Assembly: GCA_026770705.1 (NCBI GenBank)
Contig: JANJGN010000002.1
Span: forward strand, 214,086,001 to 214,150,000
Length of the DNA: 64,000 nt
Origin: Isurus oxyrinchus
Lineage: Eukaryota
Direction: 5' to 3'
The notes under the pieces are model-generated. The model was given only the letters and a program-made list of their open reading frames with translations, did not search any database and was not told the DNA's origin. A program made the position numbers and the translations under genes. Positions 1-64,000 of this stretch are shown one piece after another (within the stretch, counting starts at the first letter, position 1; each line of letters starts with the position of its first letter).

Positions 1-150
1 TTTGACCACTTTTTCAGATATTCAAATAGTGCATTCCAGATCATAACAACTCACAGCTTAAATAAATTATGTTTCATTTCCCCCGGTTGCTTTGCCAATT
101 ACCCTTAAATCTGTGTCCTCTTGTTACCAATCCTCCTGCCAATGGAAAGT
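1..150 (-). mobile_element. CR1 LINE 3' fragment (decayed)
   Basis: Reverse complement reads ...AGAGGACACAGATTTAAGG...GTTGTTATGATCTGGAATGCACT, matching the CR1 ORF2 C-terminal GHRFK...VVxIWNAL region also seen at 54220-54300. Confidence 0.6.
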
Positions 151-599
151 TCCTCAGTCAGAGAAAGTTTTACCCTGTTGAATGTGTAAGGTAAAATAAA
201 TACATATATATAAATATGTACAATATATAATATATATTTAGTTTACTCTTATTTTTCTTGGGTTAAAATAAAAATAAGCTAAATAAACATTCTCCAAAAT
301 AGATGAATAAGTCAACAAAAAAAGGAATAAAGAAAAACAAACTTCCCATAGTGTAAAGGACGTGGTGAGTTCTGGAAGGCTTAGGGATTTGCCAATTCAG
401 GTTGGAAGGAATATTAGACAGACAAAGAGAACCTAAGTGATGAATAAGGCTAATAATATTCAGCATAACAGGAGGTCATTTCCACTTGTTTATTTTCAGT
501 TTGTATAAGGGGCACTGAAGCAGAAAGTCACTAATATTAAAACATTCTTTCAGTACCATAACAGTAAAAAATAAAAGGATACTTGTATATATTTAGGAG

Positions 600-830
600 C
601 AGACTGCCTTTAGCCAGTCTGGCCTATATGTGACTTTAGTCCTTCACCAACATGGTTGATGCTTAACTAAATTGAAGTGGCCTAACAAGACACTCAGTTA
701 TATCAAATTACTGCCAGTAGTTCAAGAAGATGGACTACCACCGCCTTCTCAGGGCAAATAGAGATGGACAATAAAATGCCAGTCTTGCTGATGATGCAGA
801 GAATGAATCAGGAGAATGAATTTTTAAAGA
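600..830 (+). mobile_element. SINE/LINE 3' tail fragment (same family as 7895-8295)
   Basis: Shares gtctggcctatatgtgact...ggttga..cttaact and agggcaaatagagatggacaataaaatgcc with the SINE copies at 7895 and 18945. Confidence 0.6.
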
Positions 831-1179
831 TCCCTTAAGCAACGTAATACATACAGATTGACTTTGCCTCTGGGACAAATGTAATGCATTAGACACTAGA
901 CAGGATAACGCTAACTCTCTGCCCAAATCTGTAATACTATTAATATCTTAGATAATCTTGTAGCATGGATATCAATAGGTGTGGTCAGGGATAAGCTTAT
1001 GCACACTAATAAATGTACAAAAATTACACATCAGTCAAATAAATGCAGGGCACAGGGAGGCTTAAAATGGAACCTGGAGCTTATAATACACACATCACTT
1101 TCACTTCCCAGATGTGGTGAAGGAATTTTCAGAAGGGGCTGTACTGGATAACTCGGTTATGTACCCAGAAGAATAGATT

Positions 1180-2330
1180 GCAGCCAGAAATTTCTGATCA
1201 TGCCCACTGGCAGGTGTAAATTGGACTGAGTTCCATCGCATTTAACCTCTGCCTAAGTTTCATATGTGGGTGACAGTTGCAGTGAAGCACCCGCCTCACA
1301 TGGGAAGAAATTCATTTTGTGCACTAAATATGGGCAAGGATATCCTGAATGCTATTTTATGATGTTCCAGTGTGTAGAAGGTCACTTTCAAATGACACCG
1401 ATGTAAAACAGGCATACTGTGTTGCTAGAAAATCAGCTGTAAGCAATGGTTGATTTAAAGTGCACAGTAAGTGAGCTGATACTGCTATTTTAAGGACATT
1501 TCTAGTCCACCTTTCTTTCTTTTCTAGTTTTTTAATTTCATTTTCTGTTGGCATTCTCATGGTCATTTGTGCCAATTATTCTATTTTATTTACTGCCAAC
1601 TACTCTAATGGTTTTCGAGTTGCAATGCTCTCTTCCTGGGGTGTTGGGAAGATGAGGAGGACCAACAAAGAAGGTGAAGCTTCACAAGAGGTCCCCTACA
1701 TCTATCCAGTCTTACTATATGGTCTTAGTGTACATCCATATCTACAGAGAGAGGTGAACATATCTTGTTGAGGCAGATAAAGATTGAATGTGGAGGCTCC
1801 TATTCCCAAACAAAGCTGTGCCAGCAGAACCAATGGCACCATGAACATACATGAATATCTGATTCATGATAAAGCTGGATGCTTCCTTGGAAGTCACTCC
1901 ATCACATTATCATAAGTTTTTGTGTGGCACTGCATGAAATTAAGCATTATGTCATGATTAACAGCCAGCATGCACTCAGCGCCATTAAGCGAAAAAAACC
2001 TCACCACCTATATCTGTGGGCAGCAGCACATCTACCTTGCATAGCCATGGAGAATGGTGATTACTGGGTCTGGCTCATTGGGGAGCCTGCTTCAAGGACA
2101 CTGCCTTGCAGCCTGAGCTAATAACAATAAAGGTCAGGTGTGACTTAAAGCTAAGCGCCACATCCTTGCAGACTAATTTCAATGGTGAGCTATCAGGGAT
2201 GACTGCTGCGGAGTAGTGTGCAGAACCCATCCTCCACATAATCACCTCATGCAGCACTGCCTCCACTTCAGCAGCCATCAACTAGGAGGTCAGGCTGGTC
2301 CATCGTTAGCCTGCAAGTTGTGCTTTCTCT
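1180..2330. mobile_element. Possible very old PIF/Harbinger remnant
   Basis: Faint Myb/SANT-like AAEVEAVLHEV on the minus strand near 2250 and transposase-like CVALH on the plus strand near 1925; heavily decayed. Confidence 0.3.
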
Positions 2331-2429
2331 CATTTCATTTTATTTCTCTGCCATACTCACCTGATTATAGATGGATTGAAGGCCTATATACTCTCGTAAA
2401 ATACTTTGTTTTTTTCACCAAAAGATTCA

Positions 2430-2820
2430 CAAGCATTAGAAAGGATATAGAAAAGATCAACAAGGCTGGTTCCAATGGGAGCATGCATGAAGAAAGACTC
2501 CAATAGTTTAGGCTTTGTGGCCTGAGAAGGAGGTGCTCGAGGGAGGATTTCAATTAAGTATATAAACTATTATATGTTATAGATAAGCTGAACCCAAATT
2601 ATTCTGTATATACCAAGAAAGTAGGGCCAGAGAAGACTTGTGAAAGTAAGTTCAGAATAGATATTCTGAAAAATGCAGGTTTGGAATAATCTGTCAAACC
2701 AAAAAACATCAGGATTATACAAAACCCAACTGGAGGTACAGTGAGAAAGTTAGTGTAATAGAGGGATGAGATTTAATTGGCCAGATGGCCTTTTTTCATT
2801 TCTAATTTTTCTTATGTCAC
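2430..2820 (+). mobile_element. CR1 3' fragment (old)
   Basis: RKDIEK...EERLQ-like sequence, ctgagaaggaggtgctcgaggggaggatt, and a tail ending ggccagatggccttttttcatttctaattttttcttatg. Confidence 0.55.
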
Positions 2821-3421
2821 TAAATTTTGTTGCATACTGCTGGTACCTGGTTTTAATGTGTATAATGTTTAGTGTGTGTTATATATTACTGATCCGGATT
2901 GTATAACAGTCATTCTATTGTATGGAATTCTCTGCTTGAAATTTGAAGCTGAATTAGGTGGTGTTTAGAGCCTCTTTAGACCAATGCTGGAAGTTGTAAC
3001 CTTGTAACCTTGTTAATCCTTGGTATATATGTTCCAGATTTTAATCTGTCATCAGTTGTCTGCTTCGGTTTTTCATCCTATTTTACTCCCTGTTATTACT
3101 GATGCAGAACTGTGTAATATTGTTCCACACAGAGACTAAAAACAATGGTTACCTCCAGTCAACCAGCTACAGGCAGTGAGACTGCCCAATCCAGATAATT
3201 CCACTTCATTAGATTCTACTAGGTTTAAAAACATATCAATACTTGCTGAAAATACACTGGATTATGGGAACAAAAACTGCTTGTCAGGCCTGCATCATTG
3301 TGCTAGAGGTTGTGCAAAGGCTTTGTCATGTCAACGGAAAAATAAGGCAGAACCTTTCGGTCACGCCAGCAACGGGAATCGTGGTGAGCAGAGGCAGTTA
3401 ATTTGGTGGGAGGCAACAAAA

Positions 3422-5465
3422 TCCATTTCCTGACGGTTGGGATACGAACAGTGTGAAGGGCAGAGAGGGTGCAAAATTCTTGAACTGCATTCAAGAGAAC
3501 TTTTTTAGCCAGCATGTAACAAGCCCATTGAGAGAGAATGCAATTCTAGATTTAGTCTTGGGAAACGAAGCTGGGCAGGTGGATGAAGTAGCAGTTGGGG
3601 ACCATTTTGGAGATAGTGACCATAATATTGTTAGATTTAGCATCATTATGGAAAAGGACAAAGAGAGAGCAGGAGTTAAAGTTCTAAATTGGGGGAAGAC
3701 AAATTTTAAAAAAGCTGAGAGGTGAGCTGGCGAAAATGAACTGGATACAGCTATTAGAAGGAAAAACTCTGTCAAATCAGTGGGAGACGTTTAAGGGCGA
3801 GACTCTAAGGGCACAGTGTAGAATTGTCCCCACAAAGAAAAAGGGTGGTACTGCCAAACCTAGAGCCTCCTGGTTATCCAGAAGCTTACAGGCCAAGATA
3901 AAGCAGAAAAAGAAAGCTAATGACAGTCACAAAAGACTTAATACTGTAGAAAGCCTAGAGTAGTATAGAAAGTACAGGGGTGAAGTAAAAATTTAAATTA
4001 GGAAAACAAAGAGAACATACGAAAATATACTGGCAGGTAAAATCAAAGAAAATCCTAACATGTTTTACCAGTGCATTAAGAGCAGGAAAATAACTAAGGA
4101 AAAGGAAGGGCCTATCAGCGAAGTGTACATGGTAATGTGTGGGTTGATGCAGAAGATACGGGAAGGGGTCTCAATGAGTACTTTGTCTCTGTCTTCACTA
4201 AGGAGAGGGATGATGCAGCCATCCTAGTTGAAGAGGGGGAGTGTGAAATATTAGATACAATAAGCATAGAGGGGAAGTACTGGAGGGACTAGCATCCTTA
4301 TAGGTAGTTAAATCACCAAGGCAAGATGGGATTGCATCCTAGGCTGTTGAAGGAAGCCAACAAGGAAATAGGGAATACTCTGAGAATCACTTTCCAAGCA
4401 TCACTAGATACAGGGGAGGTCCCAGAGGATTGGAGATCTGCGAAATTGTACTGTTATTTAAAAAGGGTGCAAGAGGTAGGCTGGAAAATTATAGACTAGT
4501 CAGTCTGACTTCAGTGGTCGGAAAATTATTGGAAACAATTCTGAGAGACAGGATAAACTGTCACTTAGAAAGGCACAGATTGATCAGGGATAGTCAGCAT
4601 AGTTTTGTTAGGGGAAAATCGTATCTTACTAACTTAACAGAGTTTTTTTGAGGAAGTAACTAGGAGGATTGATGAGGGTAGTGCAGTGGACTTTTCCAAA
4701 TGGATTTCAGTAAGGCATTTGACCAGGTCCCACATGGCAGACTGGTTAGGAAAGTGTGATCTCATGGGATACAAGGAAAGGTGGCAGGTTGGATCCAAAA
4801 TTGGCTCAGCGACAGGAAACAAAGGGTAATGGTCGATGGATGTTTTTGCGAATGGAAAACAGTTTCCAGTGGTGTTCCACAGAGCTCAGTGTTGGGACCT
4901 TTGCAGTTTGTTGTATATATTCATGATTTAGACTTAAATATGGGAGGCACGTAGGAAATTTGCAGACGACACAAAAATTGGCCATGTAGTTGATAGTAAA
5001 AAGGATAGCTTCAACTGCAGAATGATATCAATGGTTTGGTTGAGTGGATGGAGAAGTGGCAAATGAATTCAATACGGGAAAGTGTGAGGTAATGCATTTG
5101 GGGAGGGCCTAGATAGGGTAGACAGTAAAGACTTGTTTCCCCTAGCTGAGGGGTCAGTTACTGGGGCCATAGATTTCAGCTGATTGGTAGAACAATTAGA
5201 GGGGAAAGGAGGAAAACTTTTTTCACCAGAGGCTGTTGGGCGTCTGGAATTCACTGCCTAAGTTGGTGGTTGAAGCTGAAACACTCAACTTATTTAAAAG
5301 GTACATTGATCTGCACCTGATATCCTGTAACTCTGAAGGCTGTGGATCAGGTGTTGGAAAGTGGGATTAAAATCAACGGCTAGTTTCTTTTTTCTCTTTT
5401 AGGCTGGCACAGACACAATGGGCTGAATGGCCTCTTTCTGCACTGTAACTTTCCCATGGATCTAC
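3422..5465 (+). mobile_element. CR1 LINE, 5'-truncated, disrupted ORF2 (APE endonuclease C-terminus + RT)
   Basis: ORF fragments FLNCIQENFFSQHV..AILDLVLGNE..HFGDSDHN (EN) and ENYRLVSLTSVVGKLLETIL..SQHSFVRGKSYLTN (RT); GVPQ.SVLGP and FADDTK motifs; CR1-type 3' tail gggctgaatggcctc near 5420. Confidence 0.9.
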
Positions 5466-7254
5466 GGCAGGCTAAACTGTTTGAATTCTGTTCGCCCGAC
5501 TTTCAAGGCGGGTTAAAGATGGGTCGAGCTTGCTGCCAAAAAATATCGGGAACCCTATTTGCATGCCACCTTGTTGAAATTAAGTTCGCCCTCTAACATA
5601 AGCTCCCTGCCAGCGAGGATTGAGAACGTTCAGTTTTACGGCTGCAGGTAAGTGGCGTGCACCTGGCAAGCTTCACCTCCTCCATGATTTTGAAGTTAGT
5701 AGATGCTGCTTTGTCCTTCTTGGGGACCACACATAACTTCACTCATACTGAGTGCCGTTAGCTAAAGCTGCGCCAAGGCTGGTTACAGGAGGCAGGCTGA
5801 GTGGGGAAGAGAGGGCAGGGAGTGTCCTGGGAAGTGGGAGGGAATAGAGTGTCCTAGAGGGTGGGGATGATAGTGTCAATGGTGGGGTCCTGGGGAATAA
5901 ACCCGGGGTGCTGGTGAGAAGGGGTAACTGTCACAGTCAGAGGGGTGACTGGGATGTGGTAAGGTGGCAGGTCCAGGGTGAGAGATTGGTAGGTGAAAGT
6001 CTCCTGCGGGGTGGGGGGGGGTGGATGTCAAAGAGGGGGTCTAGACAGGTGGCTCGAATAATGGGAGGGATCAGGATCAGGATGGGCTTGGAGATGGTAG
6101 CGGGTGTCAGCTCTTAGGGGAGAGAAAATATGTGGGGATAGATGGTAATAGGGTCCAGGGTAACAGGGGGAGGTTCAAGGGTGACAGAGGGGAGAGGAAT
6201 GATGATATTGGGTGGGTCAAGGGTGATGGTGGGAAGTTGGTGGGTGACAGGGGGAGGGGGATGGCAGCCAACTCCCAACTCCAAACCTCTATCCTCCCGA
6301 GTGAATGGTCCTGACTGACCAGGGATCATGTGGTTAGCCTTTCTATGCTACCAGGGCAATGGTCTCTCTATAGAGTCTCGAGGGTAGTGGTGGTGAGTTG
6401 AGTAGTGTCAGAGGGAGGCTTCTTGCACATGGCTTTCATGACCCTGGTCAAAGAGCAATGTCTCCACACGCAGTTATGTGTGAATGGGCAGAACACCTAT
6501 CTCTGGTCCTCCAGGGTGTCCTTCACCTGGAAGTGGCAGGGTGGGGATATCATGTCTAGATGGAGACCAGGCAAAAGGGTTAGCACTAGCCTGCTGGCTC
6601 TGAGATGGAGGGAACCCTGTAAAGGACATGCTCACTGAATGTACCACTTCAATTCATTCACAGATCCGCTAAGGGGTCAATGATACAAGCTGCAGGCAGC
6701 CCTGCCTTGGTACTGGCTCTCATCCAGATGAGGAGAAGGAGGGCCCATTGCTGGTCGGCACAGGGCCAGGAGGAGCAAGGCCCTGAGCAGGAAGAAGCAG
6801 CAGGGCCTCAAGAAGGTCAAGATGCTGGTGAACAGGGTCCACTGTAACAGTGACCTTTCGCCCGACCATTGTAGCTGGTGTTCTTATCAAGAAATGAGCG
6901 AGTGGCAATGCCAGAGGTGCCTCTGTATGTCCTGGGACGTGGTTGCTCACATCTGCCAGCTTCACCAGAATGAGCTGCGGCCGCAAGAACTTTGGAAGAG
7001 TAATGCAGAGCGTCTGGCCTGTATTGTTTGAAAGGCTGGCCGGGTGCCAGGACCTTTGACCCCATGAGGTACCAGTTGGGCAGGTGACTTCCTGCCCACC
7101 CCACCATGAGGTTCACCGTACTCCTCGTGGATACACAATTAATGAGCTGAACAGCAGAAGATCGCATGTGTTTAGCCATCCTGCAGTTTAGCGGCAATCA
7201 TCCCAACTTTCCCACCCACCACAGGTCTAGACTCCAGAATAGAAGGTTCCAGCC
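5466..7254 (+). mobile_element. PIF/Harbinger deletion derivative with transposase N-terminal remnant
   Basis: ORF 6822-7031 SYQEMSEWQCQRCLCMSWDVVAHICQLHQNELRP resembles the HARBI1-type transposase N-terminus (compare MSRDLVHHICLIL at 42332); right end gaaggttccagcc is TIR-like. Confidence 0.55.
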
Positions 7255-7299
7255 ATAGATAGAAATATTGGTGTTCATATGTATATTCAGGCACACCCA

Positions 7300-7670
7300 C
7301 ATAACAACAACATCAACCTGTATTTAAATAGCATCTTTAACATAGTAGGACATCCCAAGGTGCTTCACAGGAATGTAATCAAACAACATTTGATGCCATG
7401 CCACATGAGATAGTCGGACAAAAGCTCAGTCAAAAGGATAGGTCTCAAGCAGCATTTTGAAGGAAAAGAACAAATCAGAGAGACGGAGAGGTATAGGGAG
7501 AAAATTTTCAGCTTAGAGCCTAGGCAGCTGAAGGCATGTCTGCCAACAGTGGAGTCATGTAAACCAGGGCTGTAGAAGAGGCCAGAATTGAAGTCGTCTC
7601 AGGGGCTTGTAGGACTTGAGGAGGTGACAGAGCTAGGGAGGGGTGAGTCCAAGGATGGGTTGGAAAACAA
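7300..7670 (-). mobile_element. L2-type LINE 3' end
   Basis: acaacaac..tgtatttaaatagcatctttaacatagtaggacatcccaaggtgcttcacag is the reverse complement of an L2-type tail; same family as 17930-18490. Confidence 0.6.
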
Positions 7671-7890
7671 TATATATATGTATACACACAGATACATATA
7701 TGTACATTCAGACTCCTATGTGCCAATGTACATACATGTTTACTGGTACCTGGTTCATATATGTAAGCACATAAGCAGAGACCAACAATATGGATACACA
7801 TACAATCATACGTACATGTACACACACAAATTGTTTCCCATGTAACCACACATGCATGTTTTAGACATACATGTACTCATATGTGCATTA
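7670..7890. repeat. Degenerate TA/CA/TG-rich low-complexity tract
   Basis: tatatatatgtatacacacagatacatatatgtac... alternating purine-pyrimidine sequence. Confidence 0.65.
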
Positions 7891-7894
7891 CATA

Positions 7895-8295
7895 GGGGAG
7901 GTGGTGTTAGGGTGTTAATATCACTGGATTACTAATTCAGAGGTTCAGGCTAATCCTTTGGCAATATGCATCGAAGCCCATTATGGCAGCTTAACTTAAA
8001 AATTCAATTAATAACTCTGGAATTGAAAGTTTAGCTTCAGTAATGGTGACCATAACAACTATCATCGACTGTTGTAAAAACCAATCTGGTTTACTATTGT
8101 CCTTTAGGGAAGGAAATCTGCCATCCTTACCCAGCCTGGCGTGCGTGTGACTCCAGACCCACAGCAATATGGTTGACTCTTAACTACCCTCTGAAATGGT
8201 CTAGCCAGTCACTCAGTTCAAGGGAAATTAGGGATGGGCGACAAATGTTGGTCTTGCCAGCGATGCCCACATCCCACGAAAGAATAATAAAAGAA
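7895..8295 (+). mobile_element. tRNA-head SINE with LINE-derived tail
   Basis: Degenerate tRNA-like head, core ctggtttactattgtcctttagggaaggaaatctgcc, and tail agggatgggcgacaaatg..gatgcccacatccc followed by an A-rich end; an antisense paralog lies at 18945-19278. Confidence 0.75.
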
Positions 8296-9523
8296 AAACA
8301 GGTTTGAACCTGCATGCACGGTAAAAGTTTACGCTTGCATGCAGGCTAATAAATCCATCTACATTTAAAAGCATCTCATAACTGGATCTTAATGTTTTTG
8401 AAGCAGCCTGGATAGACTGCAAACTCACAGAGAGTGGTCTTTTGTGCTTAATAAGCAGAGTCTCTAGTGAAACAGCAATTGTGCCCCAATTTCTACTACT
8501 GTCAGACAGTTCTTAACTTGCGAGGAGCCACTTGAGGAATGAGTACCTTAGACCAAAGCACTGTTCATCCTGACCTAATTAAAATACAAGAAACTTTCTA
8601 GATGTTCTGGCACTCAGGATTTAAAAGGAGGTGACTTCAAAAAATCTGACCTACAAATTATTTAAGAGTTACATATTTAAGCTTTCCAAAAGCATGTGAC
8701 AGACCATGAAGTAGGTCAGAATGAAGTACGCTGCTTTTAGCAGGTCATGGGTTCATGAGAATTCAGAATGTTACATTATTGCTGCTTTAGAAAACATTTG
8801 AAAATCAAAGCTGATATATTTTTTCTTTTGACAATCATATTCATGCAATTTACTCAATTTTCGTGTACCTAAATATTTCAGGTGCACAGGCGTAGCTGAT
8901 AATGAAGATTCAAGTGTACTGATGATTATGGTATTGTACGTGGATTTGGGTTTAGGCATATCAACCACATGATTGTCAAGCTTGCTTTCAAATTCCTCTA
9001 TAACCTCACTCCATGCCTCCCTTAGTGACCTCCTCCTCCGGCCATTTAATTCTGCTGGAACTTTCTGTTTGTCAAACACCACCTTACTCCCTCCGCTTCA
9101 TTATTTTACACTTCTGTACTTACTTCACCTTGATACCTCCTTCCCTCTTTTCTAAAACCTCCTTAAAATCCTTCTCTTTAACCTGGTCTTCCATTCCCTT
9201 AATGCTTCATGTTTTTTCCTTTACCTCCACTCACTATGAGTTTGCAGTCTATCCAGGCTGCTTCAAAAACATTAAGATCCAGTTATGAGATGCTTTTAAA
9301 TGTAGATGGATTTATTAGCCTGCATGCAAGCGTAAACTTTTATCATGCATGCAGGTTCAAACCTGTTTTTCTTTTATTATTCTTTCGTGGGATGTGGGCA
9401 TCACTGGCAAGGCCAACATTTGTCGCCCATCCCTAATTTCCCTTGAATTGAGTGACTAGCTAGACCATTTCAGAGGGTAGTTAAGAGTCAACCATATTGC
9501 TGTGGGTCTGGAGTCACACGCAC
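8141..9523. repeat. Inverted duplication: 297-bp arms at 8141-8437 and 9227-9523, spacer about 790 bp
   Basis: The arms are near-identical reverse complements (ORFs 8228..8428- and 9209..9436+ give the same peptide) and include about 140 bp beyond the SINE tail. Confidence 0.92.
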
Positions 9524-11485
9524 TCCATATGTCGCATCTGACTTTTCCCATAATATTAAGCAGTCTGAAGCAATTTCCTATATGTGAGCAGCACTCTTTC
9601 ATCTATATATTGTATATATTATGGGCTTGAAGCTGATTATAATTCTAGCCCCTTTTTGGGACAATTCTAGATCAGGCATACTCCTCGGATGGTTACTCTC
9701 ACTTTAGCTTGAGAAAGACAGGCCTCACAGACATTCAAATGGGTCTGAAGAACTGATCTAACTCTCTCCAAAGGAAATGAAACACCTGAGAATAATACCG
9801 TCCTCCAGATAGCCTTTTTAAATACATTTTAGCTAGATTATAAAAACTTGGAGACTATAAGGGTTCAGGCATTGCTCCTGAACAATGTACCTCTCCACTG
9901 AAGAGTGTACGGAGATGGGTTCTCGAGGTTAGATACGGAAGACTATATGAGGCTATATATTTTCTAAATTATATAAAAGCTTATTAAAGAATCAAACATA
10001 CAATTCACTTTTAATGGCAATTCAATCACAACATTGATAATTCTAGGAAAAGAAAGTATAATCTTGTTTCTAACAGAAAATCCATGTCTTATTAATATTA
10101 CAGAGTTAAAGTAATATTTATCTTAAATCCCAAAGTAGAAAGCTACCGAGTCTAGTAAGATAACTCCATTTCAATTAAGGGGAGAACTATCATCACAACA
10201 CTATAGCAACTACGCCTTTCCCTTTAGAGGTGCTGGAGTGAATCCAATTAGTCTAAAAATCCTTATCTGTGGCTCCAAAATTTATACCGTAAAAGAACTG
10301 AACCAGCAGGAAGTATGTGGAGCACTCGTGCTGGACAACACCCTTTGTATTCATCAACATCCTTCATATTAGTCAACATCCTTCAAGCAAACAGGATACT
10401 GAGAGGTGCAGATGGTTGTCACTACACTCCGTTTCCATGATTCAGTTGACAAGTTATTTAGGGTCAACCTTAAGGTTATCCTTTGTTAGACTGTAGTATC
10501 TTACAATTTATCAATGCCTTGCTGAGGTGATGTAGAACCCAGTTCCTGTTTTTTTCAGGACTGCCTTGTGTTAGAGGATTTACCATATTCTATGCCACAG
10601 GATGTTGTTGTCCTTGAGCACACAATTGTGTCCAGGCATGTTTATGAACTTTATAAATGTTTGAACCTTTATCCAGCAGATTAACTCTGCTTTTCATAGG
10701 AGAATCACTCTTTTTAAATTTATACCTCCTTGTAGCTGGTTTCTCTTATAACTCCATATTTATAGCTGCATTCCTTCACAGGCTGACAAACAAATGAGAG
10801 GGACTGCAAGGAATAGATTGAGTGACTGATAGGCTGGAGATTGAGCAACTTATACATACGTTCAGAGGACAAGAGACTGGGAGCTACAGTAGACTGAGCA
10901 ACAGGGCAATTAGGAATAGCTGGCTGAAAATTAAGGAACTCAAAGCAGCATGAGCTGCATAAATGCAAGTATTTCTTTCTTACAAATAAGTTTTTAAAGG
11001 TAAAAAGGAGAGGTACCTTAAAGCAGGAGCAGAAACTGAACATTAGAAGATAAGAAATATTGTGGTACATCTTTAACACAACAAAAAAATCACTGCAGCA
11101 GCTGGCCATTTGACCCCTCGAGCCTGTTCCGCCATTTAATAAGATCATGGCTGATTTTATTGTGGCCTTAATTCCACTTTCCTGCTGCCTCCATAGCCCT
11201 TGACTCCATTGTCGATTAAAAATCTAACTCAGCCTTGAATATATTCAATTACCAGCCTCCACTGCTCTCAGGGGTAGATAATTCCAAAGGTTAATGACAC
11301 TTTGGGGGAAGAAGTTCCTTCTCATCTCTGTCTTAAATGGGAGATCCCTTATTTTGAAACTATATCCCCTAGTTTGAGATTTCCCCACGACAGGAAACAT
11401 CTTCTCAGCATCTGCTCTGTCAAGACCCCTCAGAATCAGATATGTTTCAATAACAACCTCTCATTCTTCTAAACTACAATAAGTA

Positions 11486-12248
11486 CAGTAAGTCCCTGCC
11501 TAAAGTTGACTCAGTTAACATTGTTTCACTTTAACAATTTATTGTGAGGTTCACAAGAACAACATTTGTCACGAACTTCCTATTTAGTGGCCTACATGCA
11601 CACATGACATTTTCCCCAGCGCTTTAGCTCCTGCCCTCCATCCTGAAGTCCGTCTCCACCCTCCCCCCAACCGCCTCCGGGTCTCATTCCCACTCTCCAT
11701 TCTTACCTTTAAAGTACCCTGTGTCTGTTGCCACCACCGGGGACTTATTCAGCTGCTACCTGCACTCACACATTTCTGCCACTAGATGGGGCATGGACAA
11801 TCCGAAACCCGGTGAGTGTAACTCTTTTTACATTTATTTACATTTACTGTATATTGTATTTTTTAGAAATATTTTTAGATTTATTTTATTTTAGAGGTCA
11901 TTTCATTTGTCTGTGGGCATTTAATGTTTTTTTCTGCTGAGAAAAGCCCTAAAGTACCTAACTATACAGTATTTCTTTCATATTTAGGGATTTATTTTAT
12001 TCTGTAAGTTATTGCAGCTAGGAACGCACAGTGCTGCACCAGTATTTCAACCTGTACATTGTTTTCTCTAGGCGAGAAGTGTTCCAAGGAACCTAACTCC
12101 AGTTTTAACACTGATTCCTATGGGAATCTACGATTCACTTAAAACCATCTAAGTTGCATTTTCAGGAATTCAGCTACAAATTTAAGTGGATTTTGTTAAT
12201 TTAATTTATTTGGTTGGACTCAAAAGAGTTACAACCTTAAGTGCGGAC
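11486..12248. mobile_element. Tigger/pogo-like non-autonomous DNA element inside CR1
   Basis: Starts TA|CAGTAAGTCCCTGCCTAAAGTTG; right end caaccttaagtgcggac is a partial inverted match with the terminal bases lost; interrupts colinear CR1 sequence. Confidence 0.5.
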
Positions 12249-13066
12249 GAGCTGCTCAACCTACTTTGTAAGACAATCCCTTCATCCCAAGAATCACCCG
12301 AGTGAACCTTCTCTGAACTGTCTCCAATGCAAGCGTCTCTCTCCTTAAGGAGACCAAAACTGTACACAGGAGTCTGGGTCTGATCTCATGGCCTATTCAG
12401 GTGTAACGATATTTTTCTATTTTTATCCTCCACCCCCGTTACAATAAAGACTAACATTCCATTTGCCTTTCCAATTACTTTGCTGTACCTGCATGCTAAC
12501 CTTTTGGTGATTCATGTACAATGGCACCCAAATCATTCTGTACCTCAGGATTCTACAGTCTCTCTCCTTTACAATAATGTTCTGCTTTTCTATTCTTCCT
12601 GCCAAAGTGGACAACCTCACATTTTCCCACGTTATGCCCCACCTGCCAAATTTCGGCCCACTCATTTAGCCTATCCAAATCCCTTTGCAGACTCTTTGGC
12701 CGGAATTTTCCATCCCCATTGGTGCCTGGTGTATTGGGAGCATGAGTGGACAATATGGCAGGAAGGCCAAAAATTGGTTTCAAGACGTTGTGAAGCCAGT
12801 TTGCGATCATCTGCTCAGCCTGTCAGTGGTGGGCCACCTCTCCCGTCACCGCACATCGGGAATGTAATTTTAATACATCTGCATATAATTATAAGCCCTG
12901 CTCGCCGGAATCATCCCCCCAAACTGGATCATCAAGGCACGTCAGCGGTAAAACACGCCAGCGCAGAGCACATCTTGACAAGTGTGACGTACAGAAGTCA
13001 GGACTTACTGTTAGGGCCTTGCTCACATCATGGACATCCAAGGAACGGATGCCACTGGACCCTGGA

Positions 13067-13358
13067 TGTGGTAATCTGTGGTGCAATACACCTTTAAGAG
13101 AATGTGAGCAGATTGACCACATGACTGTATGACCCTATAGCTGTAAAGTGTGGGCTACAATGTTAATGTTGGTCTAGAGTAGGGTCTGGTTGGAGAAGCA
13201 CACATCATGTTAGTGCTATGCTGTCTGTGTAAATAAATAACATGTGCTTCATCTCACATTGATCTCTGCGTTTGCAGTATATTGTTATCAACTCACCCGC
13301 CAACAGATAAGCCTGCAACCAGTTTGCAAGCAAAGTCACCCCACAGTAGAACATAGCA
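13067..13358 (+). mobile_element. Solo LTR (Gypsy-like) inside Harbinger copy A
   Basis: TG...CA ends, 5-bp TSD ctgga/ctggt, internal AATAAA; absent from paralogous copy C at about 58400. Confidence 0.7.
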
Positions 13359-14839
13359 CTGGTGGAACACGTGCATTGCATGCTGGTCGGATTTTCATGG
13401 ACATGGCTCAGCTGTGAAGCAGCTCACGGAAGGTGTCTGGGGTCTGATTTGGGACATCAGGGTCTTGGCCATGGGCTGCTACGGATGATCGTTGAGGGGG
13501 GTGGAGACGAAGGTGTATCGGGGTGGGGTGAGTTTGGGAAGGGGGAACGATGATGTCGGGGGCTGAGGTTGGGAGGGGGGGAAACGATAGTGTTGGGAGG
13601 GGTGAGTTTGGGAAGAGAGAACAAGAGTGTCGGGGGGTGAGGTTGGGAGGAGGGGAATGATGGTGTTGGGTGCTGAGGTTGGGAAGGGGGTAGAGAGTAC
13701 AAGGGAGGAGGGCGTAACGGGGAGAAGCAGCAACTGAGGAGGTAGGTGTGAGGGGAGAGAAAGATGTAAGGGAAGGTGTTCAGAGGGGGATAAGAGTTCA
13801 GAGGGGAGCAGGACTTTGAGGGGAGGAAGTTGGAGGGGGGCAGGAGTCCAGGGGGAAGAAGGAGTCCAGGTAGAAGAAGGAGTAAGGGTGGAGGAAGTAG
13901 TAAGGGTGGAGGAGGGAGTAAGTGGGGGTGGGGATATCCAGGTGAACATGCAAAAGCGGAATCTGTGGAGTCCATGACTGCCTGCTGGGGATCAACCTGA
14001 AGGTGCGTGTGATAGAAGGGAACAGTGGGAATGAGAGAGGTAGGAGGGAATGGTGAGTATGAGAGGGGGCAGAGTGACCCCATATGGTGGGAGGATGAGG
14101 GTGTGATGGTAGCAGTAGAAGGGACAGTGAGGGTTGTTGGTGGGGACACAGGCAGACATGGACCCTGGGGGCAGGAAGGAGGAGGTCAGGGAGGTCAATG
14201 TGGATGGGGGGTGGGATTCGCATAATGATAGGGAATGTGCATGTTCACCTGGCCATCCTGGAATGATAAGGGTTCTGGTTGGTAGGTGACGGTGTGGAGG
14301 TGGAAGGTGATGCCAAGGGGGGGGGGGGTCAACAGTGATGGGGGAAAAGGACATGGGTGACTGGGGAGGGGAACGGACGGGAGAGCTGAAAACATACTTT
14401 ATAACAACGACACTCCTGAAATTGAAAGTGCAAAGGAGCCCCGTGTTGGACGGGGTAAAGATGCTGCAAGGTGGGCGGAGATGCAGTTCAGCTCAGATGG
14501 ACAACTGAAAGAGAAACCCAGTGGGCAGCATCGAAAATTCTCGGGACAATGAGATGAGTGTGACGGGGGAAGGCTCAGTGTGTGTGGGAGAATGGTTGCA
14601 CGAGGCTCTAAAAGGCTCTACCACACACACACTTCTCCATCCGGAATCACTCCTGGTCTGGCTTTGTGCAGCTGAACTGTTAGTGGTGGGGAGGATGCAG
14701 GGGGAGGACTCACAAAGCCTGTAAATGAAGCTGAAAGACAACATTACCCATTACCCAGTGAAAGTGAATATATTTTCCAATTATTAAGTGACAAAATATG
14801 TTCACCCATGCAACCACTTGTGATCAGAAATTCTTACCT

Positions 14840-16547
14840 TTTCTAGGCCTGGCATTTCTAGGTGCTGCCCTGACATCCACAGCAGGGGTGGAGGCAGCCT
14901 GAGCAATGTTTGGCCCTGTTGGCTCTGAAGCCTTCGATCTGGGCCCGCTGGAGAGCTGAGGCCTTGAGGACCCTGGCTTGCTTTGGCTGTCCTCCTGTGG
15001 GCTGGCTGCTCCCTCTGCGGTGACAGAGGACGAGGTTGAGGGGGGTCACGGGCAAAGGGGACTCAGAGGGAGAGGACAGCCTCTGAGATTTCTGAGTGAA
15101 TGACCCAGGGATTCCCAGATGCTGCTCTTACCCCCTTTGGATGCTCGAGGCCCCCGGCCTGATTCCTTGAGGGGTAGGAGCACCTGGAGGGATGTCGAGG
15201 TGCCCCGTTTCCCGCTTGCGTTATCGCTGCAGGAGATCACCCAAGTCTCCCGTGATGGAGTGCAGGTCTGTGCTCATCCCCACGTTCTGCTGGACCAGGG
15301 TCTCCATGGCATCCGTCATCCTTCCTATGAAGCCCTCCATACCTGCACATATGGGCACCACTGCATCAGAGAGCAGGCAGACACACTCCTCTTACTCACA
15401 TGCCACTCTGTGGAGGGCATCCAATAGCTCTGCATGACATTCCCCCAACTTCTGCTGACTCTCCAAGATGAGTTGGAAGGTTAAATCCGGACTCTCACCA
15501 TCTGACTCGGAGCTCACAGATGCCTCTTCCACAGCAGTCCTCCGAGTTCCGGGGAGCCGGGCTGAACCTGCCTCCTCCTGCTGCAGGAAGTTGTCCATGA
15601 GGTGGCCATCAGATTATAAACCCGAGCCTGCTCTAGATCTAGGCCCCACCAAGGTGTGTATACCTGCGCTGGTGGAGGGTGTGGGTAAGCACTGTGACGC
15701 GTATTCCAGGTTGTTTATTTCCAGCTCTTCAATGGAGGAGGTGTCCTCTTGGCTGGAGGTGAGGACCTGGATGGAACTGAGGGACTGGCTGGCTGAGGGT
15801 GTCGGTCACTTGGCAGAGCTCCCTGTGAATCAAAGTAGAGATAATTAGTGCATGGCAGCACAGTCAACAGCAGGAGAGAGAGCACTCACAGTTACGCTGA
15901 GGGAGGGATGATGTGGTGCAGGATTCTCATGTGGCTGTTCGCTGCCGACCTCACTGTTACTGCAGGCAGGGTCTACACCCTCACCAGCCAGCATGATGCC
16001 ATGCTCCTAAAAGTGAGTGAGGGGTCTAATGTGGGCCACTCCACCCCCAGCCTGGGACCTCTCCCTGCTAATGTGAGCCAGCTTGTCCTGCATGAAAACA
16101 GATGGAGAGAGTATGATCAGGACGCATGGCACTTCCTGGAATGTTTGTGTGGTGAGCGGAGCCATGGACGGGATGAGGATGTGGGCTCTGGAGATTATGA
16201 GCCTGATGGAGTTGTGATGGTGTGTGTGAGAGTTAGTGATGTTGTTCCCTGAGGTGTGAGATCCCTGTGGATGTGTGAATTGAGAGTGAAGAGACGAGTG
16301 ACGTACCCTGGCGGAACGGATGAGAGCATTCATCCTCTTCCTGCACTGGATGGCTATCTTCTTTTGCAGGGTGTTGCTGCTGACCACTACTGCCACCACC
16401 TCCAATGCTGGATTGGTTATCTCGCTTGCTGGTCTTCACCCAGAGTGTGGGTAGAGGACAGTGCAGCGGCCTCCTCGCTTCCAGTAGGCACTCGAGGGAG
16501 GCATCGTTAATTCTGGGGCCAGCATGTTTCCTCTCTTTGGCAGCCAT
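14840..16547 (-). pseudogene. Harbinger Myb/SANT-like DNA-binding protein gene, spliced, disrupted
   Basis: Exon 1 (16547-16307) MAAKERKHAGPRINDASLECLLEA...QCRKRMNALIRSAR|gt; exon 2 from 16087 ag|[16 protein letters not shown]; a further acceptor at 15822; frameshifts and stops present. Confidence 0.75.
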
Positions 16548-17152
16548 CAGTTCCCAGCAGCTTCTTATCCTTTGAAGAGCATTATCTCTGTGCAGGGGCG
16601 GGCTTAAATATAGCGTTCGGTTTACTGAAGGCCTGAGGTGACGATGGGGTGGGCAAATCAGAGGCCATGTTCCCCACGAATGCATAACTAATGAGGTGGG
16701 GATGGGACGACACAGCGTGAAAAGCCGCCACTATGGCCGGCAGTTAGAACGTCCTTTTTCCCACCCGCTACCAAACAGTGCAAATCTGGGACGATCCTGT
16801 CCTTTGTGTCCTCCTCGCAACTTGCTTTCCTACCTATCTTCATAGCAAATTTGGCTACAATGTGCTTGGTCCCTTTATCTATGTTATTAATATAGATAAT
16901 GAATAGTCGCGTACCCAGCACTGATCCCTCTGGCACTCCACCAGTTATATTTTGCCAACCTGGAAATGATCCATTTATCTCGACACTCTGTTTCCTGTTA
17001 GTGAACCAGTTGTTTATCCATATTAAGATATTACTCCCAATGTCTTGAGCTCTTAACTTATGTAGTAAGCTTTTATGTGACACCTTATTGAACGCTTTTT
17101 GGAAATCCAAATACACTACATCCACTAGTCCCCCTTTATCCACCCTATTTGT

Positions 17153-17371
17153 TGTAGTATGAAGAGTTAATTAAGAGCTAGAGTGCATCAGCAGTGATGT
17201 CAGATCACATGTAACTGGAAGCTGAGGGAAGAAGATTCTAATGGGGTCCTGCTAAAGTCTGTCTCTGTAAATAGTGTAAATAGCCAATAAATTCTCTTTC
17301 ATTTGCAACAGCATGGTTTCCAGCTCTCTTCCATCGAAGACACCCAAGAGCCTGGTTGTGATATTAATTCA
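17153..17371 (+). mobile_element. Probable solo LTR inside CR1
   Basis: TG...CA ends, 5-bp TSD tttgt/cttgt, AATAAA near 17286; CR1 sequence resumes colinearly after it. Confidence 0.55.
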
Positions 17372-17929
17372 CTTGTTACATCCTCAAAGAATTCCAATAA
17401 ATTTGTCTAACATGATTTCCCTTTCATAAAACCATGTTGACTCTGTTGGATTGTATATTGATTTTCTAAGTACGCTGTTACTACTTCCTTAACAATGGAT
17501 TCCAGCATTGTCCCAATGATAGAACTTAGGCTACCTGGACTATTGTTTCCTGCTTCCTGTCTCTCCCCTTTCTTAAATATTGGCATTACATTTGCGCTGT
17601 GACCTTTCGAGAATCTAGGGAGTTTTAGAAGGTTACAACCAATGCATCCAGTAGCTCTGCACCCACTTATGTTAACAATCTAGGATGCAGGCCATCAGGT
17701 CTTGGGGTCTTGGTCCCATTACTTTTCCTTCATTGGTCTGTTAGGACTGGCTGGATCAGGAGAGTTTGATCGTTCAGCTCAATGCACCAAAACATGGCCA
17801 CTTCTACCTTCAATGACAAGCACTGTAGTATGGACTACTGTGTTTCAATTACACTATAATTGTTTCATTTACCTTGCTGCAGACCTCAGGCATACCATTA
17901 GCAACAACACAGAAAAGTAAATAGGATAT

Positions 17930-18490
17930 AACAACAACAACTTGTATTTATATAGAACCTTCAACATAATTAAAAGTCCCAAAGTGCACAGGGGCACTAT
18001 CAAAATAAAATTGATACAGACCACATGAAAAGGTATTAGAACGAGCAACCAAAAGCTTGGTCAGATAGGTAGGTTTTAAGGAATGCCATTAAGGAGCAAT
18101 GAGAGGTAGCAAGCATCGAGTTTTGGGAAGTATTTCAAGAGCTGAGGGCCCAGGCAGCTGAAGACACAGCCACCATTGGTGGAGGAACAAAAATCGGGGA
18201 TTCTCCAGAGGCCAGAATTAGATAAATGCAATAGAGAGTTGTGGGACTGGAGGAGATTACTGATTTAGGAAGGGACTACACGGAGAGGTTTGAAAATAAG
18301 AATGAGAGCTTTAAAATTTAAATTGTTGCTTGATTGGGAGCGCTGATGGGCGAATGGGGCTTGGTGGGAGTAAGGACATGTACAGCAGAATTTTGGATGA
18401 CCTCAACTTTACAGAAGGTAGAATGTAGAAGGCCAACCAGGAGTATGTTGGAATAGTCAAGCCTAGAGGTAGGAAAGGCATGGATGAGGG
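17930..18490 (-). mobile_element. L2-type LINE 3' end
   Basis: acaacaacaacttgtatttatatag..ccttcaac..gtcccaaagtgc tail plus upstream body homologous to 7300-7670. Confidence 0.6.
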
Positions 18491-18944
18491 TTGATTTAAA
18501 ACTATTGATTCAGAAGTTCAAGCCAAGCTGAAAACACATTTCCTGAAATGAGCAAATAGTAAGGTGGTAATCTAGTAAATAGGGCATGACACTGAAAATT
18601 TGGGTGGTGAATGGCAGAGATCAGAGAGAGAGCTGAAAAATCCAGGATGGCACAAAATGATTGGAACTGGGAGAGTGAAAATTAGCAACAATTCTGAATG
18701 GAAAGCAGAACCACAGAAATCCATTATAGGTAGTGATTACCATGTGCCAGAGACACTTAGCACCAAAATCAAGTATCAGGAACTGGTGTATCTGTGATGT
18801 ACCAGGCTATAGAGTTAAGTCAGCAATAATAATCTCCAATTTCTCTCAACAGTGTTATTATAAACATGGGCACCGGGCGATGTTTATGTTGCCTTGTGCA
18901 GGGCAAATACACAGAAGGTTGCAAAACTCCAATTAAAATGTTTT

Positions 18945-19278
18945 CGTTATTTATTCGTGGGATGTGGGCATCACTGGCTAGGCCTTGTTCAGAGGACATT
19001 TAACAGTTAACCACATTGCTGTGGGTCAGGAGTCACATGTAGGCCAGATCAGGTAAGGGCAGTGGATTTCCTTTCCTAAAGGACATTAGTGAACCAGATG
19101 GGTTTTGCAACATTTGGCAATGGTTTTGTGGCTAACATAAGACTTTAATTTCTAGATTTTTATTGAATTCAGATTTCACCATCTTCCATGATGGAATTTG
19201 AACCTGGGTCCCCAGAGCATCACCATGCGATCCCTGGATTACTTGTCTATTGACCATACCATTATAGCACCTCCTCCC
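18945..19278 (-). mobile_element. tRNA-head SINE (same family as 7895)
   Basis: Reverse complement of the core (cctaaaggacattagtgaaccagatggg) and a B-box-like gggttcaaattcc near 19200. Confidence 0.75.
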
Positions 19279-19522
19279 TATCCCCATCTTAAGGGTATTA
19301 AGAGTTATGGAACCCAGATTAGCTGTGATCAATCTAATTGAATGGCGGAACAGGATTGAGGGACAGAATGACCTCCTCCTGTTACTATTCCAGCTGGATG
19401 GTCTCCAATTCAAATATGTTTATATGATTGGGTTTTGCCTGTGTAACATGTAGTTTCCACAACAAAAACAGAATTACCTGGAAAAACTCAGCAGGTCTGG
19501 CAGCATCGGCGGAGAAGGAAAG

Positions 19523-19561
19523 AGTTGACGTTTCGAGTCCTCATGACCCTTCGACAGAACT
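19523..19561 (-). ncRNA. Putative minimal type-I hammerhead ribozyme (PLE-associated)
   Basis: Reverse complement: AGUU CUGUCGA A GGGUC AUGAG GACUC GAAA CG UC AACU; stems I and II pair, with a palindromic ACGU at stem III. Confidence 0.6.
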
Positions 19562-19622
19562 TGAGTGAATCCAAGAAAGGGGTGAAATATAAGCTGGTTT
19601 AAGGTGTGTGGGTGGTGGGGGT

Positions 19623-19655
<33 letters not shown>

Positions 19656-19911
19656 TGGGTGGGGGGAGAGAAGTGGAGGGTTTTGGTGTGGTTGTAGTGA
19701 CAAACAAGCAGTGATAGAAGCAGATCATCAAAAGATGTCACAAACAACAGAACAAACGAACACATAGGTGTTAAAGTTGGTGATATTATCTAAACGATTG
19801 TGCTAATTAAGAATGGATGGTTGGCCACTCAAGGGATAGCTCTAGTGGGGGTGGGGGGAGCATAACAGATTTAAAAAGATTTAAAAATAATGGAAATAGG
19901 TGGGAAAAGAA

Positions 19912-22658
19912 TAAAGTTGTTGAATTCAATATTCAGTCCAGAAGGCTGTAAAGTGCCTAGTCGGAAGATGAGGTGTTGTTCCTCCAGTTTGCGTTGGCCT
20001 TCACTGGAACAATGCAGCAAGTCAAGGACAGACATGTGGGCAAGAGAGCAGGGCGGAGTGTTAAAATGGCAAGCGACAGGGAGGTTTGGGTCATTCTTGC
20101 GGACAGACCTCAGGTGTTCTGCAAAGCGGTTGCTCAGTTTACGTTTGGTCTCTCCAATGTAGAGGAGACCACATTGGGAGCGATGAATGCAGTAGACTAA
20201 GTTGGGGGAAATGAAAGTGAAATGCTGCTTCACTTGAAAGGAGTGTTTGGGCCCTTGGACGGTGAGGAGAGAGGAAGTGAAGGGGCAGGTGTTGCATCTT
20301 TTGCGTGGGCATGGGGTGGTGCCATAGGAGGGGGTTGAGGAGTAGGGGGTGATGGAGGAGTGGACCAGGGTGTCCCGGAGGGAGTGATCCCTACGGAATG
20401 CCGATAGCAGGGTGAAGGGAAGATGTGTTTGGTGGTGGCATCATGCTGGAGTTGGTGGAAATGGCGGAGGATGATCCTTTGAATGCGGAGGCTGGTGGGG
20501 TGATAAGTGAGGACAAGGGGGACCCTATCATGTTTCTGGGAGGGAGGAGAAGGCATGAGGGCAGATGCGCAGGAGATGGGCCGGACACGGTTGAGGGCCC
20601 TGTCAACGACCGTGAGTGGAAAACCTCGGTTAAGGAAGAAGGAGGACATGTCAGAGGAACCGTTTTTGAAGGTAGCATCATCAGAACAGATGCGACGGAG
20701 GCGAAGGAACTGAGAGAATGGGATGGAGTCCTTACAGGAAGCGGGGTATGAGGAGCTGTAGTCGAGGTAGCTGTGGGAGTCAGTAGGTTTGTAATGGATA
20801 TTGGTGAACAGTCTATCACCAGAGATTGAGACAGAGAGGTCAAGGAAGGGAAGCGAAGTGTCAGAGATGGATCACGTGAAAATGATGGAGGGGTGGAGAT
20901 TGGAAGCAAAATTAATAAATTTTTCCAAGTCCCGACGAGAGCATGAAGCGGCACCGAAGTAATCATCGATGTACCGGAGAAAAAGTTGTGGAAGGGGGCC
21001 GGACTAGGACTGGAACAAGGAATGTTCCACATACCCCATAAAGAGACAGGCATAGCTGGGGCCTATGCGGGTACCCATAGCCACACCTTTTATTTGGAGG
21101 AAGTGAGAGGAGTTGAAGAAGAAATTGTTCAGTGTGAGAACAAGTTCAGCCAGACGGAGGAGAGTAGTGGTGGATGGGGATTGTTCGGGCCTCTGTTCAA
21201 GGAAGAAGCTAAGGGCCCTCAGACCATCCTTGTGGGGGGTGGAGGTGTAGAGGGATTGGACGTCCATGGTGAAGAGGAAGAGGTTGGGGCCAGGGAACTG
21301 GAAATTGTTGATGTGACGTAAGTTGTCAGAGGAATCACGGATGTAGGTGGGAAGGGACTGGACAAGGGGAGAGAGAAGGGAGTCAAGATAACGAGAAATG
21401 AGTTCTGTGGGGCAGGAGCAAGCTGAGATGATCGGTCTACCGGGGCAGTTCTGTTTGTGGATTTTGGGTAGGAGATAGAAGTGGGCCATCTGAGGTTGGG
21501 CGACTATCAGGTTGGAAGCTGTGGGAGGAAGATCCCCAGAGGAGATGAGGTCAGTGACAGTCCTGGAAACAATGGCTTGATTTTCAGTGGTGGGGTCATG
21601 GTCAGGGAGAGATAGGAGGAAGTGTCTGCGAGTTGACGCTCAGCCTCCGCGAGGTAGAGGTCAGTGCGCCAGACAACAACAGCACCACCCTTGTCAGCGG
21701 GTTTGATGACAATGTCAGGGTTGGACCTGAGAGAATGGAGTGCAGTAAGTTCAGAGAGAGAGAGATTAGAATGGGTGAGAGGAGCAGAGAAATTGAGACG
21801 ACTAATGTCGCGCCGACAGTTCTCAATGAAAAGATCAAGAGAAGGTAAGAATCCAGAGGGAGGGGTCCAGGTGGAGGGAGAATATTGGAGGTGGGTGAAA
21901 GGATCCGTTGAACGGGGAGAGGACTCCTGCCCAAAGAAGTGAGCCCAGAGACGAAGACGGCGGAAGAAGAGTTCAGCATCATGCCGAGCTCGAAATTCAT
22001 TGAGGTGAGGGCGAAAGGATATTAAACTAAGTCCTTTGCTGAGCACTGAACGTTCAGCATCGGAGAGGGGAAAGTCAGGGGGTATAGTGAATACACGGGT
22101 GGGGCTGGGATTGGAAGATGAGGTGGGGACGGAGGGACAGGCAGGGGTGGAGGGTCCTAGATGGGTGTTGGTGTCGATGAGTTGTTGGAGCTTGTATTCC
22201 TTAGCACTTGAGAGAAAGAGAAAAAGTTTCTTGTTGAGGCGTCGGATGAGCCGAAGGATAAAATGAAACTGGGGGCACGCGCAGCTTTGAAAAAAGGTAC
22301 GGCGGTGCTGCTGGAGGGAGAGGTCGAGTGTGTTCATATGGCGGCGCATGGCACTGAGTGTGGATCTCAGAATGTGACGGGAACAGCAGTCCAAGAAATG
22401 TTTTATGTCCCGGAGATACCTGTAATCCTGGGTGGGTTCGAAACATGAGGGGTGGAATTTCAGTTGAAATCCACGTGGGGTAAGTCGGAGACGGAGAGAG
22501 TCACTGAGAAAGGAGATATGGCTGTGAAAGCGGGTTTTAGTAAACACCTTGTCAAACACCAGGAGAGAATTGGAAAGCAATGAAGGTGAACAAGGCAAAA
22601 GAGAGATACGGAAATCTTGTCGCAGAGACGAACAGAACTTCTTCAAGGAGGTAGGCAT
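19912..22658 (-). pseudogene. PLE ORF (RT + GIY-YIG endonuclease), near full length, with frameshifts and a stop
   Basis: KPADKGGAVVVW; FTMDVQSLYTS; GVAMGTRIGPSYA; YIDD; Cys-rich linker; NLVYCI..CGLLYIGETKRKL..RFAEHLRSV. The Cys linker suggests the Neptune group (inference). Confidence 0.9.
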
Positions 22659-22792
22659 TTCTTGAAGAGCAGTGGCAGTCAATTAAACAGAGAGATAAAA
22701 ACAAAAAAACTGCGGATGCTGGAAATCCAAAACAAAAACAGAATTACCTGGAAGAACTCAGCAAGTCTGGCAGCATTGGCGGAGAAGAAAAG

Positions 22793-22831
22793 AGTTGACG
22801 TTTCAAGTCCTCATGACCCTTTGACAGAACT
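22793..22831 (-). ncRNA. Putative hammerhead motif, mutated
   Basis: Same layout, with core CUGUCAA and a stem II substitution. Confidence 0.45.
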
Positions 22832-22871
22832 TGAGTGAATCCAAGAAAGGGGTGAAATATAAGCTGGGTTA

Positions 22872-22902
<31 letters not shown>

Positions 22903-24385
22903 GCGGGGGGGGGGGCGCGGTTTGGGTGGGGGGAGAGAAGTGGAGGGGGTTGGTGTGGTTGTAGGGACAAACAAGCAGTGATAGAAGCAGATCACCAAAA
23001 GATGTCACAAACAACAGAACAAAAGAACACAGGTGTTAAAGTTGGTGATATTATCTAAACGAATGTGCTAATTAAGAATGTATGGTAGGGCACTCAAGGT
23101 ATAGCTCTAGTGGGGGTGGGGGAGCATAGAAGATTTAAAAAGATTTAAAAATAATGGAAATAGGTGGGAAAAGAAAAATCTATATAATTTATTGGAAAAA
23201 ACAAAAGGAAGGGGGAAACAGAAAGTGGGTGGGGATGGAGGAGGGAGCTCAAGACCTAAAGTTGTTGAATTCAATATTCAGTCCGGAAGGCTGTAAAGTG
23301 CCTAGTTGGAAGATGAGGTGTTGTTCCTCCAGTTTGCGTTGGAACAATTCAGCAAGCCAAGGACAGACATTCGGGCAAGAGAGCAGGGCGGAGTGTTAAA
23401 ATGGCAAGCGACAGGGAGGTTTGGGTCATTCTTGCGGACAGACCGCAGGTGTTCTGCAAAGCGGTTGCCCAGTTTACATTTGGTCTCTCCAATGTAGAGG
23501 AGACCACATTGGGAGCAACGAATGCAGTAGACTAAGATGGGGGAAATGCAAGTGAAATGCTGCTTCACTTGAAAGGAGTGTTTGGGCCCTTGGACGGTGA
23601 GGAGAGAGGAAGTGAAGGTGCAGGTGTTCCATCTTCTGCGTGGGCATGGGGTGGTGCCATAGGAGGGAGTTGAGGAGTAGGGGGTGATGGAGGAGTGGAC
23701 AAGTGGATTGATCCCTACGGATTGCCAATAGTGGGGGTGAAGGGAAGATGTGTTTGGTGGTGGCATCATGCTGGAGTTGACGGAAATGGCAGAGGATGAT
23801 CCTTTGAATGCGGAGGCTGGTGGGGTGATAAGTGAGGACAAGGGGGACCCTGTCTGTCCTTGTCTTGCTGCATTGTTCCAGTGAAGCCCAACGCAAACTG
23901 GAGGAACAACACCTCATCTTCCGACTAGGCACTTTACAGCCTTCTGGACTGAAAATTGAATTCAACAACTTTAGATCTTGAGCTCCCTCCTCCATCCCCA
24001 CCCCCTTTCTGTTTCCCCCTTCCTTTTGTTTTTTCCAGTAAATTATATAGATTTTTCTTTTCCCACCTATTTCCATTATTTTTAAATCTTTTTAAATCTT
24101 TTATTCTCCCCCCACCCCCACTAGAGCTATACCTTGAGTGCCCTACCATCTATTCTTAATTAGCACATTTGTTTAGATAATATCACCAACTTTAACACCT
24201 ATGTGTTCTTTTGTTCTGTTGTTTGTGACATCTTTTGATGATCTGCTTCTATCACTGCTTGTTTGTCCCTACAACCACACCAACCCCCTCCACTTCTCTC
24301 CCCCCACCCAAACCACCACCCCACCCCCCCACCACACACACACCTTAAACCAGCTTATATTTCACCCCTTTCTTGGATTCACTCA

Positions 24386-24424
24386 AGTTCTGTCGAAGGG
24401 TCATGAGGACTCGAAACGTCAACT
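24386..24424 (+). ncRNA. Putative minimal type-I hammerhead ribozyme
   Basis: agtt ctgtcga a gggtc atgag gactc gaaa cg tc aact. Confidence 0.6.
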
Positions 24425-25569
24425 CTTTTCTTCTCCGCCGATGCTGCCAGACCTGCTGAGTTTTTCCAGGTAATTCTGTTTTTGTTTTGGATTTCCAGCA
24501 TCCACAGTTTTTTTGTTTTTATGTAGTTTCCACGTTGCACCAGTAGGTAGCAGGCTACTGCTAAAAACAACATTACATGCTGACAAAAATCACACTCAAG
24601 TACCACCTGGCAGCCACAAGTTCTTTGTTTTGACAAGACATATTTTAACTTGAATGCACTCTCTCCACAATGGGAAAATGTGGAAATAAATTGTTAATAT
24701 GCATAAGACTTTACCAAATTCTAATTTGTTCCTGTCATTTGTCTTATTTTTCACAAAGTAATCAATTTGGGAATTGGCTCTAAGCTCTGAGCCCCATTCT
24801 GTGTTTTGCAGTATAAACACAACAATTTGCATTATGCAATACAGCCTGTCGTATTTTTTACACAACTGCCTGGGAGTGATAGAATGACAGATATGACTGA
24901 CAGCTGCAGCTGAAGAAGCAGTCCTTCAGCCCGAGGCTTCCGCTGTTATGGAATCCAACAATTTCCACAGCATCGGGGCAACACAAGAAATGTGCAAGAG
25001 TAGCTTTTGGATTGGAACAGTCCTCAATTTTGTTTTGCTAATCTTGGATACAATCTGCTGTCAGCTCAAGCAGTCAACATTTGTTTAAAAATTGCACTTG
25101 ATTGTGAAAAGCAAACAGGTTAGAGAAGTGTAAATTCCACTTCTGCCAGTAAAACCACTCTCGCTGATGAATTATGCACCTCCCTGTCTTTGGGGAAAGT
25201 ACTTTAGACTGATGATAATTTTAGCAGCAGAAAGAAAATTTCAAAAATATACACAGGAATGCAGAGTGGAATTAATTCCAGAGAGATGTCTAATGCCACA
25301 CAATGTACTTCAGTACAATTTTTCCTGCACTCATTAAAGTGAGAGAATTCAGCACAGGATGTTGGCATCGAAGTAATCATGTGTTATATGCTGGGAAGAA
25401 CTTCTAAGGAGAGACAGACTCCAAGGCCAGATCACATGTTTAATGGCATCATCATGCACTGGGTAGGCTCATAACATATGAATACATTACACTGCTTCTC
25501 CCTTTTAAAAAAATAGTTTTTTCACAAATTGTTTCCAGTTACACTAACTGTACAAATTCAAAAATACGT

Positions 25570-26455
25570 TGTGAAGAAGAAATAAGGGGTTTGCAGGCAG
25601 ATATAGATAAGTTGAGTGAGTGGGCAAAAATCTGGCAGATGGAGTATAATGTGGGAAAATGTGAAGTTGTTCACTTTGGCAGGAAGAATTAAAAAGCAGA
25701 GTATCACTTAAACGGAGAATTATTTAAATGCAGAATGACTGCAGAATTCCAAGGTGCAGAGGGATCTAGGTGTTGTTGTGCATGAGTCACAAAAAGTTAA
25801 TATGCAGGTAAGCATGTAATCAAGAAGGCTAATGGAATGCTATCCTTTATGTTACGCTTCAATTATACAAGACATTGGTGATACTGCATCTTGAATACTG
25901 TGTGTACTTTTGGTCTCCTTATTTAAGGAAGGATATAAATATATTGGAGGCAGTTCAGAGGAATCAGTTCAGTTCAGTTCAGATACCTGGAATGAGTGGG
26001 TTATCTTATGAGGATAGGTTGGACAAGTTGGGCCTGGAGTTTAGAAGAGTAAGGGGTGACTTGACTGAAGTATATAAGATCCTGAAGGGTCTTGACAAGG
26101 CAGATGCAGAAAAGATGTTTCCCTTTGTGGGTGCATCCAGAACAAAGGTGCACTGTTTCAAATTAGGGTTTGCCCTTATAGGACAGAGATGAGGAATATT
26201 TTTTTTCTCTGAGTGTTGTATGACTTTGGAACTCTCCGCCTCAGAAGGCAATGGAGCCGGGGTCACTGCGTATTTTTAAGACAGAGGTAGATAGATTCTT
26301 GTTAGGCAAGGGAATTAAAAGTTATCGGGGGTGGATGGGAATGTGGGGCTCAAAACACAAATGGATCAGCCATGATCTTATTGAATAGCAGAGCAGGCTC
26401 GAGGGGCCGAATGGCCTACTTCTGCCCCTATTTCGTATGTTCGTATGCTCGTATC
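25570..26455 (+). mobile_element. CR1 LINE 3' part
   Basis: [30 protein letters not shown]; HLEYCVYFWSPYLRKDINILEAVQR; tail ggccgaatggcctacttctg followed by (ttcgtatg)n. Confidence 0.9.
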
Positions 26456-26659
26456 AACAAATCTCTGTGAATATGCACATTTGGCAAAATAACAACTGAC
26501 CTTTTTTCTGTCTTTAACCTATATCTATCTAAATATATCCTACATAATTATGGTTGCCAACTCTGGCTGGACATATTCCGGGAGACATCAATGGAAGTTG
26601 CATCACGGAAAGCTGGTGGCATGGCTCAAGCAGGTTCTAAGAGAGCACGAGAGAGGAAA

Positions 26660-27590
26660 ACAAAGGACCACATCCCCCTTCCTACCTAAGTCATTGGTCC
26701 CAATGTGGACTACAATCTCTGGCTGATCACCCTCCTCCAGAAGAATGTCCTGCAGCCGCTCTGTGACATCCTTGACCCTGGCTCCAGGGAGGCAACATAC
26801 CATCCTGGTGTCACGTCTACGTGTGCAGAGACACCTGCCTGTTCCCCTAACTAATGAGTTCCCTATCATTACTGCTCTTCCTTTCTTCCTCCTCCCCTCC
26901 CATACAGATGAGCCACTCGTGGTGCAACAAACCTGGTTCTGACTGCCCTCCTCTGAGGAGTGCCATCTTCCAAAATTGAAAACTGATTTGTGAGTGGGAC
27001 CCCAGGGGACTCCTGCATGACCTGCCAAGTTCTCTTGGACTGCCTGGTGGTCACCCATTCCCTTTCTGTCTCTAGACTCCTAAGCTGTGGCATAATCACC
27101 TTTCTGAACATGCTAGCCACATAGCTCTCAGCCTCACAGGTGTGCCACAGTGACTCCAGCCGCTGCTTGTGCTCTGAAACCCAGAGCTTAAGGTTCTGCA
27201 GTTGGCAGCACTTCCTGCACTTGTGGTCATCTAGGACATCAGTAGCGTCCATGACTTCTCACATATTACAGGATGCACATTCCACTCGACTGAGCTGCCC
27301 TGCCATGTGTTAACTTTATTTTACTTAGGGTTATTTATATTACTTTATTACACTGGCTCTGACTTTTCCTTCTTCCTGATGTTTCTCACTTAAATCCAAG
27401 TACACTCCTTTAAAAATAATGCACTTTTCTAATATACAGCCATTTAAAGAGAGTTCCTAACAGCAGTTTCTTACCAACCAATGAGCTTACGGTTTTCCTA
27501 TGATATTATTATTTGTTTTTTCTCGCTCTTCTTTAGAACTCAGTGTGGGCCGGTTCTGAGCAGCTGACTGGTGTATCTCTCTGACTCTTA
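26660..27590 (-). mobile_element. CR1 5' UTR + ORF1 (Cys-rich zinc-binding region and SGNH esterase domain), inverted relative to the adjacent ORF2
   Basis: ATG at 27306: MAGQLSRVECASC..HKCRKCCQLQ; AVMIGNSLVRG..CCLPGARVKDV..VVHIGTND. Confidence 0.85.
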
Positions 27591-27594
27591 GATA

Positions 27595-28474
27595 AGTGGT
27601 TAACGGGTATGATATGGTTGCAATTACGGATTCATGGCTGCAGTGTGACGAAGGCTGGGAAATGAATATTCAAGGGTATTCAATATTTAGGAAGGACAGG
27701 CAAAAGGAAAAGAAGGTGGGGTGGCATTGTTAGTTAAGGATGAAACTAGTGCAATAGTGAGAAAGGATATTGGCTCAGAAACTCTAGATGTCAAATCATT
27801 CTCAGTGGAGCTAAGAAGCAACAGTCCAATCCCAAACTAGGGTCCTAAATCTAAACAAAGGAAACTCTGAAGATATCAGGAGTGAGTTGGGCTACGATAG
27901 ATAAGGGGACTTCATTAAAAGGTAGATAGGCAATGGCTAATAATTAAGGAACAAATGCATTAATTGCAGTGGTTATACATTCCTTTCTGGTGCAAAAACA
28001 AAACAGAAAAGCAGCCAAACCATGGCTAACAAAAGAAATTAAGGATAGTATTAGGTCAGAAGAGGAGTCATATAAAGTGCTAGAAAAAGTAGCAAGCCAG
28101 AGGATTGAGAACAGTGTAGAATTCCACAAAGAAGGACCAAGAGATTGATGAAGAGGGGAAAAATAGAGTATGAGAGTAAACTAGCAAGGAGCATAAAAGC
28201 AGATTGTAAAAGCTTCTATAAGTATGTAAAAAGAAAAAGATTAGTGAAGACAAATGTAGGTCCCTTACAGTCCAAAACGGGAGAATTTATAATAGAGAAC
28301 AAGGAAGTGGCACAGCAATTAAACAACTACTTTAGTTCTGTCTTCACGGAGGGAGATACAAATAACTTCCCAGAAATGTTATGGAAACAAGGGTCTAGTG
28401 AGAAAGAGGAATTGAAGGAAATTAGTATCACTAAAAAAGTAGTGCTGGAGAAATCAATTGGCCTGAAAGCCAAT
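27595..28474 (+). mobile_element. CR1 ORF2 fragment (endonuclease and linker)
   Basis: NGYDMVAITDSWLQ..WEMNIQGYSIFRKDR; EYESKLARSIKADCKSFYKYVK..LNNYFSSVFT; ends at the Harbinger TIR. Confidence 0.85.
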
Positions 28475-30370
28475 GGCCGGGATTTTCCGTACCTGCCAGT
28501 GTCGGGCGTGTTGTGTGACTTGAATGGACAATATGACGCGATCGGTTTCACGATGGCATGAAACCAGTTTGCGATCGTCCGCTCGTGTTCTCCACCATCA
28601 GAGGTTGGGAAACTCATTGTAATGCATCAGCATATCGTTATTAGGCCTGCCTGCCGGAATCATCCCCTTCCTGCTGGATCGTCTGCCCACGTCTGCAGGA
28701 AAGCACGCCAGTGTAGAACATGTCTTGATAAGTGTGATGTGCGGAAGCCAGGACTCACTCACCAGGGCTTTGCCCACGTTGTGGATATCCGAAGATAGCA
28801 GAAGATGTTAGAGCCCGACACCAACAGAACATGGAGGAATGTCCATGGCACTCTGGGTTGAATCTCATGGACATGGCTCTGCTGGGAAGCAGCTCACGGA
28901 AGTTGGATAGTCACCATTGATGGTCAAGGAGGCGGGAGAGGAAGGGCTAGGATCAGCTGGGAGAGGAAGAGGAGAGGTGAGGTTGGGAGGGGGGAAATGA
29001 AGGTATCAGGATGGGGGGAGGTTGGGAGGGGGGGGGAATGAAGTTGTCAGGGTTGGGGGAGGTTGGTGGGGGATGGAGGAGGTTGGGAGAGGAGGAATGA
29101 AGTTGTCAGGGTTGGGGGAGGTTGGTGGGGGACAATGAGGGTTTAGGATGGGGGAGGTTGCCGGTTGGAGAATGAAGGTGTCAGAAGAGGGGAAGGTTGG
29201 GAGGGGGAATGGCGGGGGGAGGGGGGTAATGGGGGAGAAGACTGCAAATGGGGAGATAGGTGTAAGGAGGGTGGAGGGTGCAAGGGAAGGAGTGCAGAGA
29301 GGGGAGGGTGTCCAGGGTGAGGAAGGGGTGTGGAGAGTGGAGGGGGTCTGGATGGAGGAAGGAATGCGGAGAGGAGAGGGTGTCTGGGGAGGAAGGGGTG
29401 CTGAGAGGGGAGGAAGCAAGGATTGAGTAAGAATAAGAGTGGAGGCAGGATTCAGGAAAGGGACAGGAATAAGGCTGGAGGAAAAAGTGATGCTGGAGGA
29501 AGAAGTGATGCTGGAGGAAGAAGTGAAGCTGAAGGAAGAGGTAAGACTAGAGGAAGGAGTCAGGAGGGGAGAGGGACTAAGGGTGGCTGAGGAGTGAGTC
29601 AGGAAGGGGGAGGGACTAAGCAGGTGGGGGTGTCTGGAGGGGTGGGTGGCCTGTGCAGGGGTGGGGGGAAGGGGTTCCAGGAGGAAAGGGGTTCTGAGGG
29701 AAGGGGTGCGGGGGGCTGATGTGCAGGGAGTGTGCATGCCAGGGGTCGGATAGGTCCATATCTGCATCCTGGGGAGCGAGCTGAGGGTGGCCCTGGTGTG
29801 GAGGAAGGGTGAGAATGACCGAGGGCAAAGCGAAGCGGTAGGGTGGGAAGGTGAGGGTTCGACGTAGTGATAGAAGGGATGGCGAGGGTGGTTGGTGGGG
29901 ACCCGGAGGCAGACGGGGTGGGAAGAAGGAGGTCGGGGAAGTGAATGTGGGTGGGGGTGGGATTTTCAAGAAGGAAGGGAATGTGCACATTCACCTGGAC
30001 GTCCCCAAAGGAAAAGGATTGTGGCTGGTAGGTAACGGACGGGAGGTGGAAGATGATGCCGGGCGGGAGGACGGGGGCAGTCAGCTGTGATGGGGGAGAA
30101 GAAATGGGTGTCTCGGGGAGGGTAAAGGATGGGGGAGCGAAAGTAAAACTGAATTAGCACCATGCTGTCCAAATCGAAAATAAAACGACAGCCGTGGTGA
30201 GTGAGACCAGGTGCTGCATGGGAGTGTGATCATTGGGTGGACAGAGATGCAGGGCAGCTCAGATGGACAACTGAAAGCGAACCCCAGCAGGCAGGACATT
30301 AAGATGAGTGTGAAATGCGAAGGATGATGAAGCATGGGAGAGGACCATAAACATTTTTGACATCTCCCAT
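28475..30370 (-). mobile_element. Harbinger family copy B (one end, truncated)
   Basis: Begins GGCCGGGATTTTCC; colinear with 12698-14600 and with the reverse complement of 62600-64000. Confidence 0.8.
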
Positions 30371-31002
30371 GTCCCATTTGTGTGACTTGTGAGGTGGGGA
30401 TGGAGCTCAGAACACAAAACTGTTAATTATTCCCGAAACCATGTTCTCTTTTGTTTGTGTTGAACTGACATTTCTGACTGAACTGTTTTCATTCAACTTT
30501 AGCAGTTTTCTTAATAAATTTTGGTAAATTCATGAAAAACACAGTAGGCATATACCTTGTGGTGGAGTGTGGAGTTGTTCTATGCTACAGCAAAAAATTA
30601 GCTCATCTCTATTTCATGCTGAATCCTGAGCATCTATGCAGCAGTTGTTCCTTGAGTGCTTCTTTGACTATTCTCACATATCTTTCTGCTGCTACATTTG
30701 GTGTTGCATGATAGGGAGGAGTGAGGGTATGTTGGATGCCATTTTGTTATATGAAATTCTGGAACAGAACAGAACAAAATTGAGGGCCTTTATCTGAGAC
30801 AAGCTCCTCTGGTAAACCATGACAACAAAAATGGGTCATAACTTGTCTATTCTTGCAGCATTGTTGTTTGACCTATATGCTTTATGTCGATCCACTTAGA
30901 GTGACTGTGAATAATCACCAAGAAATTGTTATTTTCCTTTTCGCAAAGCTCTTTATGCACACTTCAAAATGGTTGAGTCAACCGTAACCATGGTTATAAA
31001 GA

Positions 31003-31165
31003 TGTTTTAGATGGAGAGAGAAACAGGGTTAACATTCTGAGTCCATATGACCCTCGAAACATTAACTCTGTTTCTCTCTCCAAAGATGCTGCTAGACCTG
31101 GTGAGTTTTTCTAGCATTTTCTGTTTTTGTTTCAGATTTCCAGCATCTGCAGTATTTTATTTTTA
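31003..31165. mobile_element. Miniature PLE-tail insertion with inverted 5' part
   Basis: gagagagaaacagggttaac...ttaactctgtttctctctc palindrome followed by a PLE-type tail gatgctgctagacctg..ttcagatttccagcatctgcag. Confidence 0.7.
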
Positions 31166-32074
31166 CATTTGCTAACCCATTTGATTCTAGATCGCCATCT
31201 GGACAAGGCCAATAAACAAAACTTCTGTCTATGGATTTCATGCTAACTATACCCACGAGTTCAGTATGAATTTCTGCCAGAATTTTGTCTCTTAAGTACC
31301 ACTGTGTGACCCCACTTAATGTAGCCCTGTTCACATGACAACTCATTTCGTCAACTGTGGAAAGGTTTCAGTTCCTTGTCTGTGCAACACATCAAACTCT
31401 GTCCGACCATTTAAAGTCAGTTCGTAGTCTCTTTTGAAAACTAGATCCATCTTAGTTTCAGCTGCAATTTCAATTGCAGTGATATGGAAATCCTCATCCA
31501 CAACTCCTATTGTGAAGATTGCATCTTCACAGCCTACTTTTGAGTCTTCATGCAGCAACCATGACCGTGCTTCGACTATAGCATTCTCTTTTGAACTACT
31601 TTGAAAATTCATTGTTGTAGTCAATCCGTGAGAGAAGTACAGCCCATCGCCGCATTCTTGATGCTGTCATTGTCAGTATTGCAGACTTCGGTCCCAGAAT
31701 AGCTATTAATGACCTGTAACTAGCGTGACATAACTATCCAGCAAAAAACTGATGAAACGTTTTGATTCTGAAAATGATTCTTAACACTTCCTTTTCTACC
31801 TGCTTGTAGGTTTGTTCATTCTTGGTCAGTGTAGGTGCTGTAAATGCTATGGACTTCTCATGACCATCATCCATGACATGACTGATTACTCCAACACTAT
31901 AGCTTGAAGCAGCACATACAAGCTTCAGATCATGATTTATGTCGCAATGAATGGGTTGTGCATCACTGGTCAAGCTTACCTCACATGCATCGTAAGCATC
32001 TTATTGCACTTTAAGCCGTTCATATTTTCCATCTTTCATCAACTCATGTACGGAGCTTGCACTGTTGCAAACTC

Positions 32075-33165
32075 AGGCTGAAATCATGAGCTCCCCAACG
32101 TCATATTGGAGGGGTACCCTTTGGGAGAATCCCCTTCGGAAGTTCACAGGTAAGGTTTGCAAGGAAATTGCCCAGAAGTGCAAACTTCCCCTGGGCAATT
32201 TCACTGCAATGGGAACCATCTGAAAATGCAATTTAAATTGCAAACTTCGCAGGGTTATGGGTTACACCAATAGTTATCCAGTAAAACTTAGAAGGATTAA
32301 AACCACTTCTAGCTTCTGAGTAACTATTGTACAGTCCCAGACCAAACCCCCATGGGACTTCCTCATATCCCTGACACTCCAGGGGACACACCCCACTCCC
32401 CAACTACCCAACCCCATGGGGCTCACCCAACCACCTGACTCCCAGGGGTCACCTACCACCCCCCCCCCCCCAACTAGCCCCCCACCATGGGAGTCCGCGC
32501 ACGTGTTTCTTCCATCCACGAAGCCTGACACCCTTCCCCTCATCCCCCCCCCCCCCCCCCCCATAATGAGGCCCAACACCCTAGCCCCACACTTCTGCAG
32601 GCCCTACCCAACCTGACCTGACCCCCCAACTCAAGAGCTGAAACATCACTGAAGCCCAACACTCTCCCTTCTACGCATAGGGCCCCAAGGCCCGAACTTC
32701 CACCCCGAGACCTGGCACCATCATGCCACACCCTCCGAGGCCCTACACCATCCCCCCACCACCCCCAGGCCCAACCCGAGGCCTGACCTCCCCAGTCCCT
32801 GACCTCTGACTACCGACCTTTGACTCCCCGACATCTGATCCCCCTCTGACCCCCGATCCCCCTTCCATCCACCAAATCCTATCCACTTATTTTCTCCCTG
32901 GCCTGTTGAGTACCTTTGAATTTCAACGGACCTTTAAACTTACCTGGTTTACGGCAGCCAGTGCCATAAAAAATGGGGCATAGCTTCCTTCACTTCAACT
33001 CACCTGGACTTCGACGCTGGACTCCAGAAATGCGCTGCAGTGCCTGGATCTCGCCCTGCCTGAGTTGGAGGGTCAGGAGAGATAGCATCAAAAAAAATCG
33101 AGCTAGGTACTTGAGCATGAAATGCCAGTCCAACACTGATTACCACTCCGAAGTAGTTCAGGCCC
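32075..33165. mobile_element. Probable non-autonomous DNA transposon (Harbinger-like ends) inside Gypsy
   Basis: Interrupts Gypsy RT/RNase H between FLG.. and ..LATVQAP; ends aggctgaaat / agttcaggccc; C-rich interior. Confidence 0.45.
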
Positions 33166-33442
33166 ATTGAACGATATCCTAGAAAAGATCCAAGCTCAGG
33201 CACATCTTTTGGTTTCAGAGCATTAACAAAAGCCTACATCATCTCTTTCACTGGCTCTAGCCCTTTCTCAGCCTTGGATTGCACAAGTGTACACTTGCTC
33301 CATTTCAACTTCAGATAGTGATCATTAAGTCTCATTAGCATTTCATCTAACACTTGAAGAGTCTTTTCCTCTGTTGTGATCAAAGTCAACACATCATCCT
33401 GGTTGCACAAGCAATGTGGCACTCCTTGCAAAATCTTATTTA

Positions 33443-33780
33443 CAATTATAGTGACTCAAAACTGGCAACTTCAGGATTGGAGCCACGCCGGTTTTTGGAT
33501 GTTGCCGGATTTCGGGTCGGGCAACTCGGCCCCTGGGCGGTCTGGGCCAAGCCGGGTCAGGTGGGGTCAAGGGTCGCTTGGAGTGTGGGAATAGACGCAA
33601 GTGGCAAAGTAGATAATTAGTCTGGTGCCACATTGCACCGATGCAGCACCTAGCCGAATTGTCCAGGTAAATTATTTTTTATTTTACTCAATTAAGATTG
33701 AGGCATGGCGCATTATAAGAATGTCTGGTTTTCAGACTATTCCAGTTTTTGGACAGCCGGACTTGAAACACTGATAGCTT
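33443..33780. mobile_element. Probable Tc1/Tigger-like MITE inside Gypsy RT
   Basis: Interrupts ..KIFQ|..KILQGVP; degenerate inverted ends attatagtgactcaaaactggc / gccggacttgaaacactgatag. Confidence 0.45.
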
Positions 33781-34824
33781 GGAAGATTTTAGAGAAGACT
33801 TCACTCCATAGGACAGCTTCGTGTAGGAGTATAACCCTATGTGTTATCATGAGATACTGCTGGTTCACTTGGTGCACATTGAGCTGTGCATAAACATAGA
33901 ACAAATCAAACTTGGTGAATATCTTGGATCCCACTAACTTTGCATAATCTTGAGAGGTTGGTAGTAGATACTACTTATTATCAAGTGCCCGGTTGATTGT
34001 ATCTTTGTAGTCCCTGCATAGTCTCATGCGTTTGTCTGACAACCACTACCTCCCTTAGCCTCCGGCCCAGGGCAACCACTACTTCCCTTCCACTGCCCCA
34101 TGTGTCCACCACCCAACATATCCCTCCCATGACCAACTATCTTCCCTTCTGCCACCACTGCTATCTTCCTCTCACTGTAGCGTGGAATGTAGATGGTCTA
34201 GTGAAAAACATAAAGCTAGGAGGAAAATGTTAGATTCACATTTTGAATGAATAAAATAAAAGCAATTTTAGTGTGAGAAAGAAAGAGAAAGAGATTGGGA
34301 TTGAAATTGCATCAATAGCATTGTTCCAGAGTTCTGCATTAGTAAGAAATGGGCAGAAAGGCTTGAATGGATTTTCTTTCATTCCCTGTTCCCTTATGTT
34401 TCTGATTTGTTGGAATGCTTCGTATATTGCAGTTAATCAGCTGCTAAATGATCCGATTGATAAATCAGTAGTTTACTGTTGCCTGTTGGCTCTGAAATTC
34501 ATTACGTTCATCCTTTCCCCATTTTCTCTTGGTCCTCTGTCACTTTCTGTATTTATGTGAATGGGACTGGCTTCACCATATCACTGCAGCAGTAATAGTA
34601 CGTTGATGTGAGATTGCAGAGATATGAAGGAACTAGAAATATAAAAGAAAGATTTACTACCAGTCTCAGCAGCTTCTGTAAACTCAAAGGATACTTTTAT
34701 GATATGAATTCAGGGGCTGTTATAATTAAACAACACATGCATATTTTGACATTCAACAGCATATGTAGACAACTCAGTATTTAATATTTAAATAAATATG
34801 CTTTCCAAAGCATTCAGAGTTCCA

Positions 34825-35070
34825 AAATAAAACAACAGAAAATGCTGAAAACTCTCAGCAGGTCAAGCAACATCTGTGGAGTGAGAAACAGAAATGTTTC
34901 AGCTTCATGACCTTAGAATTGGAAGAAGTTCAAGATTTAGCAGACTCTAAGCATTACAGAGGCGAGGAAAGAAAAGGGAGGAAAGACAAAAGAAAACGTC
35001 TATGAAAGGGTTTAAATGACACAGGAATGATGGTGCAATGCAAATTTCATTGGTACTGGGATCATAAAGA
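34825..35070 (-). mobile_element. Older PLE 3' tail fragment
   Basis: aaaataaaacaacagaaaatgctgaaaactctcagcaggtcaagcaacatctgtggag, a diverged relative of the tails at 22700 and 46030. Confidence 0.6.
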
Positions 35071-35074
35071 ACCA

Positions 35075-35530
35075 GGAGGAGATTGTGGATCAGGGGTTGA
35101 GGAGGTTATGGGTCAGGGGCTGAGGAGGTTGTGGGTCAGGGGCTGAGGAGGTTGTGGGTCAGGGGCTGAGGAGGTTGTGGGTCGGGGGTTGAGGAGGTTG
35201 TGGGTCAGGGGTTGAGGAGGTTGTAGTTCAGGGGTTGAGGAGGTTGTGGGTTGGGGTTGAGGAGGTTGTGGATTGAGAATTGAAGGGATTGTGGATCGGG
35301 GCTGAGGAGATTGTGGGTCAGTGGTTGAGGAGGTTGTGGGTCGGGGGTTGAGGAGGTTGTGGGTCGGGTGTTGAGGAGGTTGTGAATTGGAGGGTGAGGA
35401 GATAGTAGGTTGAGAATTGAAGGGGTTATGGATCGGGGGTTGAGGAGGTTGTGGGTTGAAGGTTGAGGAGATTATGGGGTGGGAGCTGAGGAGATCATGA
35501 GGCGAGGTTCTGTGGAGATTGTGGGTCAAG
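35075..35530. repeat. 23-bp G-rich minisatellite (GGGTCAGGGGYTGAGGAGGTTGT)n, about 19 units
   Basis: Tandem units read directly from the sequence. Confidence 0.9.
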
Positions 35531-36354
35531 TTCAGTGTCAGGGCCTCGATAAGGGGGTCAAGGGTTTTTGGATGCCCTTTATCCTTTAAAAGGATTTTTA
35601 AAGCTGGACAGTATAATATGTCTTGATAATTGACTTCCTTTACTATTTAATTAAACAAAAATCCTAAACAATCTAAAGGGGGTAGCAGACATTAGCCCAT
35701 CTGTGACATGAATGCATTTTCATGGGGAATTTTGCAATTGGCTTCTTCAAGTCTCTTCACGCAATTGGTCTCAAAGAGGAGCAAGAGGTCTCTTTCTAAG
35801 TGCAAACACTATCACTTCCTATATAGTCTGCTTCCTGCTGAATGCAACATTACCTGATGTTTTATAACCAGCCAGTTGTTTGGACTGATTACCATGCAGC
35901 AATGAGAGGCTCCATGACTTTTCACATCATATTGTTACTGCCTCTCATTGCTTTTCCCAAGCCATAGTTTTATTGTAAACAACATTTGATGTATGCTTCA
36001 TTGCTATGTATTGATATTTTCAGTGCAACAATCTCATTCTCTTACACTACACCCTGCTAGGGTAAAAACCTATGGTTTGAAAATTTACGTATTTCAATCT
36101 TAATAATAATTAAGCTCAATATCTAGATGTGTAAAGTCTTCCAGTGCTTTCAGTAATATCTTTACAGTTCAATGCCTTTGCCCATGAAATTCATCCTTCT
36201 CTAATGTTATCAGTGTCACTGAGGGGGTAAAGGCAAGCCTTTTGAGAACATGATTGAAACCAGTTCTGTTCACATTATTTTACAGTCTTTGTGAAATTTT
36301 GAAGTAAATTAAAAAGGTATTGTTGTTTTAGAAGAGTAGACATCCTGCATCAGG

Positions 36355-36950
36355 ATGAAGGTTATGAGTCGGGGGGAGATTTGAGGTGAGGGGAGATATG
36401 GGGTGAGGGGAGATTGTGGGTTTGGGGGAGATTGTGGATTGGGGGGAGGTTGAGGGTCAGAGGAGATTGTGGATCGCGGGACTTGTGGGTTGAAGGAGAT
36501 TGTGGGTCAGGGTGATTGAGGGTTGGGGGAAATTGAGGGTCAGGGAGGTTCTCGGTCGGGGGAGATTGAGGGTCAAAGGAGGTTGTGGGACGGGGGACGT
36601 TGTGGGTCAGGGGAAGTTGTGGGCTGGGGGGATTGAGGGTCAGGGCAGGTTGTGGGTTCGGGGAGGTTGTGGGTTCGGTGAGGTTGTAGGTTGGGAGGTT
36701 GGGAGGTTGTGGGCTGGGATTGTTATGGGTTGTAGGTTTTGGTGGGTCGGGGGTGTTGTGGGTCAGGGGACATTGGGGATTGAAGGAGATTCTGGGTCAC
36801 AGCAATTGAGGGTTGGGGGAGACTGAGGGTCAGGGGAGGCTGTGGGTCAGGGGACATTGTGGGTTAGGGGAGGTCATGGGTTAGGGGGGTTGTGGGTTGG
36901 GGGTTTTGGCGAGTCAGGGGTGTTGTGGGTCGGTGGGGTTACTGTGGGTT
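36355..36950. repeat. About 20-bp G-rich degenerate minisatellite (GGGTCAGGGGGAGRTTGT-like); resumes at about 39020-39180
   Basis: Repeated ttgtgggt..gggggagattg units on both sides of the LTR-element insertion. Confidence 0.8.
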
Positions 36951-36959
36951 GCAGAATAT

Positions 36960-39015
36960 TATTATAAGGGTGTTCGGGCAGAGAAAGGGTTATTGTAGGA
37001 CAGGAAAACAGTATCACCCACAGAATGATGTACAGAGTCAAATGATGGTAGACTGTGTGTAGGAGAGTCTGGAAGGAGCCAGCATGGAGACAGCACCCAT
37101 GCAGGGCAGTACTTTGGAGATGTATATAGTTATGGGTTACCAACCAACAGTTGTTGTTCAACCATAAAAGCCTCCAGACCTCTTAGCGAGACACCAAACA
37201 ATGTTACAACATGGTGGCAGTGAAAGATAAACACTGAAATCCCAGAGAAGTTGGAGAAGGAAACCGGAATCTCAAAGCATGAAAAACTAAAGAAACTGAA
37301 ACCCAGCTATATTGAAGACACCATTGGAGATTATCTAAAAAGAAGCTCCATTGCTAGATGTGGGGCTGAGGGACTTCACCGGGGCACGTAGAGGTCCATT
37401 GCCAGACCTGATTGAACGCGGAGTCAAGGGGCCTGGCTAGATCACAAAAGGAAGATGAAAATTCAAAAAAGGAGAGAAAAAGGCTGAAAGGCAGCAGAAG
37501 AATCCACTGTACAGATGAAAACGCCATGATCAAATGCAGAGGCAGAGTCAATGGACTTGCCCAGATCACAAAAGGCTGAGCCAAATTCAAAAAACAAAAA
37601 AGGATGAAAGGCAGAAGAATAATCCACTCTGCAGATGAAAAAGAAACCAAGTGAGCGCAGAGTCAAGAGACCTAGCCGAATCACAAAAAGGCTGAGCAAA
37701 ATACAGTAAAAGAAAGAAAATACATTTTAAGACAGGCAGCAATCCAGATCAGCACTAGCATAGCAATTACTATCCGGATCAGTACCAGCATAGCATTACT
37801 ATCTGGATCAGTACTAGCATAGCATTACTATCCGGATCAGTACCAGCATAGCATTACTATCCGGATCAGTACCAGCATATCAGTGCTATCCGGATCAGTA
37901 CCAGCATATCAGTGCTATCCGGATCAGTACCAGCATACCAGTGCTATCCGGATCAATACCAGCATGCCAGTGCTATCCAGATAAGTAGCAGCATACCAGT
38001 ACTATCCGGATCAGTACTAACATACCAGTACTATCCGGATCAATACTAGCATACTAGTACTGTCTGGATCAGTACCAGCATGCCAGTGCTATCCGGATCA
38101 GTACCAGCATGCCAGTGCTATCCGGATCAGTACCAGCATACCAGTACTATCCGGATCAGTACCAGCATACCAGTACTATCCGGATCAGTACCAGCATACC
38201 AGTACTATCCGGATAAGTACCAGCATACCAGTGCTATCCGGATTAGTTCCAGCATACCAGTGCTATCCGGATCAGTACTAGCATACCAGTACTATCCAAA
38301 AAAGTACCAGCGTACCAGTGCTATCTGGATCAGTACTAGTATACCAGCACTATCCAGATAAGTACTAGCATAACAGTGCTATCCGGATCAGTACTAGCAG
38401 CATACCAGACTATCCAGATCAGTACTAGCATACCAGTGCTATCCGGATCAGTACTAGCATACCAGAGCTATCCGGATCAGTACCAGCATACCAGTGCTAT
38501 CTGGATCAGTACTAGCATACCAGAGCTATCCGGATCAGTATTAGCAGCATACCAGTACTGATCCGGATCAGTACTAGCATACCAGTGCTATCCGGATCAG
38601 TACTAGCATACCAGTGCTATCCGGATCAGATCTAGCATACCAGTACTATCCGGATCAGATCTAGCATAACAGTGCTATCTGGATCAGTACTAGCATACCA
38701 GTGCTATCTGGATCAAATCTAGCATACCAGTGCTATCTGCATCAGTACTAGCATACCAGTGCTATCTGGATCAGTACTAGCATACCAGTGCTATCCAGAT
38801 CAGATCTAGCAAAACAGTGCTATCTGGATCAGTACTAGCATACCAGTGCTATCCGGATCAGTACTAGCATACCAGAACGAAGCCAGCGGGAGGTTGCAGC
38901 AACAGGTCCACAGCCGATGCCATAACCTGTGGTGACCGAGTTCAACTGAATGGAAAGAAAGTTTATAAAAGAACAAGCAGAGCTGAAAATCACCTTCCAT
39001 TTGATTCCCAGGCAT
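36960..39015 (+). mobile_element. Probable truncated non-autonomous LTR retroelement (5' LTR + PBS + repeat-rich interior)
   Basis: LTR-like end ...gttacaaca (37211) immediately followed by PBS-like TGGTGGCAGTG; about 120-bp direct repeats at 37421, 37545 and 37660; no 3' LTR seen. Confidence 0.5.
37745..38875. repeat. 29-bp tandem repeat (TATCCGGATCAGTACCAGCATACCAGTGC)n, about 39 units
   Basis: Contiguous units with no spacers; variants occur in blocks. Confidence 0.95.
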
Positions 39016-39282
39016 AAAGGTGAAGATTATGGGTTGGGGAAAATCCAGGGTCAAGGGGGTTCAGTATCAGGGGGCTAATTGTGAGTCAGGAGAGTTGTGG
39101 GTTGGAGGGGGGATTGTGGGCTGGGGAGATTATTGGTTCCATGTTAGATCATGAGTAGTGGGGAGATCACGCACATGGGGGTCCTTGTACCTCAGTTAGG
39201 GGTGGGGGCTTTGTGTTGCAGAGAGGGAGGCTGAACATGGGGACAGAAGCAAGTCTGCTTGAGAAGCTAAGGGAAGCATTCC

Positions 39283-39401
39283 TCCTTCTCCCCTTTCCCT
39301 CCTCCCTCTCCTCCACCTCCTCCCCTCCTCCTCCTCCTCACCCCCTCCTCCTCTTCCCCCTCCTCCACCTCCTCCATCTCTTCCTCCTCCTCCTCTTCCC
39401 C
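39283..39401. repeat. (CCT)n-like polypyrimidine tract
   Basis: About 120 nt almost entirely C/T. Confidence 0.85.
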
Positions 39402-39779
39402 TATTCGAGGCACGTTAGAGTTAAGTTTCAGATTTTAAAAATTTTTACCTATTCTTCATCATGGAGTTCCCAATTTCCTGTATTCTATCAGTGGGTTTGA
39501 AAGCAGTTTGGTAAGGACTTTGGAGACATTCGGTGGAATTCTCCCAAAATGGAACAATGTGCGGTGGTGGGTGGTTTCAGCAGACCCCAAGCCTGCTGTT
39601 CATAATGACGTCAACTCGCACCCGATTCTGCGCCTGGAGCCTCATTAATTTCACAGAGGTGCCTGGTGGGTGGGAGCTGATTCATCTGCCTGCTGTCAGC
39701 TGGTGGGTTTGAAGGTCATATTTAAACACTAGTTCAACACCCAATTTCAATCTCTCCAGCCCACCAGAGATATCTATCA

Positions 39780-40017
39780 TAAGAAAAAGGCCGAGAGCCT
39801 CAGGCCGAGGTTTGCACCATGCTTCACACCCCAGGATTTCCAGGTCTTGGTCAGAGGGGTGCAGGAACAACAACACGTGCTCTACCCCAGGAAGCACAGA
39901 AGCCTCACCTCTTGGACCTGGGACACCACAGAGGAGCAGGACAGCGTGGTTGACACCCGTGCCCAAAATGCCACCCTGTGCAGGAAGAGGATGAATGATC
40001 TCATTCTCTCCGCCAGG
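39780..40017 (+). pseudogene. Harbinger Myb/SANT gene exon 1 remnant
   Basis: VRGVQEQQHVLYP...ATLCRKRMNDLILSAR|gtaagt, with the same intron position as copy A. Confidence 0.7.
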
Positions 40018-41289
40018 GTAAGTCATCCTTCAACACCCTCCAATATCAAACTCTCATCATGGCATCATGCACCAAATAGCTACTCTCTTCAGGGATCTCA
40101 GACAAACATTAGTGGGGGACACATATCAACACTCATTCTCTCATCAAGATATTCACATCACCACCATTCCACCTATCATTTAGCTCACAATCCATCCTCT
40201 GGCCCTTCTGCAGGGGGCTCACCACACACAGAGGACATGCATCTTATCCAGCATTTGCTGCATCCATTCTCATTAATGCACTCATCACTGCACTCCATGG
40301 TCACACACCCTGGTGGGCACCATCAGGATGTATGGGCATGGTGATGAGGCACCTTGACCACTCTCCGGGTGAATCATCTCCTGTGGGAGTCAGGGTGGGG
40401 CCCTCGGGCACGCAGAGTGAGGATGAACATCAGCCGGACACCCCAGAGGCCTCCTCTCAGGACACTCCAAGGGTGTGCAGCCACTCACAACTCCTCTGCC
40501 TATGACCTCATCTCCTGCAGCTTCTCAGGCTGTGAGGACATTCCTGCCCCTGAACAGGTGACTCTTTTCAGGTCGGGGCCCTCCATGCCATGGGCCACCA
40601 GAGGACGTCCGCCAAGGTCATCACACACATCAGGGTGTAGCAGTCAGCAGGCTGGTTCCACATCTGCTGAGGATGTTGAGGCTGCACCCAGGCACAGAGC
40701 TAGAGATAGGGAAGTTAAGAAAAGCTGATGTCACTTTTGCGTCATGGGTGTGCTAGATGTGTAAATAAATTGCATTTTTGTATATACATTTGATGGTTAT
40801 GTGAACGTTCCTATCAACTGAAGGCTTTGTGATTTTGTACTTTGGAATCCTCGTATTCTAAAGGTTAGCCTTCCTCCCGCTCAGTGATACTGTACCCCTG
40901 TGAGATTCACATCCCTGTGATGTCAACCTCAGTTGAGTTAGTATCTGCACCCCTTGTGTATTGTCAGGGAGATGTGTTTAAATCTTTATTGGAAGCATGT
41001 GATGTAAGCATTTCTCACCCTTCTTCCTCAAACAATTCCATTGAGTGAAGGCAGCTCATCAGCATTGATATTCTAGTGGCATGTGTGCTTCCTCAGTGGT
41101 AGTGACAGAAAAAAAGACATGTATGGGAAGAGGAGATTCCTAGGCATGTCCACACCTCAGTCGCAGCAGTGTTGGCATCATTAGGTGGTGGCGAAGCATT
41201 CAAGTCTTTTCTCAGATAGCTCTTGTTCCTAAGTGGGCTCTCAGTTCCCAGAATGAGCTCACTCAGAGTCCCAGACCAAAGCATAGATC

Positions 41290-42420
41290 ATGACCTGGTG
41301 TTTCATGAGGCAAGTGTGAATGAGGGACTCATTCTCACTGCAAGTGGTGGACATCTCCTGAGTTGAGAGAAGATGGCATTGAGAGCTAGGAGAGATGTGG
41401 CCATATTCCCTCCCTTGACTTTATTTTTCCTGGAACCTGTATCACGGGTGCGTCACCAACGTCTTCCTTCCTCCATAGCATAATGTGCTCATACTGATCT
41501 CCAGAAGCCTGCTGAAGTTCCTGGGCCATTGGATCTTCATCCTCTGATTAGCCCTCATCCTCCTCCAGCTCATCCTCTGGCAGAGGACCACCTCTCTGCA
41601 TTGCCGGGTTGAGAAGGGTGCAACACACTGCGATGATGTGGGAAACCCTGTCGGGAATGTATTGGAGTGAGCCACCTGAGCAGTCCAAGCATCAGGATAC
41701 ATCTTCAGAAACCCTAGGGTCTGCTCTATAAGGGAGTTGTGGACCTCTCCTTGGAACGAGTCTGAGGGCGACGCACTGGTGTCATCAGCCAGCACTTCAG
41801 TGGGTACCCCTTATCCCCAAACAGCCATCCCATCATTACAGACGTAATGGCACACTGAAAATCTCAGGCAACTGGGAGTGACTCACGATGTAGGAGCCAT
41901 GGCAACTCCCAGGGTACCATGTACAAATATGTAATATGTGCTTCCAGTGATCACACATCAGTTGTACATTGATGGAATGATAGCCCTTGTGGAGCCTGTA
42001 TAGCCATATGGGTGCAGTCTATTGCACCCTGAATTCTTGGGAAGCCTGAGATGGGGCGAAGCCAGTGAATCTCACAGCCATGCTAAAACAAATCCGACAT
42101 AATGATGGGTCTTCCTGTAAAGGGCATCTGTGATGTCCTTTATGCATTGACATGTTGCGGACTGAGAAATGCTGCAAAGGTCAGATGTTGAGCCTTGGAA
42201 GGAACCAAAGGCCAAGAAATCAAATGCAGCGGTCACCTTCAAAGCCACTGGCAGGGGATACCCTCCAACTCCAGATGGCGTCAGGTCTTCACAAAGAATG
42301 AGGCATATGTGATGTACCAGATCTCGGGACAATCTCAGGCATGCATGGCATGCCTCTCACTCATTTGTACATAGGATACTCTTGCCTGCCCTACTTGCAT
42401 GGTGGTTGATGCCACCTTGT
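41290..42420 (-). pseudogene. HARBI1-like DDE transposase remnant
   Basis: LPVALKVTAAFDFLAFGSFQ..SISQSA; FPRIQGAIDCTH; KGYHSINVQLMCDH..YPGSCH; WLLGDKGYPL; IEQTLGFLK. Confidence 0.85.
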
Positions 42421-45400
42421 CCCTGAGACACTAGCACACACATTGAGGTGACACATATCTGCGATACCATATTGAACATCTTGAGCCCTGCATGGGATGT
42501 TAAAAATTTAAGTGAGATGATTTACCCAACCTAGCTCTGTGCTCCAATCTCTGATGTGGCATGTTAATGACCAGTCAGTTGCTCATGGTCAATGAGTGGA
42601 TGCCCTTTGTCCCATTAGGAGTGTCACATCTGGTGAACACATGATTGGCCTTCATTGATGGAATGCCATATATGATACAGCTGTGCCTCCCTCACTATTG
42701 TCTGCATTCCCAAATTCTACATTCCTATGTGTTACTCTTGAGATGCAGCGACTGTGATATGAAGCAACTGAGTTCTAAGTAGCCCTTTAATAGTGCTAAT
42801 GAAGCCACTGGCTTTCAGTGGCTTTCATCACAAGGAGGTATTTCTCCTTAATTTCTAAACTCCTGCGGCAACAAGAGGTTAGAGGGCAATCCCAGAAAGA
42901 AGTGCCCCCATTGTGTTCGCCCTTCCCCCGACTGCCATTCCACAGCTTTCCCTCCGTATTGACCCCCCCAATGTTCATCAACCCAATCCTCGCCTCACAG
43001 CCCACCACCGGTTAAAGTGCTAGTCTCTGAAAGTGGAGGCCTGCATGAGTACCACAGCACAGTGGTGTTCCTCGGGACAAAGAAAACAAAGAGAAGGATT
43101 AGTCCAACCCTGCAACCCCAACAGAGTGGCCTTCATTGCAATAAGACTAGCGCCAGGCTAGGGCAGGTATGTTCCACTCACCTCGAAATGTACTGGGGTC
43201 CGACTTATGCGTGCCACCCCTTTTCAAACGGATTTGAGAGCGATGAAATTTCCTGCTGGCATGACAGAAGATTGGAAGGCATGGCAAGATTCTGTGAGCA
43301 GCTGTTATAATGAGCATTCATGACATGCTAATGAATGCAAATAGCATTCGCACCACTCGTCAGCGGAATAACCGAGCCGCCATGTAAACACCGTCGGGAG
43401 AATTGCGACCTGTTTTTACGGCGGTCGATTTCCGATTTTTTGCCTCTTGCTGGGTTCTCCACTCCCGCCCGCCACAGGCAGGATGGGAGAATCACCTCCC
43501 CCATCGTTTGTAACCAGAGCTCCATTCCTGTAAATTTATTGCTGACTGTAAGTGTAGTCAATCCAATGCAGCGTAATACGTATCCATTCAAATTAAATCA
43601 ATTTAACAACCTGTTATAAGCCCGTCAATTCTTATAACTGAATGTGATTTTGTTACTGTTGGTGCTAAGTGCAGGAAAATCACATTAACATCTAAGTTAC
43701 ATTTCAGGAAACAGGAATAATGGAACAATTCATTAAAAGGAAGAAAGTAACTGTGGGTTCAAGCGTAACTATGTTCAACTGGTGGATGTAGAAATGGTCA
43801 TAAATCATGCAAATCAGCAAAGCTTCCAAATCTGAAATGATTGAAAGGGTTATTGAAAGTGCTTAGTTGGCCTCAGAACTGGATACAGTTGGAATTGGCC
43901 CTTGGTCTGTGAAGGATGGATAAGAGTGGCATACTGACATCTGTAAAAGTATAGCCTGATACTGAAATACATCAGTTTTTCTGATAGTTTTTCAACTTCC
44001 TGAGCAAGTGAATAAATACACTGCGCAATAGACATGGAGACATTGAGGCATTCCTCAAAGTTTGGCCATTAAACAATTCAGCAAGAGAATTTTGCTTTTT
44101 GCAACAGAGTCCCAGCAGTGTGAGGCTTTGCCTACCCTTTTGCGTCTGTCTGAACATTTTCATAGATTGAAATTAATTTCTAAAGTTATGGCAGACTCCT
44201 AGCGGGGTGCCTGCAATTAAGAAGGAGACTCTGGTGTTACAGAAGGGTCATGGGAATGGCACTAAACAAGGCAGTGAAGGACCTTACAGTGGCAGAAGTG
44301 TCTGAGGCTTGGGTCAAAGGCTCACCATTGAAGGCCTCACACCCAAGCCTTTCCACGTTTTGGAGTACTGTGCCTGGCTCTGCCAAGGCAAAATTAATCC
44401 AAACACTATTGCTTCATCTATGCTAAAATATTGTGGTTAACAGTAAGCTCTTTTGAAAGGCCAGTGGCTCTGAATTTCTTTGGACTTTCAGCTCTGCCTA
44501 AAAGGATGATCGGGTGCATTTTGGATGAAGTCAGGGTAATGCAGCAGCAGAGGTTCAAGAAAATTCAGGACCAATGTGTCCTCCATCAGCCTCTGCAACT
44601 CCTTCCTCTGCTGATGTAAGGCAGCTGCTGCCAAAATGAGCACTCCGCTTGCAAGAAACAGTCGTGCTGCTATTTGAAAAGACTATAAGAATTAATGTGA
44701 TTTACAGAGTTTACTTACAGCGCTGTCATTTAAGACAAAAGAATCGTTGACTGACTTATGTTAGTCAATAGTTTTGCTTGATAAGTGGCACTTTAGGCTT
44801 TGCAGGCTAATGCCATCCATAAGTTTAAATGTTGCAAATCAGTTTATGGTACTAAATGTAGGGCAACATTAAGCAGACAAGATGATTCACCTGAAGCTCT
44901 TAAAGATAAATACTCCAAAAGCCTGCCGGGAGTAAAAGCAACAGCAAGAATAGAGCCCAGAAGAGAAGTGAATGACAGGTCTACAACATAATGCAAGACT
45001 CTTTATATATAATTTATTTATTCCTGTTTGCGCTGCAGGTTCGAATTAACAAGACTGTTATTTACATCTGACAAATCCACCTACAATTCTGTAACTGAGG
45101 ATATTTGTTACATTTGCCTAAAACATTGGACTCCATGTTAAGCATTGTGTGAGGGAGGATCAGCATTAGGCACCCTAATTCCTTCTGCTTTTCAAATTCT
45201 CTTTAAATCGACTCAGATTAATTTGGTGGTGCAGCTCTGACATTTGAATGCTTAATGTTTAATACAGTTCTTGAGGCTAGGATGATTCACGAAGACCTTT
45301 GAAAAATTAAGCCCCTCCTCCACATTGACTGCAGTGTAGGTTCAATTGCTCAACTATGGAGTATAAATCTATAGGCAAAACCCTATCAAGGGCCCAACTG

Positions 45401-45872
45401 GAAACTTAAGTCAGAGAAAAAAAAAACGTTTACCTTCACCATGAGAGCATTTACTCTAGATGAAATTGGTGTCACAGAAAGAGGAGATTCGAATAATGTT
45501 GGGATTCCAATATTCCAGGGTGTTTATAGGAGCACAATTACTATTATTCAATTTTATTCCTGTGTAGAACTGCTTGCACATAATCTAGGTATCCGTTACA
45601 GTGAAGTAATATGACAAGCAATTGAAGTGCGATACTTTTACTTCATACACTACTAATCTACTCTATTCACTCATACTACCAGAGACACATTGGGTAAAAG
45701 CTTGTAATTTACTCAAGGTTGACACAGTGAGGTTTGTGTGCCTCACTATGAAAACTAGGACTGGGAAATTAAGCAACAGGTAAGAAAAAGAGAGTTTTAT
45801 TCCATTGCTTTGTGCTTTATGTATATTTCACTGTCAGCTACAACTGTATATCCCAGGTAAAACCTAATCAAT

Positions 45873-46004
45873 AAAAGCAAAATACTGCGGATGCTGGAAA
45901 GTTCCGAAGAAGAGTCATATTGGACTCGAAATGTTAGCTCTGTTCCTCTACCCACAGATGCTGCCAGACCTGCTGAGCTTTTTCAGCTTTCTCTTTTTTT
46001 AATG
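45873..46004. mobile_element. Miniature head-to-head PLE insertion (inverted tail + hammerhead motif + tail)
   Basis: 14-bp TSD AAAACCTAATCAAT at 45859-45872 and 46005-46018. Confidence 0.8.
45900..45939 (+). ncRNA. Putative hammerhead motif (different PLE subfamily)
   Basis: agtt ccgaaga a gagtc atattg gactc gaaa tg tt agct. Confidence 0.45.
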
Positions 46005-46029
46005 AAAACCTAATCAATCCCGTCTAATG

Positions 46030-46880
46030 AAAGAGCAAGAAACTGCAGATGCTGGAAATCTGAAAAGAGAAGAGAAAATGCTGGAAGCACTCAGTAAGTC
46101 AGGCAGCATCTGTGGAGGGAGGAACAGAGTTAATGTGTGAATTTTTCCTGGTCTGGCAGGGAGGGGTTTGGAGTTGGGGTCAGGAGTAAAATCTGAAGAC
46201 AGCGTGTTGGGTCAGTTCCAAGCTTTGTTGCCACACCCCTGGGACTTCCTGCCCGAGGTGGAATCAGTGAGGCAGCGGCTACCTGCCTGGCAGTGATGGG
46301 TAGCCCAATAGGGCCACTTTAGGGACAAATTGGGGACAAGATGCTGCTGCCACCAGGATCCTTCAGTACATCGGATGGAGACCTGCTGAGGCCCAAAGTT
46401 TGGCAGGTACCTGGAGGCAGCCTCCCCGGAGCAGACCAGGGGTCAATGATGCCCCCTCTAAATCTCTCCACACAGGGATTAACGGCCCAGCCGTGGGCAC
46501 ATACAATCCACTGGAGGGGTTTCACCTCCACAATGGTGGTCTGCCAGCTGTGGCCATTCCTCTTTTTAAATTTTCATAAGACAGCGCCTCCATCTTGAGG
46601 AGCAGCTACATGCTTTAGTAGCACCCAACTCCCCAGTGGATCTGCCGGCTTCCCAGAGCTTCGAGCCCTCTGTTTGGGCGTCCCATCCTGGGAATCCATC
46701 CGCCATCCTTAATTGGATGGTGAACGTGGAGGCGGTCTCTTAGTTGGCCGGCCTCTGTAAGAGCGTGAATTCGTGCGGCCAGGTGAAACCATTTGGGGTC
46801 CGGAACCACTTTTGGTCCCAGTGGCAGAAAGATTTGAGGCTTTAAAATTCCACCCAACATTTCAGATCAGTGACTTTCTA
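46030..46880 (-). mobile_element. PLE tail fragment interrupted by a Harbinger-type MITE (46135-46855)
   Basis: Tail ..ggaacagagttaat| resumes as |aacatttcagatcagtgac; the MITE ends are gtgtgaattttt / aaaattccaccc, flanked by aat/aac. Confidence 0.6.
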
Positions 46881-46965
46881 TGAGAAATGTTTAAAGTTAG
46901 AGCTATCATGGCAATGAGCCTGTGCTGGGCTAGTTCATCTCAAAGTAATTTCAACCAAAATTTAA

Positions 46966-47123
46966 GGCCAGGATTTCACGGCCCCTCCAGCCCAGTGGGA
47001 TATTACAGTCCCGTCGAACTGAATGGAGATTTAAATTGCTCACTGCATCCACCGATGTGGGGGGTTGGGGGGGTGGGGGGGGGGTGGGTGGGCACGCCTC
47101 GGTTGGGCTGTAAAGTCCTGGCC
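46966..47123. mobile_element. Harbinger-type MITE (about 158 bp)
   Basis: TIRs GGCCAGGATTTCAC / GTAAAGTCCTGGCC, flanked by TAA and TTA. Confidence 0.75.
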
Positions 47124-47274
47124 TTAAATTACAACACTGATTATGCTTCAAATGCAAAGTTGTTTCTAATTTCTCTCTGTTTGTACATGGCTTTGTTGTT
47201 GCGCTGTGCTTTCTCTTTAAGATTGTTGCATGCTAAACATGCACGCATCTGAAAGCGAACGTTGCCTGTTAGTT

Positions 47275-47402
47275 CCCTAGGTGGTATGTTCCAGATTGCT
47301 GCATAGCAAGAGCAATTGTTCAAATGTACTTCACTGCCTGTGAAGTGATTTGTGATGTCCTGAGGATGTGAAAGGTGCTTCATGAATGCAAGTCCTTTCT
47401 TT
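47275..47402 (+). mobile_element. DeuSINE-like 3' fragment (L2-type tail)
   Basis: ttcaaatgtacttcactgcctgtgaagtgatttgtgatgtcctgaggatgtgaaaggtgcttcatgaatgcaagtcctttct. Confidence 0.5.
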
Positions 47403-48089
47403 ATTTCCTCAGGATCCAAAGACATAGTTTAATAAGAAATCCACTGTTATCTCTGCCTACTGACAAGGTATACAAAGCCACTATTCCTATAAAGCAAGCA
47501 TTTTATCATGAACATGAACAACGAGGTTTCAGCTGTATTCCATGAGCTCTTTAATGTGTTAATCTGTTAGTGATCTATTTTTCAGTTAAATTTATTTGCT
47601 GCTCAGCACAAATTTTTGTAACCATGGTAAACAAGTGCAGAGCCAATGAGTACTAATTACCTCAATATCCAACTGTGCAACAGCGATTTGAATGAGAAAA
47701 GTCCTTCAAAATGTTTTGATCTTTGTATTGCCTGATTTTGAATTTTACTGTCAAACTAAAAACAGAATAATGTCTAACTGTTCTGACATTTTGATGATAG
47801 ATTTTATTAGTTCTTTTTCAAACAGACAGTTTCCCCAATAGAGGAGGTTTGAGCAGTGAAAACATCACATTAATGGCCTAAACTGGAAATTATTAACAGT
47901 TTACATGTTTGTTGTTGCTTGTTTCATCAGAATTAATGTCATGTTTAAGGCCCTTCTTTTGTGGTACACAAGTTACATATAAACATGAAAGGCCATCCAA
48001 GTTCTTAGAGCATTTGGAATCTTTTGATTTATTCGCACCGCTAATGATCCCAAACATATTCATAACCACAATTAACAGCAACCAGAACT

Positions 48090-48330
48090 CAAAAGGAAAC
48101 ATCTTTTTCACAACGAGCGTTTAGGTTTTGGAATGCACTGCCTGATCGGCTGGTGGATACAGATTCACGTAACCTTAAAAAGGGAACTGGATAAATACTT
48201 GAAGGAGAAGCAAATTGCAGGGAGTTAGGGAAGAAGTGGGGGAGTGGAACGAACTGGATTGCTTTTTGAAAAAGCCAGTATGGACTTGATGGGCCAAATG
48301 GTCTCTTTTTGTCCTGCATGATTCTATGAA
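48090..48330 (+). mobile_element. CR1 3' fragment
   Basis: tttttcacaacgagcg..tggaatgcactgcctga..gggccaaatggtctc..attctatga tail. Confidence 0.75.
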
Positions 48331-49307
48331 TGCTACAGCTGACTATGGAAGTGAGCCATTGGAGGAAGGTGGGCTGCTCGGGGATTTTGAAGGCACTGGA
48401 CTGCTCAACCAGGGTGCAGAGAGATAGCAATCTATAGTCAAAGTCACAAAGTGTATCATTTGTGACTTTGGACAGTGTGGTCTTACAGATATGAGCAGGG
48501 AAGAAGCCAGATTGGAGGGCGTCAAACTGAAAATGGCCAGAAATACAGGACAGAAACTTTGAGGCAGTGATCTATTCTGAGACTTTAGTAAACATAAGTT
48601 TATAAAATCCACTGAATCAGACAACAACACTCAACAATTAAAATTGATCGGATTTTGGTGAAAATATTAGGTGCCACACCAGACTGGTTCACATACTTCT
48701 ATAACCCTCAACAATGTGACTGGCAAAAGATTGTGACTGCCTAAATAAAAACAGGAGTAGGTAGCAAGTGTCAAAAAAAAGACGCTCTTCCTGATGATTC
48801 TTGGCATGTCAGAATAGTATCATGACAAATATGTTAGCTTTCAAAATGCATTCTGTCATGGCAATCATTATTCTATTTTGGATCCATTAACTGAGAAGGT
48901 TCTCTCTCCATTGCTGTCTTGTAAGCTCCCAAGTAAGTTATTGCTTTGACTGTCTATGGGGTAATTTCTTTCTACGCTGTCCTGTTAAGTATTTTCAGGT
49001 CAAATGTAGCACAAATTTTGCACTAAAGTAAAAGCCAGGCCAAACAGATTCTGTGTGGGTGGGGGGTGGTGGGGGTGGGGTGGGGGGGGGGGTGGGTGGG
49101 TGGGTGGGTGGTCTTTACCAGGTCTTTGGAAGCAGATTTGGAGGTGGTAGAGAGGGGGTGCTGAGCAAAACTGGAGGAAAATATATTGGAGCAGGTTTGC
49201 CAATGTGTTCCTGCCTCTGGTTGTTTTTCCCAAGGGTGGGCTGAGTTTGATGTTGGCAACCTGCCTAGCAGTGGTGGGAAGTCATTTGAGATGCATAATT
49301 AGTTAAT

Positions 49308-49526
49308 TGTAGAAACACGCTCTGGGAGGCTTCTTAGTCAAACAAAACGAACTGTATTTATGCAAGAGGTTCCGTGGCTGCTTGTAACCAGCCAGCCCCT
49401 CATACAGCCATCTTTTCCTAGGAAATCTCTCCCTAGAATTTATTCTGCCGCGCTAGCCACACATTGGTTGAACAAATCACGTGACCCCTTCTCAGTTGAA
49501 CTGATCTTAAAGTGACAGTCAGCATA
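49308..49526 (-). mobile_element. Probable solo LTR
   Basis: 5-bp TSD TTAAT (49303-49307 / 49527-49531); TGT at one end; reverse-strand ctttaaga and cacgtga motifs like those in the LTR at 13067. Confidence 0.55.
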
Positions 49527-49993
49527 TTAATTAGCTGAAATCTTTCACCTATTTTGCCAGTATCGCATGAGCCCCACGCGGTGTTAGCACCTTGGCAACT
49601 CAGAAGAGTTGGTTGCACAGTGAGAATTTGGAGGCTTTGTAACCTTTAACAGCAGAAAAAGGCAAGGCTGATGTCTTCAGCTGACAGAGACTCACCATTA
49701 GGTAGGAATCTCATGGAGACTAATGTTGGACTAATCACACCTCTATTGTGTCCTTCCCACTGCTGCTGCATTTCCCTCAGCAGCGCTTGCACTACAGACA
49801 CAGTGAAGACTGCTGGCCACCCTTGCAATGATGAATCAATTCCCTCAAACCGCCCGCCATCCTTAATTGGAAGGCGATCCCGGAGGTGAGTTCTTAATCG
49901 GCACCCTGCCAGTAGATTGAAGTGAAGGGCAAAACAAAACAGAGTTACCTGGAAAAACTCAGCAGGTCTGGCAGCATCGGCAGAGAAGAGAAG

Positions 49994-50032
49994 AGTTGAC
50001 GTTTCGAGTCCTCATGACCCTTTGACAGAACT
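49994..50032 (-). ncRNA. Putative hammerhead motif, mutated core (CUGUCAA)
   Basis: Reverse complement of agttgacgtttcgagtcctcatgaccctttgacagaact. Confidence 0.45.
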
Positions 50033-50184
50033 AGGTGAATCCTAGGGAGGGTTGAAATATAAGCTGGTTTAAGGTGGTGGTGGGGGGGGGTGCGGTTTGG
50101 GTGGGGGGAGAGAATTGGAGGGGGGTGGTGTGGTTGTAGGCAAAAGCAGTGATAGAAGTAGATCATCAAAAGATGTTACAGACA

Positions 50185-51482
50185 TCGAACAGAGGCCCGA
50201 ACAATCCCCATCCACCACTACTCTCCTCCGTCTGTCTGAACATGTTCTCACACTGAACAATTTCTCCTTCAACTCCTCTCACTTCCTCCAAATAAAAGGT
50301 GTGGCTATGGGTACCTGCATGGGCCCCAGCTATGCCTGTCTCTTTATGGGGTATGTGGAACATTCCTTGTTCCAGTCCTACTCCGGCCCTCTTCCACAAC
50401 TCTTTCTCCGGTACATCGATGATTACTTCGGTGCTGCTTCATGCTCTCGTCGGGACTTGGAAAAATTTATTAATTTTGCTTCCAATCTCCACCCCTCCAT
50501 CATTTTCACATGGTCCATCTCTGACACTTCCCTTCCCTTCCTTGACCTCGCTGTCTCAATCTCTGGTGATAGACTGTCTACCAATATCCATTACAAGTCT
50601 ACCGACTCCCACAGCTACCTTAACTACAGCTCCTCACACCCCGCTTCCTATAAGGACTCCATCAAATTCTCTCAGTTCCTTCGCCTCCGTTGCATCTGTT
50701 CTGATGATGTTACCTTCAAAAACAGTTCCTCTGACATGTCCTCCTTCTTCCTTAACTGAGGTTTTCCACCCACGGTCGTTGACAGGGCCCTCAACCGTGT
50801 CCGGCCCATCTCCCGCGCATCCGCCCTCACGCCTTCTCCTCCCTCCCAGAAACATGATAGGGTCCCCCTTGTCCTCACTTATCACCCCACCAGCCTCCGC
50901 ATTCAAAGGATCATCCTCCGCCATTTCCGTCAACTCCAGCATGATGCCACTACCAAACACATCTTCCCTTCACCCCCACTGTTGGCATTCCGTAGGGATC
51001 ACTCCCTCCGGGACACCCTGGTCCGCTCCTCCATCACCCCCTACTCCCCAACCCCCACCTATGGCACCACCCCATGCCCACGCAAAAGATGTAACACCTG
51101 CCCCTTCACTTCCTCTCTCCTCACCGTCCAAGGGCCCATACACTCCTTTCAAGTGAAGCAGCATTTCACTTGCACTTCCCCCAACTTAGTCTACTGCATT
51201 CGTTGCTCCCAATGCGGTCTCCTCTACATTGGAGAGACCAAACGTAAACTGGGCGACCGCTTTGCAGAATACCTGCGGTCTGTCCGCAAGAATGACCCAA
51301 ACCTCCCTGTCGCTTGCCATTTCAACACTCCACTCTGCTCTCTTGCCCTCATGTCTGTACTTGGCTTGCTGCATTGTTCCAGTGAAGCCCAACGCAAACT
51401 GGAGGAACAACACCTCATCTTCCGACTAGGCACTTTACAGCTTTCCGGACTGAATATTGAATTCAACAACTTTAGGTCTTGA
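50185..51482 (+). pseudogene. PLE ORF 3' half (RT motifs B-C, thumb, GIY-YIG); in-frame stop at 50757-50759
   Basis: GVAMGTCMGPSYA; LRYIDDYFG; PCPRKRCNTC; NLVYCIRCSQCGLLYIGETKR; ends EFNNFRS*. Confidence 0.9.
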
Positions 51483-51881
51483 GCTCCCTCCTCCATCCCC
51501 ACCCCTCTTCTGTTTCTTCCCCCTTCCTTTTGTTTTTTACCAATAAATTATATAGATTTTTATTTTTCCCTACTATTTCCATTATTTTTAAATATTTTTA
51601 AATCTTTTATGCTCCCCCCACCCCCACTAGAGCTGTACCTTGAGTGCCCTACCATCCATTCTTAATTAGCACATTCGTTTAGATAATATCACCAACTTTA
51701 ACACCTATGTGTTCTTTTGTTCTGCCGTCTGTAACATCTTTTGATGATCTGCTTCTATCACTGCTTTTGCCTACAACCACACCAACCCCCTCCACTTCTC
51801 TCCCCCCACCCAAACCCCCCCACCCCCCCACCACCACCACCTTAAACCAGCTTATATTTCAACCCTCCCTAGGATTCACCT

Positions 51882-51920
51882 AGTTCTGTCGAAGGGTAAT
51901 GAGGACTCGAAATGTCAACT
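51882..51920 (+). ncRNA. Putative hammerhead motif
   Basis: agtt ctgtcga a gggta atgag gactc gaaa tg tc aact. Confidence 0.5.
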
Positions 51921-53874
51921 CTTTTCTTCTCCGCCGATGCTGCCAGACCTGCTGAGTTTTTCCAGGTAATTCTGTTTTTGTTTTGGATTTCCAGCATCCG
52001 CAGTTTTTTGTTTTTATCTTATTATTATTATTGAAGTGAAGGGCATGCTGCTGCTGCAACCCAAGTCTGAACCCGAAAATGATCCAGACCGCTAAAAATG
52101 CTCTAAGTCCAGAAAATTCTGCCCTATGGTATGTCTGGTATGACATGGTTTAGATGCAGAGTGAAGTTTCACCTACACTGCCCCATCAAACATCTCCAGG
52201 TTAAGTGCAGCATAATTAGGTTCAGCATAAACCTGTGTCAGTGAGGGGCCCGCGAGAAGACAGGCAACTGTGCCGGAGTGAGACGGAGAGTGAATGAGTA
52301 GCGAATTAGGTTCACGTGGTAAATTCTGGTAAGCCCTTTTCAGGTTTTAACTATACATTAAGAATCAAGATCTGACATAGTACGAGCCTTCAAGTAAGTT
52401 AGGTTCATTTGTTAAGTAGAGAGCAGCCTGGAGGGGCTGTTTTCTGCAAATCAGCTGAAAGCAGTTGGTTCAAGCGGTGTTAATTACTGCAGCAGGGAGC
52501 TAAACTAGGCTAGTGACCCATCAGGGGGTCTATAAAAGAGACAGGCTTTTCAAACCACACAATCAGTAAGGGGCGTGCTAGGGAACAGTGGGAGGATCAA
52601 GTTGTCATAGTCCATGTAGGTACCAACGACATAGGCAGGACAAGGAAGGCGGTTCTGCATAGACAGTGTGAGAAGCTAGGTACCAAGTTAAGAAGCAAAA
52701 CTTCAAAAGTAATAATCTCTGAATTATTACCTGAGCCATGTGCAAATTGGCATAGGGCAAATAAATTAGAGAGATGAATGCGTGGTCAAAGACTAGTGTG
52801 GGAGAAGTGGGTACCAGTTTGTGGGGCACTGGAACCAGCTTGGGGAAAGTGGGGGCTGTAGCATTAGGATAGTCTACACATGAACCATGCTGGCACTAGT
52901 GTTCATGCAAATCTTATAACTAGAGAAGTAGAGAAGGCTTTAAACTAAACAAGGGGGAGTGAGGGATCAAGCTTGGATAGTTGTGGCAAATCAAGGGGTA
53001 GATTCAAGGCAGGAGACCATAATAATAATATGGAAAATGAGGGTCATAGAATAGCAGGAAGAGGCTAAAGGCTCTACATCTCAATGTATATAGTATTCAT
53101 AACAAAGCAAACAAGTTGATAGTGCACATTGATGTAAATAAATATAATCTAATAGCCATTATGGAGACATGGCTGCAGGATGACAAGGACTGGGTCTGGA
53201 ATATTGAGGGTTATATGACATTCAAGAAGAATAGGAAGCTAGGTAAAGGTGGAGTGATAGCACTGTTGATCTTGGTGCAATAGTTAAAGATGACCTTGGT
53301 TCAGGAGATCAGGATGTAGAATCGGTTTGGGTGGAGATGAGGAATAGTAGGGGAAAGAAGTCACTAGTGGGAATGGTCTACAGGCCCCCTAAAAATAACC
53401 ACAAAGTTTACAAGAAGAAATATTGGGTGCTTGTGATAAAGGGGCAACAATACTCATGGGTAAATTTAATCTACCTATAAACTGGAAAAATCAGATTGGC
53501 ATTAGTAGCCTGGATGAGGAGTTCATGGAATGCTTTCGAGATAGTTTCTTAGAGCAGCACATTCTGGAACTAGCCAGAGAGCAGGTTATATTAGACTTGA
53601 TATTGTGCAATGTAACAGGATTAATTAATGACCTCAGAGTGAAGGCACCCCTAGGTAGCATTGACCACAATATGATTGAATTTTACTTTTAGTTTGAAAG
53701 GGAGAAGAGTGGGTCTAAGACTAGTTTTTAAACTTAAATAAAGGCAACTATGTGGGCATGAAAGCTGAACTAGCTGAAGTGAATTGGGATACTAGGCTAG
53801 GGGATAGGTCAGTGGAGAAGTAGTGGCAGAAATATGAGGGGATATTTCAGAATACACAGAATAAGTAATTCTTA

Positions 53875-54495
53875 CCATAAATCTTGGGCTTTGTTAATAG
53901 AGCAGAGAGTACAAGATCAGGGAGGTTATATTGAATTTATATAAGACACTTGTTAGACCTCAGCTGGAATGTTGTATACAGTTCTGGGCACCATATTATA
54001 GGAGGGACGTGAACACATTGGAGACAGTGCAGGAGAGGTTTACAAGAATGGTTCCAGGGATGAGAAACTTCAGCCATGAGGATAGAATGGGAAGGTTGGG
54101 ACTGTTCTTGGAGAGAAGAAGGCTGAAAGGAGATTTGATAGGGATATTCAAAATCATGAGGGGGCTGGACAGAGTAGACAGGGAGAAGCTGTTCCCACCC
54201 GTAAAAGGATCAAGAATGAGAGGGCACAGGTTTAAAGTGATTTGCAAATAAGAAAAAACTTGTTCACACAATAAGTGGTTCGGGTCTGGAATGCACTGCC
54301 TGGAAGTTGGTGGAGGCAGGTTCAACTGAGGCATTCAAGAGGACATTAGATGATTATTTGAATAGAAACAATGTGCAAGGATACAGGGAAAAGGCAGGGC
54401 AATGGCACTCGATCATAATGCTCATTTGGAGAGCAGGTGCAGACATGATGGGCCGAATAGCCTCCTTCTGTGCTGTTAAGGTTCTGTGATTCTGC
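53875..54495 (+). mobile_element. CR1 3' fragment of a second subfamily nested in the CR1
   Basis: NLYKTLVRPQLECCIQFWAPYYRRD..GHRFKVI with its own tail gggccgaatagcctccttctgtgctg..ttctgtgattct; the host ORF2 linker resumes after it. Confidence 0.85.
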
Positions 54496-55215
54496 ACAGA
54501 AAAATTCTAAAGGGAGGATCCACCATCCATGGTTAACTGAAGAAGTTAAGGAGGGCATCAAACTTAAAGAAAAAGCATTTAACTGTGCAAAGATGAATGG
54601 CAGGTCAGATGATTGGTCAGAATATAAAGAATGGTGGAAAAATGACTTAAAGGTTAATCAGGAGAAAGAAATTAGAGTATAAGAAGAACCTAGATAGAAA
54701 TGTAAAAACGGATAGCAAGAATTTCTACAGGTATTTAAAAAGGAAAAGCGTAAGTAAAGTGAGTGTTGGTCCTCTAGAGAGTGACAGTAGGGAGTTAATA
54801 GCAGTTAATAAGGGAATGGCAGATGAAACTGTCTCCACTATAGAGGATACAAAATCATTCCAGTAATTGCTATAAATCACGAGGTGGAAGGGACAGAGGA
54901 ACCTGGTGGAATTACAATCACTCAGGAAGCGGTACAGAGCAATCTGATGGAGCTGCAGGCTGACAAGTCTTCAGATCCTGATGGACTTCATCCTAGGGCC
55001 TTAAAAAAGGTGGCTAATGAGGTAGTAGGTGCATTGATGTCATTTTCCAAAATTCCCTAGATCCTGGAAAGGTTCTATAAAGTAGCAAATATAGCCCCTC
55101 TATTCAAGAATGGAGGGAGGTAGAAAACAGGAAACAATAGGCCAGTTAGCTCGACATCTATTGTGGGAAAGGTGTTAGAATCAATCATCAAGGAGGTTAT
55201 AGCTGGGCACTTAGA

Positions 55216-55332
55216 GGGCAAAATTTTACAGCAGCAGGACTTTACATTCCCGCCGAAGCCAATGAGGTTTAGAATGTTTTGCCGCATTTTATGGCCCTGT
55301 CCCCGCCAAAATGGGGCCATAAAGTTCTGCCC
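55216..55332. mobile_element. 117-bp Harbinger-type MITE
   Basis: TIRs GGGCAAAATTTTA / TAAAGTTCTGCCC, 3-bp TSD AGA; related interior to 46966-47123. Confidence 0.85.
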
Positions 55333-55944
55333 AGAGAAAGTCAAGGTAATCAGGAAGAGTCAGTATAGTTTTGTGAAAGGGAAATCATGTTTAACCAATT
55401 TATTGGAATTCTTTGAACATGTGTGGTGGATAAAAGTGAGCCTATAGGTGTAGTGTATTTGGATTTCCAGAAGGTATTTGATAAGGCGCCACATCAAAGG
55501 TTATTACAGAAAATAAAAGCTCATGGTGTAGGGGGTAAAATATTAGCATGGCAGAAAACATAGATTATGCATAAATGGGTCTTTTTCTGATTGGCAGGAT
55601 GTGACGAGTGGAGTCCCACAGCTATCTGTGCTGGGGCCTCAACTTTTTACAATGACTTAGATGAGGAGATTGAAGGCATGATAGCTAAATTTTCAGATGA
55701 CCTAAAGATAGGTAGGAGAGTATTATGTTGTGAAAAAAGCAGAGTATTACTTAAACGGAGAACTGCTGCAGAATACTGAACTGCAGAGGGATCTAGGTGT
55801 TCTAGTGTATGAGTCACAAAAGGTTAGTATGCAGGTACAGCAAATAGTTGAGAAGGCTAATGGACTGCTATCCTTAATTATGAGAGGAATTGAACATAAA
55901 AGTAAGAATGTTATGCTTCGGTTATACAGGGCATCTCAAATATT

Positions 55945-56089
55945 TCACCTCTCTTCTATTTTTACTTAGTTCTGTTGAAGGGTCATTTGGACTCGAAACG
56001 TTAATTGTGTTCCTCTCCGCAGATGCTGAGTTTTTCCAGGTATTTTTGTTTTTGTTTTGGATTTCCAGCATCCGCAGTTTTTTGTTATT
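55945..56089 (+). mobile_element. PLE 3' tail insertion including a hammerhead motif (55968-56006)
   Basis: 12-bp TSD ATCTCAAATATT (55933-55944 / 56090-56101); agtt ctgttga a gggtc atttg gactc gaaa cg tt aatt. Confidence 0.8.
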
Positions 56090-57194
56090 ATCTCAAATAT
56101 TGTGTGCAGTTTGGTCTCCTTACTTAAGGAAGGATGTAAATGCATTGAAGGCAATTCAGAGGAGGTTTACTAGATTGAAACCTGGAATGAGCGGGTTGTC
56201 TTGTGAGAAAAGGTTAGAGACTAGGCTTGTTTCCACTGGAGTTTAGAAAAGTGAGGGGTGAATTGATCCTGAACAGACTTGTTAAGGTGGACATGAAAAG
56301 GATCTTTTCTCTTGTGGGTGAATCCAGACTACAGGGCACTGTTTTAAAATTAGGGGTTGCCCTTTTAGGACAGTGATGAGGAGAATTTTTTTCTCTTAGA
56401 GGGTTGTGCAACTGTGGAACTCTCTGCCTCAGAAGTGGAGTTGGGGCCATTGAATATTTTTAAGGCAGATGTAGACAGATTCTTGTTAGGCAAGGAAATC
56501 AAAAGTTATCGGAAGTAGATGGGAATATGGAATTTGAAATACAAACAGATCAGTCATGATCTTATTGAATGGCAGAGCAGGCTCAAGGGGCCAAATGACC
56601 TAATTCTGCTCCCATTTCATATGTTCGTAGGGGTACACACAGGCTCAACAGCTGGTTATTGCTAGAGTCTTCGAAAAACATCCTCAAATACCCCTACACG
56701 AGTTTTTCCATTTTCTACCACCAGAATAATATGGCTTCCTCAATCCTGATCAGTACTAAGTTGCTGGCCTTTTTGTATTGGGGGACCATAACTTATTAAG
56801 CACTATGTTGTGACTAACCAAATTTATTTCACTCAGAACATTTCAGGTGTCAGAGGAACAATTTTCATTGCATCTGTCTGGCCAGAATTTGAGGTGAGGT
56901 CTCAGAAAGTTAGGCATAATTCCCAGTTCCATCTCCCCCCCTTCAGAATGACCAACTCTGAGGAAATCAAATAAGGGATAATTCAACGAGGGGAGTGGGA
57001 GAAGACGTAGTGGTGCTGGTGGGACTGGCAGGGGGTAAGGTGCTGGCGAGACTAGGGAAGGGATGACTTGATAACCATCCACTCAGTAAAAGAATTAAGT
57101 TCCTGTCTGGGGAAATTGGAAATCACCCAACTACAAAACTAGGCCACTCGCAACATTCCACGTTTAACATACTTTACTTATAGTCTGCCTCCCC

Positions 57195-57447
57195 AGCCCC
57201 CTCAATGCTCCACACACTGCTCCCTCGATGCTCTGCACACTGCTCCCTCGACGCTCTGCGCACTGCTCCCTCGATGCTCCACACACTGTCCCCTCAACGC
57301 TCCACATACTGCTCACTCGACACTCCACACACTGTTCCCTCGATGCTCCATGCTCTGCTCCCTTGACACCCTGTGCACTGCTCCCTCGATGCTCCGCGTG
57401 CTGCTCCCTCAATGCTCTGTGCTCTGCTCCTCAGACATTCCATGCTG
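57195..57447. repeat. 23-bp minisatellite (TGCTCCCTCGATGCTCCACACAC)n, about 10-11 units
   Basis: Tandem units read directly from the sequence. Confidence 0.85.
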
Positions 57448-58022
57448 CTGCCCACTACACATTCACACACATACACCTCTTTCCAACTCCCCTCCCCCCC
57501 ATAGGCTTACTCAGTACCCCCTCTTCCCAACCTCTCCCCCACTAACTCAATCAGCCGCCCTCTCCACAAACTCCCTCCTCCCACTCACTGACTCAACAGC
57601 CCCTCTCGCCTCCCCAACCCAGCATGTGGGAACCCAATCTGAGGTTCAGGTTCCAGTCCCCTCCATGGGCCTGCCAGACCTCCCCAAAAACTCTGGCTGT
57701 GCTACTTCTCCCATGCACCCACCACCCCACAACCCTCCAACACCAGGCCTGCTGAACCTGGAATCTCACAAGGCTCGGGCTGCACTACTACTCACCCAGG
57801 CCCCCTGCCCCTCTCCCCAGGCTGAGCCAGACTAGAACCCAGCCCACACCCCATTGCTCTACCCGCTCCCCTACTCACCCCTCCCACCCCTATCCACCTG
57901 CTGAACTTCATAAGCGTCGGCAACTTAACTTTCTTTCAAAGCACCAGATCTTGTGGCCGAGTGTGATGACAGTTCTTAATGTGCAGGGGCACAGTATGCA
58001 TGAGCAGAGACCAAAGACATCA

Positions 58023-59240
58023 GGGCTGGAATTCTCCATCCCCGTTGGCATCGGGTGTCATTCCGGGCGTGGGCGGACAGTATGGTGGGAAAGCCAAAAA
58101 TTGGTTTCACGATGTCATGAAACCAGTTTACGATCATCCGCTCAGCCCATCAATGGCGGACTGCGCTTCCCGGCGCCTCACGTCGGGAATGTCATTTGAA
58201 TACATCTGAATATAATCATAAGCCGGAATCATCCCACCCCCAACACTGGATCATCCAGGCACTCCGACAGGTAAACATAATGGCCCAGAGCATGTGTTGA
58301 CAAGTGTGACATGCAGAAGTCAGGACTTATTGTTAGGGCCTTGCTCGCATTTCGGACATCAGAGGAGCAGAAGATGCTGGAGCTCTGCAGCTACCAGACC
58401 CTGGAGGAACGTGTGCATCGCATGCCGGGTGGATTCTCCTGGACATGGCTTCACCGCAAAGCAGCCCGCGGAAGGTGGGAGGTCTCCATTGATGTCTGGG
58501 GTCTGCTTCGGGACACTGGGGTCTTGGCCACGGGTTGCTACTGATGTTCATCGGTGAGGGTCGGGGAGGGGAAGTCTAAGTTTGACCGGGAGAAAAAGAT
58601 GTACTGGGGGTGGGGCGATGTTGGACAGGGGGAGGGGGCAACAAAGGTGTCGGGGGAGTGAGGTTGGGAGGAGGGGTATGTTGGTGTTGGGGGGTTAGGT
58701 TGGTAGGGGTGAGGGAGTACGGGGGCAGAAGAGGATGCAATGGTAGCGAATGCAACAACTGGGGAGGTAGGTGTGAGGGAGAGGAAGAAGTAAGGGAAGA
58801 ATTTGGAGGGGGGAAGGAGTTCGGGGTGGGGGGGGCAGGACTTCAGCAGGAGGAAGGATTTTGGAGGAGGCAGGACTTCAGGTGGAGGAAAATGTTCAGA
58901 GGGGGGAGGAGTCCAGGGGAGGAAGGAGTCCAGGGGAGGAAGGAATTCAGAGTGGGGAGGGAATCTGGTGGCAGAAGGAGTCTGAGGGGAGGAGGGAGTT
59001 CAGGAAGAGGAAGGAGTCCAGGAGGAGGAGGGAGTAAGAGGGAGGATGTCCATGTAAATGTGCAAGAGAGGGGTCTGTGGGGTTGATGACAGCCTCATGG
59101 GGAGTGAACTGAGGGTTGGTATGGTAGGAGAGAATGGTGAGTATGAGAGGCAGAGTGAACCAATAGGGTAGGAGAGTGAGGGTGCGATGGTTACAATAGA
59201 AGGGGTGACGAGGGTGGTTGTTGGGGACTTAGAAGTCATG
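58023..59240 (-). mobile_element. Harbinger family copy C (one end, truncated)
   Basis: Begins GGGCTGGAATTCTCCATCCCC; colinear with 12698-14150. Confidence 0.8.
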
Positions 59241-60689
59241 AAGTAGGATCAATAATCGTATCTTGTTTTGTGTTTAAACTTAGTAAACCTGTCTGGCTAA
59301 TTCTATATGACCTGAAAATGTACATAGTGCTACACCTGCAGTATTATCAAAGTATGCCCCCGCTAAATTTACAAAAAGTCCTTTTAGGGTCAGGCTTGAG
59401 AGGTGTAATAGGGGAATCATTTTTACCCTTCTGCGCATGACAGTAACACAGTATAAGAATGAAAAGGAATGGATTTCAGAAATACTGAGAAGTCGATAAA
59501 TTATAATTTCAGCATTCAGAATTAGTGGCATCTGCATCTGTTTTAAGAGGTCCAAAGAACCACAATAGACCTAGATGTACTTAATAGGATATCAAAGAAT
59601 GGGTTAAATAAACACTCCTTATGTTCTTCAGAAAAACAATAATTGAAACATAGGAATTTTTCCAAAAGTGTACCTAAGTAGAGCAATATGAATATTTTAC
59701 TAAGATTCCACTTATGAGTAAAGTTGATTGAAGTCTGTGTCTGCAAGTTGCATGGGTTCCACTGCATTCTGGAATATATTTTTTCCTAAACAAATCCTGA
59801 GCTTTCATTTTTAAAAAGTGCATTAAATCAAACTGGATAAAAAGTTATCAGAATTATCCCTATCAATTTTCAGGATGCCCATTGCTTAATTTGATCAACA
59901 TTATGAAGTCAATTTTTTCATAATTCACTAAATGTTTATAGCCCTGTTGGAGGGAATATAACTACTTTTATGAAAATCTTCTGCTGGCTTTCTATTGTTC
60001 CATAACTTCCCATAAACTGCTGTAAATGTATCTTGAATGCATGTTGCTGGTGACATTCAGACAGTAGTTTTGATTACAATTCCAGCTTCACAAACACACT
60101 TAAGTATGACTTAAGGGACAGAATTGGATGAGTTTAACCTTTATATTTTTACCTTTCAATCTCTGGAAGCCAGCCAAGACTACATAAGGGACAATGGATG
60201 TCTCTTCCTCCCAACAGCTATAGAGCACAGACTAGATGCAACAATTACACCTTTTACCAGAATGTATTGAAGATGATGTGCCACCTCCCAGGCAGTGAAA
60301 TAAGAGTTATGTTCTCAGCTAAACTACTCAACAACAGAAAGTGATTGATAATGTTTGCCAGTGGATTTGTTTACAAATTTACAATTGAAAGAATCCTCAT
60401 ATATCTTATGCTTGTGACTATGTTAACGGAATGCTTCAGCTCGAATCTAAATCAGCAGGGTTTCCACCATTCCCTTAATGTTTAAGGGAATAGCATAAAT
60501 TCCCTTAATGTTTGCTTTGCTCTATTCCAAATTACTTTATGAGATACATTACATCTCAGTTTGCAACATTATTTAAATTACTTTAGGATATTCCTTCCCA
60601 CTCATACCCACCGATAAATCGCTCTCCCTCCAAGCTTCTACCTAAGGTAGGAATTGATAAGCTGTGGTGACAAAATTCAATCCCCTGGT

Positions 60690-64000
<3,311 letters not shown>

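Follow-up and report, generated by a model that had tools for sequence, protein, structure and literature searches.

A fixed, single-origin U6 core variant in the hammerhead of an abundant Penelope-like element, likely a slowed-down self-cutter

The motif at 24386–24424 of the window (the whole stretch of 64,000 nucleotides that was analysed) is, judged by its sequence, a real hammerhead homologue with a fixed core variant of single origin, U6, and it is likely to act as a slowed-down self-cutter. The element carrying it is the most abundant young mobile family in the genome, and U6 has been inherited by >75,000 copies.

RESULTS

Seven motifs from four insertions of a Penelope-like element

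All seven hammerhead motifs of the initial annotation were located (Table 1). A paired-stem descriptor matches seven times in the window and not once in 100 dinucleotide-block shuffles, and reversed-pattern controls gave 0, so a chance origin of the motifs is ruled out. Positions are counted from the A of AGUU (+1, 24386), which places U6 at +8 and the predicted cut after +35. The 24386 motif combines stem I AGUU/AACU, the core CUGUCGA, a bulged A, stem II GGGUC/GACUC, GAAA and a palindromic ACGU; the unpaired A between A9 and stem II occurs in 7/7 motifs. The CUGUCGA core after which the fold had been named holds for only three of the seven motifs (19523, 24386 and 51882); 22793 and 49994 have CUGUCAA (G8A at a CpG) and 55968 has CUGUUGA. 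U6 in six motifs and CCGAAGA in the one at 45900 were described correctly, as were UG in stem III at 45900 and 51882 and the GUU sites at 45900 and 55968. The 45900 copy is a member of an older A6 family with a U4C change, and does not belong to the U6 variant.

Table 1. Features of the window
Position	Strand	Feature	Remarks
24386..24424	+	U6 minimal hammerhead, otherwise intact	U6 = 24393; predicted cut after 24420
19523..19561	-	U6 hammerhead, otherwise intact	Downstream pLTR of the ORF unit
22793..22831	-	U6 hammerhead with G8A and C11.1U	Both changes at CpG sites; upstream pLTR
49994..50032	-	U6 hammerhead with G8A	
51882..51920	+	U6 hammerhead, top pair of stem II broken	UG in stem III
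55968..56006	+	Older U6 subfamily motif	CUGUUGA; GUU site
45900..45939	+	Older A6-family motif	CCGAAGA = U4C of CUGAAGA; stem II GAGUC/GACUC
19448..24533	.	Three motifs in one compound insertion, its 5' part inverted	13-bp target-site duplication, 19448-19460 and 24521-24533
49916..52045	.	One inverted insertion with two motifs, 49994 and 51882	16-bp target-site duplication
45859-46018		Short insertion of the 45900 motif	14-bp duplication; sense homology from +1
55933-56101		Short insertion of the 55968 motif	12-bp duplication
19456..22920	-	Penelope-like unit pLTR-ORF-pLTR	
24356..24362	+	TATA-like TATATTT, putative promoter element	-30 from the first base of the motif
24425..24522	+	pLTR tail with two U-rich end sites, putative reverse-transcription starts	Copy ends; analogy to PAc (PMC11167929)

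Identification as a minimal type-I hammerhead of Penelope-like elements (PLEs) is borne out by the pLTR setting, stems I and II, the G10.1-C11.1 pair and the unpaired base after A9. The other features of this class, GAAA (GAAA-C-GUC), the ACGU palindrome at 15.2-16.2 and a NUH site, are all present. The CUGANGA core with A6 is found in the ancestral families and is departed from in the young one, and we file the motif as a variant of the class and not as a canonical member. An Rfam covariance-model search up to E=10 gave 17 matches, none of them to a hammerhead family, and a PDB search returned no relative.

Target-site duplications of 12-16 bp (13, 16, 14 and 12 bp) group the seven motifs into four insertions, and for this reason we count four insertion events, not seven. 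The motifs had been placed in PLE 3' regions; they lie in pLTRs, which flank the ORF on both sides and are not solely 3'. In the 19456..22920 unit the ORF starts at 22658 (+174) and stops after 383 codons, with the RT and GIY-YIG parts in other frames; this window copy is broken, and a Pfam search with its ORF fragments gave no match. Intact ORFs of 918 aa lie between U6 motifs at two other loci, L241 and L244. The L241 ORF matches RVT_1 over the cut-off (E=7e-8) and GIY-YIG slightly below it (E=9e-4, 20 bits, cut-off 22.6). Between RT and EN it has a C-x4-C-x2-C linker, and a Zn-finger-like linker is common to Neptune and Nematis (PMC8557442). We find what defines EN+ Penelope-like elements, one ORF with RT and C-terminal GIY-YIG, and tandem or inverted pLTRs with an optional tail; by these features the carrier element is classed as a PLE with RT, GIY-YIG and a Neptune-type linker.

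L241 (G000:C1:459001-469000) is a head-to-tail array of near-identical 3.3-kb units with the intact 918-aa ORF, and is a candidate source locus active at present. The youngest copies are identical to each other and flank intact 918-aa ORFs. A non-LTR retrozyme was considered and rejected: the tandem units are 3.3 kb long and coding, and the short copies are solo or inverted pairs. At 31005-31164, 34820-34912 and 46037-46134 the window holds further pieces of tail or fold-back sequence, now decayed, that older families of this PLE left behind; the first contains a palindrome (31005-31085) that is the source of spurious microRNA matches in Rfam.

U6 is fixed and arose once

We searched the host genome (4.98 Gb) with the 35-mer of the young family, leaving positions 6-7 free. 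It has 75,507 exact matches, 131 of them with A6. An A6 consensus had been set beforehand as the result speaking against fixation of U6 in a recently active family; the consensus is U6, and the proposed fixation holds. A random sample of 120 evenly spaced 10-kb stretches anchored 109 copies, and the 83 with a parsable core divide into 55 U6 and 28 A6. Older A6 families with GAGUC or GGGUC stems account for 5,924 matches genome-wide; an AGGUC-type family has 270, mostly A6 among the 100 matches listed. The oldest U6 form (within 5,573 matches) is distinguished from the A6 form by position 6 alone.

The A6 families are basal when a tree of 87 pLTR pieces is rooted with the AGGUC family. Once the trait column and five deliberately fetched back-mutants are left out, the 65 U6 rows form one clade (support 100/96). 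There was one A6-to-U6 change, from a CUGAUGA ancestor. The genome-wide match counts together with the tree rule out that U6 came about through post-insertion decay. The U6 clade extends from copies of ∼90% identity to identical ones through several successive subfamilies. An A6 sister clade (L170, L172 and L124) gained GGGUC (10.2) and GUC (H17) in parallel with the U6 lineage, either by convergence or by segment exchange. Runs of organisms A, B and C contain the stretch, and among the T>A changes listed for assembled contigs X16 (organism C) and X11 position 24393 is absent, a weak hint that U6 is shared.

Sequence change after U6

Changes that followed U6 were read from the majority states of seven hand-defined U6 groups of 2-28 rows each. 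Across these groups the 10 core sites and 8 stem I sites have zero changes. Five motif sites changed: N7 (U->C), H17 (U->C, turning the cut triplet GUU into GUC), two in loop II, and 10.2, where A-U became a G-U wobble and pairing was kept. Four of the five are among the 8 free of 38 motif sites (p=0.004, post hoc). Core and stems together changed at 1/28 sites against 30/114 in flanks and loop (p=0.005), and the core alone at 0/10 against the same 30/114 (p=0.055); over the same U6 span the upstream spacer adjoining the motif changed at 16 sites. Compared with the tail alone (8/61), core and stems show no significant extra conservation (p=0.16), and the constraint may therefore stem from a promoter or protein-binding role.

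Stem covariation, a check that had been proposed for the motif, was observed: in the 83 random copies the stem II pairs covary between families. Pair 10.1-11.1 is G-C in 65 copies and A-U in 6, pair 10.2-11.2 is G-U in 50, A-U in 24 and G-C in 7, and each stem II position is paired in 74-81 of the 83; the covariation goes back to no more than two or three independent events, none of them outside stem II. The architecture of the U6 motif appears to be still under constraint.

It is improbable, in our judgement, that the motif is dead and drifts, the master lineage having changed too few times to erase it. The core by itself reaches only the p=0.055 given above, with groups made by hand from few rows, which leaves some room for such drift; against it stand the difference for core plus stems and the depth of the U6 clade, whose successive subfamilies arose while the spacer was changing.

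In the youngest subfamilies (L241:3176-3205, L099, L144 and L154) the spacer just upstream of the motif is 2-3 nt longer, and it has changed stepwise into words that repeat the 3' half of the motif, GGACTCGAAA and CAACTCTTT. Such a motif-like spacer could compete for stem II in read-through RNA.

Predicted folding

For the 39-nt motif alone, stem II is predicted with a probability of 0.98 and stem I is partly formed (0.40). When the tail to +70 is included, +1..+7 pairs with +63..+69 and stem I is lost in 11/12 copies, A6 and U6 alike. The minimum-energy fold of two copies differs from a hammerhead dimer. A helper would be needed, as for PAc. A slipped hairpin specific to U6 (positions 6-9 with 11.2-13) was rejected, its probability being at most 0.01.

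The pairing of 24386-24392 with 24448-24454 is possible in all subfamilies tested and perfect in L082 and L177; it is predicted to be an inactive conformer.

Short copies begin at the motif and keep the cut site

A TATA-like word at -29 to -32 is preserved across subfamilies though the spacer around it diverges. The 3' ends of copies fall into two U-rich clusters at about +100-107 and +135-146, that is ∼65-72 and 100-111 nt past the cut site; the earlier figure for inserted ends was up to ∼100 nt past it. The 5' ends of 98 random copies away from locus edges, placed only roughly in old families, fall at -6..+6 in 34 cases and at +35..+37 in none. Genome-wide, 3,371 junctions were counted at +1, 226 at +36 and 177 at the +32 control, versus 79,889 intact sites; the +1 pattern is more restrictive than the others and the control is inflated by a palindrome. 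Many +1 junctions are inversions, and 14 of 20 young +36 junctions inspected are inversions too, with 4 small deletions and 2 plain junctions.

Since short copies start at the first base of the motif and rarely at the cut site, the templates were probably for the most part uncut RNA; both the random-sample ends and the genome-wide junctions show inserted copies containing an intact site, as had been suggested. The template RNA likely begins at the hammerhead, with the first base of the motif as the putative transcription start. An extra G at -1, the signature of a cap, was not seen as a feature of these junctions (5/100 among the first +1 junctions listed), and the start-site reading is thus made without a cap signature. 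The possibility, suggested by the D. virilis Penelope, that the AG of AGUU serves as a 3' splice site was set aside: the short copies are without a common upstream exon, and an AGUU-AG splice joint is absent among the joints listed in assembled contigs.

Two earlier proposals on cleavage found no support. The 19523 and 22793 motifs had been put forward as a cleaving dimer pair, which is unsupported because 22793 carries G8A and C11.1U. The same holds for the release of unit-length RNA to serve as template, because 5' ends pile up at +1 and not at the cut site; in addition, downstream cutting would remove the tail in which the 3' ends were mapped. The share of long copies is 28/55 for U6 versus 9/28 for A6, a difference that is not significant (p=0.16).

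We hold it very unlikely that compensation for U6 has left the motif with the full activity of its A6 ancestor, unit-length RNA being released through dimers. The change of GUU to GUC, the intact ACGU palindrome and the existence of tandem 3.3-kb arrays would suit such a motif, but the 39-nt motif acquired no compensating change when U6 arose, few copies start from the cut site, and the A6 changes described in the literature have proved deleterious in Mg2+ (PMC7151607, PMC3088659).

Junctions at the cut site were also compared between classes. They make up 0.28% of intact copies in the young family and 0.93% (10/1,075, with 0 at its control) in a tail class that is mainly A6, the latter nominally above (p=0.001). 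This bears on the main alternative, namely that the U6 motif has lost the ability to cut and is preserved, in sequence and fold, because it serves the 5' end of the RNA in some non-catalytic way, for example as core promoter, in protein binding or in translation control. The higher rate in the A6-tail class would agree with it, as would the overlap of the motif with the inferred start site and the similar conservation of the tail. From the literature, CUGA-turn mutants are near inactive (PMC9901934), insertion of PAc in vitro is unaffected by hammerhead mutants (PMC11167929), and Naiad elements thrive without canonical hammerheads (PMC8557442). On the other hand, the ten A6-tail junctions are mostly inversions or small deletions, with 2 plain and 3 in or beside U6 sequence, and the changes after U6 occurred at sites that cutting hammerheads tolerate (N7, H17, loop II and a wobble), which a DNA-level or purely structural role predicts poorly. 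We consider a fold without cleavage somewhat unlikely.

Two features lie downstream in the same leader. In younger families a donor-like site, CAG/GTAATT, is found at +85 (window 24470-24475; cf. L241:6643-6730); paired with an AG at +172, it would bound a putative 5'-UTR intron of 88 nt immediately upstream of the ATG, an arrangement known from the D. virilis Penelope. Two upstream AUGs, at 24403 (+18, loop II) and 24441 (+56, tail), open short frames before the main ORF, and the one in loop II is missing from the ancestors with an ATACG loop.

DISCUSSION

It appears to us an evenly balanced proposition that the pLTR hammerhead with the fixed U6 is an attenuated, possibly protein-assisted ribozyme still under selection. 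The 5' start of the RNA would coincide with the first base of the motif, and reverse transcription would be initiated on uncut RNA, from internal sites within the U-rich tail. Stem III would form only between two motifs through the ACGU palindrome, perhaps helped by the element protein. With U6, cutting would be reduced, so that the RNA keeps the leader and the tail that ORF-bearing copies require; occasional cutting would nevertheless be retained. In RNA viruses hammerhead cutting has been linked to cap-independent translation (PMC13725137), and by analogy such a link is a possible reason for retaining it.

The attenuated ribozyme is supported by homology, fixation and single origin of U6, by retention of the other core positions and of the stems, and by the uncut site in inserted copies. 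Several results count against it: the conservation of core and stems does not significantly exceed that of the tail, stem I is lost with the tail and the two-copy fold is not a hammerhead dimer, and U6 copies are not significantly more often long. Its start-site part is further weakened by the +1 junctions, which are not marked by an extra G and are in many cases inversions. It should be noted that a full mutational scan gave low activity for every single change in the CUGA turn, the sole rescuing double mutant being a C-G swap (PMC9901934), and this speaks against attenuation as well. In favour of attenuation, natural A6C is known to cut slowly in Mg2+ while keeping activity in Mn2+ (PMC7151607, PMC3088659), and the hammerhead of the Anolis PLE depends on protein (PMC11167929). 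We found no A6U cleavage rate in the literature searched, including the available parts of PMC9901934 and its supplements, nor anything on position 6 in those of PMC11014351.

A more specific version, which we regard as doubtful, takes position 6 for a tuning site: U6 would make a working conditional ribozyme, dependent on protein or Mn2+, at the first base of the transcript, and the damping would have helped its lineage replace the A6 ancestors and reach >75,000 copies. If this were true, the dated A6-to-U6 series would amount to an experiment of nature that addresses the purpose of PLE hammerheads, whose function is stated to be open (PMC8557442, PMC4209133). In any case the family offers natural pairs that differ by a single letter, A6 or U6, against one background, together with a lineage that succeeded while breaking the rule, so that the need for cleavage can be put to a direct test. 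Descriptors built on CUGANGA would miss the commonest hammerhead-like motif of this genome.

Relation to known hammerheads

PLE minimal hammerheads are slow even with A6 (PMC4209133), a point that likewise counts against attenuation. With this class the motif shares its presence in both pLTRs, a 4-bp stem I, G10.1-C11.1, the unpaired base after A9, GAAA, a palindromic C-G that replaces stem III, a NUH site and many solo copies. It differs in having U6, whereas the 44 rows taken from the PMC4209133 supplement have A6, which the descriptor used there required; the core variant reported for the class is U3-A8, not U6. No natural A6U hammerhead was met in the literature searched, the alignments of Lunse et al. 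2017 lying outside that scope. The small PLE-associated variants that cleave as dimers (Lunse et al. 2017, via PMC6765202) have in common with our motif the diminished stem III, the PLE association and the dimer model.

The hammerhead of phage Bcep176 likewise has a natural pyrimidine at core position 6, yet it is A6C in a single phage motif with measured activity, low in Mg2+ and good in Mn2+ (PMC3088659, PMC7151607), whereas A6U here is fixed in a minimal motif across >75,000 copies and known from sequence alone. Poseidon PAc of Anolis carolinensis resembles the present element in its pLTR hammerhead upstream of two end sites ∼35 nt apart and in copies made from uncut RNA, and the two 3'-end clusters here match its two internal reverse-transcription starts (PMC11167929). 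The PAc hammerhead is active only in the presence of protein, insertion proceeds mainly from RNA that is uncut, and mutants of the hammerhead have no effect on insertion in vitro. In contrast to our motif, the PAc ribozyme has been tested and overlaps the start codon, in an element without a Neptune-type linker (PMC11167929); the ORF here starts at about +175.

Other repeats in the window

Tandem arrays occupy 37647-38996, 35007-35529, 57173-57471 and 36461-36936, with units of 29, 23, 23 and 17 nt, respectively. A second dispersed repeat family, ∼80% alike, is present at 13480-16280, 28935-30060 and 58570-63750; it contains purine-rich subrepeats of 17-18 nt and is inverted between 14470-16278 and 60905-62726.
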